DNA from: an uncultured Veillonellaceae bacterium
GTDB lineage: Bacteria > Bacillota > Negativicutes > JARBTT01
Length of the DNA: 64,000 nucleotides
Direction: 5' to 3'
NCBI GenBank assembly: GCA_963805085.1
Contig: CAWDTA010000002.1
Coordinates: 1,920,001 to 1,984,000 of the forward strand
The notes below the pieces were generated by a model. It was not told the DNA's origin and ran no database searches. It was given only the letters and a program-made list of their open reading frames with translations. This document shows positions 1 to 64,000 of this stretch, piece after piece. Within the stretch, counting starts at the first letter, position 1. Each line of letters begins with the position of its first letter. The position numbers were made by a program, and so were the translations under genes.

Positions 1-474
1 CTAGAGGCGCGAGAAAAAATGTTAGCGGCTGCCTGCATGGGGGGAATTGCATTCTCAAACTGCGCGCTAGGCATCGTACATAGTGTCGCACACACATTTG
101 GAGCAGAATATGACATACCGCATGGCTTGGCCAATGCAATTATGCTGCCATATGGAATAAAATTCAATGACAAAGATGAAAGGGTACATGCCCGTTATAC
201 TGAGCTGGCAAAAATGGTTGGTCAAGATTCTTTATATGATGCTATTGTAAAACTCAATCAAAATCTTGCGATACCACATTCAATGAAAGAAGCGATAAAA
301 AAAGACGATGATGTAGAAAACAAAATTGATATGCTTGCCGAAAAAGCGATGCAGGATGTCTGCACTCCATTCACTCCCATCAAACCTTCACTTGATGAGA
401 TGAAACAGTTGATTCTTGCTGTTTACGCAGGGGATGTATCTATGATAGTAGGATTTATAAGACTAGGCAAATAA
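1..474 (+). CDS. Iron-containing alcohol dehydrogenase, C-terminal part (5' end outside window)
   Basis: Frame is open from base 1; Fe-ADH motifs GIAFSNCALGIVHSVAH and IPHGLANA. Confidence 0.9.
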   Translation, partial: LEAREKMLAAACMGGIAFSNCALGIVHSVAHTFGAEYDIPHGLANAIMLPYGIKFNDKDERVHARYTELAKMVGQDSLYDAIVKLNQNLAIPHSMKEAIKKDDDVENKIDMLAEKAMQDVCTPFTPIKPSLDEMKQLILAVYAGDVSMIVGFIRLGK

Positions 475-516
475 ATATTGGGCGTGCCGATTTGCGGCAC
501 GCCCAATATTTATTTG
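468..516. terminator. Bidirectional intrinsic terminator
   Basis: Perfect inverted repeat caaataaatattgggcgtgccg/cggcacgcccaatatttatttg between convergent genes. Confidence 0.85.
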
Positions 517-576
517 TTTAAGTATCTATTATAGAGTTTTTCAATATTAAATAGTAAAGATTTTGTTTGACGAAAT

Positions 577-1983
577 TTATGCATAATAAAGGCAATTGTT
601 AATATAATCTGCAAGCTCTTTTTGATTTTTTAGTTTTGGTTTTGGTGGTGTTTGTTCGTAAGCTGGTAAACGTTTTTTGATAAATTGTGTATCAATATTT
701 CCAGTACAGAAACAAGTATCAGCTAAGATGCGTTTGTGAAGTGCAATCGTTGTCTTGACACCGTCAACTTTGAATTCATTTAAAGCTCGTTGCATGATTT
801 TAATTGCATCACCGCGCGTACGCCCGTGAGCAACAACTTTGGCCATAAGTGAATCGTAGTATGGCTCAATGGAAAGACCAGCAGATACGCCACTATCAAC
901 ACGAACTCTTGGACCACCTGGTTCATGATAGAAATCAATTAAGCCAGGGGAAGGTAAGAAGTTATTATCAGGATCTTCCGCATTGATACGGCATTCAATC
1001 GCATGACCGATAAATTGGATATCATCTTGACTTTTATTGAGTGGTTCACCAGAGGCGATTCTCAGTTGGCGACGAACTAAATCGATCCCCGTAATTGCTT
1101 CTGTAATCGCATGCTCCACTTGAATGCGTGGATTGATTTCCATAAAGAAGAATTTTCCTGTTTTTACATCCATCAAGAATTCTACGGTACCAACATTCGT
1201 GTAATGAATGCTTTTACCTGCTTTAATCGCAAGGGCGCCAAGTTTATTACGCATATCGTTGGTTAAAGCAGTAGAAGGAGCTTCTTCGAGAATTTTTTGG
1301 TTGCGACGCTGAAGCGAACATTCACGTTCGCCAAGATGAATGATATTGCCATAGTTATCCGCCATAATTTGTACTTCAATATGACGAGACTTTTCAATAT
1401 AATGTTCGAAGTAGAAAGAAGTTTTTGTTACATCAACGATTTGTAATATGCTCGCTAGTTCTTCTTCATTATAAATGACGAACATTGATTTGCCGCCGCC
1501 ACCAGACACTGGCTTTATAATTACCGGATAGCCAATTTCTTCAGCAATCGCCGGTGCTTCTTCATTGTTTTTAAGAGGTTTACTACCTTTTGTCATCGGT
1601 ATACCAGCCGCGAGCATTGCTTCGCGGGCCACATCTTTATCGCCTACTTGACGGATTGTTTCCGCAAGTGGACCTACCCACACGAGACCAGCATTGGTAA
1701 CTTTTTCGGCAAAATCGGCATTTTCAGATAAAAAACCATAACCAGGATGGATTGCTTCCGCTTTTGTTGCTTTTGCAGCTTCAATAATAGCATCCATATT
1801 TAAATAACTGTGTATTGCATCCGCAGGGCCGATATTATAGGATAGATCGGCTAATTGTACGTGGATAGCTTTTTCATCAACATCTGAGTAAACTGCAACT
1901 GTTTCAATCCCCAATTCTTGACAAGCGCGGATGATACGTACAGCAATTTCACCACGATTTGCGATAAGAAGGCGTTTGAACAT
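577..1983 (-). CDS. accC: Biotin carboxylase (AccC / pyruvate carboxylase subunit A family)
   Basis: LIANRGEIA, HPGYGFLSENA, GGGGK, ERECSLQRRNQK, EINPRIQVEH motifs; ATG at 1983 follows GGAGG. Confidence 0.88.
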   Translation of the reverse strand: MFKRLLIANRGEIAVRIIRACQELGIETVAVYSDVDEKAIHVQLADLSYNIGPADAIHSYLNMDAIIEAAKATKAEAIHPGYGFLSENADFAEKVTNAGLVWVGPLAETIRQVGDKDVAREAMLAAGIPMTKGSKPLKNNEEAPAIAEEIGYPVIIKPVSGGGGKSMFVIYNEEELASILQIVDVTKTSFYFEHYIEKSRHIEVQIMADNYGNIIHLGERECSLQRRNQKILEEAPSTALTNDMRNKLGALAIKAGKSIHYTNVGTVEFLMDVKTGKFFFMEINPRIQVEHAITEAITGIDLVRRQLRIASGEPLNKSQDDIQFIGHAIECRINAEDPDNNFLPSPGLIDFYHEPGGPRVRVDSGVSAGLSIEPYYDSLMAKVVAHGRTRGDAIKIMQRALNEFKVDGVKTTIALHKRILADTCFCTGNIDTQFIKKRLPAYEQTPPKPKLKNQKELADYINNCLYYA

Positions 1984-2197
1984 GTAAGTTACCTCCAAAA
2001 TTATTTAAAAATTAATATAATATAATATATTATGTTAAATTATATTATAATGTATTATATTATAATATATTAAGGAAAACAATATAGATTGTGAATGTAT
2101 ACACAAGGTTAAATAAATTAAATTATTCTGATATTTATCATTTGAAAATTAGGTATAATGATTATTTATACTATAAAATTAAATTAAAGAGGCGCGT

Positions 2198-4006
2198 ATG
2201 ACAGAAAAAATCTTAGAGAAATTACAACTTTTACCTGATAAACCAGGTGTGTATATTATGAAAGATGAGCAAGGTAAGATTATCTATGTAGGAAAAGCGA
2301 TTATTTTAAAAAATCGGGTACGTTCCTATTTTCAAAGTAGCCGCAATCATTCCGCCAAAGTACAAGCGATGGTAGCGCGGATTGATGATTTTGAATATAT
2401 CATCACTGGTTCTGAAATCGAAGCGCTTATTTTAGAGTGTAATTTGATTAAGAAGCATCGTCCCAAATATAATATTAGCCTGCGTGATGACAAGACATAT
2501 CCCTATGTAAAAGTGACAACCAATGAAGTTTTCCCTCGTGTTTTTGTCACGAGACAGGTGCAAAAAGATGGTGCGAGATATTTTGGTCCCTATACCAATG
2601 TAGGTGCGGTGCATGAAAGTATCAAATTATTAAGGAAACTTTTTCCCTTGCGCAGCTGTCGGCATTTAGACGCGAAACGTCCTTGCTTGGAGTATCATAT
2701 TAAACGTTGTCTAGCCCCCTGTGCTGGAAAAATTGATGAAAAAGAATATGGTGCAATGATTAAAAGTGTTTGTCTTTTTCTTGAAGGTCGCAGTGAAGCC
2801 GTTGAAAAAGATTTAACGAAACGGATGGAAGCTGCCGCAGCAAATTTTGAATTTGAGCGGGCGGCAAAATTACGTGATCAATTATTGGCGGTAAAAAAAG
2901 TAACGGAGAAGCAAAATATCGTAACTGGATCAGGCGATCAAGATGCCATAGGCATGGCACGCTCCGAGTTTGGCGTATGTATGCAGGTGTTTTTCATTCG
3001 CAGTGGGAAAATGGTCGGACGCGACCATTTTCTGCTTACAGGTAGTGATGGTGAAAGTGATGAAGCGGTATTAACTGCATTTCTAAAGCAATACTATAAT
3101 CAAACCACGTTCATTCCACGGGAAATTTTATTGCCAATCGATTTAACAGAGCAAGCCTTGCTGGCAGAGTGGCTCAGTGAAAAGAAAGAAGCAAAAGTTT
3201 CCGTAGAAACGCCAAAACGTGGAACCAAACGCGATATTGTAACGATGGCGATTGGCAATGCAAAAATTGTTCTGGAAGAACAACTCGCAAAATTAAAAAC
3301 GGCAAATCAGCAAACCGAAGGTGCGGTAGTAGAATTGGGGCAATATCTTCAGTTAGGTAAGCCACCAAATCGTATGGAATGTTTTGATATTTCCCATATC
3401 CAAGGCTCAGAAACGGTTGCTTCGATGGTCGTGTTTGAAGGCGGGATACCAAAAAAAGATGCGTACCGTCGATATAAAATTCAATCGGCAGAAGGAAAAC
3501 CAGATGATTTTAAATCTATGCGCGAGGTTGTGGGACGCCGTTATGGGGAAGCTGCCGCCGATGATTTGCCAGATTTAATTATCATTGATGGTGGCAAGGG
3601 GCAACTCAGTTCGGCACTGGAGATTATTCGGGGAGCCGGGCATTATCAAGTGCCGGTTGTCGGCCTCGCCAAACAGTTTGAATATATCTTTACCGAAGGT
3701 GAAAGCGAACCAGTGATTTTACCACGACATAGTCAAGCTTTATACCTGGTCCAACGCATTCGTGATGAAGCCCATCGCTTTGCGATTACCTATCATCGTA
3801 AGTTGCGTAGCAAACGTAATATGGTCTCCGTGCTTGATCATGTTGTTGGGGTTGGCCCTAAACGCCGCAGGGCACTTTGGGATCATTTTGGTACGCTAAA
3901 TAAGATAAAAGCAGCCAGTGTAGAAGAAATGGCCGCTGTATCGGGGATGAATTTGCCCACAGCGCAAGCAGTTTACAATTTTTTTCAAACTAAAGATCAA
4001 ATGTAG
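2198..4006 (+). CDS. uvrC: Excinuclease ABC subunit C
   Basis: GIY-YIG N-terminus (PGVYIM..IIYVGKA), UVR domain, CFDISH, IIIDGGKGQ, RDEAHRFA, C-terminal HhH. Confidence 0.97.
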   Translation: MTEKILEKLQLLPDKPGVYIMKDEQGKIIYVGKAIILKNRVRSYFQSSRNHSAKVQAMVARIDDFEYIITGSEIEALILECNLIKKHRPKYNISLRDDKTYPYVKVTTNEVFPRVFVTRQVQKDGARYFGPYTNVGAVHESIKLLRKLFPLRSCRHLDAKRPCLEYHIKRCLAPCAGKIDEKEYGAMIKSVCLFLEGRSEAVEKDLTKRMEAAAANFEFERAAKLRDQLLAVKKVTEKQNIVTGSGDQDAIGMARSEFGVCMQVFFIRSGKMVGRDHFLLTGSDGESDEAVLTAFLKQYYNQTTFIPREILLPIDLTEQALLAEWLSEKKEAKVSVETPKRGTKRDIVTMAIGNAKIVLEEQLAKLKTANQQTEGAVVELGQYLQLGKPPNRMECFDISHIQGSETVASMVVFEGGIPKKDAYRRYKIQSAEGKPDDFKSMREVVGRRYGEAAADDLPDLIIIDGGKGQLSSALEIIRGAGHYQVPVVGLAKQFEYIFTEGESEPVILPRHSQALYLVQRIRDEAHRFAITYHRKLRSKRNMVSVLDHVVGVGPKRRRALWDHFGTLNKIKAASVEEMAAVSGMNLPTAQAVYNFFQTKDQM

Positions 4007-4095
4007 TTGTTTTTTAGATAAGTTTGTATTTTGTTCATAAAAAAACTATAATGAAAGTATCTAGGTGATTTTTACTTAATAAGGTGGAACTGTTG

Positions 4096-4950
4096 ATGAA
4101 AATAATTGATTTGCATACACATTCAAATATATCTGATGGTAGTTATACACCCAGTGAGGTTATTAATTTAGCGCATGATGCTGGCATTGATGCCATTGCC
4201 TTAACAGATCATGACACGATAGCCGGGATTAGTGAAGCACAAGCAAAAGCAAAAAAGTTAGGTGTAGAATTTTTACCTGGGATGGAAATGAGTGTGCAAT
4301 TTAAAAGTCGGAGACTGCACATTGTAGCGCTGGGCTTTGATCGTCATCATCCAGCCTTTCAAATGCTATATAAGAAAATTCGTCGAATCAAAGAATCAGG
4401 TGTAGCTGGGGCGGTAGAAAAAATTCGCGCTAAAGATATTGATGTTAGTATGGCGATACTAGAAAAGAACTTTACGACGATTGATAACGTAGACCGTTAT
4501 GCGATTATGCGTTATTTTGTTTCATTAAATATGTTTGATAATGTACAAAAAATCTGGGATAATTATATTAATCCAGCATTTACTGGTTTTGATGCCAATA
4601 TTACTGCCGAAGAAGGTTTTGCAGCTATTAGAGCAGCTGGTGGCATAACATCTCTGGCACATTATCAAAAAAGACTTGGCTTAGGTGGGATGACTAGGTC
4701 TGAGCAAGAAGCGACCATCCAAGAATTAATGGCCTTAGGCTTAGATGGTATGGAAGGCTATTATCCAAATTACAGTGAGGAAGATCAAGACTTTGCTACT
4801 TATCTCATTGATAAATATAAGATGTTACCAACAGGTGGGACAGATTTTCATGGAAAAAATCGTTCCAATGTAGTGCTCGGTACAGGTATAGATAATAATA
4901 TGTCAGTACCCTATGAGTGGTATCAAAATATCGCATATAAATGTAAATAA
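4096..4950 (+). CDS. PHP-domain metal-dependent phosphoesterase (TrpH/YciV-like)
   Basis: IDLHTHSNISDG, ALTDHDT and GGTDFHG motifs. Confidence 0.88.
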   Translation: MKIIDLHTHSNISDGSYTPSEVINLAHDAGIDAIALTDHDTIAGISEAQAKAKKLGVEFLPGMEMSVQFKSRRLHIVALGFDRHHPAFQMLYKKIRRIKESGVAGAVEKIRAKDIDVSMAILEKNFTTIDNVDRYAIMRYFVSLNMFDNVQKIWDNYINPAFTGFDANITAEEGFAAIRAAGGITSLAHYQKRLGLGGMTRSEQEATIQELMALGLDGMEGYYPNYSEEDQDFATYLIDKYKMLPTGGTDFHGKNRSNVVLGTGIDNNMSVPYEWYQNIAYKCK

Positions 4951-4968
4951 AGTTTAGGAGAAATTACA

Positions 4969-5241
4969 ATGAAAAAAGGAAAATTAATTACGCAATACCA
5001 AGCAGTTTTTTCTATTAGTGATGATAAAACAAATAATATAACGTGGAAACTTGTTAATAGACCGCATGATAGTATTAAAAATGAGATGCATAATCAAGAT
5101 GGACAAGATCAAATATTTGCCACGAGTGATGAATATTTTGAAGTACATATCTTGCAAGGTGATAAGGTTATTGGTAAAGTGGAAGCTATTATGTGTCAGC
5201 ACATTGAATATTATGCAACGGAAAAAGAAAGCTTAGATTAA
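4969..5241 (+). CDS. Hypothetical protein (90 aa)
   Basis: AGGAG RBS, directly downstream of the PHP gene and followed by a terminator. Confidence 0.65.
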   Translation: MKKGKLITQYQAVFSISDDKTNNITWKLVNRPHDSIKNEMHNQDGQDQIFATSDEYFEVHILQGDKVIGKVEAIMCQHIEYYATEKESLD

Positions 5242-5252
5242 AAGGTTCTAAA

Positions 5253-5300
5253 AAAAGAAACGCGATAGCGGGAAGCAATTCCCCTATCGCGTTTCTTTTC
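5253..5300. terminator. Intrinsic terminator, likely bidirectional
   Basis: aaaagaaacgcgatag...ctatcgcgtttctttt hairpin between convergent genes. Confidence 0.75.
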
Positions 5301-5351
5301 TTAGAGTCTTAATTTATGATCGCTATGGAATAGCAAGATCAATGGCGTCCA

Positions 5352-7353
5352 TTATATCCGAAATTTGCCTAGACTCTTATTTAATTCATTTGCTAAATGC
5401 GCTAAGTCATCGCTTGAAGCGGCAATTTGTTGCATTGCTGCAGATTGCTGCTCTGTAGCGGCCGAAACAGTTTGAGTATGTGCTACGGTTTCATTCATCA
5501 CATGGTTTATTTCGGTAGAAGAAGACTCAATGATATGTCCATCATCAAATAGCGTAGCTACGTTTGACAATACTTGTGAAGTTTTTTGCTGGACATTTTC
5601 AATCAAATGTGAGATTTGCAAAAACTGTGCTTCTGCTTCGTTTACATGTTTCATCCCAAAAGAAACTTCGCTGGAAGCTTGATCAACTGCCGACACAGCA
5701 CCAGATACAGCTTGATTAATTTCATCTATTAATGCAATAATTTGACTGGTTGACTGTTGAGATTGTTCGGCAAGTTTTCGAACTTCATCGGCGACGACGG
5801 CAAAGCCTCGACCTTGTTCACCAGCTCGGGCTGCTTCTATTGCGGCATTTAATGCTAGTAAATTTGTCTGAGCGGCAATGCCAGAAATCATATTTACGAT
5901 TTCACTAATTTTTGCTGTTCCCACAGATAATTTTACCACGGTTTCACTTACATTTTTAGTACTTGTATTAATGCTTTCCATTTGGACTCTAGCAGCTTGC
6001 GCTCTTTCAGTTCCTTTTGTACTGCTTTCCACGGCAAGGTTCGCAGACCCATTCGCTTCTTCGGTATTCCCCTTCATGGTACCAATTTCTTGTATGAAAC
6101 TAGCCATGGTGGTGTTAACTTTGTTAATGGTTGTTTGTCCGTGAATTGTTTCATCTGCTACTTTGGTAACTGCTTCGGCAACTTGAGTCGCTGTTTGCGC
6201 TGATTGATTTGCGCTTTCTTTCAATTGTAAGGAAGAAGTAGCGGTGTGATTTGCAGATTCATTCACTTGTCCAATTAATGACCATAGCTTTTCACGCATC
6301 TGAATCATTGCGATGCGCAACGTTCCCACTTCATCTTTTACCTGGTAATGGGAACGATCTATTGCTTCTAACGTACGATTTTGTTAAATCGCCAGCAGCG
6401 ATTGCACTAGCATATTGGGACATTTCTTTAATTGGTCGTACAATACGCCCAGCAATCCAATTTACGACAAAAGCAGCTAAACCTAAACCGATAAAGAAGA
6501 GTAGAACAAACATCCACGTCAACTGTCTGACTGGAGCAAATTCTTGTGCAGTTGGAGCAATCGTAAACACGCCCCATTTATCCTGGGTTGGAGCAAAAGC
6601 GACAATTGATTCGATACCATCAATTTGTGTAACGATGTAGCCCTTATTGCCTTGCTTGATACTTTCGAGTGCTTGCATCAATTGCTCATTGCCTAAATCT
6701 TTAATGCTGCTCTTCATAATAAGCTCTGCCTTGGGATGACTAACAATCATTCCATCAGGAGCTACCAGCATGCAATAACCAGCTTCGCCAACTTTTGTTT
6801 CACTAAAGCCTTCCGTGAATTTTTCTAGTGGGATACCACCAACGACTGCGCCAATGACACGATTATTAATAGATACTGGAGCAGCACCTACCACAATTGT
6901 TTTGCCTGTGGTCACAGAAACAATTGGATTATCTAAAAATGTCTTACCTTCAGGAAGTCTTTTTACATAACTTAAGGCAGATGCATCCACTAGTTTTCCT
7001 GCGCTGGTCGCAACATCCTTGCCAGACAAGTCCGGTAAGAAACTTACGGGATTCCATTGGGTGTAATCCTCCTGCATGTGCTTTGTGAAGGCAAATTGTA
7101 ACTGTCGATCCGCCTGTAGAGTTGAAAATTGTGCGGCACCTTGTTTTCCGAAAGAATCCATAATCGTTTTTTCACGCTGCATTCTGATATCAAAAGCATT
7201 TGACAATTCTTGCGCCCGAATTTGGAAGCGTTCCTCTAAATTGGTTGTGAGTATTTTCGATGTATTCCAATATGAAATTGCCATTATGCAAAGTAAAATC
7301 ACGGCAATCGTACTAATTATCGGTACTAACAATTGCATTCGCAGACTTTTCAT
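5352..7353 (-). pseudogene. Methyl-accepting chemotaxis protein (TM-dCache-TM-HAMP-MCPsignal) split by a 1-nt frameshift near 6375
   Basis: ORF 6331-7353 holds TM/Cache/TM and the HAMP start (AAGDLTKS). The +1 frame continues [19 protein letters not shown] into ORF 5352-6329, which has [37 protein letters not shown]. Confidence 0.85.
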
Positions 7354-7385
7354 CCAAAAACCTCCTACTTATAGACCCATTACAA

Positions 7386-8174
7386 TTATTTTGATTGTTC
7401 TACTTTAGAGAGTTCTTTACTATAATCTTGATTTAAAGAAGCTTGTTGAAATGCATCATTGCTAGGTAAAACCATTCTAAAGTCGGTGATACGCGCAATT
7501 TGGACTTTACCAGATTTGATACCACCATTTAAAATATGCCCACCAGATTTACGATCCTCTGAAATGAAGTGTAAATGATAGCCTGGTACGTTAATTCCGT
7601 TTACGTATTGTGGACATAGAAAACCAACGATGGTTCCTTTGGTTTGTTGAATATCAAAAACAGACTGTGTTTTCGCAGCGTCTGCCAAAGATGGATATGG
7701 TTTTGTTTTCCCTGGGATGCTGCGAGTTTGACCAGTGAATACACCATCAATACGAATCGCATAAATATAATTTTTATCTTTGATAATAGAATCTAAAGCT
7801 TCTTCTAATTCACCAAAAGTTTTTACATCATTAATTTCTCCGGTTTGTTCTGGTTTAAAATTCATAACATTGGCGAAAGGTGTTTTCATTTGATCATTTA
7901 CTAAAATAACTTCACCAGTAGATTTTACTTGATAAAATTTACCGTCTAAGGCAATCATTTCTCCATCAAGTCCCTCGAATGTGCCAATACCAAAATCACC
8001 AGATTTTTTTAATTCTTTCATTGTGACTTGACCATCATAGACACCTTGTAACAAAGCGTTAATTGTAGACACCTGATATAAAGAGTTTAGCGATTGTGCA
8101 CTGGCAACTACTGTGAAAAATAGTAAGCAAGCAACGGCAATAGAAATACGACCAATTGATTTAAGTCTATTCAT
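7386..8174 (-). CDS. budA: Alpha-acetolactate decarboxylase with N-terminal signal peptide
   Basis: LYQVSTINALLQGVYDG, GDFGIGTF, GYHLHF and GGH motifs; N-terminus MNRLKSIGRISIAVACLLFFTVVASA resembles a Sec signal with an A-S-A cleavage site. Confidence 0.9.
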   Translation of the reverse strand: MNRLKSIGRISIAVACLLFFTVVASAQSLNSLYQVSTINALLQGVYDGQVTMKELKKSGDFGIGTFEGLDGEMIALDGKFYQVKSTGEVILVNDQMKTPFANVMNFKPEQTGEINDVKTFGELEEALDSIIKDKNYIYAIRIDGVFTGQTRSIPGKTKPYPSLADAAKTQSVFDIQQTKGTIVGFLCPQYVNGINVPGYHLHFISEDRKSGGHILNGGIKSGKVQIARITDFRMVLPSNDAFQQASLNQDYSKELSKVEQSK

Positions 8175-8291
8175 GATTCCATCTCCAACTTATAAAATTT
8201 ACTGAATTTTACCCGTTTAATAGAGTTAGCAAAAAACATAAGAGGGTAAAATAAAGTACCTAATTTTTCATATTTCTGCACAATATAGCAA

Positions 8292-8344
8292 AATCCTCCT
8301 ACCATAGTTCTTTTCATAAAAAAGGGGACTATAGTAGGAGGATT
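8292..8344 (-). terminator. Hairpin/terminator after the LevR-like gene
   Basis: aatcctcctaccatagttc...ggactatagtaggaggatt imperfect inverted repeat. Confidence 0.55.
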
Positions 8345-8354
8345 GCGGCGCTTT

Positions 8355-11147
8355 TTAAACTCGAAATTTTATGATTTTTACGATGTAGCATACTTCATCA
8401 TCATTAATGTTGATATCATATTCCTTGGCTAGTACGTCAATGCTGGTGCGGACACGATCAAAGTCTGATTGATGGTCCTTTTTAAATGAATTAACATTTT
8501 CAAATAAAACAGCATCTTTATGAATACAGCGATCCAGCATACAGCCTGTGTGGACAATGAGATTTAGTATCAAATCTTCATCCTGGGGTACATAGCCAAT
8601 GCTATCAATGAATTTTTTTATATTAATGACAGCGAACTTTGGATTGATATACTTCACGTATTGTTCCAGCATATCTTTGGCTTTTTCATAAATAGTTTTT
8701 GTTGATTGATTCGCAGGTACTGCTTGCTTCCTATTGATATCTAGCAGATGAAGGAAATCTTTTTGGAAGCCTTTATCAAGAAGTTTATTGATGGGGAAAT
8801 AAGGTAAGTTTAAATCGGGATTTATATTGCCAACCACAGCGACTACGTTGTATTTTTGGTTCATTTCTTGTAACTTTTTCTTGGCATCGAGGTAATTCAC
8901 GACGATGATTTCTACTTGATCTTGGTAATTGTCTTTTAATAAATTTTCAAGAATATTTTTAGCAAGAATGCTAGAACCTTGACCAGTGACGCAAACCGAT
9001 AATATTGCTGTTTTGGTATTTTTAGCTGTAAGCGTATTTACTGGAGCTTCAGCAACTAGTGCATGATGTAAGGTATCAAGATCGTCGATTTTATATAAAA
9101 CATTACGGAGAACTTCAAGCACCAACGGGGTTGAAATATTATCAATGGTTTTTATTTTGATACCAGTATCGGCCATTAATTGTTCACCAAAATCTAAAAG
9201 GGAACCCATATCAACCAAGAGCATAACCCCTTTACCACGGTTGAGGGATATGACGGCGCTACGAACCTTGTTGTAGGTTTCGCTGATGGTTGCAGTGAGC
9301 GGCATGTCAATCGCTTTGCCCCATTCGGTATTAAGTAAAGCATTGGCAACATTGACGATACTGGAAGCCGTGGTATCGCCGTGACAGATGACAATCATGC
9401 CGATTTTTGCGTCATTGGGGGATTCGAGTTTGTTATGGGCAAGTAGTAGTGCGAGGAATCCTTTTTCGTCTTCGGGAATTATGACACCAAATTTCTCACT
9501 GAGCTTTTTGACCAGTTCCCTTGCCACCAGAAATTCCTCGGGATTTTCCCGTTTAATTTTTGATAAATGTTGATTTTGGATCACTTTGTCTTCTTCAATT
9601 CGTTTTAGCAAAGCTTGAATATGAAAGGATAAACCGAAAATAAATTTATTATTAAACTTTGTGGTTAATTGATGCTCAGCAAAATCAATCAAATCAGTAG
9701 TAACATCTACAATTTCCTTGGGGACTAACTTATAGAGCATAGTGATGTTGGCGCGCACGGTGTGGAAGTTTTTCATAATGTCACTAAAATAGTGAGATAC
9801 TTCACTTTTTAGTTCTTCATTAATGGTTTCATTACTCAGTCCTTGTGCTTTTAACGTATCTAATTTTTTTACGATTAATTCATAGATGTCATTTTTAACT
9901 TCAAACGGATAGTATTCATGCTCTTTTGTCGGAGAAATGATAATATTTTCCGAGAACATATTTAAATAATTTTTAATGCTGTTTTCTAGTTTTGCATAAT
10001 CAAATAATCCTTCACGAATTTCTTTTGTCAGCATTGGAAAATCAATATTGATTTCTTGATTATTTTGTAGGTGTTGTAAAAAAGCTTTGGCACATAAGAG
10101 TTTTATTTCGGAGCGTAATTGTCCAATGTTACCAACTTTAAAATCATAAATTGCTAGTGATTTTAATACTTCGGGGGCGAGTACAATTTGTTTATTCAGG
10201 TTAACCGCTTCACAGTAGAAAAAATGGTCAATAATTTCGATTTTTTCACTAATTGGTTTTTCAGCAAAGGTAGGCAGGGTAATCGTGACTGGAATACGAC
10301 GAATAAAAGTTGAGAGCAAAGCACCATTAGGTTCTTCGGTCGTGGCGGCAATGATGAGCAATTTGCTGGTTCTTTTTGCGCTGATTTCACCCAAACGATT
10401 ATATTCTCCCTTATCCATAAGGTAAAATAACATTTCTTGTCCATCTGGGGGCAGACGATGAATTTCATCTAAAAATAAGATGCCACCATTTGCCTTCTCG
10501 ACAAGACCAATTTTATCGCGGTCAGCACCAGTAAATGCATTTTTCACATGACCAAATAATTGTGATAACAATAGTTGTGGATTGTTGAAATAGTCAGCAC
10601 AGTTAAAGGTTACAAAAGGGAAATCATCGGGTTTTTTATTTTGCGCTAGCATACCATATTCATGCATTGCCGCGGCGAAGGTCGTTTTACCAACACCGCT
10701 TTCTCCGAGAATTAACGTATGAAGTCCTTTGGGGGGATAGACGATTGCGGCCTTCGCTTGGGCAATCTGATTGAGTAAACTACTATGATTGCCCAACAAG
10801 TGCATAAAGGGATCATCGATTGTTTCTTGTAGTATGGTCGATTCGAAGGCTGCTTTTAATTCACTGAATGAATAACTGTTTTTTCGTTCAAGGGGGTGTT
10901 TCTCTTGGATTGTCTCGATCATCCCATAGGTAAGAAAAGTAACGGGACGGCTATTGATTTTGATTAATCGATCGTCCTTCCACAGCTGATTCAAAATCGT
11001 ACTGGCATTATTTCGCACGATACCGAGTTCATTTTGAATCAAGGTTGCATCGATTCCAGGGTTATCATTTTGTTTCATCGCGTTCATGATGTCCTCATAA
11101 GAGAGTGTCTGTTCGATAAACTGCATAATCATGTCAATTTTTTTCAA
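8355..11147 (-). CDS. LevR-type sigma54-dependent PTS-regulated activator (HTH, AAA+, PRD, EIIA-Man-like, EIIB-like, PRD)
   Basis: Walker A GESGVGKT, GAFTGA-like NAFTGA, LFLDEIHRL, ICHG (EIIA-like), VCVTGQG (EIIB-like); divergent from the PTS operon. Confidence 0.92.
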   Translation of the reverse strand: MKKIDMIMQFIEQTLSYEDIMNAMKQNDNPGIDATLIQNELGIVRNNASTILNQLWKDDRLIKINSRPVTFLTYGMIETIQEKHPLERKNSYSFSELKAAFESTILQETIDDPFMHLLGNHSSLLNQIAQAKAAIVYPPKGLHTLILGESGVGKTTFAAAMHEYGMLAQNKKPDDFPFVTFNCADYFNNPQLLLSQLFGHVKNAFTGADRDKIGLVEKANGGILFLDEIHRLPPDGQEMLFYLMDKGEYNRLGEISAKRTSKLLIIAATTEEPNGALLSTFIRRIPVTITLPTFAEKPISEKIEIIDHFFYCEAVNLNKQIVLAPEVLKSLAIYDFKVGNIGQLRSEIKLLCAKAFLQHLQNNQEINIDFPMLTKEIREGLFDYAKLENSIKNYLNMFSENIIISPTKEHEYYPFEVKNDIYELIVKKLDTLKAQGLSNETINEELKSEVSHYFSDIMKNFHTVRANITMLYKLVPKEIVDVTTDLIDFAEHQLTTKFNNKFIFGLSFHIQALLKRIEEDKVIQNQHLSKIKRENPEEFLVARELVKKLSEKFGVIIPEDEKGFLALLLAHNKLESPNDAKIGMIVICHGDTTASSIVNVANALLNTEWGKAIDMPLTATISETYNKVRSAVISLNRGKGVMLLVDMGSLLDFGEQLMADTGIKIKTIDNISTPLVLEVLRNVLYKIDDLDTLHHALVAEAPVNTLTAKNTKTAILSVCVTGQGSSILAKNILENLLKDNYQDQVEIIVVNYLDAKKKLQEMNQKYNVVAVVGNINPDLNLPYFPINKLLDKGFQKDFLHLLDINRKQAVPANQSTKTIYEKAKDMLEQYVKYINPKFAVINIKKFIDSIGYVPQDEDLILNLIVHTGCMLDRCIHKDAVLFENVNSFKKDHQSDFDRVRTSIDVLAKEYDININDDEVCYIVKIIKFRV

Positions 11148-11354
11148 TCAATATCACTCCATACATTTTGCTTGAGCTTCAGTAGTGCTTAATAAAGCAA
11201 GGAAAACTAGGATGAAAACTTTATACACTAGATCAATATAGTATTAAAATATTACAAAAAAATATAATTTGCAAGGGATTTGTTCTAAATGAATAAGAAT
11301 AGTACAATATAATCTAGGAGCTTTTAGACGCTAGAGAAACGTCAGGCAACTGAA

Positions 11355-11480
11355 TTACGCACTGTCGTAGTTTTGGTAATGCAAGCAAAATAAAATTATG
11401 CACTAAGTTTTATTTTAATGGTACTGCATAATAAATTATTGCATTATCTGAAAATTCAAGCAATAATAACTTATGCACTA
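11355..11480. promoter_or_regulatory. Candidate activator-binding repeats (TTAYGCACT)
   Basis: ttacgcact 11355, ttatgcact 11396 and 11471, and an inverted near-copy actgcataa at 11423. Confidence 0.4.
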
Positions 11481-11483
11481 GTT

Positions 11484-11499
11484 TGGCATGGAATTTGCG
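11484..11499 (+). promoter_or_regulatory. Sigma54 -24/-12 promoter of the PTS operon
   Basis: TGGCATGGAATTTGCG matches TGGCAC-N5-TTGC with correct spacing, 70 nt upstream of EIIA. Confidence 0.88.
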
Positions 11500-11568
11500 A
11501 TATAATAGGGCAAGGGATTAACCATCAAATAACAAAGCAAGTATATACAGATAAAGGAGGTGGCAATT

Positions 11569-12030
11569 ATGAGCGAATCACTTTTACATGACGAATTAGT
11601 TTTGTTAGATTGCAGTGCCAATGATAGTGAAGAACTATTAACAAAGTTAGCAGCAATCTTAAAAGAACAAGGCTATGTAAAAGATAGTTATACGCAAGCG
11701 ATTATCGATAGAGAAAAGGTTTTTCCTACAGGCTTAAATACACCTGGAGCGAAAGTGGTCATGCCACACACCGATCCAGTTCATGTAAATAAAGCAGCAA
11801 TTTTAGTTGCAAAGTTGAGGAATCCTGTGCTGTTCAAAGAGATGGGCAACAGTGGAAAATCGGTAGAGGCAAGTCTGGTATTTATGCTAGCCGTGACCGA
11901 TCCCAAAGGGCATTTAGCAACCTTGAGTAAACTGATGTCCATTTTCTCAGATGGGGAAAAACTACTAGGTTTATATAACGCAGAAACAAAAAACGAGATG
12001 ATCAATCAGTTGGATGAAATTTTAGCTTGA
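11569..12030 (+). CDS. PTS EIIA component (galactitol/fructose-mannitol type)
   Basis: REKVFPTGL and MPHTD phospho-His motif; AAAGGAGG RBS. Confidence 0.9.
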   Translation: MSESLLHDELVLLDCSANDSEELLTKLAAILKEQGYVKDSYTQAIIDREKVFPTGLNTPGAKVVMPHTDPVHVNKAAILVAKLRNPVLFKEMGNSGKSVEASLVFMLAVTDPKGHLATLSKLMSIFSDGEKLLGLYNAETKNEMINQLDEILA

Positions 12031-12076
12031 TGCTTTGCGATAAAAGCTAAAATTTAAAATAAAAAAGGAGTGCTTT

Positions 12077-12361
12077 ATGATGAAAAAAATCTTTGTTGCT
12101 TGTGGTTCCGGCGTGGCAACCTCTCAGACCGTGGCATCTAAAATTGGTAATATGTGTGAAGATGAGGGGCTAAATGTATCAGTAGAAGCTGTGGATATCA
12201 AATCGTTAGAAAGTATTATTGATCAATGTGATATCTATGTGTCTATTGTATCAACCGGGGCTAATAACTGGAACATTCCAACTATCAGTGGAATTCCGTT
12301 CTTGACAGGGATGGGAATGGAGGAGGAATTTGAAAAGTTAAAACAATTTATAGCGCAGTAA
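12077..12361 (+). CDS. PTS EIIB component (galactitol family)
   Basis: VACGSGVATS phospho-Cys motif. Confidence 0.92.
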   Translation: MMKKIFVACGSGVATSQTVASKIGNMCEDEGLNVSVEAVDIKSLESIIDQCDIYVSIVSTGANNWNIPTISGIPFLTGMGMEEEFEKLKQFIAQ

Positions 12362-12515
12362 GTAAACTATGCAAAGTCGATTCAATAAAAAAAGAGCCTC
12401 CTAGCTCAATGAGCGAAGGAAGCCAAAAAGAAATTATACAAACTAATTATATCATATAAATACAAAATTTTTTAAATTTGATCTTACTAAAATTATATAG
12501 TTAGGAGATGGAAAA

Positions 12516-13862
12516 ATGGAAGCGATATTAAATTATATATTAGGTTTAGGCGCGGCAATTTTCTTACCTGTTATTATGATTGCCTTGGGTTTGGCAATGA
12601 AAATGAAAGTAAAAAGAGCGATTATTGCTGGCTTAACTTTAGGGATAGCCTTTACAGGGATGAACGTAGTTTTAGGATTTATGTTTGATGCGATTAGTCC
12701 TGCGGCTACGGCTTTGGTTCAAAGAACGGGGTTGCAATTAACCGCAATTGACGTTGGCTGGTCGCCAATGGCAGCGATTGCCTGGGCTTGGCCATATGCG
12801 CTGGTCCTATTCCCATTACAAATTATCATCAATTTAATTATGCTAGGGCTTAGATGGACCAACTGTTTAAACGTGGATTTGTGGAATGTATGGGGAAAAA
12901 TCTTCATTGCATCGATGGTTACGGCACTTACAGGAAGTTTACTCTTAGGTTTTTTTGCAGCAGCAGTACAGATTATTTTGGAATTAATCAATGCCGATCT
13001 TACACAAAAACAATTACAACATATCACGAAAATACCTGGAGTAACTTGTACGCATCCAATGGCTTTACAATGTGCATTCTTGGGATTGCTAAATAGGGGA
13101 TTGGATTTTATTCCTGGAGTTAATAAAGTCAATATGAATGCAGCCCAAATGAAAGAAAAGCTTGGTATTTTTGGTGAAAATAGTGTTATGGGCTTCTTGG
13201 TTGGTGGTCTCATCGCTTTCATGGGCGGGTACGAGGTGAAAAAAATATTAATCACTGCCATGCAAGTATCCACAGCACTTGTGTTATTCCCGATGGTTGC
13301 AAAGTTATTCATGCAAGCGTTAGCACCGATTGCTGATGCAACGAGTACTTTCATGAAGAGCAAATTTAAAGGTAGAGAATTCTATGTTGGTCTGGACTGG
13401 CCGTTCTTAGCTGGTCAATCAGAAATTTGGGTAACTGCCATTGTTTTAGTGCCAATTGAATTAATATTGGCTTTGGTAATGAGTCAAATGGGGATGAATA
13501 ATGTAATTCCGTTGGCTTCAATTATCAATGTTGTTGTAGCAGTTCCAGCGCTGATCATCACGGGCGGTAATTTATTCCGCATGATTATTATATCGACCAT
13601 TGCAACACCAGTTTACCTTGCTGTAGCAACTAGTTTCGCGCCGATGATTACTGAAATGGCAGCTACTACAGGTACGCTGCAAGTAAATGCTGGACAATTT
13701 ATCACTTGGATTCAATTGGAGGCACCAGAATTTAGATGGTCAATCGCACATGCGTTAAATGGGGAAATCGGTGGGATTGCAGCACTTGCAGCTTTTGCTG
13801 GAGCCTTTGTTTGGTACTACAAACATATGCAAAAAATTAACGCTGAACTAGATAATAAATAA
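12516..13862 (+). CDS. PTS EIIC component (GatC family)
   Basis: Polytopic membrane protein with DVGW, LNVDLWN and VGLDW GatC motifs. Confidence 0.9.
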   Translation: MEAILNYILGLGAAIFLPVIMIALGLAMKMKVKRAIIAGLTLGIAFTGMNVVLGFMFDAISPAATALVQRTGLQLTAIDVGWSPMAAIAWAWPYALVLFPLQIIINLIMLGLRWTNCLNVDLWNVWGKIFIASMVTALTGSLLLGFFAAAVQIILELINADLTQKQLQHITKIPGVTCTHPMALQCAFLGLLNRGLDFIPGVNKVNMNAAQMKEKLGIFGENSVMGFLVGGLIAFMGGYEVKKILITAMQVSTALVLFPMVAKLFMQALAPIADATSTFMKSKFKGREFYVGLDWPFLAGQSEIWVTAIVLVPIELILALVMSQMGMNNVIPLASIINVVVAVPALIITGGNLFRMIIISTIATPVYLAVATSFAPMITEMAATTGTLQVNAGQFITWIQLEAPEFRWSIAHALNGEIGGIAALAAFAGAFVWYYKHMQKINAELDNK

Positions 13863-13875
13863 TATCAGCCTTTAG

Positions 13876-14038
13876 ATAAACTATGGACAGACAGGCCGCG
13901 GGTCGGCGATAAGCACTCATCTGCGCCCTCCGACAAGGTGCTGCTCGTCGACGTACAAAAGTACGACTCCTTCAGAGCTCCTTGCCTAGCATCTGAGTAC
14001 TTCTCACCAACTGGCAGCCTATCTCCGTACTAGTTTAT
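13876..14038. repeat. ~160-nt imperfect palindromic intergenic element (REP/MITE-like)
   Basis: ataaacta...tagtttat ends; arms gataagcactcatctgc / gcatctgagtacttctc; apical cgtac-aaaa-gtacg hairpin; GC-richer than flanks. Confidence 0.65.
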
Positions 14039-14158
14039 AAGTGGAACGGATTTAGATATTTTCTAAATCATCGACACAAATATTTTATTTTGTCGACAGC
14101 CTGTAATATATATATTGTTTTGTAAGATAAAAAATGTACATGAAATGGAGAGATTTAA

Positions 14159-14824
14159 ATGTTAGAAGAATTAAAACAACAAGTCGTAAAATATGCATTG
14201 AGTGCCGATCGTTCGGGATTGTGCAAACATAGAGCTGGTAACTTTAGTGCCCGAGATCCTAAGACTGGCTATGTGTGTATCACTCCTACGGGTGTAGATA
14301 GAGAAGAATTAAGTTATCATGATATTTGTGTAATTGATTTAGAGGCGAATGTAATTGAAGCAGAAACAGGGCTAAGACCGACCAGTGAATCTTTGATGCA
14401 TTTGGCGGCTTACAAATCTAGACCAGATATCAATGCAGTTGCGCATACGCATTCTCGCTATGCAACTTCGTTTGCAGTACTCAAAAAAGAAATTCCCGCG
14501 ATTGTCTATGAAGTAGCAGCACTTGGTTGTAAAAAAGGTTACATTCCATTGGCACAATATGGCCGTCCAGGTACACCAGAGCTTGCACAAAGTGTTGTGG
14601 AACCATTGCAAATTGCGGATGTTGCTTTAATGGAAAGTCATGGTGTTATCGCGGTAGACAAGGAGTTAAAAGAAGCATTGTTAAAAGCACATTATGTGGA
14701 AGAGTTAGCGGAAATTTACTATCGCACATTGATGATAAATGGTGGGAAAGAGCCACACACGGTGCCATTAGAAGAGTTGCAACAATGGGAATATCCGAAA
14801 GAGATTAAACTGTTGAAAAAATAA
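14159..14824 (+). CDS. Class II aldolase/epimerase (FucA/AraD family)
   Basis: AGNFSAR, ITPTG, PTSE..MH, HTHS and SHGV Zn-binding motifs. Confidence 0.9.
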   Translation: MLEELKQQVVKYALSADRSGLCKHRAGNFSARDPKTGYVCITPTGVDREELSYHDICVIDLEANVIEAETGLRPTSESLMHLAAYKSRPDINAVAHTHSRYATSFAVLKKEIPAIVYEVAALGCKKGYIPLAQYGRPGTPELAQSVVEPLQIADVALMESHGVIAVDKELKEALLKAHYVEELAEIYYRTLMINGGKEPHTVPLEELQQWEYPKEIKLLKK

Positions 14825-14832
14825 TAGATTTG

Positions 14833-15022
14833 GAAGGCAGATAAGTTGCAACGAAAATCAGCAAGTCGGCAAAAGGCGAATCTGGGGCTAGTTATGATTC
14901 AAAGACCACAATGAAGGCTAAACTCCCTGCGGTCAGGCAAAAAGCCTTCAAAGCTAAGTAGTAGTAAGATTCGTCTGTATTGCCTTTGTTGAACGATTTT
15001 CTTATGCGACTTATCTTCCTTC
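14833..15022. repeat. ~190-nt imperfect hairpin repeat, copy 1
   Basis: Near-identical to 15037-15223; terminal arms agataagttgca / tgcgacttatct; core aaactccctgcggtcag. Confidence 0.8.
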
Positions 15023-15036
15023 TTAGTTGTAGTGAA

Positions 15037-15223
15037 AAACAGATAAGTTGCAACGAAAATCAGCAAGTCGGCAAAAGGCGAATCTGGGGCTAGTTATGAT
15101 TCAAAGACCACAATGAAGGCTAAACTCCCTGCGGTCAGACAGTGAGCCTTCAAAGCTAAGTGGTAGTAAGATTCATCTGTATTGCCTTTGTTGAAAAATT
15201 TTTCTTATGCAAATTATCTGTTT
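15037..15223. repeat. ~190-nt imperfect hairpin repeat, copy 2
   Basis: Tandem copy of 14833-15022. Confidence 0.8.
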
Positions 15224-15300
15224 ATGGCTAAAGCTTAATGGCAAGGGCTTTACTCTTGTCCGCTATTTTTAGGAAAATAACAAGTGTGAGGAGAAGGAAA

Positions 15301-16305
15301 ATGAAAAAATTAATTAATAAACCGGAAGATTTTGCGCGGGAGACGGTTGAAGGGATCGTTTTGGCTCATCCGGAAAGTTTGAAAATGGTCAATGGAAGCT
15401 TTCATTGTTTGGTACGGGCGGATGAAAAGAAAGCTGGTAAGGTAGCGATTGCTACTGGTGGTGGTTCGGGGCATTTACCTGTATTTCTAGGCTATGTTGG
15501 TTATGGACTTGCCGATGGTGTAACGGTTGGTAATGTATTTGCATCGCCAAGTGCCCAGGCAATGCATGAAGTGGATAAAGCGATACATGCTGGGGCGGGT
15601 GTACTTCATCTTTATGGGCGTTATGGCGGCGATATCATGAATTTCGGTATGGCGGCGGATTTAGCCGAAATGGAAGATATCGAAGTAACGGAAGTTTTGG
15701 TAACCGATGATGTTGCTTCGGCGCCAAAAGGAAAAGAAGATAAACGGCGCGGGGTAGCGGGGCTGGTATTTGCTTATAAAGTAGCCGGTGCGGCAGCAGA
15801 AAAAATGCTTTCGTTAGCGGAAGTAACTAGAATAGCAAAAAAAACAGTAGATCATACCAGAACGATGGGCGTTGCTTTAACCCCTTGTATCGTACCGGAA
15901 GCTGGCAAAGCTACGTTTAGTATTCAGGAAGATGAAATGGAAATTGGGATGGGCATTCATGGTGAACCTGGGATCAATCGCACAAAATTGCAGTCGATTG
16001 ATGATGTTGTAACTGAAATTTTAAATAAAATTATCGAAGATTTACCGTATACTTCTGGTGATGAAGTAGCGATTTTAGTGAATGGTCTTGGTGGAACTCC
16101 GAAAGAAGAATTGTATCTTGCTTATCGCAAAGCACAGCAGATATTAACGAAAAAAGGAATCAAAATTCATCGCAAATATATTGGTGAATATGCGACTTCT
16201 CTTGAGATGGCTGGTATGTCGATTAGTTTATTGAAATTAGATAATGAATTAAAAGAGTTTGTCGATGCACCATGCTATTCGCCATTTTTTGAACAAACGC
16301 GTTAA
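15301..16305 (+). CDS. dhaK: Dihydroxyacetone kinase family, K subunit
   Basis: MKKLINKP, GGGSGH, GNVFASP, RRGVAG, GMGIHGEPG; ATG at 15301 after GAGGAG. Confidence 0.92.
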   Translation: MKKLINKPEDFARETVEGIVLAHPESLKMVNGSFHCLVRADEKKAGKVAIATGGGSGHLPVFLGYVGYGLADGVTVGNVFASPSAQAMHEVDKAIHAGAGVLHLYGRYGGDIMNFGMAADLAEMEDIEVTEVLVTDDVASAPKGKEDKRRGVAGLVFAYKVAGAAAEKMLSLAEVTRIAKKTVDHTRTMGVALTPCIVPEAGKATFSIQEDEMEIGMGIHGEPGINRTKLQSIDDVVTEILNKIIEDLPYTSGDEVAILVNGLGGTPKEELYLAYRKAQQILTKKGIKIHRKYIGEYATSLEMAGMSISLLKLDNELKEFVDAPCYSPFFEQTR

Positions 16306-16320
16306 GAGGAGCGAGAATAA

Positions 16321-16953
16321 ATGGAAAAAATCACAAAAGAATCTTTAAAAGATATTTTGGGTAATATCGTAAAAATTATGGAAGCGGAAAAAGAATATCT
16401 GATCGAACTTGATAGTGCAATGGGCGATGGTGATTTAGGTCTTACTATGCATACAGGTTTCAATGCTGTTTATGCAGAAATTGATCAACTAGATGAAACA
16501 GATATGGGCAAACTATTTATGAAACTTGGTATGAAAATGAACTCGGTAGTTCCGTCTACTATGGGAACGCTCATTTCTACTTGTTTTGTAAAAGCGGCTC
16601 CAAAAGCAAAAGGTAAAACGGAACTGGCACTTTCTGATATCGTTGAAATGGGGCAGGCTGCGGTGCAGGGGGTTATGGAGCGCGGTAAAAGTAAAGTGGG
16701 TGATAAAACGATGCTTGATGCGCTAGCACCTGCTGTAGAAGCCTTAGGTGTGGCAGAAAAAGCTGGGCAGTCACTGGCTGAGGCTAATATAGCTGCCTAT
16801 CAAGCAACCATTGATGGTGTGGAAAAGACGAAAACAATGCAATCGGTACATGGGAGAGCGGCTTATTATAATGAAAAATCCATTGGTCATCCAGACTCTG
16901 GTGCAGTTGCCGTTATGTTTATCTTTAAAGGTATTCGTCAAAGTTTTGTATAA
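16321..16953 (+). CDS. dhaL: Dihydroxyacetone kinase family, L subunit
   Basis: LDSAMGDGDLG, GDKTMLDAL, GRAAY and DSGA motifs. Confidence 0.92.
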   Translation: MEKITKESLKDILGNIVKIMEAEKEYLIELDSAMGDGDLGLTMHTGFNAVYAEIDQLDETDMGKLFMKLGMKMNSVVPSTMGTLISTCFVKAAPKAKGKTELALSDIVEMGQAAVQGVMERGKSKVGDKTMLDALAPAVEALGVAEKAGQSLAEANIAAYQATIDGVEKTKTMQSVHGRAAYYNEKSIGHPDSGAVAVMFIFKGIRQSFV

Positions 16954-16967
16954 CTTAAAAAGCATTG

Positions 16968-17010
16968 ACCGCTTGTACTTCGCAAAAGCTGAGGAGCAAG
17001 CGGTTTTTTT
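16968..17010 (+). terminator. Intrinsic terminator
   Basis: accgcttg...caagcggt stem followed by a T-run. Confidence 0.7.
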
Positions 17011-17253
17011 ATCGTAGAAAACATTAGCGCCTCAGAGCTTTCATGCATAAAAAATAAAAAGTTGAATATGATAATTTTCGTGTATAGATTAAAGTAAGTA
17101 GAGGAGTATAAAATAGGTTTACAGTGAAATCTTAGAATTATAGATAAAAATATATTAGTCAATATAAATCAAATATATTATAATATAACATAGAGTAAAT
17201 ATTCACAATCTAATAATTGTGATATTGCATAAAATTATTAGGAGGCTTATCAA

Positions 17254-19242
17254 TTGAGTACAATAGATACAAAATCAGTAAATGCAATTCGAATCTTAGC
17301 TGCCGATGCAGTACAAAAAGCAAATTCAGGACATCCAGGATTACCACTTGGCAGTGCAGCAATGGCCTATGAATTATGGGCAAAACACATGAAGCACAAC
17401 CCTAAAAATCCAAAATGGGCCAACAGAGACCGTTTCGTTCTTTCTGGTGGTCATGGATCAACCCTTTTATATTCCCTACTACATTTATTCGGCTACGGTA
17501 ACTTATCCGTAGAAGACTTAGCACAGTTTAGACAAGAAGGTTCCCTAACCCCAGGTCATCCAGAATACGGTCACACCGTTGGTATCGAAGCAACCACCGG
17601 CCCTCTAGGCGCAGGTATGGGCATGGCAGTCGGGATGGCAATGGCAGAAGCACATCTATCCGCTGTATTCAACAAACCAGAATATCCTGTAGTCGACCAC
17701 TATACATACGCATTGGGTGGCGATGGCTGCATGATGGAAGGTATTTCATCCGAAGCCTTCTCACTTGCCGGAACACTAGCATTAGATAAACTCATCGTAC
17801 TATACGATAGCAATAAAATCTCCATCGAAGGCAGTACCGAACTTGCTTTCACCGAAGACGTAGGCAAAAGAATGGAAGCCTTCGGATTCCAAATCCTAAC
17901 CGTAGAAGACGGTAACGACCTAGTCGAAATCGGTAAAGCAATTGAGGCCGCAAAAGCAGAAAAAACAAAACCATCCTTCATTATCGTCAATACACAAATC
18001 GGCTACGGCTGCCCAGCAAAACAAGGCAAAGCCAGCGCACATGGCGAACCACTAGGCGCTGACAACGTAACAGCACTTAAAGAAAACCTCGGTTGGGACA
18101 AACAAGATGCATTCTACGTACCAGACGAAGTATATAAAAACTACAAACAGATTGCTGAACAAAATGCAAAAGTAGAAGAAGAATGGAATGCTCTATTTAC
18201 AAACTACGCAAAAGCATATCCAGAGCAAAAACAATTATGGGACAAATACTATGCAGAAAATCCAGCTAAAGATCTAATCAACGATGAAGCTTTCTGGGCG
18301 TTCCCTGACAAAGCCGATGCTACCAGAAACCTATCTGGTATGGTCATCAACCGCATCAAAGATATTCTGCCAAACTTCATCGGTGGTAGTGCAGACCTTG
18401 CACCATCGAACAAAACCAACATGAAAGATGCAGGCGACTACTCCAAAGAAAACTACGCAGGCAGAAACATTCACTTTGGCGTAAGAGAACTATCAATGGC
18501 GGCTATCGGAAATGGACTAGCCTTACATGGCGGACTAAAAGCTTTCGTAGCAACCTTCTTCGTATTTAGCGACTACGTAAAACCAATGGCAAGACTAAGT
18601 GCGCTTATGGGATTACCATTAACTTTCGTACTAACACATGACAGTATCGGTGTAGGCGAAGACGGACCAACCCACGAACCAATCGAACAACTCGCAATGC
18701 TAAGAGCAATGCCAAACTTCACCGTATTTAGACCAGCCGATGCAACCGAAACAATCGCAGGCTGGTACTATGCAATCACAAATCAAACAACACCAACAGG
18801 ACTCGTACTAACTAGACAAAACCTACCACAACTACAAGGCTCAAGCAAAGAAGCCTTAAAAGGTGGTTATATACTACAAGATGCAAATAAAGCACAGGCC
18901 GATGCCATTATCATTGCAAGTGGTTCCGAAGTAGAACTAGCAGTCAATGCAAAAGCAGAGCTAGCCAAAGAAAACATCGACGTAAGAGTCGTAAGTATGC
19001 CATCAATAGATTTATTTGAGCAGCAATCAGAGGCATACAAAGAAAGTGTATTACCGAAAAGAGTAAGAGCCAGAGTAGCAGTAGAAGCAGGAGCAGACTT
19101 TGGCTGGGGTAAATACATTGGCCTCGATGGTAAAACAGTAACAATGCCAGGCTTCGGCGCATCCGCACCAGCAAGCATATTGTTCAAAAAATTTGGCTTT
19201 ACAACTGAGAATGTTGTAAAAACAGTAAAAGAAGTATTATAA
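17254..19242 (+). CDS. tkt: Transketolase
   Basis: SGHPG, NRDRFVLSGGHGS, GDGCMMEG and THDSIGVGEDGPTHEP; TTG start after AGGAGG. Confidence 0.97.
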   Translation: MSTIDTKSVNAIRILAADAVQKANSGHPGLPLGSAAMAYELWAKHMKHNPKNPKWANRDRFVLSGGHGSTLLYSLLHLFGYGNLSVEDLAQFRQEGSLTPGHPEYGHTVGIEATTGPLGAGMGMAVGMAMAEAHLSAVFNKPEYPVVDHYTYALGGDGCMMEGISSEAFSLAGTLALDKLIVLYDSNKISIEGSTELAFTEDVGKRMEAFGFQILTVEDGNDLVEIGKAIEAAKAEKTKPSFIIVNTQIGYGCPAKQGKASAHGEPLGADNVTALKENLGWDKQDAFYVPDEVYKNYKQIAEQNAKVEEEWNALFTNYAKAYPEQKQLWDKYYAENPAKDLINDEAFWAFPDKADATRNLSGMVINRIKDILPNFIGGSADLAPSNKTNMKDAGDYSKENYAGRNIHFGVRELSMAAIGNGLALHGGLKAFVATFFVFSDYVKPMARLSALMGLPLTFVLTHDSIGVGEDGPTHEPIEQLAMLRAMPNFTVFRPADATETIAGWYYAITNQTTPTGLVLTRQNLPQLQGSSKEALKGGYILQDANKAQADAIIIASGSEVELAVNAKAELAKENIDVRVVSMPSIDLFEQQSEAYKESVLPKRVRARVAVEAGADFGWGKYIGLDGKTVTMPGFGASAPASILFKKFGFTTENVVKTVKEVL

Positions 19243-19248
19243 GAATAA
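18743..19248 (+). repeat. Left copy of ~500-bp direct repeat (tkt 3' end) bounding the island
   Basis: Aligns with 33874-34379. Confidence 0.92.
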
Positions 19249-19257
19249 GATAAATGA

Positions 19258-19293
19258 AAAATGCGCTATCGCGATTTGCGATAGCGCATTTTT
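19258..19293 (+). terminator. Intrinsic terminator
   Basis: aaaaatgcgctatcgc-gattt-gcgatagcgcattttt. Confidence 0.85.
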
Positions 19294-19406
19294 GTGTAAA
19301 AAACTATATAAAATTAAGGTTTAACTAACCATTATTTCCATTAAAAATATGATTTATCCTTCATAAACTTAGAATCTATTATTTTAAATCTATTATTTTA
19401 AATCTA

Positions 19407-19721
19407 TTATTTTTTCATATTCTTTATTTTCTGTAAGGCTTGATTATAAGCAGCATCACTTACATTAAATATTTTTTGAACATCTTTCCACGTATTAGAT
19501 TTTGTTTTCTTTGCTGCAACTGTAGATATTGAATTACTACTTGCAACTGCGATAGCTCCAGCAGATTGTATATCTGAATCAGAATATCCTTTTGCTTTTA
19601 AGGCATCAATTTCTGATTTTGCCTGACTTTCACTAGAAGATGCAAAAACAACTGCATTGGTATTGAAAAAAGTTACCGTTGCAAAAGACAAAAGCATAGA
19701 AAAACATAATGCTACAACCAT
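19407..19721 (-). CDS. Small exported hypothetical protein
   Basis: Hydrophobic N-terminus ending VFA; in-frame upstream RKKINKK n-region. Confidence 0.6.
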   Translation of the reverse strand: MVVALCFSMLLSFATVTFFNTNAVVFASSSESQAKSEIDALKAKGYSDSDIQSAGAIAVASSNSISTVAAKKTKSNTWKDVQKIFNVSDAAYNQALQKIKNMKK

Positions 19722-19829
19722 TTTTTTATTTATTTTTTTACGTAAAACCCTCCCGTATATTATAGATTCATAAGTTTATATACAAAAATGAATGAGTTGT
19801 TTTAAGTGTGTACGAAAGTTAGTAGCAGC

Positions 19830-19902
19830 GCAAACCGTCACCTTGTCTTATATATTTAGTGTTTGCACTTTTATAGTACTAAAGGACCGCCCCCCTAGTC
19901 TT
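19830..19902 (+). repeat. Two REP-like motifs (gcaaaccgtcaccttgtctt; aaaggaccgcccccctagtc)
   Basis: First is 19/20 identical to 32104-32123; second resembles the RAYT 3' flank aaaggaacgtcccctagtgtc. Confidence 0.7.
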
Positions 19903-20317
19903 AATAAAAGCTTAGTGTAACAGTCCATTTAGCTATAATTATTATCAAATTATAAAAACTGGTAGCGTGTTTCATACGATACCAGTTTTTATTACGCTCT
20001 TTCTCATAGGACTATATTACTAATTTAACTAAAAACATTGACAAATAGCAGGAAAATGAAAATTAGTTTAGAATTGTGTCAATATAGTAAATTTTTGCAT
20101 GTATTGTAAAGGATTATGAAGATAAACAAGTTAAAATGAATGGAGTCACTATGCAAAAAAATAAATATGATCTCAGAAAAATTAGTACTATTGTCATTGC
20201 TTCTTTTTTTATGCTGCAATTGGGCAATGGGTTTAAAACAGCGAATCAAGTCTTTGGCTTTCAGATTAATTACCAATATTAAGGATTAAATAGGAAAAAA
20301 CTCATGGAGGAGAAAAA

Positions 20318-23300
20318 ATGATAATGCAAATGACGAAGAATAAAGCGAAAATATTTAGAAAAAAAGTGATTGCCCTACTCACAGCAATCACTTTTACATT
20401 GCAGCCCATGCTGGTATCAGCGGAAGTAATCATCGATAAAAATGCCAGTCCAAATCAGCCGACAGTGCAAACTGCGTCCAATGGTGTACCAATTGTAGAT
20501 ATTGCCACGCCTTCTAACGCAGGGATATCTCACAACTACTATCAACAATTCAATGTCGATAAAATTGGCCTTATTTTTAATAATTCCCAAGGCATAAGTA
20601 AAACCCAGCTAGCTGGCTATATCCTAGGAAACCCAAACTTAGCAAACGGAACGGCTAGGATTATCTTAAATGAAGTAACCAGTACCAATCCCAGCTATTT
20701 AAAAGGGTACAGTGAAGTTGCAGGAAGCAATGCCGAAATCATCATCGCCAACCCCAATGGTATTTATGGAGACGGTTTTGGCTTTATCAATGCAAATCGA
20801 GCAATCCTTACAACTGGAAAACCTATCTTTGGCGGTGATGGCAGCTTAGAAGCCTTCAACGTAAATAGGGGTCAAATACAGATTCAAGGAGCTGGTTTAG
20901 ATGCCAGACAAACCGATCAAGTAGACCTGTTAAGTAAAGCAATTGAAGTCAATGCAGGTATTTGGGCAAAAAATCTCAATGTAATCGCAGGTAGCAATAC
21001 AATTGACCATAACACATTAGCTACGCAAAAAATAGAAACTGATCAGCCGCAAGAGCTAGTCGCTGTTGATGTAGGCGCACTAGGCGGTATGTATGCCAAT
21101 AAAATTAAGCTTATTGGTACAGAAACAGGTGTAGGTGTAAATCTTGGTGGAGATCTTTTAGCACAAAATAATATAGAAGTCAGCTCAGACGGTAACATAA
21201 AGTTACTAGGGAATACCTCTGCTAAAGGAGATATCAACTTAGCTGCCCAAAATGATATTGCGATAAGTGGAATAGTGAGTGCCGAGAAGAATATCAATTT
21301 GAGCAGTCAAGGACAAATCAATAATACTAGTAACCTGATTGCAGGAGAAAACAATACAATTGTAGCAAAATCTCTAATTTCCACTGGTAATATTGGTGCT
21401 GGAATTAGCAGTGATAATACACTAAAAGAAACTGGAAATCTTTCCATTTCCACAGTAGAAACCACTACTTTGCATGGCAATAATATAGCAGGGGGCAATC
21501 TATCCGTGCAAGGTGCCGCAATTGACCTGTCAGGAGCCACGACCACCGCTGGCGGCAATGTCAGTCTCACTGCAACTGCAGGCGATATTAACAATACTGG
21601 AGCTACTTTGCAAACCGATGGGGAGCTGTCAATAAAGGCTGCCCAAACTATAAAAAATGACAAAAATACAAATGGTACTGCTGGGCAAATTACGGCAAAT
21701 GCAGTTAACATTACGGCACAAAACATTAGTAACCGTGGCGGAAGTATGCAGCAGTCTGGTACAGGCGAAACTACTTTGACGGCTGCGAATAGTATAGATA
21801 ATACTGGTGGTATAATTGAAACCAATGGTTCGACTTTAAATATAAATAGTGATTCTATAGACAATACACAAGGGCAAATCCTTTACGCTGGTAGTGGAAA
21901 ACTCACAATGAACACTACAAACGGGATAATAAACAATAGCGGTAAAATAACGACAAATGGGCAATTAGACGTAATTGCTACGAATATAACCAATACAGGC
22001 GGTTCCATCACTACCCAGCAGGATATGAATATAAATAGCACAAGCGTAGTCAATGACCAGGGAACGGTGGTTGCTGGCGGGGCTATTAATGTCAATACCC
22101 AAAGCTTGAGCAATCAACAAGGCGCAGTCCAAGCAGGCAAAAGCCTTACCGTTACTGCACGGAGCATTGCTAACCAGAATGGTAGCATTACCAGTCTGGA
22201 TAATAGTGGACTGGCTATGAATGCGTTGCAAACCATTGATAATACCGCGGGTACGATCGGCGGTAATGGGGATGTGAAATTGACAGCATCTTCGCTCGTG
22301 AATAGCGCAGGCAAGGTACTTGCGAAAAAAGATATCAATGCAAATATTTCAGATAGCCTAGATAATACCAATGGTAAGATTACGGCTGAACAGGATGTCA
22401 ATATTGGAAAAACAGCAGCAACCTCTGTGATAAAAACTTCGCAGGGCAGCATGAGCGCAGGGAATAATCTCTTAGTAAATGCAGCTTCGTTTAATATTGC
22501 TGGCGGCAAATTGGTGGCGAATCGCGATATTAATTTAACAGGTAATAATTTAGTTGGCGCAGGTGTCATCACATCCGGACAGGATATCAACTTCAACCTG
22601 AATGGAGATTTTACATATTCATCTGGAATGAACTTCACCGCCAACCGAGATTTGAATTTTAATGTAGCAAATCTAACGAACTACAGCAAACTGTCTGCTG
22701 TACGCAATCTCAAGGTTTCGGCAACCAATGTTACCAATGGCACTGGTGCTACACTGCAAGGTGGAACAGGGCTAACTATTAGCGCTGCTGGTGATTTAAC
22801 TAACAGTGGTACGGTGCAGAGCAGTGATGTTAATCTATCCGGTAATACGATCACCAATACCGGTGCAGTCTTTGGGGATACGTTGACCGTCACAGCAGAT
22901 ACTGTGCAAAATAACGGTGATAAAGCGGTCATTGCAGCAACAAAAGAAGCGAATTTTTATGCGAAGACATCACTGGAAAATAAAGATGGTGCTTCGATTT
23001 ATAGCAGTGGCAATATAAATATTGCTGGTAGCTCAAAGAAGGATAACAATGGCGAATATGTAGATAAAACCAATACAGTGTTAAATCAATCTGCGACTAT
23101 AGAAGCAGAAAAAGATATCAATATAAGTGCAAATACGTTGACGAATAAGAAACGAGAATTTACTACAGAGCAGCAAGTTGTATCGGATGAGATATATATT
23201 ACTCCAGATGATCATGGTAAAATAGGTTTTTGGCCTAGTACTGGTATAATTTTTAAAAATAGGAATGATGAATATAGTAAGTATATGGTATCAGGATCGT

Positions 23301-26300
23301 TATGGAAAAAGCAAATTGGGACAGGTACTAGTAATCGTGGACAGAGTAGTCCTATAAGTTATCCAATATATGGATATGGGGCAACGTTTCTCGTAGGACA
23401 AACAATAACAGAAACAAAAATTACCAAGGACTCCCCGGAAGGGAAAATTATCTCTGCTCATAACATAAAACTACAAACTGATACTATAACCAATGATAAT
23501 AGTTCAATTTTAGCTGGTGGTAGTCTTAATGCAGTGGGAACGGTTAATAATACAGCAACAGGATATACTCGTGTTACTACGCAGCATTTTGCAGATTTAA
23601 TCAATTATACTGACAAAGGATATAAGAAAAAGACCTATGATGAAAACGCTTATGCACAACTTCCAGGACAAACAGCTATCTTCAGTGGCGGTCAAGCAGT
23701 TAACATCCAAGGGACAAATATTAATAATATCACTACTTCTCCGGTAAATACCCCGACAATTAACAGCAGTGTTCCGATTGAAAATACCCAAACATTGCTG
23801 CCAGTAGCCAAGGATACGAATACGACTTCGGCTAAACAGACGGTTGCTACTCAAATTACACTTCCATCAAATGCGATGTTTAAAATCAATACGGAACCAA
23901 GTGCGCATTATTTGGTAGAAACCGATTCCCGATTTACCAACTATGGAAACTTTGTTTCCAGCGATTATATGCTGGAAAAATTGAATATTGATCCAGCTAA
24001 GACAGCAAAACGTCTAGGTGATGGCTTTTATGAACAAAAATTGGTGCGTGAACAAGTCACCGAACTTACTGGACGATATACATTAAGCGGCTACTCTTCG
24101 GCAGAAGAACAATATAAGGCGCTACTAACCAATGGTGTAACCTATGCAAAAGAGTTCAATCTACAGGTAGGCGTAGCCTTAACTGCCGATCAGATGGCAA
24201 ACCTGACCTCGGATATTGTGTGGCTGATAGAAAAAGAAGTAAATGGGCAGAAGGTACTCGTGCCTCAAGTGTATCTCGCTCCTTCAAAAAATATTGAGCT
24301 TAAGGCTAATGGTGCAGTGATTGCGGCAGATAATGTACAGATTACTGCCAGTGGCGACGTCAAGAATGCTGGGGCGATTAAAGCTACTGAAAGTGTAAAT
24401 ATACAAGCCGTAAATATCGCTAACTATGGCGGCAACATTGATGGCGGCAAGAGCACACAGCTAACTGCGGATAAAAATATCCTTAATATTGGTGGTTCTA
24501 TCAATGGTGATCAGACCCAGGTAACAGCGGGTGGGGATGTTAAAAATGAAACCATATCCTCTACCAGAACTTTACCGTTTATGACACAAACAACCGCTGG
24601 TAATACTGCAAGTATCAATGCAAGAGAGAATCTGACTATTAAAGCAGGGCAAGATATTTCTAACACTGGAGCGCAGATCACTGCGGGAAAAGATGTCACC
24701 ATCACCGCAGATGGAAACTTTACATCTGATAGTGTAAAAGAACAAGAACGCATTTCATTTGAAAAATCATCCTACCTAGACGATAACGTGAACAATGTAG
24801 TTAGTGGTATTCATGGAGGTAACAATGTAAGTATTACTTCTGGGAAAGATACCAATTTACAGGGAGCACAGATTACAGCTGATCATGATCTGACTGTAGC
24901 AGCTGGCGGCAATGTTAATGTCTCTGCGGTGAAAGATGAAGATCATTTTGCTGAAAAGTCATCTAATAGGTTATCTAAAGTAAAATCTTCCTCCAAAGAT
25001 GATGTAAGTAATATCGTAAGCCATATGCAAGGAGGTAACAATGTAAGTATTACCTCGGGTAAAGATACAAATTTACAAGGAGCGCAGGTTACAGCAGGTA
25101 CTGACCTTACTGTGTTGGCCGGTGGTAATATCAATATTTCCGCTGTGAAAGACGAGACAATTTCTGATGAAACAGTTGGAATCAGTCATGGCTGGAAGAG
25201 AACCAGAACGGATGATGAGACCGTTATTGGCAGTACTCTCCAAGGTGGCGGAGCAGTCACAGTGAAGACTACCTCAAAACTTCCCGATGGAACTACGATA
25301 CCTGATGCTGAAAATCGCGGGAATATTACCATTGCAGGCAGTACCATCGAAAGTGATAAGAGTAAGGTAACCATTACAGCAGAGAAAGATCTTACGATAC
25401 AAGAAGTCACAGAAAAACATGAATCCCTAGTACAGACGCATACCAAACATAAGGGAGCTTTTTCTAGTAAGACTACTGATACAATGGATCATTCGTTGAT
25501 TAACGAGGTGAAAGGCAGCACTATCTCTGGCGATGAGGTAGCTGTCTCCTCTGGTAAAGACTTGACAGTGAAAGGCAGTAATGTTGTTGGAACAAAGGAT
25601 GTAACACTTACTGCTTCCGATGATGTCAACATTACCAGTGCCAAAGAAACAGGCAATGATGAACACTATTCCTATACAAAAAAATCTGGTCTTTTCAGCG
25701 GTGGCGGGCTAGGCTTTACCATAGGAACGCAAAGTACGAAAACAACAACCGATGAAAAAACATTAGATCAAGTTGGCAGTACGGTTGGTTCGATTGATGG
25801 AAATGTAACTGTCACTGCTGGTAATAAGGCAAATAGTGCGGGTACGGCATTTGTTACTGGTGAAGATTTAAACATTAAAGGTAAAGACGTTACCATTGAT
25901 AACACGATCAATACGGTTGATAGTCAGACCAAATACGAATTCAAACAAACAGGACTTAGCGTATCCTTAGGTGGCGGTGTTGTCGATACTGGAAAGAGCG
26001 CCTTAAACAATATTGATCGTGCAGGTGAAGTAAAAGACGAACGGCTTAAAACGCTTCACGAATATCAAGCTTATAAAGATATTGAAAAAATCAAAGATGC
26101 CAAGGGAAACTTGAACTCAGGCGTTGCTGTTAGCGTCAGCATCGGCAGCACGAAAATATCATCTGAACAGACTGAGCATGTAGAGACTGTCAATACCTCT
26201 GACATTAGTGCAGGTGGCAATGTAAAAATTAAAGCCACTGACGGCGACTTGAACCTGAAAGGAACGAAAATTGATGCGGTAGATATCACCCTAGATGCGA

Positions 26301-27892
26301 AAAAAGATCTCAATATTGAAGCGGCAGAGAACAAACAGCAGACGACGAGTCATACAAGTTCCTCTTCCTGGTCAGTAGGAGGTTCAGTTGGATTAGCCAA
26401 CAAAGGTGTTAGTTACTTTGGACAGTTTAATTCTGCGAAGGGCAATGAAAATGGAGATGCTACCACGAATACGGAAAGCGTAATTAATGCGAGTGGTACC
26501 TTGACAATGAATTCGGGTAAGGACACTAACATTGATGGTTCTCAGGTAAAAGGAGACAAAATAGTAGCTGATATCAAAGGTGACCTGAACATAGCCAGCA
26601 AGCAGGATACAGATAACTATACAGAGAATAACAAAAGTACAGGATTTGGATTTAGTACTGAGAAAGTAGGAGGAAAACCTCTAGAACCTGGTCAGCAGGG
26701 GCCGATCAATAAAACCACGACGACTACAAACGTAACTGGCTCTTCTAGTAAAGGAGAAACCGATTCTACGTATGCCAGTGTAACAGATCAAGCAGGTATC
26801 TTTGCAGGTAAGGACGGATTTGATATCAATGTAGGCAAAAATACCGATCTAAAAGGTGCGGTCATTTCGAGTGATGCTACGCCAGATAAGAATAAGATCA
26901 GCACAGATACGCTAACTTTCTCCAATATGGAAAACAGGGCGAAATATAACTCAAGTAATACGGGGCGAAGTTATAACACAGATCCTAAGGCTAAATTAAA
27001 TGAACAGGGATTTATTCCTACTGCTAGTATGCCTGTATCTGGCGATGCCAGTAGTACAACGAAGTCCGCAATTTCACTAGGTAAGATTGAGGTGAAGAGT
27101 AATCCAAATCAAGATATTAGCGGACTTAGTAGAGATACTACCAATTCATTGAACGCATTAGGAAAAATATTTGACAAACAAACGGTTAAAGAACGACAGG
27201 AATTAGCAGGTTTATTTGGTCAAGTGGCATTTGAAGAAATTCATAAGTTAAGTGTAAAGAATGGGTGGAAAGATGGAGATCCTCAAAAAGTAGCACTCCA
27301 TGCTCTAGTTGGTGGAATAATGTCTGAGCTTACTGGAAGTGGGTTTATAGCTGGTGCTGAAGGTGCAGGCTTCAATGAACTTGTACAGAAGGAATTGTCG
27401 AAGATCACAGATCCTGCACTCCGTCAGTGGGCTAGTTATATTATAGGATCAGCTACTGGTACAACAGGTCGCATTGTTGCGTTATATGGAACGAAGTATA
27501 ATGATCTTGCTAGTTTAGCATTAGAGATACCAGGAGTGAAAGCGCTTTTAGCGGCAGCAGGAATTGTAATTGTTATAGATGCTGGAGTGCAAGTTTTAAA
27601 GAATGAAGCAGGAGAAGTGATAGCTAGTTGGTCTCCAACAGTAGGTGGCTGGATAGATAGTGCGGGAGATACCATAGATGATTTGGTTTATTGGGCAAAA
27701 CAGTCAGGAAAAGAAAAAGCTAATGATGTTCCATCATGGGCAAAAGGAAATCAGCCAACTGAAGAAGAAAGTGGCAAGGACTTTGCAAAACGTTTAATGG
27801 ATGAAAAGTACGGTGAGGGTAATTATGATAAGGGACCAGGATCTGAATATAATAAAATTAGAAAATGGGGAGATAGAGGGTTTAATAAGTAA
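20318..27892 (+). CDS. CdiA-like filamentous haemagglutinin exoprotein with C-terminal toxin domain
   Basis: Signal peptide, TPS domain (NNS..NPNL..IILNEV..ANPNGI), FHA-1 repeats, YLVETD/RLGDGFYEQKLV/LVPQVYL region, FHA-2 repeats, YGTKYN pre-toxin-like motif and a distinct C-terminus. Confidence 0.92.
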   Translation: MIMQMTKNKAKIFRKKVIALLTAITFTLQPMLVSAEVIIDKNASPNQPTVQTASNGVPIVDIATPSNAGISHNYYQQFNVDKIGLIFNNSQGISKTQLAGYILGNPNLANGTARIILNEVTSTNPSYLKGYSEVAGSNAEIIIANPNGIYGDGFGFINANRAILTTGKPIFGGDGSLEAFNVNRGQIQIQGAGLDARQTDQVDLLSKAIEVNAGIWAKNLNVIAGSNTIDHNTLATQKIETDQPQELVAVDVGALGGMYANKIKLIGTETGVGVNLGGDLLAQNNIEVSSDGNIKLLGNTSAKGDINLAAQNDIAISGIVSAEKNINLSSQGQINNTSNLIAGENNTIVAKSLISTGNIGAGISSDNTLKETGNLSISTVETTTLHGNNIAGGNLSVQGAAIDLSGATTTAGGNVSLTATAGDINNTGATLQTDGELSIKAAQTIKNDKNTNGTAGQITANAVNITAQNISNRGGSMQQSGTGETTLTAANSIDNTGGIIETNGSTLNINSDSIDNTQGQILYAGSGKLTMNTTNGIINNSGKITTNGQLDVIATNITNTGGSITTQQDMNINSTSVVNDQGTVVAGGAINVNTQSLSNQQGAVQAGKSLTVTARSIANQNGSITSLDNSGLAMNALQTIDNTAGTIGGNGDVKLTASSLVNSAGKVLAKKDINANISDSLDNTNGKITAEQDVNIGKTAATSVIKTSQGSMSAGNNLLVNAASFNIAGGKLVANRDINLTGNNLVGAGVITSGQDINFNLNGDFTYSSGMNFTANRDLNFNVANLTNYSKLSAVRNLKVSATNVTNGTGATLQGGTGLTISAAGDLTNSGTVQSSDVNLSGNTITNTGAVFGDTLTVTADTVQNNGDKAVIAATKEANFYAKTSLENKDGASIYSSGNINIAGSSKKDNNGEYVDKTNTVLNQSATIEAEKDINISANTLTNKKREFTTEQQVVSDEIYITPDDHGKIGFWPSTGIIFKNRNDEYSKYMVSGSLWKKQIGTGTSNRGQSSPISYPIYGYGATFLVGQTITETKITKDSPEGKIISAHNIKLQTDTITNDNSSILAGGSLNAVGTVNNTATGYTRVTTQHFADLINYTDKGYKKKTYDENAYAQLPGQTAIFSGGQAVNIQGTNINNITTSPVNTPTINSSVPIENTQTLLPVAKDTNTTSAKQTVATQITLPSNAMFKINTEPSAHYLVETDSRFTNYGNFVSSDYMLEKLNIDPAKTAKRLGDGFYEQKLVREQVTELTGRYTLSGYSSAEEQYKALLTNGVTYAKEFNLQVGVALTADQMANLTSDIVWLIEKEVNGQKVLVPQVYLAPSKNIELKANGAVIAADNVQITASGDVKNAGAIKATESVNIQAVNIANYGGNIDGGKSTQLTADKNILNIGGSINGDQTQVTAGGDVKNETISSTRTLPFMTQTTAGNTASINARENLTIKAGQDISNTGAQITAGKDVTITADGNFTSDSVKEQERISFEKSSYLDDNVNNVVSGIHGGNNVSITSGKDTNLQGAQITADHDLTVAAGGNVNVSAVKDEDHFAEKSSNRLSKVKSSSKDDVSNIVSHMQGGNNVSITSGKDTNLQGAQVTAGTDLTVLAGGNINISAVKDETISDETVGISHGWKRTRTDDETVIGSTLQGGGAVTVKTTSKLPDGTTIPDAENRGNITIAGSTIESDKSKVTITAEKDLTIQEVTEKHESLVQTHTKHKGAFSSKTTDTMDHSLINEVKGSTISGDEVAVSSGKDLTVKGSNVVGTKDVTLTASDDVNITSAKETGNDEHYSYTKKSGLFSGGGLGFTIGTQSTKTTTDEKTLDQVGSTVGSIDGNVTVTAGNKANSAGTAFVTGEDLNIKGKDVTIDNTINTVDSQTKYEFKQTGLSVSLGGGVVDTGKSALNNIDRAGEVKDERLKTLHEYQAYKDIEKIKDAKGNLNSGVAVSVSIGSTKISSEQTEHVETVNTSDISAGGNVKIKATDGDLNLKGTKIDAVDITLDAKKDLNIEAAENKQQTTSHTSSSSWSVGGSVGLANKGVSYFGQFNSAKGNENGDATTNTESVINASGTLTMNSGKDTNIDGSQVKGDKIVADIKGDLNIASKQDTDNYTENNKSTGFGFSTEKVGGKPLEPGQQGPINKTTTTTNVTGSSSKGETDSTYASVTDQAGIFAGKDGFDINVGKNTDLKGAVISSDATPDKNKISTDTLTFSNMENRAKYNSSNTGRSYNTDPKAKLNEQGFIPTASMPVSGDASSTTKSAISLGKIEVKSNPNQDISGLSRDTTNSLNALGKIFDKQTVKERQELAGLFGQVAFEEIHKLSVKNGWKDGDPQKVALHALVGGIMSELTGSGFIAGAEGAGFNELVQKELSKITDPALRQWASYIIGSATGTTGRIVALYGTKYNDLASLALEIPGVKALLAAAGIVIVIDAGVQVLKNEAGEVIASWSPTVGGWIDSAGDTIDDLVYWAKQSGKEKANDVPSWAKGNQPTEEESGKDFAKRLMDEKYGEGNYDKGPGSEYNKIRKWGDRGFNK

Positions 27893-27907
27893 ATGGAGGT
27901 TTTTGAT

Positions 27908-28144
27908 ATGGGAGTAGTATATATTCTTCAACATAGTTATGAAGTGGGGGAAGATGGACAATTTGATGAGATAAAAATGATAGGAGTTTATTCTTCCAGA
28001 GAAAATGCAGAAAAAACAATAGCTCGTTATAAAATGCTTTCAGGTTTTAAAGATTATCCTACAAGTTGCTTTTATATTAGTAAATATGAAATAGATAAAG
28101 ATCATTGGACAGATGGTTTTATTAAACCTGATGAAGCATTATAG
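27908..28144 (+). CDS. Putative cognate immunity protein (CdiI-like)
   Basis: Small acidic ORF immediately after the toxin stop, GGAGG RBS, followed by a terminator. Confidence 0.8.
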   Translation: MGVVYILQHSYEVGEDGQFDEIKMIGVYSSRENAEKTIARYKMLSGFKDYPTSCFYISKYEIDKDHWTDGFIKPDEAL

Positions 28145-28170
28145 ATTTGAGTTGTAAGAAGTGATAAAAT

Positions 28171-28210
28171 AAGCGAGGTCAGTGGACGTAAAAATCCGCT
28201 AACCTCGCTT
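28171..28210. terminator. Terminator between immunity gene and Zn microprotein
   Basis: aagcgaggtcagtgga...tccgctaacctcgctt; the paralogous copy at 30819 shows a compensatory stem change. Confidence 0.75.
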
Positions 28211-28310
28211 GTTTCTTATAGTGTCTTCTAGTGACACCTAATTCATAGGTAATAAATTCCTATTAACAATACCATTTCAATTAATCTAGAAAGTCTGAGT
28301 AACTCTGAAT

Positions 28311-28478
28311 TTAAAACGATTTCGACTCATTACCTCCACAAAACGGACAACTACCCCCATATCCATTACCAGAGCAATTAGAACAATAAGTACCACCACA
28401 TTCTTTGCATTTCATCAAAGAACCCATACAAGGTGCATCACTACCACAATTCGGACATTTTCTCACAGTATCATACAT
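28311..28478 (-). CDS. 55-aa Cys-rich zinc-ribbon microprotein (4 CxxC), copy 1
   Basis: MYDTVRKCPNCGSDAPCMGSLMKCKECGGTYCSNCSGNGYGGSCPFCGGNESKSF; AAAGGAGG RBS; the four differences from copy 2 are all synonymous; below the ORF-track cutoff. Confidence 0.85.
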   Translation of the reverse strand: MYDTVRKCPNCGSDAPCMGSLMKCKECGGTYCSNCSGNGYGGSCPFCGGNESKSF

Positions 28479-28585
28479 ATCAATAAAACCTCCTTTTTAA
28501 TAAGAATAATTCTAATATATCAAGTATTGTTGTAAACGAAAACGTTAAAATTGATGTTGAATAAAATATCATCAATCTAGTTATA

Positions 28586-28612
28586 GACAGAAGGGACGTT
28601 CCTTTTTTGACA
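28586..28612 (-). repeat. REP-like motif upstream of RAYT copy 1
   Basis: gacagaagggacgttccttttttgaca, inverted relative to 29386-29414. Confidence 0.8.
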
Positions 28613-28647
28613 ACAAGATGATATACTCGTTGTAAGAGGTGATAAAA

Positions 28648-29388
28648 ATGTCGAGAGAAGCAAGAAAATTAAGTAAAAGTGGATTTTATCATATAGTATT
28701 TCGAGGAATCAATCATCAAAATATCTTTGAAGAAGAACAAGATTTTGAATATATGCTAGAGATATTCAAAAAATTAAAACAAGAAATGCAGTTTGAAATA
28801 CATGCATATTGCTTAATGACAAATCACGTACATATTTTATTAAAAGAAAGTCAAACAGGAGACATATCAACAATATTAAAAAGGTTACTAACAAAATATG
28901 TAATGAAATTTAATAAAAAATATCAAAGAAGCGGAGCTTTGATAGGAAGTAGATATAAAAGTAAAGTGGTAGAAGTAGACGAATACTTTATTCCATTGAT
29001 AGTATATATTCATCAAAACCCATTAAGAGCAGGAATCGTAAAAAAGCTAGAAAACTATAGATATAGTAGTTACTGTGAATATATAGGGAAAAGAAAATTT
29101 GTCGATGTAAAATTATCCTTAGAAATGTTAGGGAAAAAAGAATGGGTTAAAGCACATCAGCAATTGGTAGAAAATAAATTTCAAGTAGAAGGTCGTAAAA
29201 AGCTAAGTGAAGAAGAAATTCGGCAGAAAATCCTAAAAGATACGAATAATATAGAACCGCAAGGAATAGGAACACTCGAAAAAACAGAAAGAGATAGAAT
29301 ACTACAAAAGTTAAAAAACTCGGGATTATCAATAAGAGAAATAGAACGAGCAACAGGGATATCAAGAGGGATTGTAGCTAAAAGTTGA
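28648..29388 (+). CDS. REP-associated tyrosine transposase (RAYT, HUH Y1) with C-terminal HTH, copy 1
   Basis: YHIVFRG, AYCLMTNHVH (HUH), YIHQNP (catalytic Tyr), YRYSSY, terminal HTH (GLSIREIERATGISRG). Confidence 0.9.
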   Translation: MSREARKLSKSGFYHIVFRGINHQNIFEEEQDFEYMLEIFKKLKQEMQFEIHAYCLMTNHVHILLKESQTGDISTILKRLLTKYVMKFNKKYQRSGALIGSRYKSKVVEVDEYFIPLIVYIHQNPLRAGIVKKLENYRYSSYCEYIGKRKFVDVKLSLEMLGKKEWVKAHQQLVENKFQVEGRKKLSEEEIRQKILKDTNNIEPQGIGTLEKTERDRILQKLKNSGLSIREIERATGISRGIVAKS

Positions 29389-29414
29389 CGAAAAAGGAAC
29401 GTCCCCTAGTGTCC
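29386..29414 (+). repeat. REP-like motif downstream of RAYT copy 1
   Basis: tgacgaaaaaggaacgtcccctagtgtcc overlapping the RAYT stop codon. Confidence 0.8.
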
Positions 29415-30083
29415 TCAAATGTGTTCAATTAGTGCTGCCATCGGCATGTTAGCGATATCTTCGGTAGAAAGAAAATCAGTTAAAACCGAAGAAGCGGCAG
29501 CGCCATAGTTATTAGAAAAGGGCTGCTTATCATCGTCGAGAATAGAAAACTCACTAAATTTAAGAAAGATGTTTGAAAGCATATAGGTTTTCTCACGAGT
29601 AAGAGAACGAGCTATATGTAATCGATGGCGAGTTAGACGCTGCAAAGCTAAAAATTGACTGCCGCGCCAAGAAGCAGAGGTAATTCTGCCAACTCTAGCA
29701 AAATCAGCGATAATAAAAGAATCAATTGCATCAGTTTTGCCTAGACCGATATAAGACTTTTTGTAATTGGCAACCATCTTGGGATTTATACAGTAAACAT
29801 GAGTGTCAAATGGCATCAATAATTCACAGGAAGATAAGTAGTTAGCTATGTGAATACCATAGAAAGATGTAGATTCTAAGGCAACAACCAGCTTATTAAG
29901 ATCATGATTTTCAGAAAAAAAATCATGAAACTTTTTAGCCATTTCAACTGCACCTGGTTGATTATTGGGCACAGTAAATCGCAACAGTTTTTGCTCTTCA
30001 AAATCAATAGCGCAAACGACATTTTCGCGGGAACTTATGTCAATTCCCACAAACAAAGTAGAAAGAAGATCCGCCTTCTTCAT
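29415..30083 (-). pseudogene. IS110 DEDD recombinase, C-terminally truncated (222 aa)
   Basis: FVGIDIS, ALESTSFY, INP and KTDAIDS RuvC-like DEDD motifs; lacks the C-terminal catalytic-Ser Tnp domain. Confidence 0.88.
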
Positions 30084-30127
30084 AGAAATGTCACCACCTT
30101 TCTGGCTGAGAATAAGAAAGATAGAAA

Positions 30128-30360
30128 AGGAATACCCTGATCTTATTCACTGACCGCAGCCTCGCATAATAAGCATTCATCTGTGAAAGTAAATTTGCTG
30201 GAAAGCTTTCGCCAAGAGACGCAACATCTGTGTAAGCGGTATTTGATGAATAAGGCAGGCGTCAAGCTTTAAAAGCAATAACCAAAAGGTTTCGCAAGGA
30301 GGATAAGACGTTACCTTTGCTAAAATCTCTTAGAAATATTTTAGCATCAAGGGATTCCTT
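30128..30360 (-). ncRNA. Candidate IS110 bridge RNA
   Basis: Closing stem ggaataccctgat / atcaagggattcc; 30160-30173 is a 13/14 reverse complement of the IS end 30420-30433; 30297-30303 equals the flanking target AGGAGGA at 30431-30437. Confidence 0.65.
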
Positions 30361-30444
30361 TAAGCATTAAAAAATAAAAAATAAGTTTTGTAAACAATGG
30401 CGGATTATTGTTTACAAAACTTATTATACGAGGAGGAATAATAA

Positions 30445-30750
30445 ATGAAAAAAACAGTAACACTTAAGTATAGTGAAGACGATATACTCGAAATTGTAAC
30501 AGAATATATGGCGGAAAAATATAAGTTCGGAGAGTATCGTTCTAAATCGATGATTTTTGGAACTCCTGGAAAAGATTTAAGATTAGTAGCTACCATTGGA
30601 GATTTAGACGATGAAAGTATTAGAGATAAAAATTTGGAAGAAGTTGATTTAAAAATTGATTATAATGGAGAACATTCAAAAATTAAAGGTATGGATAAAA
30701 ATGATTTATTAATGCTAAAAAATCGGATGAAAGATTTAAAAGAAATTTAG
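30445..30750 (+). CDS. Acidic hypothetical protein, possible orphan immunity protein
   Basis: GAGGAGG RBS; occupies the same position before the repeated terminator as the immunity gene in unit 1. Confidence 0.7.
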   Translation: MKKTVTLKYSEDDILEIVTEYMAEKYKFGEYRSKSMIFGTPGKDLRLVATIGDLDDESIRDKNLEEVDLKIDYNGEHSKIKGMDKNDLLMLKNRMKDLKEI

Positions 30751-30958
30751 GATAAGTGATATTTTTCAGTGTTTCAAAAATTCGAATATTGTCTATACAG
30801 GAGAAAATAGGTAAATAAAAACGAGGTCAGTGGACGTAAAAAATCCACTGACCTCGTTTTCATCTCAGGTGCTCTCTAGTGATACTTAATTAATAGGTAA
30901 TAAATTCCTACAAACAATACAATTTCAATTAATCTAGAAAATCTGAGTAACTCTGAAT

Positions 30959-31126
30959 TTAAAAAGACTTAGACTCATTACCTCCACAAAATGGACAACT
31001 ACCCCCATATCCATTACCAGAGCAATTAGAACAATAAGTACCACCACATTCTTTGCATTTCATCAAAGAACCCATACAAGGTGCATCACTACCACAATTC
31101 GGACATTTTCTCACAGTATCATACAT
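30959..31126 (-). CDS. 55-aa Cys-rich zinc-ribbon microprotein, copy 2
   Basis: Same protein as 28311-28478, with synonymous CCG/CCA, TCG/TCT (twice) and AAA/AAG changes. Confidence 0.85.
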   Translation of the reverse strand: MYDTVRKCPNCGSDAPCMGSLMKCKECGGTYCSNCSGNGYGGSCPFCGGNESKSF

Positions 31127-31233
31127 ATCAATAAAACCTCCTTTTTAATAAGAATAATTCTAATATATCAAGTATTGTTGTAAACGAAAACGTTAAAATT
31201 GATGTTGAATAAAATATCATCAATCTAGTTATA

Positions 31234-31260
31234 GACAGAAGGGACGTTCCTTTTTTGACA
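31234..31260 (-). repeat. REP-like motif upstream of RAYT copy 2
   Basis: Identical to 28586-28612. Confidence 0.8.
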
Positions 31261-31295
31261 ACAAGATGATATACTCGTTGTAAGAGGTGATAAAA

Positions 31296-32036
31296 ATGTC
31301 GAGAGAAGCAAGAAAATTAAGTAAAAGTGGATTTTATCATATAGTATTTCGAGGAATCAATCATCAAAATATCTTTGAAGAAGAACAAGATTTTGAATAT
31401 ATGCTAGAGATATTCAAAAAATTAAAACAAGAAATGCAGTTTGAAATACATGCATATTGCTTAATGACAAATCACGTACATATTTTATTAAAAGAAAGTC
31501 AAACAGGAGACATATCAACAATATTAAAAAGGTTACTAACAAAATATGTAATGAAATTTAATAAAAAATATCAAAGAAGCGGAGCTTTGATAGGAAGTAG
31601 ATATAAAAGTAAAGTGGTAGAAGTAGACGAATACTTTATTCCATTGATAGTATATATTCATCAAAACCCATTAAGAGCAGGAATCGTAAAAAAGCTAGAA
31701 AACTATAGATATAGTAGTTACTGTGAATATATAGGGAAAAGAAAATTTGTCGATGTAAAATTATCCTTAGAAATGTTAGGGAAAAAAGAATGGGTTAAAG
31801 CACATCAGCAATTGGTAGAAAATAAATTTCAAGTAGAAGGTCGTAAAAAGCTAAGTGAAGAAGAAATTCGGCAGAAAATCCTAAAAGATACGAATAATAT
31901 AGAACCGCAAGGAATAGGAACACTCGAAAAAACAGAAAGAGATAGAATACTACAAAAGTTAAAAAACTCGGGATTATCAATAAGAGAAATAGAACGAGCA
32001 ACAGGGATATCAAGAGGGATTGTAGCTAAAAGTTGA
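31296..32036 (+). CDS. REP-associated tyrosine transposase (RAYT), copy 2
   Basis: Protein identical to copy 1. Confidence 0.9.
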   Translation: MSREARKLSKSGFYHIVFRGINHQNIFEEEQDFEYMLEIFKKLKQEMQFEIHAYCLMTNHVHILLKESQTGDISTILKRLLTKYVMKFNKKYQRSGALIGSRYKSKVVEVDEYFIPLIVYIHQNPLRAGIVKKLENYRYSSYCEYIGKRKFVDVKLSLEMLGKKEWVKAHQQLVENKFQVEGRKKLSEEEIRQKILKDTNNIEPQGIGTLEKTERDRILQKLKNSGLSIREIERATGISRGIVAKS

Positions 32037-32123
32037 CGAAAAAGGAACGTCCCCTAGTGTCCTAGTGTCCCTAGTGTCCTAGTGTCCGAATTTTTGAAGC
32101 ACTGCAAACCGTCCCCTTGTCTT
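32034..32123 (+). repeat. REP-like motif with 4x tandem ctagtgtc(c) tail, plus a second REP-like motif
   Basis: aaaggaacgtccc(ctagtgtc[c])x4, then gcaaaccgtccccttgtctt at 32104-32123. Confidence 0.8.
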
Positions 32124-32129
32124 CGGTTT

Positions 32130-32167
32130 AAAAAGTCCTAAACCTTATCTGGCTTAGGACTTTTTTG
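32130..32167. terminator. Bidirectional terminator
   Basis: aaaaagtcctaaacc...ggcttaggacttttt. Confidence 0.7.
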
Positions 32168-32233
32168 TTACTGTATGATTTTTCCTGATAGCTATGTTTT
32201 TACTGCGTCTCAAGGGTACGTAACCAATGTACA

Positions 32234-32779
32234 TTATTGAACGGTAATGCTTGGATCCCAGTAGTAGTAACCCTGTAATTCCTGAGTCTCTCTGTTTTCA
32301 GCCAACTCATAGAGACCAAATTCCACATAAAAATCTTCTTTTCCAGCTTTTCTTACCTGTGAATCATAACTAATGAAATCTCCTTTAATGGTACTTGGAG
32401 GCAATCCATTTGAAGATTCAACATTTGGTGCTACCGCCTGTGCTCTCTCTACCAGATCAGTTGTAAAGTTGTTAAAGACTTGGTCTTTTTGCCAATGTTT
32501 AATTCCATAGACAATTACAGCGTCATCTGAGTTCCCGGATATTGAAGTACCCCTGAACGACACATGATCTCCAACATGGGCTTTAAAATTCAAATCGGCA
32601 GTTCCTTGTCCACTGACAACTTCACCGTTGCAAATCATGTACTGACGACTATGATCAATGCCGGTAGGCTTTACAGGGTCTTTGCTTGGGTTAGGATTAT
32701 GTGCTTTGACATAGTCGGTATCAATTACAATCATTACATTAACATTCTGATCATTTGATTTTTCATCCATATTAGGCAT
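32234..32779 (-). CDS. PixA/AidA inclusion-body family protein
   Basis: VMIVIDTD, PTGIDH, GQGTADL, VGDHVSFRGTSISGNSDDAVIVY and GYYYWDP motifs as recalled for this family. Confidence 0.82.
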   Translation of the reverse strand: MPNMDEKSNDQNVNVMIVIDTDYVKAHNPNPSKDPVKPTGIDHSRQYMICNGEVVSGQGTADLNFKAHVGDHVSFRGTSISGNSDDAVIVYGIKHWQKDQVFNNFTTDLVERAQAVAPNVESSNGLPPSTIKGDFISYDSQVRKAGKEDFYVEFGLYELAENRETQELQGYYYWDPSITVQ

Positions 32780-32982
32780 ATTAGTTTCTCCTATCTATTA
32801 AAAATTGTGTTTATCACATATTTATGGTGTGCAAAATTACGCTTTCTATGCGCATTGCTTATAAAAAAACATCAAAATTTAGAGGCTGATTACAAAAAAA
32901 TTTAACCATAAATACAAAGAATGCGCATACACACCCATCATCCACCTCCTTACAAGAGTGGGGATGATGGATGGTCTTAATT

Positions 32983-33519
32983 TCAGATTGAACGATTTAA
33001 TACCTGAACGGTAATGCCTAAATCCCAATAGTAGTACCCCTTCAGCTGCTGGGTCTGTCCGTCTTCAGCCAACTGATAGAGACCAAATTGGACATAGAAA
33101 ATTTCGCATCCAGCCCTTCTTACCTTTGAATTATAACTAATGAAATTTCTTCTAATGTTGCTTGGGGGTAACCCATTTTGAGTATCCATATTCGGGACTA
33201 CCGCATGTGCTCTCTCTACCAGTTCGGTTGTAAAGGAATCAAGGGCTGTGTCTCCTTGCCAATGTTCAATTCCATAGACGATTATAGCGTCATCTGAATT
33301 TCCGGATATAGAAGTCCCCCTGAACGATATATTATCTCCAATATAGGCTTCGAATTGCAAATCGGCAGTTCCTTGCCCACTGATAACACCTTGGGAACCA
33401 CCACAAATCATGAACTGACTATTATGATCAATGTTGGTAGGTTTTTTAGGGTTTATGCTTAGATTAGGATAATGTCTTTTGAGATAGTCGGTATCAATTA
33501 CAATCATTACATTAAACAT
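32983..33519 (-). CDS. PixA/AidA inclusion-body family paralog (ancestral start at 33551 is out of frame)
   Basis: Clear paralog of 32234-32779; 1-nt deletion between the conserved ATG-CCT start and the body. Confidence 0.75.
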   Translation of the reverse strand: MFNVMIVIDTDYLKRHYPNLSINPKKPTNIDHNSQFMICGGSQGVISGQGTADLQFEAYIGDNISFRGTSISGNSDDAIIVYGIEHWQGDTALDSFTTELVERAHAVVPNMDTQNGLPPSNIRRNFISYNSKVRRAGCEIFYVQFGLYQLAEDGQTQQLKGYYYWDLGITVQVLNRSI

Positions 33520-33636
33520 TGATTACTTGACCTTTCATCCATAGTAGGCATATTAGTTTTTCCTCTCTATTTAAAAATTTATATTTATCACATATTTATG
33601 GTGTGCAAAATTACGCTTTTTATGTGCACATTAGCT

Positions 33637-33661
33637 AGACGAGGTGACGGTTCTTTTTGTC
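33637..33661 (-). repeat. REP-like motif upstream of the RAYT remnant
   Basis: agacgaggtgacggttctttttgtc; reverse complement matches 19833-19848 at 15/16. Confidence 0.75.
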
Positions 33662-33702
33662 TTGACTAAATTAAATTGACATGATATTCTGAGGAAAAAG
33701 GA

Positions 33703-33870
33703 GTGGATAATCATGCCCATTTGCTATTGCAAGAAAGAGAAGAAGACATAGCAAATATAATGAAACGAATCAATATTAGCTATGTCTTTTACTTTAATAA
33801 GAAATATAAAAAGACAGGCCACCTATTTCAAGGTAGATATAGAAGCGAAAAAATAGAAGATGATAGCTAA
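33703..33870 (+). pseudogene. RAYT (HUH Y1 transposase) internal fragment
   Basis: Translates VDNHAHLLLQEREEDIANIMKRINISYVFYFNKKYKKTGHLFQGRYRSEKIEDDS*, with the HUH motif and GHLFQGRY; not in the ORF track. Confidence 0.85.
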
Positions 33871-33873
33871 CTA

Positions 33874-34373
33874 CAACAGAAACAATCGCAGGCTGGTACT
33901 ATGCAATCACAAACCAAACAACACCAACAGGACTCGTACTAACTAGACAAAACCTACCACAACTACAAGGCTCAAGCAAAGAAGCCTTAAAAGGTGGTTA
34001 TATACTACAAGATGCAAATAAAGCACAGGCCGATGCAATCATTATCGCAAGTGGCTCCGAAGTAGAACTAGCAGTTAATGCAAAAACAGAGCAAGCCAAA
34101 GAAAACATCGACGTAAGAGTCGTAAGTATGCCATCGATTGATCTATTTGAAGAGCAGTCAGAGGCATACAAAGAAAGTGTATTACCGAAAAGAGTAAGAG
34201 CCAGAGTAGCAGTAGAAGCAGGAGCAGACTTCGGCTGGGGTAAATACATTGGCCTCGATGGTAAAACAGTAACAATGCCAGGCTTCGGAGCATCCGCACC
34301 AGCAAGCATATTGTTCAAAAAATTTGGCTTTACAACTGAAAATGTCGTAAAAACAGTAAAAGAAGTACTATAA
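33874..34373 (+). pseudogene. tkt: Duplicated 3' fragment of transketolase (right direct repeat)
   Basis: About 20 substitutions versus 18743-19242 counted by eye, mostly synonymous; no 5' part. Confidence 0.92.
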
Positions 34374-34387
34374 GAATAAAATTGAGT

Positions 34388-34442
34388 AAAAACTCCTCCT
34401 ATGTTAGGTAAAATAACTAACATAGGAGGAGTTTTTTTTTTT
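34388..34442 (+). terminator. Intrinsic terminator after the tkt fragment
   Basis: aaaaactcctcctatgttag...ctaacataggaggagttttt. Confidence 0.85.
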
Positions 34443-34721
34443 GGAATGAAGGTAAAAATGGGAGTATTATATTTGGAAATGAGTATTCTACCTTCTGTTT
34501 TCATGATAATTGGTTCTATAATAAATGATCTTTGATAAGTATAAAGTAGAAAAAAATGAATATGTATATAAAGTAGAAAATGCTGAATAGGGATGTGGTT
34601 ATATTTTATAGAAAATAATAGACGGTTGATTGAGGATATATTAGGTGTTTGGATTACTAAGAAACGCTTAGTAAATAAAAAATAGAATTTAATATTTGAA
34701 AAAATAAGGTTGAGTGATGAT

Positions 34722-36317
34722 ATGAATGAGGGAAAAATTTGTTTTATCACCTGTGTAAATGATGAAATAAAATATCAAAAAATGCTAGGCTATCTTGCTA
34801 ATTTAGAAGTGCCAGCAGGTTTTGAAACTGAAGTCGTTACGATAAAAGAAATAAACGGTATGGCTGTAGGCTATAACCAGGGAATGCGATCAAGTGATGC
34901 AAAATATAAAGTGTATGTTACGCAAGATACTTTGATTACCAATAGATCTTTTATTCGTGATGTTATTAGAATTTTTAGTAAAGATAATACAATTGGGATG
35001 ATTGGCGTGTTGGGGACCGAAGTAATCCCAACTAGTGCAATTTGTCAAAAGGCGCAAAAGCGTATGGGGAGAATACAAGATATAAACACTGGAAAAATTC
35101 TATCATGGAAAAATCCTGAAGATTTGTATGAAAAAGTACAGGCCATAGATGGGTTTTTAATGATAACGCAATATGATATTTCTTGGCGAGAAGATATTTT
35201 TGCTGGAGAACACTTTTATGATTTAGCTCAAAGTGTAGAATTTACACGTAAGAAATATCAATTAGTTGTAGCAAGACAAGATGAGCCTTGGTGTATAACT
35301 AATTATAGTAATTTAAAAAATGATAGTTATGAAAAAGATAGAAATTTATTTTTAGATGAATATTCAAAAGATGTTTATCCATTGGTTAGTATATTAATAC
35401 CAACGTATAATAGACCAGCGTATTTTAAATTAGCATTAGAAAGCGCAATAAATCAGACCTATCGTAATATTGAAATTATTATTGGTGATGGCAGTAAAGA
35501 TAATCAGACAGAGAATTTGATACAGCCATATTTAAAAAATAGAAGGATAAAATATTTTCGGGATTCTTCTGATATTAATGTAGCGAGATGGAGAAAATTA
35601 GAAAACGATGCTGAAGGAGAGTATATAAGTTGGTTATTAGATGACGATATCATTCATAAGGACAAAATTAGTGTAATGGTGTCGTATTATTTAGAATATG
35701 AAAATATTGTTTTAGTAACTTCACATCGACAAATTATTGATGCAGCTGGAAATGAATGCAGGGATATAAAGGCGACACTTCCTATTTGTAAAACTACTTC
35801 AATTTTTTCAGGAGAAGAGATTGGAAAAAATCTTTTAATCGGTATGCTCAATTTTGTCGGAGAATTATCTACAGTTCTATTAAAAAAAGAATTTTTAACA
35901 AATGGGAAAAGGGCGAATTATTTTAAAAATGTCGAAAATGAATATAGCTGGAAATATATTGCTCTTGGAGACATTATAACTTGGCTAGATGTGTTACATA
36001 AAGGTAATGTCGTCTATATTTGTGATACTTTAAATTATTTTCGATTACATGGCGGGCAGTCGCAAAACGCTTTATTTGTTCAAGTATTAGGGCTAATCGA
36101 CTGGTTTCGACTTATGAATGATTCATATGAAGCAAAGCTATATTTAACAAATGAGGAAGATTTGTATAATGCATTGAATGTATGGCTGAGGAATACAGCT
36201 AGTTGTAAATTAAATATTGGACCTGATAATGTGAGGGAATTTGAGCATGTAAATGTTCTAAAAAAATATATAAAAGAAGCTGTAGAAAAATTTGCCGTTC
36301 ATAACAATAGAGGATAG
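34722..36317 (+). CDS. Two-domain glycosyltransferase (Glyco_tranf_2_5-like + GT2)
   Basis: KICFITCVND..AIDG..HFYD N-terminal domain; PLVSILIPTYNR and LDDDD GT2 domain. Confidence 0.88.
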   Translation: MNEGKICFITCVNDEIKYQKMLGYLANLEVPAGFETEVVTIKEINGMAVGYNQGMRSSDAKYKVYVTQDTLITNRSFIRDVIRIFSKDNTIGMIGVLGTEVIPTSAICQKAQKRMGRIQDINTGKILSWKNPEDLYEKVQAIDGFLMITQYDISWREDIFAGEHFYDLAQSVEFTRKKYQLVVARQDEPWCITNYSNLKNDSYEKDRNLFLDEYSKDVYPLVSILIPTYNRPAYFKLALESAINQTYRNIEIIIGDGSKDNQTENLIQPYLKNRRIKYFRDSSDINVARWRKLENDAEGEYISWLLDDDIIHKDKISVMVSYYLEYENIVLVTSHRQIIDAAGNECRDIKATLPICKTTSIFSGEEIGKNLLIGMLNFVGELSTVLLKKEFLTNGKRANYFKNVENEYSWKYIALGDIITWLDVLHKGNVVYICDTLNYFRLHGGQSQNALFVQVLGLIDWFRLMNDSYEAKLYLTNEEDLYNALNVWLRNTASCKLNIGPDNVREFEHVNVLKKYIKEAVEKFAVHNNRG

Positions 36318-36394
36318 ATATAGCATTCTAATATCTCAATCATATTAAAATGCTATATCGAATGTGATAAATTTGAATTTTGTGAGGGAAATAT

Positions 36395-37741
36395 ATGAGT
36401 AAACAAGAAAAAATATTGCGTCAACAAGCAATTGATGTGGCGATAAAATATTATGAATATAAGCATAAACCAGCGAAGGCATTTGCAGAGGGAGACTGTA
36501 TATTTTACGGTGGTCGTTTTTTTGATGAAAAAGAAATAAGTAATTTGGTGGATTCAGCTTTAGATTTTTGGCTGACTACGGGACGTTATGCAGGAAAGTT
36601 CGAGGAAGAATTCGCTGCGTTTTTAGGAGTAAAACATTGCTCATTGACGAATTCAGGATCATCAGCAAATCTTTTAGCATTTATGGCTTTAACTTCACAT
36701 AAATTAGGTGAAAAAAGAATTAAAAAAGGTGATGAGGTCATCACTGTTGCCGCAGGCTTTCCCACAACAGTTGCGCCAATTTTGCAATATGGGGCTATTC
36801 CTGTTTTTGTGGACGTAACCTTACCTAGCTATAATATAGATGTAAGTAAGTTAGAAGAAGCGTTAACGAATAAGACTAAAGCAGTCATGGTTGCACATAC
36901 ATTAGGTAATCCGTTTGATTTGCAAGCGGTAAAGTCGTTTTCTGATCAGCATAACTTATGGTTAATTGAGGATAATTGTGATGCATTAGGCAGTCAGTAT
37001 TTTATTGATGGTGAGTGGAAGTATACGGGAACGATAGGTCACATTGGTACATCAAGTTTTTATCCACCACATCATATTACTATGGGGGAAGGTGGTGCTG
37101 TGTATACAAGTGATACTATGCTAAAGAGATTAGTGGAATCCTTTCGCGATTGGGGGAGGGATTGTTGGTGTCAGTCTGGTCATGATGATACCTGCCAGCG
37201 TCGTTTTACACAGCAGTTTGGTGAATTGCCATTTGGATATGATCACAAATATGTATATTCACATTTAGGCTATAATTTAAAAATTACGGATATGCAAGCG
37301 GCAATTGGGTGCGCACAATTGGAAAAATTACCGGAATTTATCAAGGTTAGACGTAAAAACTGGCAATATCTCCGTGAAAATTTAGATGTTTTTAAAGATG
37401 TATTTTTGTTGCCGGAGCCACAGGAAAATTCGCAGCCAAGTTGGTTTGGATTTTTGATTACGGTAAAAGAAAATGCTGAATTTACTCGTGATGAAATTGT
37501 TCATTATTTAGAAAAAAATAAAATACAAACAAGAATGCTTTTTGCAGGAAATTTAATTAAGCATCCTTGTTTTGATGAAATGCGTATAAATGAACAAGGG
37601 TATCGTGTGGTTGGATCGTTAGCAAATACAGATCGAATTATGAATCATACATTTTGGATTGGGGTTTATCCAGGAATCACAATAGAAAAATTGGACTATA
37701 TGCTTGAAAAGATCAAAGAATTTTGTAAGGGAAAGCTATAG
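36395..37741 (+). CDS. rfbH: CDP-4-keto-6-deoxyglucose 3-dehydrase (E1, DdhC/RfbH)
   Basis: NSGSSANL, EDNCDALG, SFYPPHHITMGEGG (His in place of Lys), WGRDCWC..DTC, GYDHKY. Confidence 0.93.
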   Translation: MSKQEKILRQQAIDVAIKYYEYKHKPAKAFAEGDCIFYGGRFFDEKEISNLVDSALDFWLTTGRYAGKFEEEFAAFLGVKHCSLTNSGSSANLLAFMALTSHKLGEKRIKKGDEVITVAAGFPTTVAPILQYGAIPVFVDVTLPSYNIDVSKLEEALTNKTKAVMVAHTLGNPFDLQAVKSFSDQHNLWLIEDNCDALGSQYFIDGEWKYTGTIGHIGTSSFYPPHHITMGEGGAVYTSDTMLKRLVESFRDWGRDCWCQSGHDDTCQRRFTQQFGELPFGYDHKYVYSHLGYNLKITDMQAAIGCAQLEKLPEFIKVRRKNWQYLRENLDVFKDVFLLPEPQENSQPSWFGFLITVKENAEFTRDEIVHYLEKNKIQTRMLFAGNLIKHPCFDEMRINEQGYRVVGSLANTDRIMNHTFWIGVYPGITIEKLDYMLEKIKEFCKGKL

Positions 37742-37792
37742 TGTTTTTTTATTTAACTAAGCAATATGATCAGTAGAAAAGGGGGGTTGGTA

Positions 37793-39574
37793 ATGAAACA
37801 ACGTGTAGCAGATTATATCGCAGATTTTTTAGTGGAGAAGGGCATAACCGATGTGTTTACGGTTGTTGGTGGAGGGGCCATGCATTTGAATGATGCATTT
37901 GGTCAGCATAGTAAATTGCATTGTATATATAATCATCATGAGCAGGCTTGTGCTATGGCGGCGGAAGGATATACAAAGTTAAGTGGAAATATTGCATTGG
38001 TATGTGTAACGACAGGTCCAGGCGGAACAAATGCTATGACTGGAGTATTGTGTGCATATCAAGATAATATTCCTATGCTTGTAATTTCTGGACAAGTAAG
38101 ATATGCGACAACTGTTGCAAGTACTGGACTTGATTTACGTCAATTTGGTGAACAAGAATATCATATTGTGCGTTCAGTTGAGCCAATGACAAAATATGCA
38201 TACATGGTAACAAATCCAATGGAAATACGGTATCATCTTGAAAAAGCATTGTACCTTGCCAAAAGTGGTCGCCGTGGACCAGTATGGATAGATGTTCCAC
38301 TTGATATTCAGGGGGCAATAATTGAGACGGATAATTTAGAAGGATTTGAGCCGCCAGTTGATTCTTGCCCATATGATGAATATGCACAAGAAATTCTGGC
38401 TAAGTTAAAAACTGCGAAATGTCCTGTTATTTTAGCTGGAGCAGTGATTAGAAGTGCTGATGCCTATGAATCATTTAAAATCTTGATTGAAAAACTGAAT
38501 ATTCCAGTTCTTGCCGCGACTTGTGTTGGTGATATATTGCATAATGATCACCCGCTGTATTTTGGTAATTTTGGCGTTATCGGTGGAAGAACTGGTAATT
38601 TTATGGTGCAAAATGCAGATGCCATTCTAGCATTAGGATGCAGAATGTCTTTTAATCAGATTGGATTTAATTTTAGTGCTTTTGCACCGAATGCATATAA
38701 AATTATTGTTGATGTACATGCGGATGAACTAAAAAAAGAAACGATAAAAATTGACATGCCAATTCATGCTGATATGGAATTCTTAATAAAAACGATGAAC
38801 AAGAAAATTTTGAAGCCATGGGAAAAAATCGATGTTTGGTTTGCCTATGGAACTGAATTATTAAAAAGATATCCTATTTATCAAGAAAAACATAAAACTA
38901 GTGAATTTGTTAATCCATATCATTTTGCCCATGTATTAGGTGAAGTAGTACCGGATGATGGAATTATCGTAGTAGGGAATAGTGGGGTAGGCGGAATGAC
39001 ATTGCAATCTGGTATCAATAAAGAAACGCAAAGACTATTTGGAAATAGAAACTGTGGAACTATGGGATATGATTTACCAGCTGCAATTGGAGCCGCTGTT
39101 GCAAGTAAAAAATCAGTTGTCTGTCTTACCGGTGATGGTAGCTTACAAATGAATTTGCAAGAGCTACAAACCGTAGTGCAAAATAATATTCCAATCAAAT
39201 TAATTGTATTTAATAATTCTGGGTATTTGTGCATTGTTAGAACTCAAACAAATTTTTTCAATGGTAGATTATCTGGTTGTACACCTGAATCTGGACTTAG
39301 TTGCCCTAACATGGAACGAATAGCAAAAGCATATGGCATTCCATATACTTTAATTGAAAATCATGAAAATCTTGATGTAAAATTAAAAGAATTTCTAACG
39401 CAAGACGGTTATGGAATTTGTGAAGTTATGCAAGATACTGAGCAAGCAACGGAACCAAGAACAACAAGTAAGAAACTAGATAATGGCAATATGGTATCTG
39501 CTCCTATTGATGAGTTAGCGCCGCTGCTAAATAAAAAAGAATATGAAAAATATAGATATTTTAATGCAAAATAG
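37793..39574 (+). CDS. ThDP-dependent acetolactate-synthase-like enzyme (YerE-like sugar-branching enzyme)
   Basis: HHEQACAMAAE, TTGPGGTN and GDGSLQMNLQEL; directly after ddhC. Confidence 0.8.
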   Translation: MKQRVADYIADFLVEKGITDVFTVVGGGAMHLNDAFGQHSKLHCIYNHHEQACAMAAEGYTKLSGNIALVCVTTGPGGTNAMTGVLCAYQDNIPMLVISGQVRYATTVASTGLDLRQFGEQEYHIVRSVEPMTKYAYMVTNPMEIRYHLEKALYLAKSGRRGPVWIDVPLDIQGAIIETDNLEGFEPPVDSCPYDEYAQEILAKLKTAKCPVILAGAVIRSADAYESFKILIEKLNIPVLAATCVGDILHNDHPLYFGNFGVIGGRTGNFMVQNADAILALGCRMSFNQIGFNFSAFAPNAYKIIVDVHADELKKETIKIDMPIHADMEFLIKTMNKKILKPWEKIDVWFAYGTELLKRYPIYQEKHKTSEFVNPYHFAHVLGEVVPDDGIIVVGNSGVGGMTLQSGINKETQRLFGNRNCGTMGYDLPAAIGAAVASKKSVVCLTGDGSLQMNLQELQTVVQNNIPIKLIVFNNSGYLCIVRTQTNFFNGRLSGCTPESGLSCPNMERIAKAYGIPYTLIENHENLDVKLKEFLTQDGYGICEVMQDTEQATEPRTTSKKLDNGNMVSAPIDELAPLLNKKEYEKYRYFNAK

Positions 39575-39601
39575 TAGTTTATTTGATTGAGGGGAATTCT
39601 A

Positions 39602-40609
39602 ATGGAACAATATAAAAAAATATTGGTTACAGGTGCTGATGGCTTTATTGGATCGCATCTTACCGAAGAACTAGTACGACAGGGTGAGAATGTTAAAGCA
39701 TTTGTGCAATATAATTCTTTTAATACGTGGGGCTGGCTAGATGAAAGCAATGCAGATATCAAAAATAGTCTAGAATTTTTTGCTGGTGATATTCGTGATC
39801 CTTATGGTGTAAAAACGGCAATGAGAGATTGTGATTTGGTATTACATTTGGCAGCATTGATTGCCATTCCATATTCGTATCATTCGCCAGATACATATAT
39901 TGATACGAATGTTAAAGGTTCCCTTAATATTGTGCAAGCTGCAAGGGAGTTAGGGGTGCAAAAGGTAGTACATACATCAACAAGTGAGGTTTATGGAACA
40001 GCACGCTTTGTGCCAATAACAGAGGAACATCCATTAAAAGGACAATCACCTTATTCAGCAAGTAAAATTGGAGCAGACCAAATTGCAATGTCATTTTATA
40101 ATGCATTTAGCACGCCAGTAGCAATTATCAGGCCGTTTAATACTTATGGACCAAGACAATCAGCGCGGGCAGTGATACCAACTATTATCACACAAATTGC
40201 GAATGGTAAAAGAAAAATAAAATTAGGTTCTTTATCACCAACACGTGATTTCAATTATGTTAAAGATACTGTAAGTGGTTTTATTGCCATTGCGAAGTCT
40301 GATCAATCCGTGGGCGAAGTGATAAATATTGGCAGTAACTATGAAATATCAATTGGTGATACAGTAAAACTCATTGCAGAATTAATGAACGTAGATATAG
40401 AAATTGAAACAGAAGAAATTAGAATACGTCCAGAGAAAAGTGAGGTCGAAAGACTTTGGGCTGACAATCAAAAGGCAAAACGTTTGACTGGATGGGATCC
40501 TTCTTATGGAAATAGAGACGGTTTTAAACGTGGATTATTAGAAACTATTGAATGGTTTACGAATAAAGAAAATTTAAAAAAATACAAATGTGATGTATAT
40601 AATATATAA
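39602..40609 (+). CDS. legB: NDP-GlcNAc 4,6-dehydratase (LegB-like)
   Basis: GADGFIGSHL, LAALIAIPYSY, TSTSEVYG, PYSASK, RPFNTYGPRQSARA. Confidence 0.88.
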   Translation: MEQYKKILVTGADGFIGSHLTEELVRQGENVKAFVQYNSFNTWGWLDESNADIKNSLEFFAGDIRDPYGVKTAMRDCDLVLHLAALIAIPYSYHSPDTYIDTNVKGSLNIVQAARELGVQKVVHTSTSEVYGTARFVPITEEHPLKGQSPYSASKIGADQIAMSFYNAFSTPVAIIRPFNTYGPRQSARAVIPTIITQIANGKRKIKLGSLSPTRDFNYVKDTVSGFIAIAKSDQSVGEVINIGSNYEISIGDTVKLIAELMNVDIEIETEEIRIRPEKSEVERLWADNQKAKRLTGWDPSYGNRDGFKRGLLETIEWFTNKENLKKYKCDVYNI

Positions 40610-40650
40610 ATCATTCACTCAATTATCGGTGGAATTGAGTGAATGATTTA
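40607..40650. terminator. Intergenic hairpin
   Basis: taaatcattcactcaatt...aattgagtgaatgattta. Confidence 0.55.
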
Positions 40651-40724
40651 TAGTGGTAAGCTTTACTACTTAAGTTGTTTTAGATAAAATACCAAATCTA
40701 AATATAAGGTAGATGAAGTGATAT

Positions 40725-41909
40725 ATGATTAAAGTTACTAATAATAAATTAAATATTAGTGAAATTGTAGCTGGTATAAAAGCTGCTTCCCAGAATACGA
40801 ATAACTTTGTTCCACTTCATGAGCCTCTATTTAATGGAAATGAATGGATATATGTGAAAGAATGCATTGATACAGGCTGGGTTTCTTCTGTTGGTAAATA
40901 TGTTGATTTATTTGAAGAAAAATTAGCTGAATATACAGGGGCAAAACGAGCTGTAGCCGTAGTGAATGGGACTTCAGCATTACATATGTCATTAATATTA
41001 GCAGATGTGAGAGAAAATGATGAAGTTCTAGTACCAGCGTTAACCTTTATTGCGACTGCTAATGCTGTTACTTATTGCAATGCAGTGCCACATTTTGTTG
41101 ATAGTGATATGAACACATTAGGTATGGATGCGAAATCGTTGGATGTTTATTTGTCAGATATAGCAGAAATACATAATGATGAATGTTACAATAGGCAAAC
41201 TGGTAGACGGATTTCAGCAGTTGTTCCAATGCATACATTTGGGCATTCAATTGATTTAGATGAAATGGTTCGGGTATGTGAGAAATTTCATCTAGTCTTG
41301 GTAGAAGACGCTGCGGAGTCCATAGGTTCTTTCTATAAGGGAAAACATACAGGTAATTGGGGGAAAGTTGCAGCATTTAGTTTTAATGGGAATAAAACCA
41401 TTACTACTGGTGGTGGAGGTGCTATCTTAACCAATGATGAGGAACTTGGAAACTTAGCAAAGTATATGACAACGCAGGCAAAAGTTCCACATAAATGGGA
41501 ATTCAAACATGATATGATTGGTTATAATTTTCGTATGCCAAATATCAATGCGGCATTAGGCTGTGCGCAGCTTGAACAATTGCCAGAATTTGTGGAACAC
41601 AAACGCAATCTTGCAAAAAAATATGAAGAAATTCTAACTGATGTAGAAGGGATTACTTTCTTTAAGGAGCCCGCTTTTTCAAAAAGCAATTATTGGCTAA
41701 ATGCAATTTTGTTAGATGAAGAGTATAGTCATCAACGTGATGAAGTTTTAACGATATTAAATGAGCAGGGGATTATGGCTAGACCTGTATGGAATTTGCT
41801 TTATACCATGCCGATGTTTGCAAAATGTCCCAAGATGGAATGCGGTGTGGCAGAAAACATTGCGAAAAGATTAATTAATATACCAAGTAGTGTAGGGTTA
41901 GACAAATGA
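40725..41909 (+). CDS. legC: LegC-family PLP aminotransferase
   Basis: PLHEP, GWVSSVG, EDAAESIG, FSFNGNKTITTGGGG, GYNFRMPN. Confidence 0.9.
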   Translation: MIKVTNNKLNISEIVAGIKAASQNTNNFVPLHEPLFNGNEWIYVKECIDTGWVSSVGKYVDLFEEKLAEYTGAKRAVAVVNGTSALHMSLILADVRENDEVLVPALTFIATANAVTYCNAVPHFVDSDMNTLGMDAKSLDVYLSDIAEIHNDECYNRQTGRRISAVVPMHTFGHSIDLDEMVRVCEKFHLVLVEDAAESIGSFYKGKHTGNWGKVAAFSFNGNKTITTGGGGAILTNDEELGNLAKYMTTQAKVPHKWEFKHDMIGYNFRMPNINAALGCAQLEQLPEFVEHKRNLAKKYEEILTDVEGITFFKEPAFSKSNYWLNAILLDEEYSHQRDEVLTILNEQGIMARPVWNLLYTMPMFAKCPKMECGVAENIAKRLINIPSSVGLDK

Positions 41910-43066
41910 GCAAGCGTAAAATTTGTGTAGTCACTGGAACCAGAGCAGAATATGGACTAATATATTGGTTATTGCGGGAAATTGGGTCTGATGAGGAATT
42001 GCATTTACAAATCATTGTAACTGGTATGCACCTATCCCCAGACTTTGGACTTACTTACAAAATAATTGAGCAAGATGGATTTCATATTGATGCTAAAGTT
42101 GAGATGCTATTATCCAGCGATACCCCAATAGGAATAACCAAGTCAATTGGCTTAGGCGTGATTGGTTTTGCCGATGCCTTAGATCGATTAAAACCAGATA
42201 TTATGGTGGTACTAGGAGACCGTTATGAAACCTTTGCAGCAGCACAGGCTGCGATGGTTCATAATATTCCTATTGCACATATTCATGGTGGCGAAACAAC
42301 GGAAGGTGTAATTGATGAAGCGATACGCCATTCGATCACGAAAATGGCACAGCTTCATTTTGTAAGTGCTGAACCGTACAGAAAAAGAGTGATTCAATTA
42401 GGTGAACATCCAGACAGAGTTTTTAATTTTGGTGCGCCTGGAATTGATAATATTATAAAATTAAAGTTATTAAATCAAGAAGATTTGGAGTCTAGTATTG
42501 ATTTTACGCTTGGTGATAAGTTCTTTTTAGTTACTTATCATCCCGTTACGATGTCTTTTAATACAGCAAAAACAGCAATGGAAAATTTATTGCAAGCATT
42601 AGATCATTATCCAGAATATAGAATTTTATTTACCAAGCCTAATTCAGATACAGGCGGCCATATTATTAGTAAATTGATAGATGAATATGTTAATAGCCGC
42701 CCTAATAGAGCTTCTGCTTGTACATCATTAGGGCAAGTTCGATATTTAAGTGCGATGAGACTGTGCTCAGCAGTTATCGGTAATTCATCAAGTGGAATTA
42801 TAGAAGCACCTGTTTTTAATAAACCTACAATAAATATTGGTAATAGACAAAAAGGTAGAATCAGAGTAGAAACAATTATAGATTGTGGCGAAAAAGAAAA
42901 TGAAATAGTATCAGGTATTAAAAGAGCATTGTCTGATGGGTTTAGAGAAAAGATAATTAGATTAAAGGCTTTAAAGTACGATGGAAATATTTCAGTAAGA
43001 ATTAAACAGGTTTTAAAAAATACTGAATTACATGATATTTTAGTAAAACAATTTTATGACTTGTAG
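41906..43066 (+). CDS. neuC: Hydrolysing NDP-GlcNAc/bacillosamine 2-epimerase (NeuC/LegG)
   Basis: TGTRAEYG, LGDRYE, HIHGGE, GNSSSG, IGNRQKGR. Confidence 0.92.
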   Translation: MSKRKICVVTGTRAEYGLIYWLLREIGSDEELHLQIIVTGMHLSPDFGLTYKIIEQDGFHIDAKVEMLLSSDTPIGITKSIGLGVIGFADALDRLKPDIMVVLGDRYETFAAAQAAMVHNIPIAHIHGGETTEGVIDEAIRHSITKMAQLHFVSAEPYRKRVIQLGEHPDRVFNFGAPGIDNIIKLKLLNQEDLESSIDFTLGDKFFLVTYHPVTMSFNTAKTAMENLLQALDHYPEYRILFTKPNSDTGGHIISKLIDEYVNSRPNRASACTSLGQVRYLSAMRLCSAVIGNSSSGIIEAPVFNKPTINIGNRQKGRIRVETIIDCGEKENEIVSGIKRALSDGFREKIIRLKALKYDGNISVRIKQVLKNTELHDILVKQFYDL

Positions 43067-43083
43067 AAAATAGGTGATGTAGT

Positions 43084-44163
43084 TTGCTGAAAAATAATGG
43101 AGTGTATATCATAGCTGAGGCTGGTGTAAACCATAATGGATCATTAACACGAGCAAAAGAAATGATTGTGTTAGCCGCTAAAGCTGGTGCGGATGCAATA
43201 AAGTTTCAGACTTTTAAAGCAGATAATTTAGTAAGTAAAAATGCGCCTAAAGCAGAATATCAGTTGCATACTACAAATTCTGAAGAATCACAATACCAAA
43301 TGCTAAAGAGACTAGAATTAGACTATCAGGCATATCTGGAACTTGTTGATTGTGCAAAAAAAAATAATATAGAATTTTTATCTACACCGTTTGATATGGA
43401 AAGTGTAGATTTATTAATAAATAAATGTAAGGTTGATAAGATTAAAATTTCTTCAGGTGAAATTACGAATGCTCTGTTAATCTTAAAAATCGCTAAAACA
43501 GGAAGACCTGTTATCTTATCGACAGGTATGACCTTATTGGGAGAAATTGAATTAGCATTAGGTGTTCTTGCATTTGGGTATTTAAACATAGAAGGCATTC
43601 CGTCTGTCAATGCTTTTTTATCCGCCTATAGCTCTTTGGAAGGTCAAACTATTTTGAAGAATAAAGTGACATTATTGCATTGTACAACTGAGTACCCAGC
43701 ACCGATTAATGAAGTGAATTTAAAAAGTATAGATACAATAAAAAATGTGTTTCATCTACCAGTGGGATATTCTGACCACACGGAGGGGATTGCTATTTCA
43801 TTGGCGGCAGTCGCACGTGGTGCCGTAGTTATAGAAAAACATTTTACTTTAAATAAAAAATTGCCTGGCCCAGATCATCAAGCTTCTTTAGAGCCAGAAG
43901 AATTGAATGTTATGGTAAAGGGAATTCGCCAAATAGAATTGGCTCTCGGAAATGGTATGAAATTACCAACCGAAACAGAAGTTAAAAATAAATTTGTTGC
44001 TAGAAAAAGTTTAGTTGCGGGGCGAAAAATAAAAAAAGGTGAAATTTTTACTGAAAATAATTTAACAGTAAAAAGACCCGGTGATGGAATATCGCCAAGT
44101 TATTATTGGAATTGGTTGGGGAAAATAGCTCAAAAAGATTATGATCAAGATGAAAAGGTGTAA
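43084..44163 (+). CDS. neuB: Nonulosonic acid synthase (NeuB/LegI)
   Basis: IIAEAGVNHNG, KFQTF, LHCTTEYP, GYSDHT, IEKHFT and C-terminal SAF domain. Confidence 0.93.
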   Translation: MLKNNGVYIIAEAGVNHNGSLTRAKEMIVLAAKAGADAIKFQTFKADNLVSKNAPKAEYQLHTTNSEESQYQMLKRLELDYQAYLELVDCAKKNNIEFLSTPFDMESVDLLINKCKVDKIKISSGEITNALLILKIAKTGRPVILSTGMTLLGEIELALGVLAFGYLNIEGIPSVNAFLSAYSSLEGQTILKNKVTLLHCTTEYPAPINEVNLKSIDTIKNVFHLPVGYSDHTEGIAISLAAVARGAVVIEKHFTLNKKLPGPDHQASLEPEELNVMVKGIRQIELALGNGMKLPTETEVKNKFVARKSLVAGRKIKKGEIFTENNLTVKRPGDGISPSYYWNWLGKIAQKDYDQDEKV

Positions 44164-44165
44164 TT

Positions 44166-44834
44166 ATGATATTTGATAGACCAATTATTGTAATAGGTGC
44201 AGGCGGGCATTCTAAGGTTTTGCTTGATATTCTTTTACAACAAAATGCACGAATAATTGGAATTGTTGAAGATGATTTTAATAAATTTGATAATCAAATA
44301 TTGGGTGTTAAAATCGTTGGTAATGATGATTATATTTTAAATTATGCGCCTAAAAATATTTATTTAGTTAATGCCGTTGGTTCTGCTGGTTCAATGAATT
44401 TGCGAAAGAAAATTTTCTTGAATTTCAAACAAAAAGGATATGAATTCGCTAGAGTTATTCATCCAACAGCAATTATTGGGCAGACAGTAAATATTCAAGA
44501 AGGTGTACAAGTGATGGCTGGTGCGATTATCCAAATAGGTTCAAGTATTGGAATCAATAGTATAGTAAATACAAAAGCTTCAGTGGATCATGATTGTAAG
44601 ATAAAGGAACATGTACATATTTCACCAGGAACCATTATTTGTGGTAATTGTACAGTTGGTAGTTGCACGCATGTTGGAGCAGGTACGACAATTATACAAA
44701 ATATAAATATTGGTGAAGAAGTTTTAATTGGAGCAGGTTCAGTTGTTGTGAAAGATATACCAGCAAAAGTCAAAGCTTTTGGAGTTCCAGCGAAATCCAT
44801 CGGTAGTATGTCAAAGGTAAAAAAAGAGAAATAA
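44166..44834 (+). CDS. NeuD/PglD-family sugar acetyltransferase
   Basis: IGAGGH N-terminal domain, hexapeptide repeats, VDHDC, GVPAK. Confidence 0.9.
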   Translation: MIFDRPIIVIGAGGHSKVLLDILLQQNARIIGIVEDDFNKFDNQILGVKIVGNDDYILNYAPKNIYLVNAVGSAGSMNLRKKIFLNFKQKGYEFARVIHPTAIIGQTVNIQEGVQVMAGAIIQIGSSIGINSIVNTKASVDHDCKIKEHVHISPGTIICGNCTVGSCTHVGAGTTIIQNINIGEEVLIGAGSVVVKDIPAKVKAFGVPAKSIGSMSKVKKEK

Positions 44835-44849
44835 CGGTAAATCATCAAA

Positions 44850-45231
44850 AAGCGTTTAAAGCAATGATGACAGAAATAGCGACGTTTTCTAAAGAGCAGA
44901 TTGAGATTAGATGAAGGAATAGGAATATCCTTTATATAGGTTGAATACGATAATCGTGAATAGTTGAAGTAGAAGAATTGTAAGCAGGACATACATGAGG
45001 CTTTAGAGGAAGTTGAATGATGATAGAATTAGGTTGAGGATTTTTAGGAGTAAAAATAGAAATATTTTTTTAATTAAATAAAAGTTCGATATAATGATTT
45101 GTATAAAGCATAAAGTGAAAACCTCCTTAGATTTTGTGTAGCAACTTTATTTTAAAGGAAAATTCACGTTATGCTTTTTTTTATGTTGAGAAAACAGCTT
45201 TGCTGATTACTTCAACATTTATTATAGAACC
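44850..45231 (-). mobile_element. ISL3-family remnant (end plus degenerate transposase N-terminus)
   Basis: End GGTTCTATAATAAATG at 45231; AAGGAGG RBS; broken frame reading PHVCP..TIHDYRIQ/IKDIP..RKRRYFCHHCFKRF (zf-ISL3) with a stop and a frameshift. Confidence 0.8.
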
Positions 45232-45362
45232 CAATAATGAGTTCTACAGGAAAGGAAAAGAGCTTTTAACTGATTGACTTGAAGCAGTTATATCATGGGT
45301 ATGACCAGCTCGATTAACTATTCAATGAGTTCAATAGTTGAACTTAAATATATTATACGAGG

Positions 45363-46409
45363 ATGTGCAAGATGAAAAATTGGGAGATTTGCAAAATTCA
45401 GTATAATAAATCTATTTTAGAGGCTGTAAAAATTATAGATACTGGTGGGGCAAAGATTGCTTTAGTTGTAGATGAAGATGATAAATTACTTGGGACTATT
45501 ACTGATTATGATGTTAGGCAAGCTATCTTAAAATGGCATGATTTAAATCAAAGTGTAAAAAGCATTATGAATAGTACTCCAAAATTGGCACATCATTTTT
45601 GTTCAGATCAAGAGATATTAGCAGAAATGAAATCTCAAAATATAAGGCAAATTCCTATTATTAATGATAATGGGGTTTTAGTTGGTCTTAAATTGTTGAG
45701 TGATTTTTCCGTTGGGGCTATAAGAAGGTCTAATCCAGTAGTTATTATGGCTGGAGGTCTTGGAAGTAGGCTTAGACCGTTAACGGATCATTGCCCAAAA
45801 CCATTACTGAAAATAGGCAATAAGCCGATTTTAGAAATTATATTGGAAAGTTTTATCGAAGCAGATTTCTATAAATTTTATATTTCTGTTAATTATAAAG
45901 CAGAAATGATAAAACAATATTTTGGTAATGGTTTTAAATATGGTGTGGAGATTAATTATTTAGAAGAAAATCAACATCTAGGTACAGCTGGAGCGCTTAG
46001 TCTATTGCCATCTCAAATAAAAGAATCTGTAATTGTTATGAACGGTGATTTATTAACCAAAGTTAGTTTTCATCAATTATTAGATTTTCACACAAACAAT
46101 AAATCTTTAGCCACAATGTGCGTCCGAGAATATACTTATCAAATTCCGTATGGTGTTATTAATTTTGATAATTGGAAAATTACAGAGTTAAAAGAAAAAC
46201 CCGTTTACGCGGCTTTCGTCAATGCTGGCATATATGTATTAGAACCAGAAGTAATAACAGCAATAAAGAAGGAGCAATACTTTGATATGACGGACTTATT
46301 CAGTGAGGTTATGTCGAAAAATGGAAATGCATTAATATTTCCTATTCGTGAATATTGGTTAGATGTAGGGCGAATAGAAGAGTTCGAAAAAGCCCAGTGT
46401 GAATTTTAA
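45363..46409 (+). CDS. CBS-domain nucleotidyltransferase (PtmE-like)
   Basis: Tandem CBS domains, then MAGGLGSRLRPLT..PKPL, LGTAGAL, MNGDLL, WLDVG. Confidence 0.9.
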   Translation: MCKMKNWEICKIQYNKSILEAVKIIDTGGAKIALVVDEDDKLLGTITDYDVRQAILKWHDLNQSVKSIMNSTPKLAHHFCSDQEILAEMKSQNIRQIPIINDNGVLVGLKLLSDFSVGAIRRSNPVVIMAGGLGSRLRPLTDHCPKPLLKIGNKPILEIILESFIEADFYKFYISVNYKAEMIKQYFGNGFKYGVEINYLEENQHLGTAGALSLLPSQIKESVIVMNGDLLTKVSFHQLLDFHTNNKSLATMCVREYTYQIPYGVINFDNWKITELKEKPVYAAFVNAGIYVLEPEVITAIKKEQYFDMTDLFSEVMSKNGNALIFPIREYWLDVGRIEEFEKAQCEF

Positions 46410-46584
46410 CTGTTTGTTTTATATAGATCATCTAAATAATTATTTAACACCAACCAAGGTCAGAGAAAATTGACCTTAAATTTTTTTGTGCGGAAAAGTG
46501 TTGCCCGAAATACTTGACCATTACAGGGGTAAGTTCTAGCATATTCAGAAAGCTGTATTAAAATTATCCAATATAGGAGATTGG

Positions 46585-46797
46585 TTGGAGCGGATAAAGA
46601 ATAAAGTTTTGCATACATTTATTATAGTTGAATATACATTAAATAATAAACTAGATTACGAAGTTGTAACCAAAGCTTTAAATCAATTGGGTCACCAAGT
46701 TATTATTATAGAGTTGCTTTCATGTCCAATTGATAGTCATGCAAATATAAAGAGTAGATTACCTCTATTGACATTGAAAATATCGAAGAAAAAATGA
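46585..46797 (+). pseudogene. Short ORF, possibly a degraded gene fragment
   Basis: TTG start after AGGAG; 70 aa in an otherwise empty 540-bp gap; LNQLGHQV resembles GT-B N-termini. Confidence 0.3.
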
Positions 46798-46953
46798 CGT
46801 GAAAAATTTTCAATCAATAGAATTTTCAAAAGCGGGTCAAGAGGAGGTAACTTTGGATTTTAGCGAATTTGAAGTAAGAGATATTTATAGGGCTATACAA
46901 TTTTTGAAAAAATAACAGATTTATAAGGGGAAGGTCAAGGAAGGATATTACAT

Positions 46954-47886
46954 ATGTTAGTAAGTACAAAGAAATTTAAAAATGTAATTGTGACCGGTGG
47001 AAGTGGTTTTGTTGGATATTATTTTATAATGGAATTATTAGCACAAGGGGCATATGTATATGCAATTATGAGACCTAATTCTAGACATAAACCACGTTTA
47101 ATTGGGTTAGAAAGTGTGCAAGTTATTGAAAGCGATTTAGAGCAAATTTTAGAATTACCCACAATATTAAAGGAATCTTGTGATATATTTTATCATTTGG
47201 GGTGGGAATGTGCTCAAAGAGATTTTTATTCACAGAATTTAAATATTCAATGGACAATCAATGCTGTAGAAGTTGCTAAAAAAATGGGGTGTAGGCGTTT
47301 TGTTGGCATTGGATCACAGGCTGAATATGGGATATGTTTAGAAAAAATAACTGAAGAAACAAATCCTAAGCCGTTTACTCCATATGGAGCAGCTAAGTTA
47401 GCTGCTTGTCATTTGTCAAAAATTAGAGCTAACGAATTAAAAATAGAGTGGATATGGGGAAGGCTATTTAGTGTGTATGGACCATATGATGGAGCGAATA
47501 CTTTGATTTCGTACTTAATAGAATGCTTAACAAAGGGAGAAAAACCAGAAGTTACAAATGCATCGCATTTATGGGATTATCTTTATGTGACAGATGCAGC
47601 AAAAGCTTTGTGTAAATTAGCTGATACAGAGCATGTAGATGAAATATATAATATTGCCAATGGGGATGTATATCCTTTAAAAAGTTTTATTGAACAAATC
47701 AAGGGCTGGATTGCGCCAGACCAAGAAATTGTATATGGAAAAAATCCACGAATTATTACTCCTTTGAATGTTTCCGTAGAAAAAATCTGGAACCATACTG
47801 GATGGAAAGCTGAAATTTCTTTCAAAGAAGGCATAAAGAATATAAGAGAAAATAATTACAAATTGAATCTTTGGAAAGAAAAATAG
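46954..47886 (+). CDS. NAD-dependent sugar epimerase/reductase (extended SDR)
   Basis: TGGSGFVG, GSQAEYG, YGAAK, RLFSVYGP. Confidence 0.88.
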   Translation: MLVSTKKFKNVIVTGGSGFVGYYFIMELLAQGAYVYAIMRPNSRHKPRLIGLESVQVIESDLEQILELPTILKESCDIFYHLGWECAQRDFYSQNLNIQWTINAVEVAKKMGCRRFVGIGSQAEYGICLEKITEETNPKPFTPYGAAKLAACHLSKIRANELKIEWIWGRLFSVYGPYDGANTLISYLIECLTKGEKPEVTNASHLWDYLYVTDAAKALCKLADTEHVDEIYNIANGDVYPLKSFIEQIKGWIAPDQEIVYGKNPRIITPLNVSVEKIWNHTGWKAEISFKEGIKNIRENNYKLNLWKEK

Positions 47887-47894
47887 GTGAGTAT

Positions 47895-48929
47895 ATGAAA
47901 GCAAATCATGAAAATACAAAATATATTGATTTGAAAAATCAGCGAAAGAAACTTAGTGAAGTCATTCCTTTAAAGATGCCATTTACTTTGTTTGTTGATC
48001 CGACAAATTGGTGTAATTTTAAATGTTCTTTTTGCCCTAGAAATTTTGATGATTTTTCAACATATGCTGGAGAATTTCAACATATGGACATGATTTTATT
48101 TGAAAAAATTATGAAAGATTTAAAAAAATGTGATGGTAGGTTAAAAGTCTTAAGGCTTTTTTATCTAGGAGAACCGTTTTTGTGTCCAGATTTTTTGCGT
48201 ATGTTGCAAATGGCAATTGAATATGATATTGCCGAGCGAATTGAAATTTCAAGTAATGCAAGTCTTTTAAATTTAAAAATAGCGCAAACAATTCTTGATT
48301 TAGCAAAAATATATAGTGGGATAATTTATTTAAGATTTTCTATTTATTCGATTATATCAGAAAAAAATAAAGAAATTACTAAGTCACCAATAACGGTAGA
48401 AAATATTTGTGAAAATGTATCTACATTAAAACAATTACGTGATACACAAAAAGTAACGAATGTAGTTACTTATGCAAAAATGCTCAATACTTTTGATAAT
48501 GAAAATGAAATGTTTATTGACCTATATAAGAATATCGTCGATGAAGTTGAAATAGAACAGCCAATGAATTGGAGTGGCTATGACAATCGAAATCTCTTGA
48601 ACACTTATAATGAAGAACAAATTGCTTCCATAAGAAAAGAGAATTTGCCGAAGGTGTGTGCATACCCGTTTCATACCTTAGCAATACAATCAAACGGTGA
48701 TGTTGTTTGTTGCTGTGTAGATTGGAGTAGAAAAACATGTGTTGGCAATGTAAAAGATGAAAGCTTACTGCAAATTTGGCATGGTGAACGTTTAAAAAAA
48801 TTACGTGTTTTACATTTAGAGGGAAAACGATTTTTGAATGATGCTTGTAAGAATTGCAATAAATTACCTAGTGGCAAGTCATATAAATTAGACAATTTAG
48901 ATGATGTATTACCTGAAGTTTTAGATTAA
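47895..48929 (+). CDS. Radical SAM protein with SPASM/twitch domain
   Basis: CNFKCSFC, GEP, and C-terminal CAYPF..GDVVCCC..GN..CKNC. Confidence 0.92.
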   Translation: MKANHENTKYIDLKNQRKKLSEVIPLKMPFTLFVDPTNWCNFKCSFCPRNFDDFSTYAGEFQHMDMILFEKIMKDLKKCDGRLKVLRLFYLGEPFLCPDFLRMLQMAIEYDIAERIEISSNASLLNLKIAQTILDLAKIYSGIIYLRFSIYSIISEKNKEITKSPITVENICENVSTLKQLRDTQKVTNVVTYAKMLNTFDNENEMFIDLYKNIVDEVEIEQPMNWSGYDNRNLLNTYNEEQIASIRKENLPKVCAYPFHTLAIQSNGDVVCCCVDWSRKTCVGNVKDESLLQIWHGERLKKLRVLHLEGKRFLNDACKNCNKLPSGKSYKLDNLDDVLPEVLD

Positions 48930-49025
48930 TTTACAAAGGAATTGAATAATTTTTAAAGCTTCAAAAACTGCAAGAAAAGCCAAAGTATACATCAATTTTA
49001 AATAAAATATTAGGAGTATAAAACC

Positions 49026-49712
49026 GTGGAATGTTCATTAGCTAAAAATGAATTAAAAATATATGTTGCAGCACAATTGGAACATTTTTCACCAGATCAA
49101 TATAAATTTAATGGCATAGATGTAGATAAAGCAATGGAATTAGCATTAGAAAGAGTTGAATTTTGTTTTAAACACATTACCGTAGCAGGATATAACAAAA
49201 ATAATATGCCATATTTTTATCATTTACATGCAGATCAATATAGTCAATTTTTATATTATTTATCTAATAGCTTATGGAAACTATCTGAAAATAAAGCTTT
49301 ATGTGATAAATTGATTTATTTGAATCGAGCATTACATAGTATTTGGTTTTCTTACAAAGGGGAGTTGCCTAATATTTTTTTATTAACACATCCTGTAGGC
49401 AGTGTTCTTGGAAATGCAGCTTATTCTGATTTTCTAGTTGTATCTCAAAATGTAACTGTTAATACAAATTTTGATGAAAAAGGCAATAAAGCTCCTATTT
49501 TGGGAAAAGGGTTATTTCTAAGTGCAGGAGCAAAAATTATTGGCAATAAACCGATAGGTGACAGAGTAACTATTGGTATAGATACATGTGTTTTTAAACG
49601 TGAGATTCAATCAGATCATCTTGTATATAAAGATGAAAATGGGAAAATACAAATCAAAGTATGGGAAAGAACAGCAATTGCACAACCTTATTTTAATGTG
49701 AACATATGTTGA
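49026..49712 (+). CDS. Serine-acetyltransferase-like hexapeptide acyltransferase
   Basis: HPVGSVLG, QNVTV, PILG..GAKIIG..IGD left-handed beta-helix pattern. Confidence 0.72.
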   Translation: MECSLAKNELKIYVAAQLEHFSPDQYKFNGIDVDKAMELALERVEFCFKHITVAGYNKNNMPYFYHLHADQYSQFLYYLSNSLWKLSENKALCDKLIYLNRALHSIWFSYKGELPNIFLLTHPVGSVLGNAAYSDFLVVSQNVTVNTNFDEKGNKAPILGKGLFLSAGAKIIGNKPIGDRVTIGIDTCVFKREIQSDHLVYKDENGKIQIKVWERTAIAQPYFNVNIC

Positions 49713-49761
49713 ATATCATTCTTTAGAAAATAAAGAGTCGTCACTAAATAATATATTTGGA

Positions 49762-50187
49762 TTGGTGAAAAAACAGATGAAAAAGATTATTGTTTATGGA
49801 TCCGGATCACAGTACGGTGTAGGTCCAGAAATACTTAAAGTTAGCAGAGTTATAAATAAGCAAAAAGCAGATGTAATCGCGTATTTTGATGAAGAAGATC
49901 AAGTTGGCATGCAGAAAATTCTTTTTGATGGAGCTAAGATGATTTGTAATATAGAAGAAATAAAAGCTCTGGAGTATGACTATATTGTTATTGCATCTTA
50001 TGAATATGATAGAATTACGAAAATGTTAGAGCAGATTGGCGTTCAAGAGCCTAAGATTGTGCAATTTTTTAATTATCATTTTTATCTTATTGATGAGCTT
50101 TTTTATAAAGATAGGCATATAACTGAGATAGGGATTCGTGAATTGTTTAAGGATGTTGCAGCGGCAAGGATGGCGCTGAAATATTGA
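49762..50187 (+). CDS. Small Rossmann-like accessory protein of glycan locus
   Basis: KIIVYGSG..YFD..YDYIVIAS pattern. Confidence 0.6.
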   Translation: MVKKQMKKIIVYGSGSQYGVGPEILKVSRVINKQKADVIAYFDEEDQVGMQKILFDGAKMICNIEEIKALEYDYIVIASYEYDRITKMLEQIGVQEPKIVQFFNYHFYLIDELFYKDRHITEIGIRELFKDVAAARMALKY

Positions 50188-50203
50188 CACAGGAGGATGT
50201 AGC

Positions 50204-52051
50204 ATGAAGTTTCATATAGAAATTTTAAAAAAGCATCTGGCCAATCCAACAACATGTAACTACCAACGGTGTGAAAGTTCATGTACAGTCATAGAAGATG
50301 AAGAGACAATTAGTTTCGCTAAGCGAGAGCTTATGGAAGAAAGCTATAATAAATATACAGGAATTTACATGATATATAATGAATACACGATTTCTAGCAT
50401 TAGAAATTTACTGGATGTTATAAATAAAAAAGGTGCAATGGTATTTTTTTATTACGATAATATAGAAATGTTTTGCGCCTTTTTAAATATGCCGGAAAAT
50501 TGTTTGGCGTTCAAAGAAGATGATAAATTTTTATTGTTTTTTTCAGAAAAGGATATTGAAACATATTTTAATCAAAAAGATTGCCAGTATCCGCGCATAT
50601 ATTTAGATGTACCAAAGAAGATAGAACAAATAATTGTAAATAAAAAAAACGAAGCCATTCTTTTGTTACGACAGCAAGTGGAGGCATATTATCAACAACA
50701 AGATTTAAAGATTCTAAGAAGTAACCTTAGAGTTCTAATCTGTTCAGATTTGTTTAATATGGGAACAGTCGGCTGTATGGTGAAGAACTATGAAGATGCA
50801 TTTATTTCGGCGGGGATTGAATATAAACTTACAGTAGAGGACTATACGAGATTTCATTATTATGAAGAAATCTATTTTCTAAGGGAGGTCATAGAGTATA
50901 GACCTTCCGTGGTTGTGGGAATGAATGTATCTTATGCCAGTTTTCCATATTACATATCGCCACGTTTGCCGATTATCTCGCAGATTGATTCAGGACAATA
51001 TGCAGCGAATGAAGATTGTTATCGAAATAATGGTCGCTATACTGTATTCTTGCTGCCGTTTGTAACTTTGGAAAATGTACATTCAAAAGAATTTATTCAT
51101 TCAGAAGTTTTTGAAAATAAAGCGATTACAGTACCATTTGTTGCTGACCATGAAGTATATAAACAATATACTCTTAGTGAGAAAGAAAAGAAGCAATATT
51201 GCTCAGAGGTTTGTTTTATAGGAAATTCTACAACTTCAAGAGACGTTTTATATAAAGATATTGTAAACACACATGAGCGATTTTTTATGAAAGGGAGGGA
51301 AACGGAAAAAAAGCAAGAGTATCAAAAATTCATGAAAGAGATAGTTGATGAATGTTTTGAGCTCACTGATGAACAAGGGACTTTTTTAGGCTATAATGGA
51401 TTTTTTGAAAAATATATGCTTGAAAAGTTTTATGAAATAAATTGTTTTTGGGGGAACTTAGAGAAAAATCAATTTTATAAATTTATTGTTACGATGGAGC
51501 TGTATTTATTAGCACCTATTTATCGAATTTGTATAATGGATTGGGTACTTAAGCGTGAGTTTAATACCAAAATATTTGGTATGAGATGGAGCAATGATGA
51601 AAAATATAATAGACTTTGGCAGGGCGAGATACCAAATGGAAAAGAGCTGTCTAAAGTTTATAATGCAAGTAAAATAGTACTTCATTCTAACATAGTTCAT
51701 GGCGTACATAGAAGATTTTTTGAAGCAAGTTTAAGTGGTTGTTTATGCATTTGTCCACGTCCTGAAAAAACAATAAATTTGTCGGGGTTAAACACTTATT
51801 TTAGAGAAGATGAAGAAGTCGTTTATTTTGATAATAAGCAAGAGTTATATAGAAAAATAGAATATTATCTGAAACATGATGACGAGAGAAAAAAAATCGT
51901 TAGTAATTGTCAACGTGTAATCAATGAAAAGAAATTATATGCTAGAGATGTTCTGTCGCAGGCAATATACAAGGCAGTAGGCCAAATTGAAAAGGAAGCT
52001 AGCAGAGAGGAAAATGTTTGTGAAAATACTAATTGTAGTACCAAAGCTTAA
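50204..52051 (+). CDS. Glycosyltransferase with C-terminal Glyco_trans_1_2 (CgeB-like) domain
   Basis: VCFIG, IFGMRW, VYNASKIVL, RFFEA..G, KIEYYLKHDDERKKI. Confidence 0.78.
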   Translation: MKFHIEILKKHLANPTTCNYQRCESSCTVIEDEETISFAKRELMEESYNKYTGIYMIYNEYTISSIRNLLDVINKKGAMVFFYYDNIEMFCAFLNMPENCLAFKEDDKFLLFFSEKDIETYFNQKDCQYPRIYLDVPKKIEQIIVNKKNEAILLLRQQVEAYYQQQDLKILRSNLRVLICSDLFNMGTVGCMVKNYEDAFISAGIEYKLTVEDYTRFHYYEEIYFLREVIEYRPSVVVGMNVSYASFPYYISPRLPIISQIDSGQYAANEDCYRNNGRYTVFLLPFVTLENVHSKEFIHSEVFENKAITVPFVADHEVYKQYTLSEKEKKQYCSEVCFIGNSTTSRDVLYKDIVNTHERFFMKGRETEKKQEYQKFMKEIVDECFELTDEQGTFLGYNGFFEKYMLEKFYEINCFWGNLEKNQFYKFIVTMELYLLAPIYRICIMDWVLKREFNTKIFGMRWSNDEKYNRLWQGEIPNGKELSKVYNASKIVLHSNIVHGVHRRFFEASLSGCLCICPRPEKTINLSGLNTYFREDEEVVYFDNKQELYRKIEYYLKHDDERKKIVSNCQRVINEKKLYARDVLSQAIYKAVGQIEKEASREENVCENTNCSTKA

Positions 52052-53933
52052 CAGCGAAATGAGACCGCAATACAATTTCTCGGTTGGATTGGCAAGCATC
52101 AAAAGTGTTTTGCGACAAAGAGGATATGAGATAATGGCTCTAAATTTAAACCATATTTCGCAAGAAAGAGAAGTTTTAACGAGTTATATATTAGAAAACA
52201 AAGTGGATGTGGTTATGACTGGCGGTTTGACAGCTCATTACAATATTATTAAGGATATATTTAAAGTTGCAAAGTCTGTAAATAAAAAAATCATTACAAT
52301 TGGCGGCGGTGGTGGTTTTACGTCGGAGCCGATTCTTTTTGCAGAAATGGCCGAGGTGGATTATGCGTGTTTAGGAGAAGGGGAAGTCACAGTTTGTGAA
52401 TTGGTGGATGCAATCATACATAAAAAAGATATTTCTACGATTCAAGGGATTGTATATAAAAATGAGTATGGTCAATATATACAAAATCAGGATAGACCGG
52501 TTATAGAGGATATAAATGCGTTGCCTTTCCCAGATTATGAAGGTTTTGATATGGATAAATATTTAGAAGAGCAGACACCTTACGATTATTATTTCACTTA
52601 TATCCATGATGAACCGAGAATGTTTCCTATTTTTATGGGAAGGTCTTGTCCTTATCAATGTAATTTTTGCTTTCATCCGTTAGGAAATAAGTATAGACAA
52701 AGATCACTTGAAAATTTTTTTGCAGAGTTGGATTCAATTTTAGCAAAATACCAAGTGAATTCTTTAGCTATTTTTGATGAACTATTCAGCTTAGAAGAAA
52801 AAAGAATTTTCGAGTTTTGTAAAAGAATAAAGGCGTATGGATTAAAATGGACCGTGCAAATGAGAGTTAATATCATTAACAAACAACTGCTAGAGATAAT
52901 GAGAGAGGCTGGCTGTTTTAACATTAGTTATGGGCTTGAAAGCATAAATGATAAAGTCTTAAAAAATATGAAAAAGAAGATAAAAAAAGAAGAAATTGAA
53001 CGAGCATTGGAATTGACCTATCAGTGTGGAATTGGAATTCAAGGGAATTTCATATTCGGTGATGAAGAAGAAGATATGGACACTTTTAGTGAAACACTGA
53101 ACTGGTGGAAAGAGCATCGGAAATATCAAATTAATTTAGCATTTATTGAAACTTATCCAGGAACACAATTATATAAAAACGCAGTAAAAAAAGGTCTAAT
53201 TGCAGATAGAAAGAAATTTATTGAAAAAAATTGCCCTGTTATTAATCTGACGAAGCAACCGGAATTTGTATTTCAAAAAATGCAGTCTATTGTAGCGTTA
53301 GCTGAATTCCATGATTATGAGGCTGTAGGCAAAGTAATAAACATTGAACAGAATTCTTTGAATCCTGATTTTGTTACTGCAGCTTTTAAATGTTATCATT
53401 GCAATGAAATTAGTACAATAAAACGTATTTCTGCTAAACGAATCTATTCCAATCATTTTAAAATATGTTGCCGACATTGCAACCAGAAAAGCGTTTATGA
53501 TACACGAGCTTATTTTAATATTAGAGATTCGGATTTTAAATATAAGATGTATTTTACTCTATTGCGGCAATGGATGACTTCTCAAAAATGGAATGAGGGA
53601 GTATTTGAAAATTATTTCAAGGCTAATGATATCACTACAGTGGCAATTTTCTTTGAGGAAGAGTTTGGTCCTATATTTTATGAAGAAATAGAAAAGATGG
53701 ATATTGAAATTTTGTTTATTATAGATCAAGAAGCTGATAATAGATATCGACCTATAGTGGAAAATATTCCAATTATTAAGCTTGATGGTCTCGAAAAAAG
53801 AGAAAAGGTTGATGTAGTTATTGTAACTGAAATATTTGATTTTAAGAAAAAGTGGCAAGAGCTAAATTCAGCTGGGTATAAAGGACGTATTGTTTCATTA
53901 GAAGACATCATATTTGGTATCGGTATGCAATAG
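52014..53933 (+). CDS. Cobalamin-dependent radical SAM enzyme (class B-like) with C-terminal extension
   Basis: B12-binding N-terminus (GLASI, GEGE), RSCPYQCNFC, GLES, YPGT; extra CYHC..CRHC and Rossmann-like tail. Confidence 0.9.
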   Translation: MFVKILIVVPKLNSEMRPQYNFSVGLASIKSVLRQRGYEIMALNLNHISQEREVLTSYILENKVDVVMTGGLTAHYNIIKDIFKVAKSVNKKIITIGGGGGFTSEPILFAEMAEVDYACLGEGEVTVCELVDAIIHKKDISTIQGIVYKNEYGQYIQNQDRPVIEDINALPFPDYEGFDMDKYLEEQTPYDYYFTYIHDEPRMFPIFMGRSCPYQCNFCFHPLGNKYRQRSLENFFAELDSILAKYQVNSLAIFDELFSLEEKRIFEFCKRIKAYGLKWTVQMRVNIINKQLLEIMREAGCFNISYGLESINDKVLKNMKKKIKKEEIERALELTYQCGIGIQGNFIFGDEEEDMDTFSETLNWWKEHRKYQINLAFIETYPGTQLYKNAVKKGLIADRKKFIEKNCPVINLTKQPEFVFQKMQSIVALAEFHDYEAVGKVINIEQNSLNPDFVTAAFKCYHCNEISTIKRISAKRIYSNHFKICCRHCNQKSVYDTRAYFNIRDSDFKYKMYFTLLRQWMTSQKWNEGVFENYFKANDITTVAIFFEEEFGPIFYEEIEKMDIEILFIIDQEADNRYRPIVENIPIIKLDGLEKREKVDVVIVTEIFDFKKKWQELNSAGYKGRIVSLEDIIFGIGMQ

Positions 53934-54032
53934 ATTTTGATAAGTTTGGAAATATGGATTAGAAATTGATAATAAAAGTAAGAAATCAAGATTTTTAGTT
54001 AAGAATAATGCAAAGTAATTTTTAGGGGGGAA

Positions 54033-55019
54033 ATGATGAAATCTTTGGTAACAGGTGGATGTGGGTTTATTGGATCGCATATGGTGGATAGGTTGTTAAA
54101 AGAAGGTCATGAGGTTATTGTAATTGACAATTGTAGTACGGGGAGACTGGGACATTTATCACATCATAAGGAAAATAGAAATTTGACCATTATACAAGCT
54201 GATATTTGTGATTATAAGCAAATTGAGCCTGTTTTTGAGAATGTTGATTGGGTATTTCATATGGCAGCTTTGGCAGATATTGTGCCATCTATTCAGAATC
54301 CTGCAACATATTTTCATGCGAACGTTGATGGTACTTTTTCTGTATTACAGGCAGCAAAAGCTAGTAATGTAAAAAGATTTATGTATACCGCATCCTCTTC
54401 TTGTTATGGAATTCCAGAAGCTTATCCAACCAAAGAAGATGCTGCTATTAGACCTGAATATCCGTATGCACTGACAAAACGTATGGGCGAAGAATTGGCA
54501 TTACATTGGGCGCAAGTATATAAATTGCCTGTGGTATCGTTGCGATTGTTTAATGTATATGGTACACGATCAAGAACTTCTGGAACATATGGTGCAGTAC
54601 TTGGTGTCTTTTTAGGACAAAAATTAGCCGGTAAACCATATACAATTGTTGGAGATGGCAAACAGACCCGTGACTTTACTTACGTTACAGATATTGTAGA
54701 TGCATTTTTCACAGTGGCTAAGTCAGATGTGGCAAATGAAGTATTTAATATTGGTAGTAATCACACATATTCGATAAATCGTCTTGTTGAACTTTTAGAA
54801 GGGGAGAAGGTGTATATCCCAAAACGCCCAGGAGAGCCAGATTGCACATTTGCCGACACAAGTAAGGTTAAAAATATGTTAAACTGGACACCAAAAATAA
54901 CGTTAGAGGAAGGCGTAAAAAATATTTTAGTGAACATAGAGTATTGGCGAAAAGCACCTGTGTGGACACCAGAAACAATTCAAGAAGCAACAGTAGATTG
55001 GTTTAAGTTTTTAGGATAA
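54033..55019 (+). CDS. NAD-dependent nucleotide-sugar epimerase/dehydratase
   Basis: TGGCGFIGSH, ASSSCYG, YALTK, RLFNVYG, GDGKQTRDF. Confidence 0.92.
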   Translation: MMKSLVTGGCGFIGSHMVDRLLKEGHEVIVIDNCSTGRLGHLSHHKENRNLTIIQADICDYKQIEPVFENVDWVFHMAALADIVPSIQNPATYFHANVDGTFSVLQAAKASNVKRFMYTASSSCYGIPEAYPTKEDAAIRPEYPYALTKRMGEELALHWAQVYKLPVVSLRLFNVYGTRSRTSGTYGAVLGVFLGQKLAGKPYTIVGDGKQTRDFTYVTDIVDAFFTVAKSDVANEVFNIGSNHTYSINRLVELLEGEKVYIPKRPGEPDCTFADTSKVKNMLNWTPKITLEEGVKNILVNIEYWRKAPVWTPETIQEATVDWFKFLG

Positions 55020-55033
55020 TAAGGCGGTATGTT

Positions 55034-56581
55034 ATGAAAAATGAAAAAATTATATTAAAAGAAAAATTTTTTTCATTAAGAAAAGAAATGCATGAAAAAA
55101 AGCAACGAGTAGTGCTTTGTCATGGGGTATATGATTTACTGCATTATGGACATATTGAGCATTTGAAAGAAGCTAAATCGAAAGGCGATATATTGGTTGT
55201 CTCTGTAACTGCTGGGCGTTTTGTGAATAAAGGACCAGGACGACCGTATTTTAGTGATCAGCAGAGAATGGAGTTTTTGGCGAGCTTAGAACTTGTTGAT
55301 TACGTCTTACTTAGTGAAGATATAACCGTACATGAAATTGTACGATTCGTTCGACCGGATATTTATGTAAAAGGGCAAGAGTATGAAAATGCACAGAATG
55401 ATATTACTGGAAATATTGATAGTGAACAGGCTGTAGTAGAAGAATATGGCGGAAAAATCTATTTTACTAAAGGAAAAGTATTTAGTTCTACTAAGCTATT
55501 AAATAATTATTTTAATGCTTTACCAGATGGAGTAGAGGCTGTCTCACAGCAATTAAAAGATAAATATGGAAATAACATTAGTGAGAAAATGCGAGGAGAT
55601 ATTGAGAAGTTTAAAAATTTAAAAGTATTGGTTGTTGGTGATGTCATTATTGATGATTATGTTTTTTGTAAAGTGCAAGGTTTGACAGGGAAAGACGGGA
55701 TTCTATCTACTCGTTACGATTTTGAGGAACGCTATGCTGGAGGATCGTTGGCAATAGCAAAGCATATTGCCAATTTTTCTGACAACGTAGGTTTATGCTC
55801 TATGATAGGAATGGAGCATGAATTTTATCCGTACATAGAAAATGCATTGCAAAAAATTTCGCTTGAGATAGTCAAAGAAGCGGGCTTTATTACACCGGTA
55901 AAACGACGATTCTTAAAATTACATCCTCAAAGACAGGAATATGATAAACTTTTTTCAATTAATATGTTATTGAATGATAAGCAAGTTAATCAAGTGAATT
56001 ATGATCATTTTTATAAAAAATTAGAGAATATCATTGAGGATTATGATCTTGTTGTGGTTTGTGATTATGGGCATGGTTTGATAACGAAAGAAGCGATAGG
56101 TATATTGGAAAGTAAAGCAAAATTTTTGGCAATTAATTGTCAAACTAATTCTGCAAATTATGGTATGAATCTTATTACGAAATACAAACGGGCAGACATG
56201 TTTGTTGTAGATGAAAGAGAATTAAGATTAGCTTTTCAACAATCTTTAACGGAGCGGGACGTATTATTAAAAAAATTAGTACAACATTTTGAATCTTTCT
56301 ATGGAGGGTGGGTAACAGTCGGAGCGGAGGGTGCTATTGGATATAAAGAGAGTGAACAGCTGAAAATTCCGGCAGTTACGTTACATGTAAAAGATACGGT
56401 TGGAGCAGGAGATGCTTTTTACGCATTGGCAGCTTTATGTGCAGTAAATAATTTTCCAATAGATATTGCAACCTTAATAAGTAATACAGCTGGAGCAATT
56501 AAGACAAATTTAGTAGGAAATTCAAAATCTGTTGAAAAAGTAGATTTATTGAAATTTTTAAGTACGATATTAAATGTATAG
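55034..56581 (+). CDS. Bifunctional nucleotidyltransferase + PfkB kinase (HldE-like, reversed domain order)
   Basis: N-terminal HGVYDLLHYGH, KGPGRP, YVKG; C-terminal VVGDVIID, DYGHG, DTVGAGD. Confidence 0.88.
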   Translation: MKNEKIILKEKFFSLRKEMHEKKQRVVLCHGVYDLLHYGHIEHLKEAKSKGDILVVSVTAGRFVNKGPGRPYFSDQQRMEFLASLELVDYVLLSEDITVHEIVRFVRPDIYVKGQEYENAQNDITGNIDSEQAVVEEYGGKIYFTKGKVFSSTKLLNNYFNALPDGVEAVSQQLKDKYGNNISEKMRGDIEKFKNLKVLVVGDVIIDDYVFCKVQGLTGKDGILSTRYDFEERYAGGSLAIAKHIANFSDNVGLCSMIGMEHEFYPYIENALQKISLEIVKEAGFITPVKRRFLKLHPQRQEYDKLFSINMLLNDKQVNQVNYDHFYKKLENIIEDYDLVVVCDYGHGLITKEAIGILESKAKFLAINCQTNSANYGMNLITKYKRADMFVVDERELRLAFQQSLTERDVLLKKLVQHFESFYGGWVTVGAEGAIGYKESEQLKIPAVTLHVKDTVGAGDAFYALAALCAVNNFPIDIATLISNTAGAIKTNLVGNSKSVEKVDLLKFLSTILNV

Positions 56582-56596
56582 AGAGGGAACCATTAC

Positions 56597-57715
56597 ATGA
56601 TTAGAATTGGAAATCTTTCTCAAGAAATCGAAAAAGGAATTTTTCAAAGTAAAAAAATAATTGTTTTAGGTGCTGGAAAAGATGGCAAGGAAGCTTGTAA
56701 AAATTTAGTACAACATGGAATTGAAGTAAAATGTTTTGTAGATGAAGATGAGAAAAAATGGGGAAGAGAGTATTTAAAAGTTGGTGTGGAGTCTCCTCAT
56801 AAAATGTCTTTATTAGAAAAGCAAGAATATTGTTTTTTATTGTGTATAGGAGTAATAAGTTTTTTAGATGATAAAAAAATCATACAAAATGCGTTTGTTA
56901 AAAAAATGGAATTGGAAGATGCATCTAATTTAATAATTTTAGATCGCAGTCAATCAATTCATTCCACATTTATGAGATGCTTAAAAAAAGATGGTGTTTT
57001 GACAGATGAAGAAGTATTGGATTTAAATGGAATAAAAATACCTAATTTTCTTACTGGTTTCAATGAAAAAATAATGAAGGTGTTTTTAACAGAATGTTGT
57101 GATTTAATATTGCCATATATTTTTAATGAATATTCTGAAGTGGATGAGGGGCCATATGAGGAAGGTAATTTTCAAGTAGAATCAGGAGACATCGTTTTTG
57201 ATTGTGGAGCAAATTTAGGATTGTTTTCAGCAATTGTTGCCAATAGAGCTAGTAAGGTGTTTGCTTTTGAGCCAATACCGAACTCTATTGCATTATTAAA
57301 GCAAACACAACGACTATATAAAAATATTAATATTTGTAATGTAGCTGTTTCTGATACGATAGGAAAAGTACAGATGGTGAGTGAAGAAAGCTTAGGGCAA
57401 AATAGAATTGTTAGATCTACATTAGATTTGTCTGCGAATTTGATAGATGTGGCAAGCACAACCATTGATGATTTTGTAAGAGAAAATAATATTGAACGGG
57501 TAGATTTTATAAAAGCTGATATAGAAGGAGCTGAGAGAAAACTATTAAAAGGAGCCAAAAAAGTTTTGAAAGAATTTGCACCTAGATTAGTATTGTGTAC
57601 ATATCATTTAGACGATGATCCAATTGTTTTAGAAAAATTGATAAAGGAAGCAAATTCTAACTATATTGTTGAGCATAAATATAAGAAATTATATGCGTAC
57701 GTAAAGTCTTTATAA
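56597..57715 (+). CDS. FkbM-family methyltransferase
   Basis: VFDCGANLG, FAFEP, TIDDF, FIKADIEGAE. Confidence 0.9.
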   Translation: MIRIGNLSQEIEKGIFQSKKIIVLGAGKDGKEACKNLVQHGIEVKCFVDEDEKKWGREYLKVGVESPHKMSLLEKQEYCFLLCIGVISFLDDKKIIQNAFVKKMELEDASNLIILDRSQSIHSTFMRCLKKDGVLTDEEVLDLNGIKIPNFLTGFNEKIMKVFLTECCDLILPYIFNEYSEVDEGPYEEGNFQVESGDIVFDCGANLGLFSAIVANRASKVFAFEPIPNSIALLKQTQRLYKNINICNVAVSDTIGKVQMVSEESLGQNRIVRSTLDLSANLIDVASTTIDDFVRENNIERVDFIKADIEGAERKLLKGAKKVLKEFAPRLVLCTYHLDDDPIVLEKLIKEANSNYIVEHKYKKLYAYVKSL

Positions 57716-57737
57716 AATGCTTATAGAGGAGAAAGCT

Positions 57738-58799
57738 ATGGCAGATGAAATTAGAATGGATTCACATAAACTAATCTTTCATCCAGATAGAGTAAGTCGA
57801 TGGCAGAAGGATGAATTGATTTATCCAATAGAGATGGAGATTGGTCTTAGTGGGGCGTGTAACCATCGGTGCATTTTTTGCGCAGTAGATTATATGGAAT
57901 ATCAGCCGCAAATTTTAAATTCAGATGTATTGCTAAAAAATTTAAAAGATTTAGGTCAAAAAGGATTAAAGAGTATTATTTATGCAGGTGAAGGAGAACC
58001 ATTATTAAACATAAATGCTGGCTTGATTTTTAATAAAACAAAAGAATATGGAATTGATGTTGCAGTTTCAACCAATGGGGTTTTGCTTACAAAAGAATTA
58101 TCCGAGTACTGTTTGGATGCGTTATCGTGGATTCGTTTTAGTGTAGCTGGCGCTACTGATGCGACTTATGAAAAAATTCATCAATCTAAATCAGGTGATT
58201 TACAGAAGGTATTAAGAAATTTAGAAGCAGCTGTAAAAATAAAAAAAGATAAAAATTTACAAATAACATTAGGCGTACAATTATTATTATTGCCAGAAAA
58301 TAAGCATGAAGTCGTTTCTTTAGCAAAAATTATGCGAGAAATTGGTGTAGACTATTTTACGGTAAAACCATTTTCGCAACATCCACAAAGTAAGGCAAAA
58401 TTACAAGTGGATTATTCGGAAAGTGCAGAAATCGGCAATGAATTAAGTAATTATCAAACAGAAAATTTCAAAATTTATTTTCGATCGAAGTCTATTGAAA
58501 ATTTAGTATGTGAGAAGCCATATGATAAATGTCGTGGATTGCATTTTATGACGTACATGGATGCCACAGGGAATGTTTTTCCGTGTATTGTATTTATGGG
58601 AAAAGAAGAATTTATTTATGGAAATATAAACAAACAAGATTTTGTTGAGTTTTGGGAAAATGATCGAGCGAAAAGAATAAGAAATATATTTGATGAAGGC
58701 TTTATAAAGAAAAATTGTCGAAAAACTTGTCGATTGGATGAGATAAATAAATATTTACATGAACTAGAACATCCAAGTAGTCATGTTAATTTTATATGA
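57738..58799 (+). CDS. Radical SAM/SPASM protein
   Basis: CNHRCIFC, GEGEP, TNG; C-terminal C..GNVFPC..GNI..CRKTC; ends HVNFI. Confidence 0.92.
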   Translation: MADEIRMDSHKLIFHPDRVSRWQKDELIYPIEMEIGLSGACNHRCIFCAVDYMEYQPQILNSDVLLKNLKDLGQKGLKSIIYAGEGEPLLNINAGLIFNKTKEYGIDVAVSTNGVLLTKELSEYCLDALSWIRFSVAGATDATYEKIHQSKSGDLQKVLRNLEAAVKIKKDKNLQITLGVQLLLLPENKHEVVSLAKIMREIGVDYFTVKPFSQHPQSKAKLQVDYSESAEIGNELSNYQTENFKIYFRSKSIENLVCEKPYDKCRGLHFMTYMDATGNVFPCIVFMGKEEFIYGNINKQDFVEFWENDRAKRIRNIFDEGFIKKNCRKTCRLDEINKYLHELEHPSSHVNFI

Positions 58800-58814
58800 A
58801 AAGGAGCTTATGCT

Positions 58815-59930
58815 ATGAAAAATAATTTGTTATTAGATGAAAGTAAAATTTTACACCATAAAGATAGAGTTGAAGCTTGGTTAGCTGGAGAACGCATAGC
58901 TCCAATTACAATTGATTGTGCACTAACAACAAAATGTAGTTATCGCTGTGTATATTGCTATGGGAAAATGCAAGTGATAAATCAATACCCTAATTTAGAT
59001 AAAAAGGTTATTTTTGATTTTTTAGACGATGCTGCTGAAATTGGAGTAAAGGCAATAAGTTTTGTTAGTGATGGAGAAAGTACTTGTAATCCGCATTTAA
59101 AAGATGCCATTGTTCGTGGAAAAAACAATGGCTTAGATATGGCGTTAGGAACGAATGGCTATTTATTAAAAGATGATGAACTAGAAGAAATTTTACCTTG
59201 TTTGACTTATTTAAGATTTAATATTTCAGCAGGTGAAAGAGAGCGATATGCTTATATACATGGTTGCAAGTTAGAAGCCTATGATAAAGTAATTGATACA
59301 ATTAGAAAAGCTGTTTTGATAAAAAGAGAAAAAGGATTATCAGCAACTATCGGTATGCAAATGGTTTTGATGCCAGAATTTAAAGATCAAATTCTTCCTT
59401 TGACAAAGTTAGGTCAAGAATTGGGTGTCGATTATTTAGTTATAAAACATTGTAGTGATGATGAAAATCATACGCTAGGTGTAGATTACAGTAAATATGA
59501 AAATTTAGTGGAATTGTTAAAAGAAGCCGAAGGATATAGTTCGGATACATATCAAGTATCTGTAAAGTGGTCGAAGGTTTTGAGTGGTGGGAAGAAATGC
59601 TATACTAAGTGTTTTGGAGCACCTTTTATATTGCAATTGTCTGGTTCAGGATTGGTTGCTCCTTGTGGCATGTTATTTAATGAGAAATATAAAGAATTTC
59701 ATATTGGTAATATAAAAGAAGCTAGATTTAAAAAAATTTGGAAAAGTGAACGATATTGGGAAGTTATGAATAAAATTTCTTCAGCTCCTTTTAATCCGCA
59801 AACTGATTGTGGATCTTTATGTTTACAACATAAGACAAATGAAATGCTATGGAAGGTTAAAAATGAGGAAATTGATTTAGATTCACAAGCGATGCCTCAA
59901 AAAGCTGTACAACATGTTAATTTTATATAA
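58815..59930 (+). CDS. Radical SAM/SPASM protein (paralog)
   Basis: CSYRCVYC, DGES, TNG; C-terminal C..GLVAPC..GNI..CGSLC; ends HVNFI. Confidence 0.92.
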   Translation: MKNNLLLDESKILHHKDRVEAWLAGERIAPITIDCALTTKCSYRCVYCYGKMQVINQYPNLDKKVIFDFLDDAAEIGVKAISFVSDGESTCNPHLKDAIVRGKNNGLDMALGTNGYLLKDDELEEILPCLTYLRFNISAGERERYAYIHGCKLEAYDKVIDTIRKAVLIKREKGLSATIGMQMVLMPEFKDQILPLTKLGQELGVDYLVIKHCSDDENHTLGVDYSKYENLVELLKEAEGYSSDTYQVSVKWSKVLSGGKKCYTKCFGAPFILQLSGSGLVAPCGMLFNEKYKEFHIGNIKEARFKKIWKSERYWEVMNKISSAPFNPQTDCGSLCLQHKTNEMLWKVKNEEIDLDSQAMPQKAVQHVNFI

Positions 59931-59948
59931 GGACAGGTGAGCTTTAAA

Positions 59949-60770
59949 ATGGAAAAGTTACAGCAACTGGCGAAAGATATTCGTAAACAAATTTTTAAAG
60001 CGGCTTACGGCGCACAAACGGGGCATATTGCCCCATCCTTGTCTGTGGTAGAGATCTTAACATCGTTGTATTTTGATGGAATTTTGAAATATGATGCTAA
60101 AAATCCCGCCTGGAAAGAACGAGATTTTTTTGTGATGAGCAAAGGTCATGCTTCTTTAGCTCTTTATGCGGTACTTGCTGAAGCTGGCTTTTTTTCGGTA
60201 GAAGAATTAAAGCGATTTTGCCATGGAGTTACACCTTTTGGCGGAATCTTAAAAAGAAAGGTCGCTTACGGAATTGAGGCAAGTACAGGATCTTTGGGGC
60301 AGGGAATTTGTTTCGCAACGGGGGTTGCGTTAGGAATGAAGTTAGATGAGAAAAAAAGTCGAGTTTTTACTGTTATAGGTGATGGAGAATGCCAAGAGGG
60401 AACTACATGGGAGGCAGCGATGAATGCTGCACATCATGGTTTGGATAACTTTACTGTTATTATTGATCATAATCGATTGCAAGGGATGGATAAAACTGAA
60501 AATATTGTCCGAGAATTTGATTTGGCAAGCAAATGGAAAAGTTTTGGCTTTGATACTATAGAAGTTGATGGTCATGACATGAATGCGTTGAAAGCTGCTT
60601 TCCACAAAAAAGTTAAAGGGAAACCGAAGGCAATTGTTGCAAATACCGTTAAAGGGAAAGGCATTTCTTTTATGGAAGGTATTCCTATTTGGCATTATCG
60701 TATGACTAATAAAGAAGAAACAAAAATTGCTTTACAAGAATTGGATATGACTGAAGAGGAGCTGAATTAA
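59949..60770 (+). CDS. Split transketolase, N-terminal (ThDP-binding) subunit
   Basis: GHIAPSLS, RDFFVMSKGH, STGSLGQG, GDGECQEG, TVKGKG. Confidence 0.92.
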   Translation: MEKLQQLAKDIRKQIFKAAYGAQTGHIAPSLSVVEILTSLYFDGILKYDAKNPAWKERDFFVMSKGHASLALYAVLAEAGFFSVEELKRFCHGVTPFGGILKRKVAYGIEASTGSLGQGICFATGVALGMKLDEKKSRVFTVIGDGECQEGTTWEAAMNAAHHGLDNFTVIIDHNRLQGMDKTENIVREFDLASKWKSFGFDTIEVDGHDMNALKAAFHKKVKGKPKAIVANTVKGKGISFMEGIPIWHYRMTNKEETKIALQELDMTEEELN

Positions 60771-60771
60771 T

Positions 60772-61692
60772 ATGAGAAATACATATTTAAGAGAGCTATA
60801 TCAATTGGCAGAAAAAGATAAAAATGTTTTGGCTTTATTAGCAGATAATGGAGTAATTGTTTTTGATAAATATATTGAAAAATTTCCGAAACAATATTTG
60901 AATTATGGAATCTCTGAATGTGAAATGATTGGCGCCGCCGCGGGGCTTGCTGCTTATGGAAAAATACCTTTTGTGTATACAATGTCTACTTTTTTGGTTT
61001 ATAGAGGATTTGAATTTATTCGGGATATGGTATGTTTACAGAATTTGAATGTGAAAATCATAGGCACAGGGGCTGGAGTCACTTATGGTGGACTTGGACC
61101 GACCCATCACCCGACGGAAGAAATGGCAGTGCTTCGTGCATTACCTAATTTGACAATCTTTTCACCAGCTTCTCCGCTGGATGTAAAAAATGCAATCAAG
61201 GCTGCTTATGAGATGAATGGGCCTGTTTATATTCGTTTAGCGCATAATAATGAGCCGGAAATTTATGGGGAATCATGTAACTTTACTGCTGGCAGAGGCA
61301 GTGTTTTGAAGGAAGGACATGATATTACACTAATTGGTACAGGTAGCATCTTATATGATGTAATGGAAGCCGCAGGGCAGTTAGAAAAAGAGAATATATC
61401 AGCTCGTGTGATTAATATCCATACAATTAAACCATTTGATAAGGATATTGTGATTAAAGCGGCACAAGAAACAAAAGCAATTGTCACAGTGGAAGAACAT
61501 ACTGTTATTGGTGGATTAGGTAGTGCAGTAGCAGAGGTTATTGCTGAGGCGAACTTGGCTGTAACGTTTAAGAGATTTGGTTTGCCAGATCAATTTGCTA
61601 AAGGATATGGAACACATGCTGAGGTAAAAAAGATTAATGGATTAGACAAGGATAATATTATTGCAGTTGTAAAAGCAATTTTAATGAATTGA
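60772..61692 (+). CDS. Split transketolase, C-terminal subunit
   Basis: GISE..MIG.AAGLA, GPTHH, GPVYIRL, VEEH..GGLGSAVAE. Confidence 0.92.
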   Translation: MRNTYLRELYQLAEKDKNVLALLADNGVIVFDKYIEKFPKQYLNYGISECEMIGAAAGLAAYGKIPFVYTMSTFLVYRGFEFIRDMVCLQNLNVKIIGTGAGVTYGGLGPTHHPTEEMAVLRALPNLTIFSPASPLDVKNAIKAAYEMNGPVYIRLAHNNEPEIYGESCNFTAGRGSVLKEGHDITLIGTGSILYDVMEAAGQLEKENISARVINIHTIKPFDKDIVIKAAQETKAIVTVEEHTVIGGLGSAVAEVIAEANLAVTFKRFGLPDQFAKGYGTHAEVKKINGLDKDNIIAVVKAILMN

Positions 61693-61719
61693 ATAAAAAA
61701 GAAAAAGGTGATTTCAAGC

Positions 61720-62301
61720 ATGTATCATAATTATCTGGATACTTTGTTTAAGTCTTTAAAAAAAACTGAGTTTTATTTTAAGGAACATTCTTTTTCCTTG
61801 GAAGATAGAGAAAAAGCCTTTGAAGTTTTAGTCAAATCTTTTTCTGATGCAAAAAAAACGCAAAAACAGATTTTTTTTATTGGTAATGGTGGTAGTGCAG
61901 CTATTGCGAGTCATATGACTGCAGATTTTATGAAAAATGGTGGCATGCGGACATATAGTTTATATGATAATGCGATGACAACCTGTATGGGAAATGATTA
62001 TGGCTATGAATATGTTTTTTCAAAGCCTTTAAGTTTTCTAGGCAATCAGGAAGATTTATTGGTAGCAATCAGCAGTTCTGGAAATTCAAAAAATATAGTA
62101 AATGCGATTGAAATTGCTAAGAAAAAAGAGATGAAAGTGATTACTTTTACTGGGTTTAAATGCGATAATCAGGTGAAGAATTTGGGCGATTATAATGTGT
62201 ATGTCCCGATTTGTCATTATGGTATCGCCGAATCCATACACAATTTATTGCTACAGCAGGTTGTGGATACTATTTTAGAGCGTGATGGTATGCAATTGTA
62301 A
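61720..62301 (+). CDS. gmhA: SIS-domain phosphosugar isomerase (GmhA-like)
   Basis: GNGGSAAIASH, GNDYGY, ISSSGNS, ESIH. Confidence 0.82.
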   Translation: MYHNYLDTLFKSLKKTEFYFKEHSFSLEDREKAFEVLVKSFSDAKKTQKQIFFIGNGGSAAIASHMTADFMKNGGMRTYSLYDNAMTTCMGNDYGYEYVFSKPLSFLGNQEDLLVAISSSGNSKNIVNAIEIAKKKEMKVITFTGFKCDNQVKNLGDYNVYVPICHYGIAESIHNLLLQQVVDTILERDGMQL

Positions 62302-62344
62302 GGGTTTCAGATAAAATTAGAAAACGAAAATAATTACGATATAA

Positions 62345-62914
62345 ATGCTAGCAGTGGAAGATATGAAAAGTAAAGAAAGAATAAAAGTGATCAAAATGAA
62401 AAATAAGATTGGCTTTCAATTGGACAAGATAGCATTTCTTGATCGTGATGGTGTTGTAAATGTGAAAATGCCTGACGGATGTTATGTAACAAATTGGAGT
62501 GAATTTAAGTTCTTAGATGGAGCTATCTCAGGGATAAAATTATTAAATGATTTTGGCTATAAAATTATTATTGTTACAAATCAACGATGTATTGCTAAAA
62601 AAATTATGACTGAATACGAGCTGAATCAAATTCATCAAAAAATGATAGAAGTTGTAGCTGCGTCTGGGGGAGAAATTGAAACTATTTATTATTGTCCACA
62701 TGATATTGGAGAATGTCAATGTCGAAAACCTAATGCTGGGTTGTTTTTGCAGGCAGAAAAAGTTTTTGCAGTTGACAAGGCAAAATCTTTTATGATTGGT
62801 GACTCAATATCAGATGTAGAAGCTGGACGTAAATATGGGATTCAGAGTTATTTATTAAAGAATCCAGAGAATCTTGAAAGTTTAACAAGAAAGATATTGA
62901 AACTTAATAAATAA
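62345..62914 (+). CDS. gmhB: HAD bisphosphate phosphatase (GmhB-like); start may be 62396
   Basis: FLDRDGV, VTNQ, CPH..CQCRKP, MIGD..SD. Confidence 0.88.
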   Translation: MLAVEDMKSKERIKVIKMKNKIGFQLDKIAFLDRDGVVNVKMPDGCYVTNWSEFKFLDGAISGIKLLNDFGYKIIIVTNQRCIAKKIMTEYELNQIHQKMIEVVAASGGEIETIYYCPHDIGECQCRKPNAGLFLQAEKVFAVDKAKSFMIGDSISDVEAGRKYGIQSYLLKNPENLESLTRKILKLNK

Positions 62915-63069
62915 TATTTTAATGCTTTAGTTGCATACCAGTGGAAGGAACGATCATTCTGGCGTAAGAAAATCGCCTGAATGAAGCATATGGTAAATGC
63001 CAAAAGTAAGGTGCGTTTTCTACTAACTATGCAAAGACCCTATCAAGACGGTGCATTCAATATTAGGAT

Positions 63070-63125
63070 AAAAAAGTACAGACAGATAAAAATCGGAGAG
63101 ATTTTTATCTGTCTGTACTTTTTTA
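63070..63125. terminator. Bidirectional terminator
   Basis: aaaaagtacagacagataaaaatc-ggaga-gatttttatctgtctgtacttttt. Confidence 0.88.
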
Positions 63126-63130
63126 TTGAG

Positions 63131-63907
63131 TTACCATATCTTCCAAGGAGCTTGTTCTCTTTGCCAGAGATCTTCTAAGAACCATTTATCGCGTTGAGTG
63201 TCCATACATTGCCAAAAGCCGTGATGCTTAAAAGCTTGTAATTGTCCTTTTTTCGCAATTAACTCAAGTGGAGATTTTTCAAATACAGTCTCATCGTTAT
63301 GAATGTAGTCGAATATTTCAGGTTCTAAAACCATGAATCCGCCATTAATCCAGCCACCGTCTTCTTTTGCTTTTTCTACAAATTTATTGATGGTACTACC
63401 ATGAGGATCAATGTCAAGTACACCAAAACGACCGCCTGGCTGGATTGCTGTCATGGTTGCGATTGGTTTATGTTGCTGATGGAATTTCACCAATTCCTCA
63501 ATGTTTACATCACTGACACCATCGCCATAGGTTAGCATAAATGGTTCATTACCGATATAGTCTCGAACTCGTTTGATACGACCGCCTGTAGCAGTGGCGT
63601 AGCCAGTATCAACGAGAGTTACTTTCCATGGCTCAGCGACATTATTATGAACAATCATCTGATTGTTGTTGGCAAAATCAAAAGTGATATCAGAAGTATG
63701 TAAAAAATAATCAGCAAAGTATTCTTTGATGACATAGCCTTTATAGCCAAGACAGACAATGAATTCATTAAACCCATAATGTGTGTATATTTTCATGATA
63801 TGCCAAAGAATTGGGTTGCCGCCGATTTCAATCATTGGTTTTGGTTTTAAATGCGATTCTTCACTGATCCTTGTACCTAGTCCGCCTGCTAAAATAACAA
63901 CTTTCAT
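63131..63907 (-). CDS. rfbF: Glucose-1-phosphate cytidylyltransferase
   Basis: ILAGGLGTRISEE, KPKPM, LGYKG, TYGDG, INGGF, FWQCMDT. Confidence 0.95.
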   Translation of the reverse strand: MKVVILAGGLGTRISEESHLKPKPMIEIGGNPILWHIMKIYTHYGFNEFIVCLGYKGYVIKEYFADYFLHTSDITFDFANNNQMIVHNNVAEPWKVTLVDTGYATATGGRIKRVRDYIGNEPFMLTYGDGVSDVNIEELVKFHQQHKPIATMTAIQPGGRFGVLDIDPHGSTINKFVEKAKEDGGWINGGFMVLEPEIFDYIHNDETVFEKSPLELIAKKGQLQAFKHHGFWQCMDTQRDKWFLEDLWQREQAPWKIW

Positions 63908-64000
63908 ATCATAAGCCCCTTCGATAAAAATTTTGAATATTGAATTATTCTTTTATTGGTCAAAAAGAGTATATTCTTGTATAAGTGATAATATGATACT

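Follow-up and report, generated by a model that had tools for sequence, protein, structure and literature searches.

The 64,000-nt stretch of DNA analysed here (the window) holds an island of the CdiA/TpsA contact-dependent inhibition (CDI) type at 19252-33873, which has a transketolase gene (tkt) on its left and a relic of the 3′ end of tkt on its right and is punctuated by long RAYT-type Y1 HUH transposase genes and their terminal inverted repeats. The reading that we favour, with a probability of about 0.58 for the whole, is that the island was acquired horizontally, that the native form of its modules was a toxin tip, a small immunity gene, a terminator hairpin and an antisense zinc microprotein gene, and that the RAYT units are IS200/IS605-like single-strand transposons that colonised the island, decayed and recombined. 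Coordinates without a prefix are window positions, C1-C5 are contigs of the same genome and G-numbers are genomes of relatives.

The left anchor of the island is a full-length tkt gene (17254-19242, + strand; TIGR00232, 897.7 bits); the genome has another full copy, with 98% identity, at C5:639023-641049. The right border of the island is a 509-nt copy of the tkt 3′ end (33874-34382, +) that is 95.7% identical to 18743-19251 and 94.5% identical to the C5 copy. The island is absent from the one same-genus genome compared. Pfam matches bear out the gene order given in a first-pass annotation of this DNA: a TPS domain with haemagglutinin repeats, DUF7336, two Y1_Tnp genes and a remnant of a third, an IS110-family gene reduced to its DEDD domain, and two PixA genes.

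The toxin gene (20318-27892, +) encodes a filamentous CdiA/TpsA-type protein of 2,524 aa (TPS, 170 bits; Fil_haemagg_2, 227 bits). Its DNA is 86-91% identical to that of a paralog at C2:253-260 kb, and the two diverge after GTKYND/GTLYND; the toxin tip has no Pfam match, and the VENN motif is absent before it. The TPS domain and haemagglutinin repeats are those of the CDI system (CdiBAI), but no CdiB gene adjoins the window cdiA, and the sole ShlB-type transporter of the genome, which is 83% complete, lies beside the paralogous cdiA locus (C2:260032-260970). The gene for an 83-aa DUF7336 protein (27893-28144, +; PF24024, 75.2 bits) follows the toxin gene directly and from this position is a candidate immunity gene. 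A strong hairpin formed by an inverted repeat (28167-28213; −17.2 kcal/mol, z = −5.4) closes this first module and has a second copy at 30815-30863. Beyond each hairpin lies a gene for a 55-aa zinc-ribbon microprotein (28311-28478, −, and 30959-31126, −), the second copy having 100% amino acid identity to the first and lying inside a 1,245-nt duplicated block. All six genomic copies of this gene are within the four CdiA loci of the genome, and homologs with 70-89% amino acid identity stand beside cdiA in other genera. The microprotein had been counted among the cargo captured by RAYT genes; confined to CdiA loci, it is instead a constant part of the CDI module and does not belong to RAYT. The 101-aa open reading frame at 30445-30750 (+), unique in the genome and with no Pfam or NCBIfam match, may, to judge by its position, be an orphan immunity gene.

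Orphan cdiA-CT/cdiI arrays of CDI loci were reportedly described by Poole et al. in 2011. The island resembles such arrays in that more immunity-like genes come after a full cdiA, that the sister CdiA loci on C3 and C1 hold cdiA fragments sharing the pretoxin region, and that mobile-element genes lie between modules. It differs from them in that the second module in the window has lost its toxin fragment, in the conserved antisense zinc microprotein and in the interspersed elements of RAYT type.

The short motif that recurs through the island is the terminal inverted repeat of these long RAYT-type genes, a CGTC core followed by a (T/C)GTC tail. All eight sites listed in the first-pass annotation are present in the sequence, with the orientation it described, (−) upstream and (+) downstream of each RAYT gene. 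Its pattern, taken literally, has 19 matches genome-wide, 5 of them within the island. A relaxed pattern, AACC?GTC[CA]C[CT]-N1-5-GTC, gives 42 matches in the 4.2-Mb genome, of which seven (19833(+), 28600(−), 29398(+), 31248(−), 32046(+), 32107(+) and 33652(−)) fall inside the 14.6-kb island against 0.146 expected, a clustering that argues against chance (Poisson P ~2e-10). With the narrow core AACCGTCMCC and at most one mismatch, the window has six matches against 1.9 expected, a number reached by 2 of 100 shuffles. Two motif subfamilies occur in the window. Type A, GAC-AAAAAGGAACGTCCC(C)-N-GTC, makes 22-nt inverted repeats, 91% complementary, around both RAYT1 genes (arms 28593-28614/29384-29405 and 31241-31262/32032-32053), and type B, AACCGTCMCCTYGTCT, is found at 19833, 32107 and 33652(−). 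Gene-less copies number 17 extended type-A and 11 extended type-B sites across the genome.

A RAYT unit comprises IR-L, the gene and IR-R and measures about 830 bp; the island contains a pair of RAYT1 units that are identical to each other, a truncated RAYT3 unit and, in addition, two or three solo ends. The first RAYT1 unit has a type-A IR-L (28586-28614, −), a Y1_Tnp gene (28648-29388, +) for a Y1 HUH transposase of 246 aa from ATG with a helix-turn-helix-like C-terminal tail, and a type-A IR-R with one TAGTGTCC tail (29384-29415, +). The second has its IR-L at 31234-31262 (−), a gene 100% identical to the first at 31296-32036 (+), and an IR-R followed by four tandem TAGTGTCC(C) tails (32032-32087, +). 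A third RAYT1 copy, 94-95% identical and in an unrelated context, has a broken frame and is homologous from IR-L into the tails; the tandem tails number 1, 4 and 3 among the RAYT1 copies, and only two intact RAYT1 genes are available for type-A ends. In the RAYT3 unit, a type-B IR-L (33637-33666, −), whose sequence is also found upstream of the RAYT3 genes at C2:538486 and C4:179034, precedes a gene remnant (33703-33870, +; Y1_Tnp 27.4 bits, profile positions 49-109; 73% amino acid identity to RAYT3 residues 50-115) that has had its 5′ part deleted and its 3′ part cut by the tkt fragment. Contigs of other organisms carry intact RAYT3 genes, with loose ends of homology at 33692, 33704 and 33869. 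Solo type-B right-end motifs lie at 19808-19849 (+) and 32082-32123 (+), annotated in the first pass as sites 19833 and 32104; they are direct repeats with 81% identity over 42 nt, a third copy is at C5:19311(−), and the motif at 19808-19849 forms a 16-nt inverted pair with 33637-33652.

RAYT1 scores 53.6 bits against Y1_Tnp (PF01797; cut-off 23), narrowly misses the NCBIfam RAYT model NF047646 (75.6 bits, cut-off 80; profile positions 4-146 of 146) and does not reach the IS200/IS605 model NF033573 (27.6 bits, cut-off 55). HVH (H60, H62) and Y120 of YIHQNP, which we take to be the catalytic residues, are invariant across five RAYT1 homologs. The genes retain an intact HUH triad (HVH) and the tyrosine of YIHQNP and are, as proposed, RAYT-like Y1 HUH transposases; the extra C-terminal tail of about 100 aa has weak helix-turn-helix-like matches only. 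The genome has 24 Y1_Tnp matches, five of which are 164-aa IS200-type proteins; the remainder (~19 RAYT-like loci) fall into families with their own cognate ends, including three RAYT subfamilies that are 37-41% identical to one another. The assignment of the motifs as cognate RAYT ends holds in other Negativicutes, where they are conserved around RAYT1 relatives at 13 of 18 loci (in Pelosinus, Propionispira, Sporomusa, Dendrosporobacter and others). Two of these 18 RAYT1-clade loci adjoin CDI genes and 16 lie outside CDI loci, which is how an IS-like element would be distributed. Relatives also carry decay products, namely right ends standing alone, minis with internal deletions and IR-L/IR-R doublets that lack the gene.

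Most accounts treat a RAYT as a host-like gene that is present in one copy and spreads short non-coding repeats. The units described here resemble REP/RAYT systems (REPtrons; TnpA-REP of E. coli, YafM of Pseudomonas; REPINs) in having a Y1 HUH gene flanked by an inverted short motif that also occurs gene-less, and, as with REPINs, gene-less inverted doublets in relatives fold (G004, −16.5 kcal/mol, z = −5.4). They differ in that their ends, terminal repeats of 22-30 nt, do not fold alone, their motif copies number dozens rather than hundreds, the genome has ~19 RAYT-like loci in several families, two of them 100% identical, where RAYT typically occurs once per genome, and the RAYT1 protein has its long tail and falls under the NCBIfam RAYT cut-off. 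Group 1 RAYTs are reported in Clostridia, some of them duplicated (PMC5581495). With IS200/IS605 elements (IS608, ISDra2; 'peel and paste') the units share the catalytic domain, multiple copies, decayed and miniature derivatives and an orientation with replication, found for 19 of 20 RAYT-like loci on C2, although this strand bias is not significant against the 83% all-gene background (binomial P ~0.12). Unlike IS200/IS605 elements, they have no TnpB, no identified target tetranucleotide, a score under the NF033573 cut-off and no subterminal hairpins detected at the RAYT1 unit, the folds of 28560-28660 and 29270-29415 being no better than shuffles. Single type-A and type-B ends form no stable hairpin (z −0.7 to +0.9 versus shuffles), whereas a type-C end does fold (z = −3.1); the stable single hairpins used by IS200/IS605 and classical REP systems are thus missing from type-A and type-B ends, which speaks against the transposon view. 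No empty site, circle junction or target sequence was identified, and we infer mobility of RAYT from its distribution only.

The 1,245-nt duplication (28171-29415/30819-32063) has all of its 37 mismatches left of 28345, so that it is older leftward and 100% identical only from 28345 to 29415 (1,071 nt). This graded identity of the two RAYT blocks indicates homologous conversion and not cassette insertion, and the conversion tract stops precisely where the RAYT1 right end meets non-homologous DNA. Identity over 1,071 nt in a draft-quality genome (83% complete, 6% contamination) could also be what a mis-assembled repeat leaves behind, and the motif clustering and the identical duplicate would then be artefact or chance. 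However, the two copies have distinct flanks on both sides, distinct tail numbers and a graded leftward divergence, and the architecture recurs in independent genomes and metagenome contigs; we regard this explanation as extremely improbable.

IS110-family elements meet the RAYT ends at several places. The truncated element IS-a (29416-30446, −) is 99.7-100% identical to full copies at C3:47.2k, C3:104k and C1:355k; compared with these three copies of ~1.75 kb it keeps 1,031 nt and lacks 742 nt on the RAYT side, so that the DEDD domain alone remains. The first-pass annotation placed this truncation at a motif end, and the cut indeed lies at 29415/29416; intact IS110 sequence at the break point has no resemblance to a RAYT end. 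IS-b, which carries DEDD_Tnp_IS110 and Transposase_20, is represented by a right-end remnant of ~32 nt (19850-19883) that is cut exactly at a type-B motif end and matches IS-b right ends in array copies, at C1:313547 and in G004; each of these two IS110-family elements is thus cut exactly at a RAYT right end. Directly after the IS-b remnant comes the site first annotated at 19881, which reads as a degenerate type-A half-motif, AAGGACCGCCCCCCTAGTC (19884-19901, +), and is placed relative to the IS-b end as is AAGGAACGTCCCC at C2:1472414. Elsewhere an IS110-family element sits within the A-run of a type-A motif, and three further copies or remnants lie against half-motifs. IS110 elements are known to target REPs (PMC1525189, PMC11208160), and IS110/IS1111 elements that target REPs or attC sites (cf. 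PMC1525189 and 10.1101/2025.01.17.633520) offer a parallel for the IS110-family element inside a RAYT-type motif. IS-a at 29416 is a different member, truncated at a RAYT end and not inserted by its own terminus.

On the transposon reading, RAYT units would land preferentially at module junctions and at each other's ends. A RAYT1 unit would first have inserted into an IS110-family element; homologous conversion between two microprotein-RAYT1 blocks would then have erased the left junction and made 1,071 nt identical; and deletions would have left the solo ends at 19808 and 32082 and the RAYT3 stump at 33703. RAYT ends would mark cassette borders because they attract RAYT and IS110-family insertions and recombination.

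The link of RAYT to competition genes that the first-pass annotation proposed is a strong enrichment directly behind CdiA genes. Long RAYT genes lie 0.7-5.3 kb downstream of CdiA, always on the same strand, at three of the four CdiA genes here and at 7 of 63 TpsA/CdiA genes in 40 relatives, where the expectation for 47 RAYT genes in ~123 Mb is ~0.4 loci, the relatives not being independent samples. We found no paper that links RAYTs and CDI. Three RAYT subfamilies share this place and strand in six genomes of six GTDB families, the present genome included. Such constancy, at 10 of 67 TpsA loci in total, could mean that the host keeps RAYT as a domesticated CDI accessory, not mobile there, since its nicking stimulates the swapping of toxin tips with orphan modules or its tail regulates the locus. 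In keeping with this, RAYT frames are intact in most CdiA-linked loci, a RAYT lies between the main cdiA and orphan tips in G004 (L026) and G019 (L017), and RAYT groups are described as mostly host-gene-like in PMC5581495. Nevertheless, the position is filled by three subfamilies, each with members elsewhere in the genome, at distances of 12 nt to 2.3 kb from the microprotein gene or cdiA; many RAYT copies are broken or reduced to ends; and the other 57 of the 67 TpsA loci have no RAYT within 15 kb. Domestication is therefore quite improbable in our view.

Selfish insertion alone leaves unexplained the shared place and strand of three RAYT subfamilies behind CdiA, the two IS110-family cuts at RAYT right ends and the RAYT flanks of both PixA pairs. 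The window pair consists of tandem PixA-family genes at 32234-33519 (32234-32779 and 32983-33519, −; PF12306, 166.7 and 148.7 bits), and the sole other pair in the genome (C2:546737-547912) is likewise flanked by RAYT ends; each pair sits between an IR-L and the right end of a different RAYT. PixA genes occur in none of the 40 relatives. They had been read as anti-eukaryote cargo, a label that we drop, PixA being no established anti-eukaryote factor.

Motif ends also coincide with homology breaks in metagenome contigs of related organisms, at 28586, 32061, 32120-32122 and 33637, as the first-pass annotation would have it. Homology is lost just before 28586 in three contigs (run X1), after 32120-32122 in two (run X1) and five (run X4), and before 33637 in three (run X4); related contigs also show a RAYT1 unit abutting the RAYT3 IR-L and two RAYT1 units head to tail. 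Elsewhere in the genome, a 96-kb array contains 45 repeats in one orientation, many with the RAYT1 motif as a tail; its distal 40 kb has 11 core motifs of type A. In this array and in some relatives the repeats lie 3′ of short accessory-gene cassettes. A congener has the array's cassettes in a different order and lacks one of them, the breaks falling at ends of elements or motifs, so that in this second array, too, boundaries that differ between congeneric genomes fall at motif ends; in G004, a shared array cassette begins right after ...GACTGTC. The arrays behind cdiA in G004 and G040 have RAYT end doublets or mini-elements every 1-3 kb, and integron-like cargo (GNAT, CAAX protease, TriTu immunity, MarR) is enclosed by a pair of RAYT copies in Sporomusa and by solo ends in Dendrosporobacter.

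These borders invite the idea of RAYT-driven capture, in which RAYT would cleave the right-end motif and join new DNA to it by one-ended or composite single-strand transposition, the other side being resolved by homology, so that whatever lies between ends, be it a toxin-immunity module, a PixA pair or a small accessory gene, is moved and stacked into arrays, a role that attC sites have in integrons. The enrichment behind CdiA genes, the punctuated cdiA arrays, the conversion tract and second IS110-family element that end exactly at RAYT right ends, the placing of both PixA pairs, the reordered 96-kb array and the Sporomusa and Dendrosporobacter cargo all fit, and the variable tandem 8-9-nt right-end tails in several genomes suggest repeated cutting and rejoining. 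But insertion preference with homologous recombination fits the data equally well, since border coincidences are just as expected when mobile repeats settle between genes and RecA recombination follows. Cargo blocks do lie between inward-pointing motifs, as first noted, yet this is the trivial complement of adjacent RAYT genes bracketed by their own ends. No excised form was found, nor any cassette with identical motif-to-motif borders at two sites; comparison of G000 and G004 shows elements that come and go beside a conserved gene, the gene not moving with them; most RAYT1-clade loci lie away from CDI genes; the relatives that supply the enrichment do not count as independent samples; and just two intact RAYT1 genes serve type-A ends, which G004 has with only RAYT1 remnants detected. 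We consider capture by RAYT rather unlikely.

Integrons (IntI and attC) offer a likeness in co-oriented repeats 3′ of short cassettes whose order differs between congeners, as in the 96-kb array and some relatives. They differ in that the three tyrosine recombinases (PF00589) of the genome (C5:313k, C2:942k and C4:2.6k) all lie at least hundreds of kilobases away, that the 130-nt array element folds as a local hairpin with an unpaired tail and not as a whole-length imperfect palindrome, and that the window motifs flank transposase genes and not each cassette. No integrase-like platform, circle junction or empty site was found. Other precedents are ISCR/IS91 rolling-circle capture, where HUH enzymes pick up adjacent genes by one-ended events, and the short CGTC-tagged dRS3/NIME repeats of Neisseria, which surround maf/tps cassettes and punctuate silent toxin cassettes. 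They are likened as precedents and not by homology, the enzyme class being different (Y2 HUH, ISCR) or no enzyme known (dRS3). According to PMC3733652, dRS3 equals CGTC-1 and no dedicated transposase for the CGTC-like tag had been found in 2013; its likeness to the motif here lies in the core.

The long RAYT-type genes described here are multi-copy and belong to several subfamilies, and from genus to genus they retain inverted ends of their own. Directly behind contact-toxin genes, on the same strand, such RAYT genes are about twenty times as frequent as expected. If the RAYT ends are merely preferred sites of landing and recombination, they provide a clear example of selfish single-strand transposons shaping toxin arsenals in diderm Firmicutes. 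If RAYT itself joins cargo at the ends, it would be an integron-like gene-capture device with a different chemistry, in a phylum where, to our knowledge, integrons are rare. Under either reading, a single small protein and a handful of oligonucleotides would be enough to test the system. A more speculative and rather doubtful prospect is that Negativicutes may carry a cassette system run by a RAYT-type HUH Y1 transposase in place of an integron integrase, in which toxin-immunity modules, PixA pairs and small accessory genes would come, go and change order at joints marked by right-end motifs (CGTC...TGTC with variable tandem tails). The RAYT-punctuated CDI arrays in six GTDB families, this genome's among them, and the 96-kb array would then be its products, and the two intact RAYT1 genes of the window would be the sole cognate enzyme source for type-A joints.

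The island at 19252-33873 (positions without a contig name are those of the window, C2:1920001-1984000), a CdiA/TpsA contact-toxin (CDI) locus in a host genome of 4.21 Mb (37% G+C, five contigs), is flanked by tkt and a tkt relic, because 509 nt of the tkt 3′ end recur at 33874-34382, with 95.7% identity to 18743-19251. Gene and domain annotation confirmed the gene order proposed in the first-pass annotation: a 2524-aa TPS/haemagglutinin-repeat protein, DUF7336 (83 aa), a 55-aa zinc-ribbon microprotein on the opposite strand, a RAYT gene, an IS110-family fragment, a 101-aa orphan ORF, the microprotein again, a RAYT gene and, at the island end, two PixA genes and a Y1_Tnp stump. Copies of the tkt 3′ end or terminator were found at 19239-19295 and 33874-34382, and at +1087 to +1247 and +5075 to +5154 past the window end. 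These four copies are in direct order and shrink from full length to 509, ~120-160 and ~57-80 nt, which looks like serial island acquisition downstream of tkt. Contig C5 carries another full tkt with 98% identity. The genome has four CdiA-like genes, including that of the 2524-aa protein, and among their loci only the one at C2:252-261 kb has a ShlB-type transporter. We detected no Rfam match in 18500-35000 at E ≤ 0.1, and a promoter and terminator scan gave no useful excess over shuffles.

The idea that RAYT and a recurrent motif capture gene cassettes rested on eight motif sites, all of which were present; seven fit a slightly relaxed pattern and the eighth (19881) is a degenerate copy. The relaxed form has 42 matches in the genome, with 7 inside the 14.6-kb island compared with 0.146 expected (Poisson P ~2e-10). 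The sites comprise type A, 22-nt inverted repeats (91% complementary) around both RAYT genes, and type B, at 19833(+), 32107(+) and 33652(-), of which the 33652 site immediately precedes the RAYT remnant. Comparison of flanks showed that each RAYT subfamily has its own inverted ends, type A belonging to RAYT1, type B to RAYT3 and type C to RAYT2, the last consisting of a GGGACAG-N5-CTGTCCC hairpin followed by CTTGTCCC. One plan underlies all three: YGTC, three bases, a short spacer and (T/G)GTC. The RAYT1 protein, of 246 aa and encoded at 28648-29388 in the first copy, has a Y1_Tnp domain (53.6 bits, cut-off 23), with HVH and YIHQNP invariant in five homologs of 58-80% identity; it narrowly misses the NCBIfam RAYT model (75.6, cut-off 80) and widely misses the IS200 cut-off, and its C-terminal tail yields just sub-threshold HTH-like matches in Pfam. 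By tblastn and Pfam, the genome contains ~19 RAYT-like loci plus five 164-aa IS200 copies. RAYT relatives occur in Pelosinus, Propionispira, Sporomusa and Dendrosporobacter, which places the genome in the Negativicutes. Because the type-A core flanks RAYT1-clade genes elsewhere, on the minus strand ~50 nt ahead of the start codon, on the plus strand 12 nt past the stop codon or at both places, in 13 of 18 loci (L031-L048; mapping covered the first 25 of 79 loci), we conclude that the motif is the cognate end of the RAYT gene. The inward orientation of motifs around cargo is thus present, but the brackets are the outward ends of neighbouring RAYT units, which makes the argument from bracketing circular.

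Single type-A and type-B ends folded no better than shuffles; type-C ends folded better than shuffles, as did a gene-less doublet of left and right inverted ends (IR-L/IR-R) in G004, a relative from another family. The right ends of the three RAYT1 copies carry 1, 4 and 3 tandem repeats of the tail TAGTGTCC, and comparable tail repeats are found at right ends in other genomes. A stringent BLAST search with a 31-nt IR-R query returned 13 sites only, 7 of them inside a 96-kb array elsewhere on C2. On this contig the cumulative GC skew is lowest near 0.80-0.82 Mb, where replication probably starts; 83% of ORFs ≥250 aa are oriented away from that point, as are 19 of 20 RAYT-like loci. We rejected this strand bias as proof of single-stranded DNA transposition, since 19/20 does not differ significantly from the 83% background.

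The duplication and the microprotein both have simpler explanations than capture by RAYT. The microprotein, with three CxxC pairs in its 55 residues, is encoded antisense after every CdiA immunity-sized gene. Its six copies in the genome (28311-28478 and 30959-31126 in the window; C2:251348-251512; C3:9186-9350 and 12213-12377; C1:12877-13041) are all confined to the four CdiA loci, so that it belongs to the toxin module and is not RAYT cargo. Each is preceded by the immunity-sized gene and a strong hairpin, and often lies 5 nt ahead of an orphan cdiA fragment. The microprotein is conserved beside cdiA in other genera (70-89%), and its sole Pfam match, to Opy2, is below threshold. We regard it as a constant component of these CDI modules that has so far gone undescribed. 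The duplicated blocks, 28171-29415 and 30819-32063, are 98% identical, with all 37 mismatches left of 28345 and the other 1071 nt identical; their older homology begins directly 3′ of the two immunity-sized genes.

The first of these blocks adjoins the IS110-family fragment IS-a (29416..30446), which retains 1031 nt with 99.7-100% identity to three full copies of ~1.75 kb and is missing 742 nt where it faces RAYT. Across this break point, intact IS-a reads ...TTGCCTTTTTTA|CAAATG, with no resemblance to a RAYT end, and we found no empty site for RAYT1 copy 3. In the simplest history, a RAYT1 unit would have inserted into IS-a, and the left junction would then have been erased by conversion, templated by the other microprotein-RAYT1 block with anchors in the RAYT unit and the microprotein gene. 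Alternatively, RAYT may have joined its own right end to the IS110 element in one step, with homology resolving the left side; right-end joining of this kind lies at the heart of the proposed capture mechanism. The RAYT1/IS-a junction has a parallel at 19849/19850: the final 32 nt of IS-b, a further IS110-family element, are joined there to a type-B right end, and IS-b itself adjoins a type-A half-motif. IS-b is a 1.6-kb element with a frameshifted DEDD transposase, located at C2:1470823-1472417 (L002:16823-18417), window 19850-19883, C1:313547-315145 and G004:C7:2194417-2196011. One IS-b copy is inserted within the A-run of a type-A motif, and IS-b retains 92-94% identity across genomes from different GTDB families, a pattern suggestive of recent transfer and of targeting to the motif. 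This position agrees with the known preference of IS110-family elements for REPs (PMC1525189, PMC11208160). At L113 (C3:12873-15265), the IR-L hairpin and the RAYT2 start are separated by 1.6 kb that contains an IS110-like gene, compared with the usual ~50 nt; this is another IS110-family insertion beside a RAYT end.

The genome's only four PixA genes form two tandem pairs, at C2:546159-549008 and window 32034-33870, each pair having a RAYT3-stump IR-L on one side and the right end of a different RAYT on the other; no PixA gene was detected in any of the 40 relatives. We rejected a single duplicated block as the origin of both loci, as their shared DNA amounts to 54 nt plus 50 nt of RAYT3 stump and IR-L. 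Two RAYT3 stumps (C2:546310-546365 and the C4:206-454 region) are interrupted by a perfect 51-nt palindrome (GAACTGACCCCCATAAGTTAGA...TCTAACTTATGGGGGTCAGTTC), which may be another miniature mobile repeat.

We then compared the island with related organisms. The one same-genus genome among the 40 relatives (84% complete, 280 contigs) matched only at tkt and terminator copies and not in the cdiA-RAYT part, and G004 is syntenic through tkt and different beyond. Public sequencing runs each contained at most 9% of sampled words from 26500-34400; the four runs compared provided contigs of related soil organisms, which are informative on homology breaks and not on excision or circles. Homology was lost before 28586 (three contigs) and 33637 (three contigs), and after 32061 (two contigs) and 32120-32122 (two and five contigs). 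These sites are the outer edges of an IR-L (28586), an IR-R (32061), a solo type-B end (32120-32122) and the RAYT3 IR-L (33637). One contig has a RAYT1 unit 11 nt past a RAYT3 IR-L, and another has two RAYT1 units head to tail. An RE-to-LE joint in metagenome run X1 carries 37 extra letters and may be merely two adjacent units; the joints 28122>30823, 28252>32044, 28386>33642 and 30861>32127 have sides of 21-29 nt, too short for reliance. Contig homology does break at motif edges, as the capture idea had anticipated, but mobile RAYT units fit these breaks equally well.

DNA and protein mapping revealed a recurrent layout in relatives: cdiA, a small gene, the antisense microprotein and a RAYT gene on the cdiA strand. 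It recurs in the genome itself, at a second CDI locus with RAYT2 and a third with RAYT2 and an IS110-like insertion between IR-L and gene; in G016, G006 and G019, with RAYT3 between orphan toxin tips; and in G004, as cdiA, RAYT2, orphan tip, RAYT2. Behind cdiA in G004 and G040, end doublets, or IR-L, the last 40-65 RAYT codons and IR-R, appear every 1-3 kb. Ten fetched CDI loci of relatives had a RAYT gene or stump behind cdiA in six cases and none in four. Because these were partly picked by query similarity, we also made a tally from whole-genome Pfam searches, with no selection by query: of the 47 long RAYT-type genes in the 40 relatives, 8 are located downstream of a TpsA gene (≥900 aa) at distances of 0.7-5.3 kb, and each shares the strand of its TpsA gene. 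They fall in 7 of 63 TpsA loci (three in G006 and one each in G004, G018, G019 and G031), compared with ~0.4 loci expected by chance in ~123 Mb searched, although the relatives are not independent and a P value should therefore not be pressed; in the genome itself, 3 of 4 loci are linked. RAYT1-clade loci picked by RAYT similarity had CDI genes within 8 kb in just 2 of 18, and the neighbours of such genes in Sporomusa and Dendrosporobacter are accessory genes of other kinds, encoding GNAT, CAAX protease, CPCC-TriTu immunity, MarR and DUF169 proteins. The link between RAYT and contact-toxin loci is real and recurrent. That RAYT has become a domesticated accessory of CDI seems unlikely. A literature search, its scope excluding the supplementary tables of two RAYT/REP surveys (PMC5581495, PMC3733652), found no RAYT-CDI link and no such arrays in Negativicutes.

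An array of the latter kind lies outside the window at C2:1382324-1478621 (L001-L003), where 45 co-oriented ~130-nt elements, each with a 17-bp hairpin, a promoter-like stretch and a tail, are spaced over 96 kb with 1-3 ORFs per gap. The element has 70 genome matches, 56 of them within C2:1.38-1.61 Mb. In an alignment read by eye, a RAYT1-type right-end motif ends about half of 47 elements, and the type-A core pattern has 11 matches in the distal 40 kb. There is no tyrosine recombinase near the array, and no Rfam family reached the gathering score in the 50 kb searched. A contig of the same-genus genome (G001:C26) shares array cassettes at 95-97% identity in a different order, with one 2-kb cassette missing; the breaks coincide with the transition from conserved sequence to tail within the element, or come directly past motifs of type A, B or C. 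The motif ahead of one cassette is type B in one genome and type C in the congener. G004 has the element and single cassettes in common with the array, including one that starts directly past ...GACTGTC there and in this genome follows another gene with no element. The strongest support for an integron-like reading comes from this array, but homologous recombination between direct repeats of 85-95% identity, together with independent repeat insertions, would give the same picture.

What stands of the proposed RAYT cassette system, its bracketing aside, are the RAYT genes and motifs, the RAYT ends at borders of variable accessory DNA and the recurrent CDI link. RAYT-mediated capture of neighbouring genes is in our view doubtful, and an artefact as the explanation is extremely improbable. 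We favour, with a probability of roughly 0.6, the reading that IS-like RAYT units preferentially settle and recombine at module junctions.

Follow-up and report, generated by a model that had tools for sequence, protein, structure and literature searches.

Copies of an IS110-group insertion sequence (IS) lie in antisense orientation at the 5′ border of the Shine-Dalgarno (SD) sequences of host genes, likely because the predicted bridge RNA of the element carries an anti-SD-like target guide. The copy in the window (the whole stretch of 64,000 nucleotides of bacterial DNA that was analysed) is truncated and lies on the minus strand, where only the left end and the N-terminal half of the transposase remain. 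Comparing this copy with full copies and relatives, we consider it highly probable that the element moves by IS621-type bridge recombination at a CT dinucleotide, guided to TTAA-AG-GAGGATA-like sites, which would place it antisense just upstream of the SD. The observations that carry this reading are the ends and the CT core, the preference for SD sites, a covarying RNA structure, and the covariation of guides with insertion sites.

Results

A truncated IS110 element and its full copies

The minus-strand open reading frame (ORF) at 30083-29415 encodes the N-terminal half of an IS110 DEDD transposase (PF01548, E 8.6e-30). It ends after codon 222 of 426, in keeping with the truncated recombinase originally predicted; D15, E70, D118 and D121 are retained, S341 has been lost together with the Tnp domain, and the right end of the IS is missing too. 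Three full copies were found elsewhere in the genome, two on contig C3, of which one spans 104379-106126, and one on C1 (1,747-1,748 bp, 99.9-100% alike), beside three relics of a related element. The full copies encode a transposase of 426 aa that scores 229 bits against NF033542 (cut-off 140) and combines the RuvC-like DEDD and the Tnp domain with catalytic serine of the IS110 family, of which the window copy is without the Tnp half. D15, E70, D118, D121 and S341 are invariant in an alignment of 18 relatives. The non-coding region is 349 nt long 5′ of the gene and 118 nt long 3′ of it, as in the IS110 rather than the IS1111 group, and no end-to-end inverted match indicative of sub-terminal inverted repeats was detected by eye or by self-BLAST, the latter being insensitive to very short repeats.

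The sequence of the window copy stops at 29416, at the end of a block of 1.25 kb (28171-29415) that we infer to have caused the break. A second instance of this block, 98% identical, is present at 30819-32063. The block carries a small ORF rich in Cys and also a RAYT-like Y1 transposase gene, on whose flanks are GGAACGTCCC palindromic motifs, of which contig C2 has 15 and the other contigs none, and TAGTGTCC repeats.

Alignment of the four copies, which are identical inward and diverge outward, gave a left end of CT followed by CGTATAAT, with the CT core at 30431..30432 (minus strand); the boundary predicted at about 30432 was thus borne out. The right ends of the three full copies read TTGACATATTACCAGATTG followed by CT. 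The core is therefore CT and not CCT, because a G occupies position −1 of the right end; of the CT/CCT core first proposed, the CT was retained and the CCT rejected. CT is present at both ends of all three full copies, as expected of conservative insertion at a 2-nt core. A single CT was seen in the empty site of a relative, ISBth166, in several plasmids, of which one sequence was read through. For the IS110 copy of genome G060, no empty site was found in 20 genomes of its family, among which only G060 itself matched.

Insertion at Shine-Dalgarno sequences

All seven left ends in this genome (four copies and three relics) adjoin an SD and a start codon on the opposite strand. In the four copies the opposite strand reads AG-GAGGAATAATAA-ATG, AG-GAGGAATTAAA-TTG, AG-GAGTAGTGCAT-ATG and AG-GAGAGTTATT-ATG. 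The host target in the window spans 30433..30447 (plus strand) and consists of the remainder of the SD (GAGGA), the spacer and the ATG of the gene at 30445..30750 (plus strand), whose 101-aa product has no match among the families of Pfam or NCBIfam. The left-target 7-mer occupies 30433-30439. The genes behind the three other copies encode 318, 355 and 242 aa.

Relatives were collected from GTDB, metagenomes and further genomes, kept at a transposase identity of at least 40%, searched for their ends by pattern, and collapsed for duplicates to 146. Site statistics were taken from the 84 left ends whose flank was 170 nt or longer, counting as a hit a start codon with an ORF of at least 50 codons located 7-15 nt from the core. 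A gene start was present at this distance in 65 of the 84 sites; in the controls it was present in 9% (4,470 random AG sites) and in 1 of 108 (right flanks). The starts lay at 10-12 nt in 62-63 of 84, and the distance of 12 nt between core and ATG in the window copy falls inside this peak, which holds 62 of the 65 hits. Without the ORF filter, a start at 10-12 nt was found in 85 of 95 sites (16% in the control). The prediction that other copies would also sit at ribosome-binding sites (RBSs), which these sites could have overturned, was upheld by 4/4 copies, 3/3 relics and 65/84 related sites.

Three sites, all with a single shared flank in genome G040, were donor-like rather than SD. They belong to L046, L073 and L078, which comprise two IS110 elements (89% and 41% identical to the query) with one common left flank. 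Each has a divergent and unrelated IS110 gene next to it, and these may be donor-like insertions or chimeras.

Insertion was predicted to be antisense and to leave the RBS intact. The antisense orientation was confirmed, and AG-GAGG with its spacer is kept by the gene. An intact RBS does not, however, amount to a harmless insertion: the DNA that lay upstream is separated from the gene, and at 11 of the 55 sites that could be reconstructed an ORF is clipped or contains the insertion. Both flanks are available for these 55 sites: in 17 an upstream ORF of the same strand ends within 80 nt, in 27 there is no such ORF end, 6 clip the last codons of an ORF, and 5 are inside one. A right flank of TTTT-AA, which had also been predicted, is absent from all three full copies, and we discarded the predicted target word TTTTAAAGGAGGA, which has no support from covariation at +5 and +6 (see below) and occurs once in the genome and in no full copy.

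A predicted two-loop bridge RNA

The non-coding end is predicted to encode an IS621-like bridge RNA with two loops. When 53 non-coding regions were folded (RNAalifold seed), two loop modules emerged: a predicted target-binding loop at 30257..30316 (minus strand; helices 3-6, with two-sided changes) and a predicted donor-binding loop at 30143..30253 (minus strand; helices 7-9). A 47-pair structure was hand-drawn from one sequence and the RNAalifold seed; tested on the same sequences, which biases the result in its favour, it was paired in 88.9% of cells (72.9% in shuffled alignments), with two-sided compensatory changes in 36 of the 47 pairs and a covariation of 0.50, compared with 0.22 for shuffled and 0.08-0.12 for slid controls. 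The guide segments lie inside the internal loops of this conserved structure, as had been anticipated. The single-sequence fold of the whole 350 nt gave a z of −4.3, which is owed to the end hairpin, and that of the 205-nt core (30128-30332) was unremarkable (z −0.06), with the target loop mis-paired. A search of Rfam returned no family at threshold, only three chance matches with E of 0.35-0.38.

The strings tcctcct (30303-30297), ttttaaag (30274-30267), cttattatgcgagg (30173-30160) and TATAAT (30428-30423), quoted in the original prediction, are all present at these positions of the minus strand. The guides follow the predicted order of left target guide, right target guide, left donor guide and right donor guide (LTG-RTG-LDG-RDG), with the true LDG at 30231-30223. 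Covariation with target or donor was found for LTG, RTG, LDG and the handshake bases, and the RDG was nearly invariant.

Target guides covary with insertion sites

The left target guide TATCCTCCT (30297..30305, minus strand) comprises 7 nt and the core, is anti-SD-like, and resembles the 3′ end of the 16S rRNA of this genome, GATCACCTCCTTT. The register rule was fixed on the RNA alone, and L095, which has a disrupted target loop, was left out of the guide tests. Over 96 sites, guide and own site agreed at 473 of 672 positions, versus 362±9 after shuffling; when each distinct guide was counted once, 255 of 364 agreed, versus 188±7. Neither total was reached in any of 5000 shuffles, counts that overstate the significance because kin are not independent. 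The string tcctcct, originally pointed out as identical to the flanking target, belongs to a segment that covaries with the flanking site, at five left positions (six at weaker support).

The right target guide TTAAAG (30267..30272, minus strand) comprises the core and 4 nt, and covaries with the right flank at +1 to +4, with 83, 62, 54 and 49 matches of 94 compared with 66.5, 44.2, 29.5 and 35.9 after shuffling. No covariation was detected at +5 and +6 (32 and 31 of 94 versus 29.4 and 28.2 shuffled). The predicted guide ttttaaag is therefore in the right place but 6 nt rather than 8 nt long. Where right guides predicted CC, CC was present at 7/7 sites.

Left target guides occur in two registers (60 and 52 of 112). 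GGAG right-guide variants, which represent a register shift, were located 10 nt from a start in 7 of 8 cases. A 6-nt run of the SD word AAGGAGGTG was predicted by 64 of 82 distinct guide pairs, kin among them not being independent, compared with 5% of random guides with AGG fixed. The fit between guide and site is loose, with 3, 4 and 6 mismatches in the full copies of this genome. In a quick protein tree of 92 rows, identical or near-identical transposases were found with different guides, and their sites mostly followed the guide, L116 being an exception. L116 and L119 have near-identical flanks and different guide pairs, and the L116 site fits the guide of L119, which may point to action in trans or to conversion of the guide. 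In L003, the copy on C1, a 1-nt deletion in the left target guide (TCTCCT) extends the match to its own flank by one base. This deletion was not counted as evidence, because the total is three mismatches either way and an assembly error is possible.

Other explanations of these sites were weighed against guided insertion. The RNA might recognise a CTCCTT-like word without being aimed at starts, intragenic insertions being purged by host selection, which we regard as possible though rather doubtful. About half of 751 guide-like sites in this genome lie inside ORF bodies, and of the 382 that remain, by crude gene calls, 240 (63%) have a start at 7-15 nt and 162 (42%) have one at 10-12 nt, so that part of the site pattern would follow from SD frequency and survival; the 11 of 55 sites that touch ORFs also speak for this explanation. 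The observed sites nevertheless reach 77% (65/84) at 7-15 nt, their spacing is tighter than the 42% of the control at 10-12 nt, and the guides stay SD-complementary across 41-100% transposase identity, even after the register shift. Since survival would itself select SD-like guides, selection is largely compatible with guided insertion at the SD, and survival bias probably shapes both the visible sites and the retained guides.

That the recombinase protein itself reads an SD-like word, the RNA matches being incidental, is extremely improbable. Target positions −3 to −1 (CTC) are nearly fixed and −1 falls outside the covariation test, as such a protein would allow, but covariation at five left (six weaker) and four right positions, together with the different sites of identical or near-identical proteins that carry different guides, argues for the RNA. 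It is also very unlikely that the anti-SD-like loop acts mainly as a translational regulator pairing with the SD of its own transposase or of the host. The loop does resemble the 16S tail, and ISPpu9 is a precedent for RNA control of transposase translation (PMC8450116); yet the guides fit insertion sites (mean 9.6 of 13, n=81) better than their own transposase RBS (7.0, n=112), and they covary with insertion sites.

Donor guides and handshake bases

The left donor guide ACAGATGTT (30223..30231, minus strand) was absent from the guides listed in the original prediction. Its CAGAT part matches positions −7 to −3 of the right end, and over 27 distinct combinations such guides matched at 128 of 135 positions versus 84±6 after shuffling; L142 and L106, in which a segment is deleted, were left out of the donor tests. 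The pairing of this guide is shifted by one base relative to the core, an offset that suggests a bulged DNA base near the core.

The right donor guide lies in the region 30160..30173 (minus strand), where it had been proposed from a 13/14 match of cttattatgcgagg to the IS end. The place was correct, and most of the match is peculiar to this copy: the conserved part is the 5-nt GCGAG (30165-30161). Of 39 distinct guide/donor pairs, 25 showed contiguous pairing over 5 nt and 1 over 13 nt, and a 13-nt donor guide was rejected as a feature of the family. The guide is nearly invariant, with one swap in which donor CTTG is matched by guide CAAG.

The last G of the 14-mer (30160) occupies the handshake-guide position and faces C at target −1. 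This base after the right donor guide is nearly invariant, being a G that faces target −1 C in 85 of 95. Its counterpart in the target loop, the C at 30266 (minus strand) next after the right target guide, faces G at donor −1, and the base at this position was complementary to donor −1 in 27/27 distinct combinations, including three swaps.

Putative promoters and terminator

When the ends of the full copies are joined, TTGACA and TATAAT are brought to a 17-nt spacing, and this arrangement is conserved in the sequences of relatives. It would constitute a sigma-70-type promoter across the joined ends, with its −10 in the left end (TATAAT, 30423..30428, minus strand), as predicted, and its −35 in the right end that the window copy has lost. 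A terminator-like hairpin of 19 bp with a U-tract, on the IS-sense strand at 30370..30425 (minus strand), overlaps this −10 and was identified in full copy L001. Similar left-end hairpins fold in most distinct left ends, and a strict scan recovered them in 31 of 72 elements. By a crude scan of the 72 elements, 48 terminator-like sites were on the IS-sense strand versus 9 on the host-sense strand. No outward promoter toward the host gene was found in the left end by a consensus scan.

An extended −10-like motif, TGCTAAAAT (30338..30346, minus strand), is a candidate internal promoter for the bridge RNA. Of 95 distinct non-coding regions, 84 contain the pattern TGnTAnnnT some 20 nt ahead of the target loop. 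It varies as a promoter would, with the forms TATGAT, TAAAAT, TACAAT, TATAAT and TATACT, and its A and T are invariant in alignment A2. It may serve as an internal promoter for the bridge RNA, and it also overlaps RNA stems. Judged by sequence, the conserved internal extended −10 and the left-end terminator appear to be newly described here.

Discussion

By analogy with IS621, an intact copy would excise as a circle whose joined ends form the TTGACA-17-TATAAT promoter, and the recombinase would bind the bridge RNA. The left target guide (TATCCTC-CT) would base-pair on the strand that bears the SD, and the right target guide on the four bases upstream of the SD, giving a predicted host-strand target of TTAA-AG-GAGGATA. 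The donor loop would pair with the element's own joined ends, the handshake bases would aid strand exchange, and recombination at CT would place the element just upstream of AG-GAGG, so that SD, spacer and start codon remain with the host gene. The left-end hairpin would block host read-through into the transposase, and with few host-strand terminators, host transcripts could cross the element to the intact RBS. The internal extended −10 may yield bridge RNA without circularisation. The window copy is immobile, as its right end and catalytic serine are missing, and could still supply RNA in trans.

These features would give an RNA-level explanation for the old observation of IS110 elements at translation starts: by imitating the word that the ribosome itself recognises, a selfish element would reach a landing site that is common and mostly intergenic. 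From the natural swaps of target, donor and handshake guides, rules can be read for a clade of bridge RNAs far removed from IS621, and these might serve genome engineering in Gram-positive bacteria. More tentatively, and with somewhat less than an even chance in our estimation, a clade of bridge recombinases spread across the Bacillota maintains an anti-SD mimic as target guide under selection, re-programmed in sequence and register and still directed to translation starts, within an insulated one-way design in which a left-end terminator and few host-strand terminators are combined with an internal promoter making RNA from integrated, even broken, copies. If true, the selected mimic would make of the element a natural 'gene-start-seeking' integrase riding in host transcripts, with the RBS left joined to the gene.

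RBS targeting by IS110 elements is already known from IS900, and the element is not a new kind of system. Doran reportedly stated in 1997 that IS900 'targets translation initiation signals'. IS900 inserts between the RBS and the start codon, whereas the present element inserts upstream of the SD, and SD and start codon stay together. A second difference is the antisense hed ORF of IS900: no hed-like antisense ORF on the host RBS was found here, the longest antisense stop-free frame being 88 codons, and frames of at least 200 codons occurred in 9 of 72 relatives. In IS900 of Mycobacterium avium subsp. paratuberculosis, hed borrows the upstream RBS, and the target CATG-N6-TCTCCTT is a reversed RBS and start codon (PMC8141618).

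The closest mechanistic models are the bridge recombinases IS621 and ISCro4 (PMC11208160, PMC11208158; PDB 8wt6, 9t56). Common to these and the present element are a 5′ non-coding end with a target loop followed by a donor loop in the order LTG-RTG-LDG-RDG, the CT core, the junction promoter (for IS621, PMC11208158), the DEDD and Ser residues, and handshake bases 3′ of the right guides. The protein is distant (426 aa, E 4e-9). Unlike IS621, which targets a REP-type site, the element targets the SD, its right target guide covaries over 4 nt past the core, its LDG is one base off register with a presumed DNA bulge, and it has in addition the left-end terminator, the internal extended −10 motif and two registers of the left target guide. 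ISBth166 of Bacillus thuringiensis, listed in the tree table of Durrant 2024, is a different IS110 element with a transposase about 45% identical, and it shares a TTGACA-N13-CT right end, a CT-CG-TATATT left end and a ATTCCTCCT segment in the 5′ non-coding end; at the one site examined it was inserted at the SD of a TasA-family gene. Our literature search, which most subscription papers lay outside, found no paper describing the target or RNA of ISBth166 and none linking bridge RNA to SD targeting. A preprint that models 32,190 bridge RNAs (10.64898/2026.10.21.760802) does not mention SD targeting in the parts consulted. Further background is found in PMC11187229, PMC7823733, PMC12892987 and PMC13216065.

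Several related or neighbouring features were also noted. A mini-element of about 230 bp at C2:1165300-1165530, located at an SD and ATG, consists of an IS110-related left end, the internal −10 motif, a target loop and a right end, with neither donor loop nor transposase, and two further relics are found at C2:1166409-1166536 and C2:625629-625674 (left-end hairpin only). Within the window, 20318-28144 holds the gene of a haemagglutinin-repeat-like protein of 2,524 aa with a small DUF7336 gene behind it, a pair that by resemblance looks like a polymorphic toxin with its immunity gene, and two PixA-like genes are located at 32234-33519.
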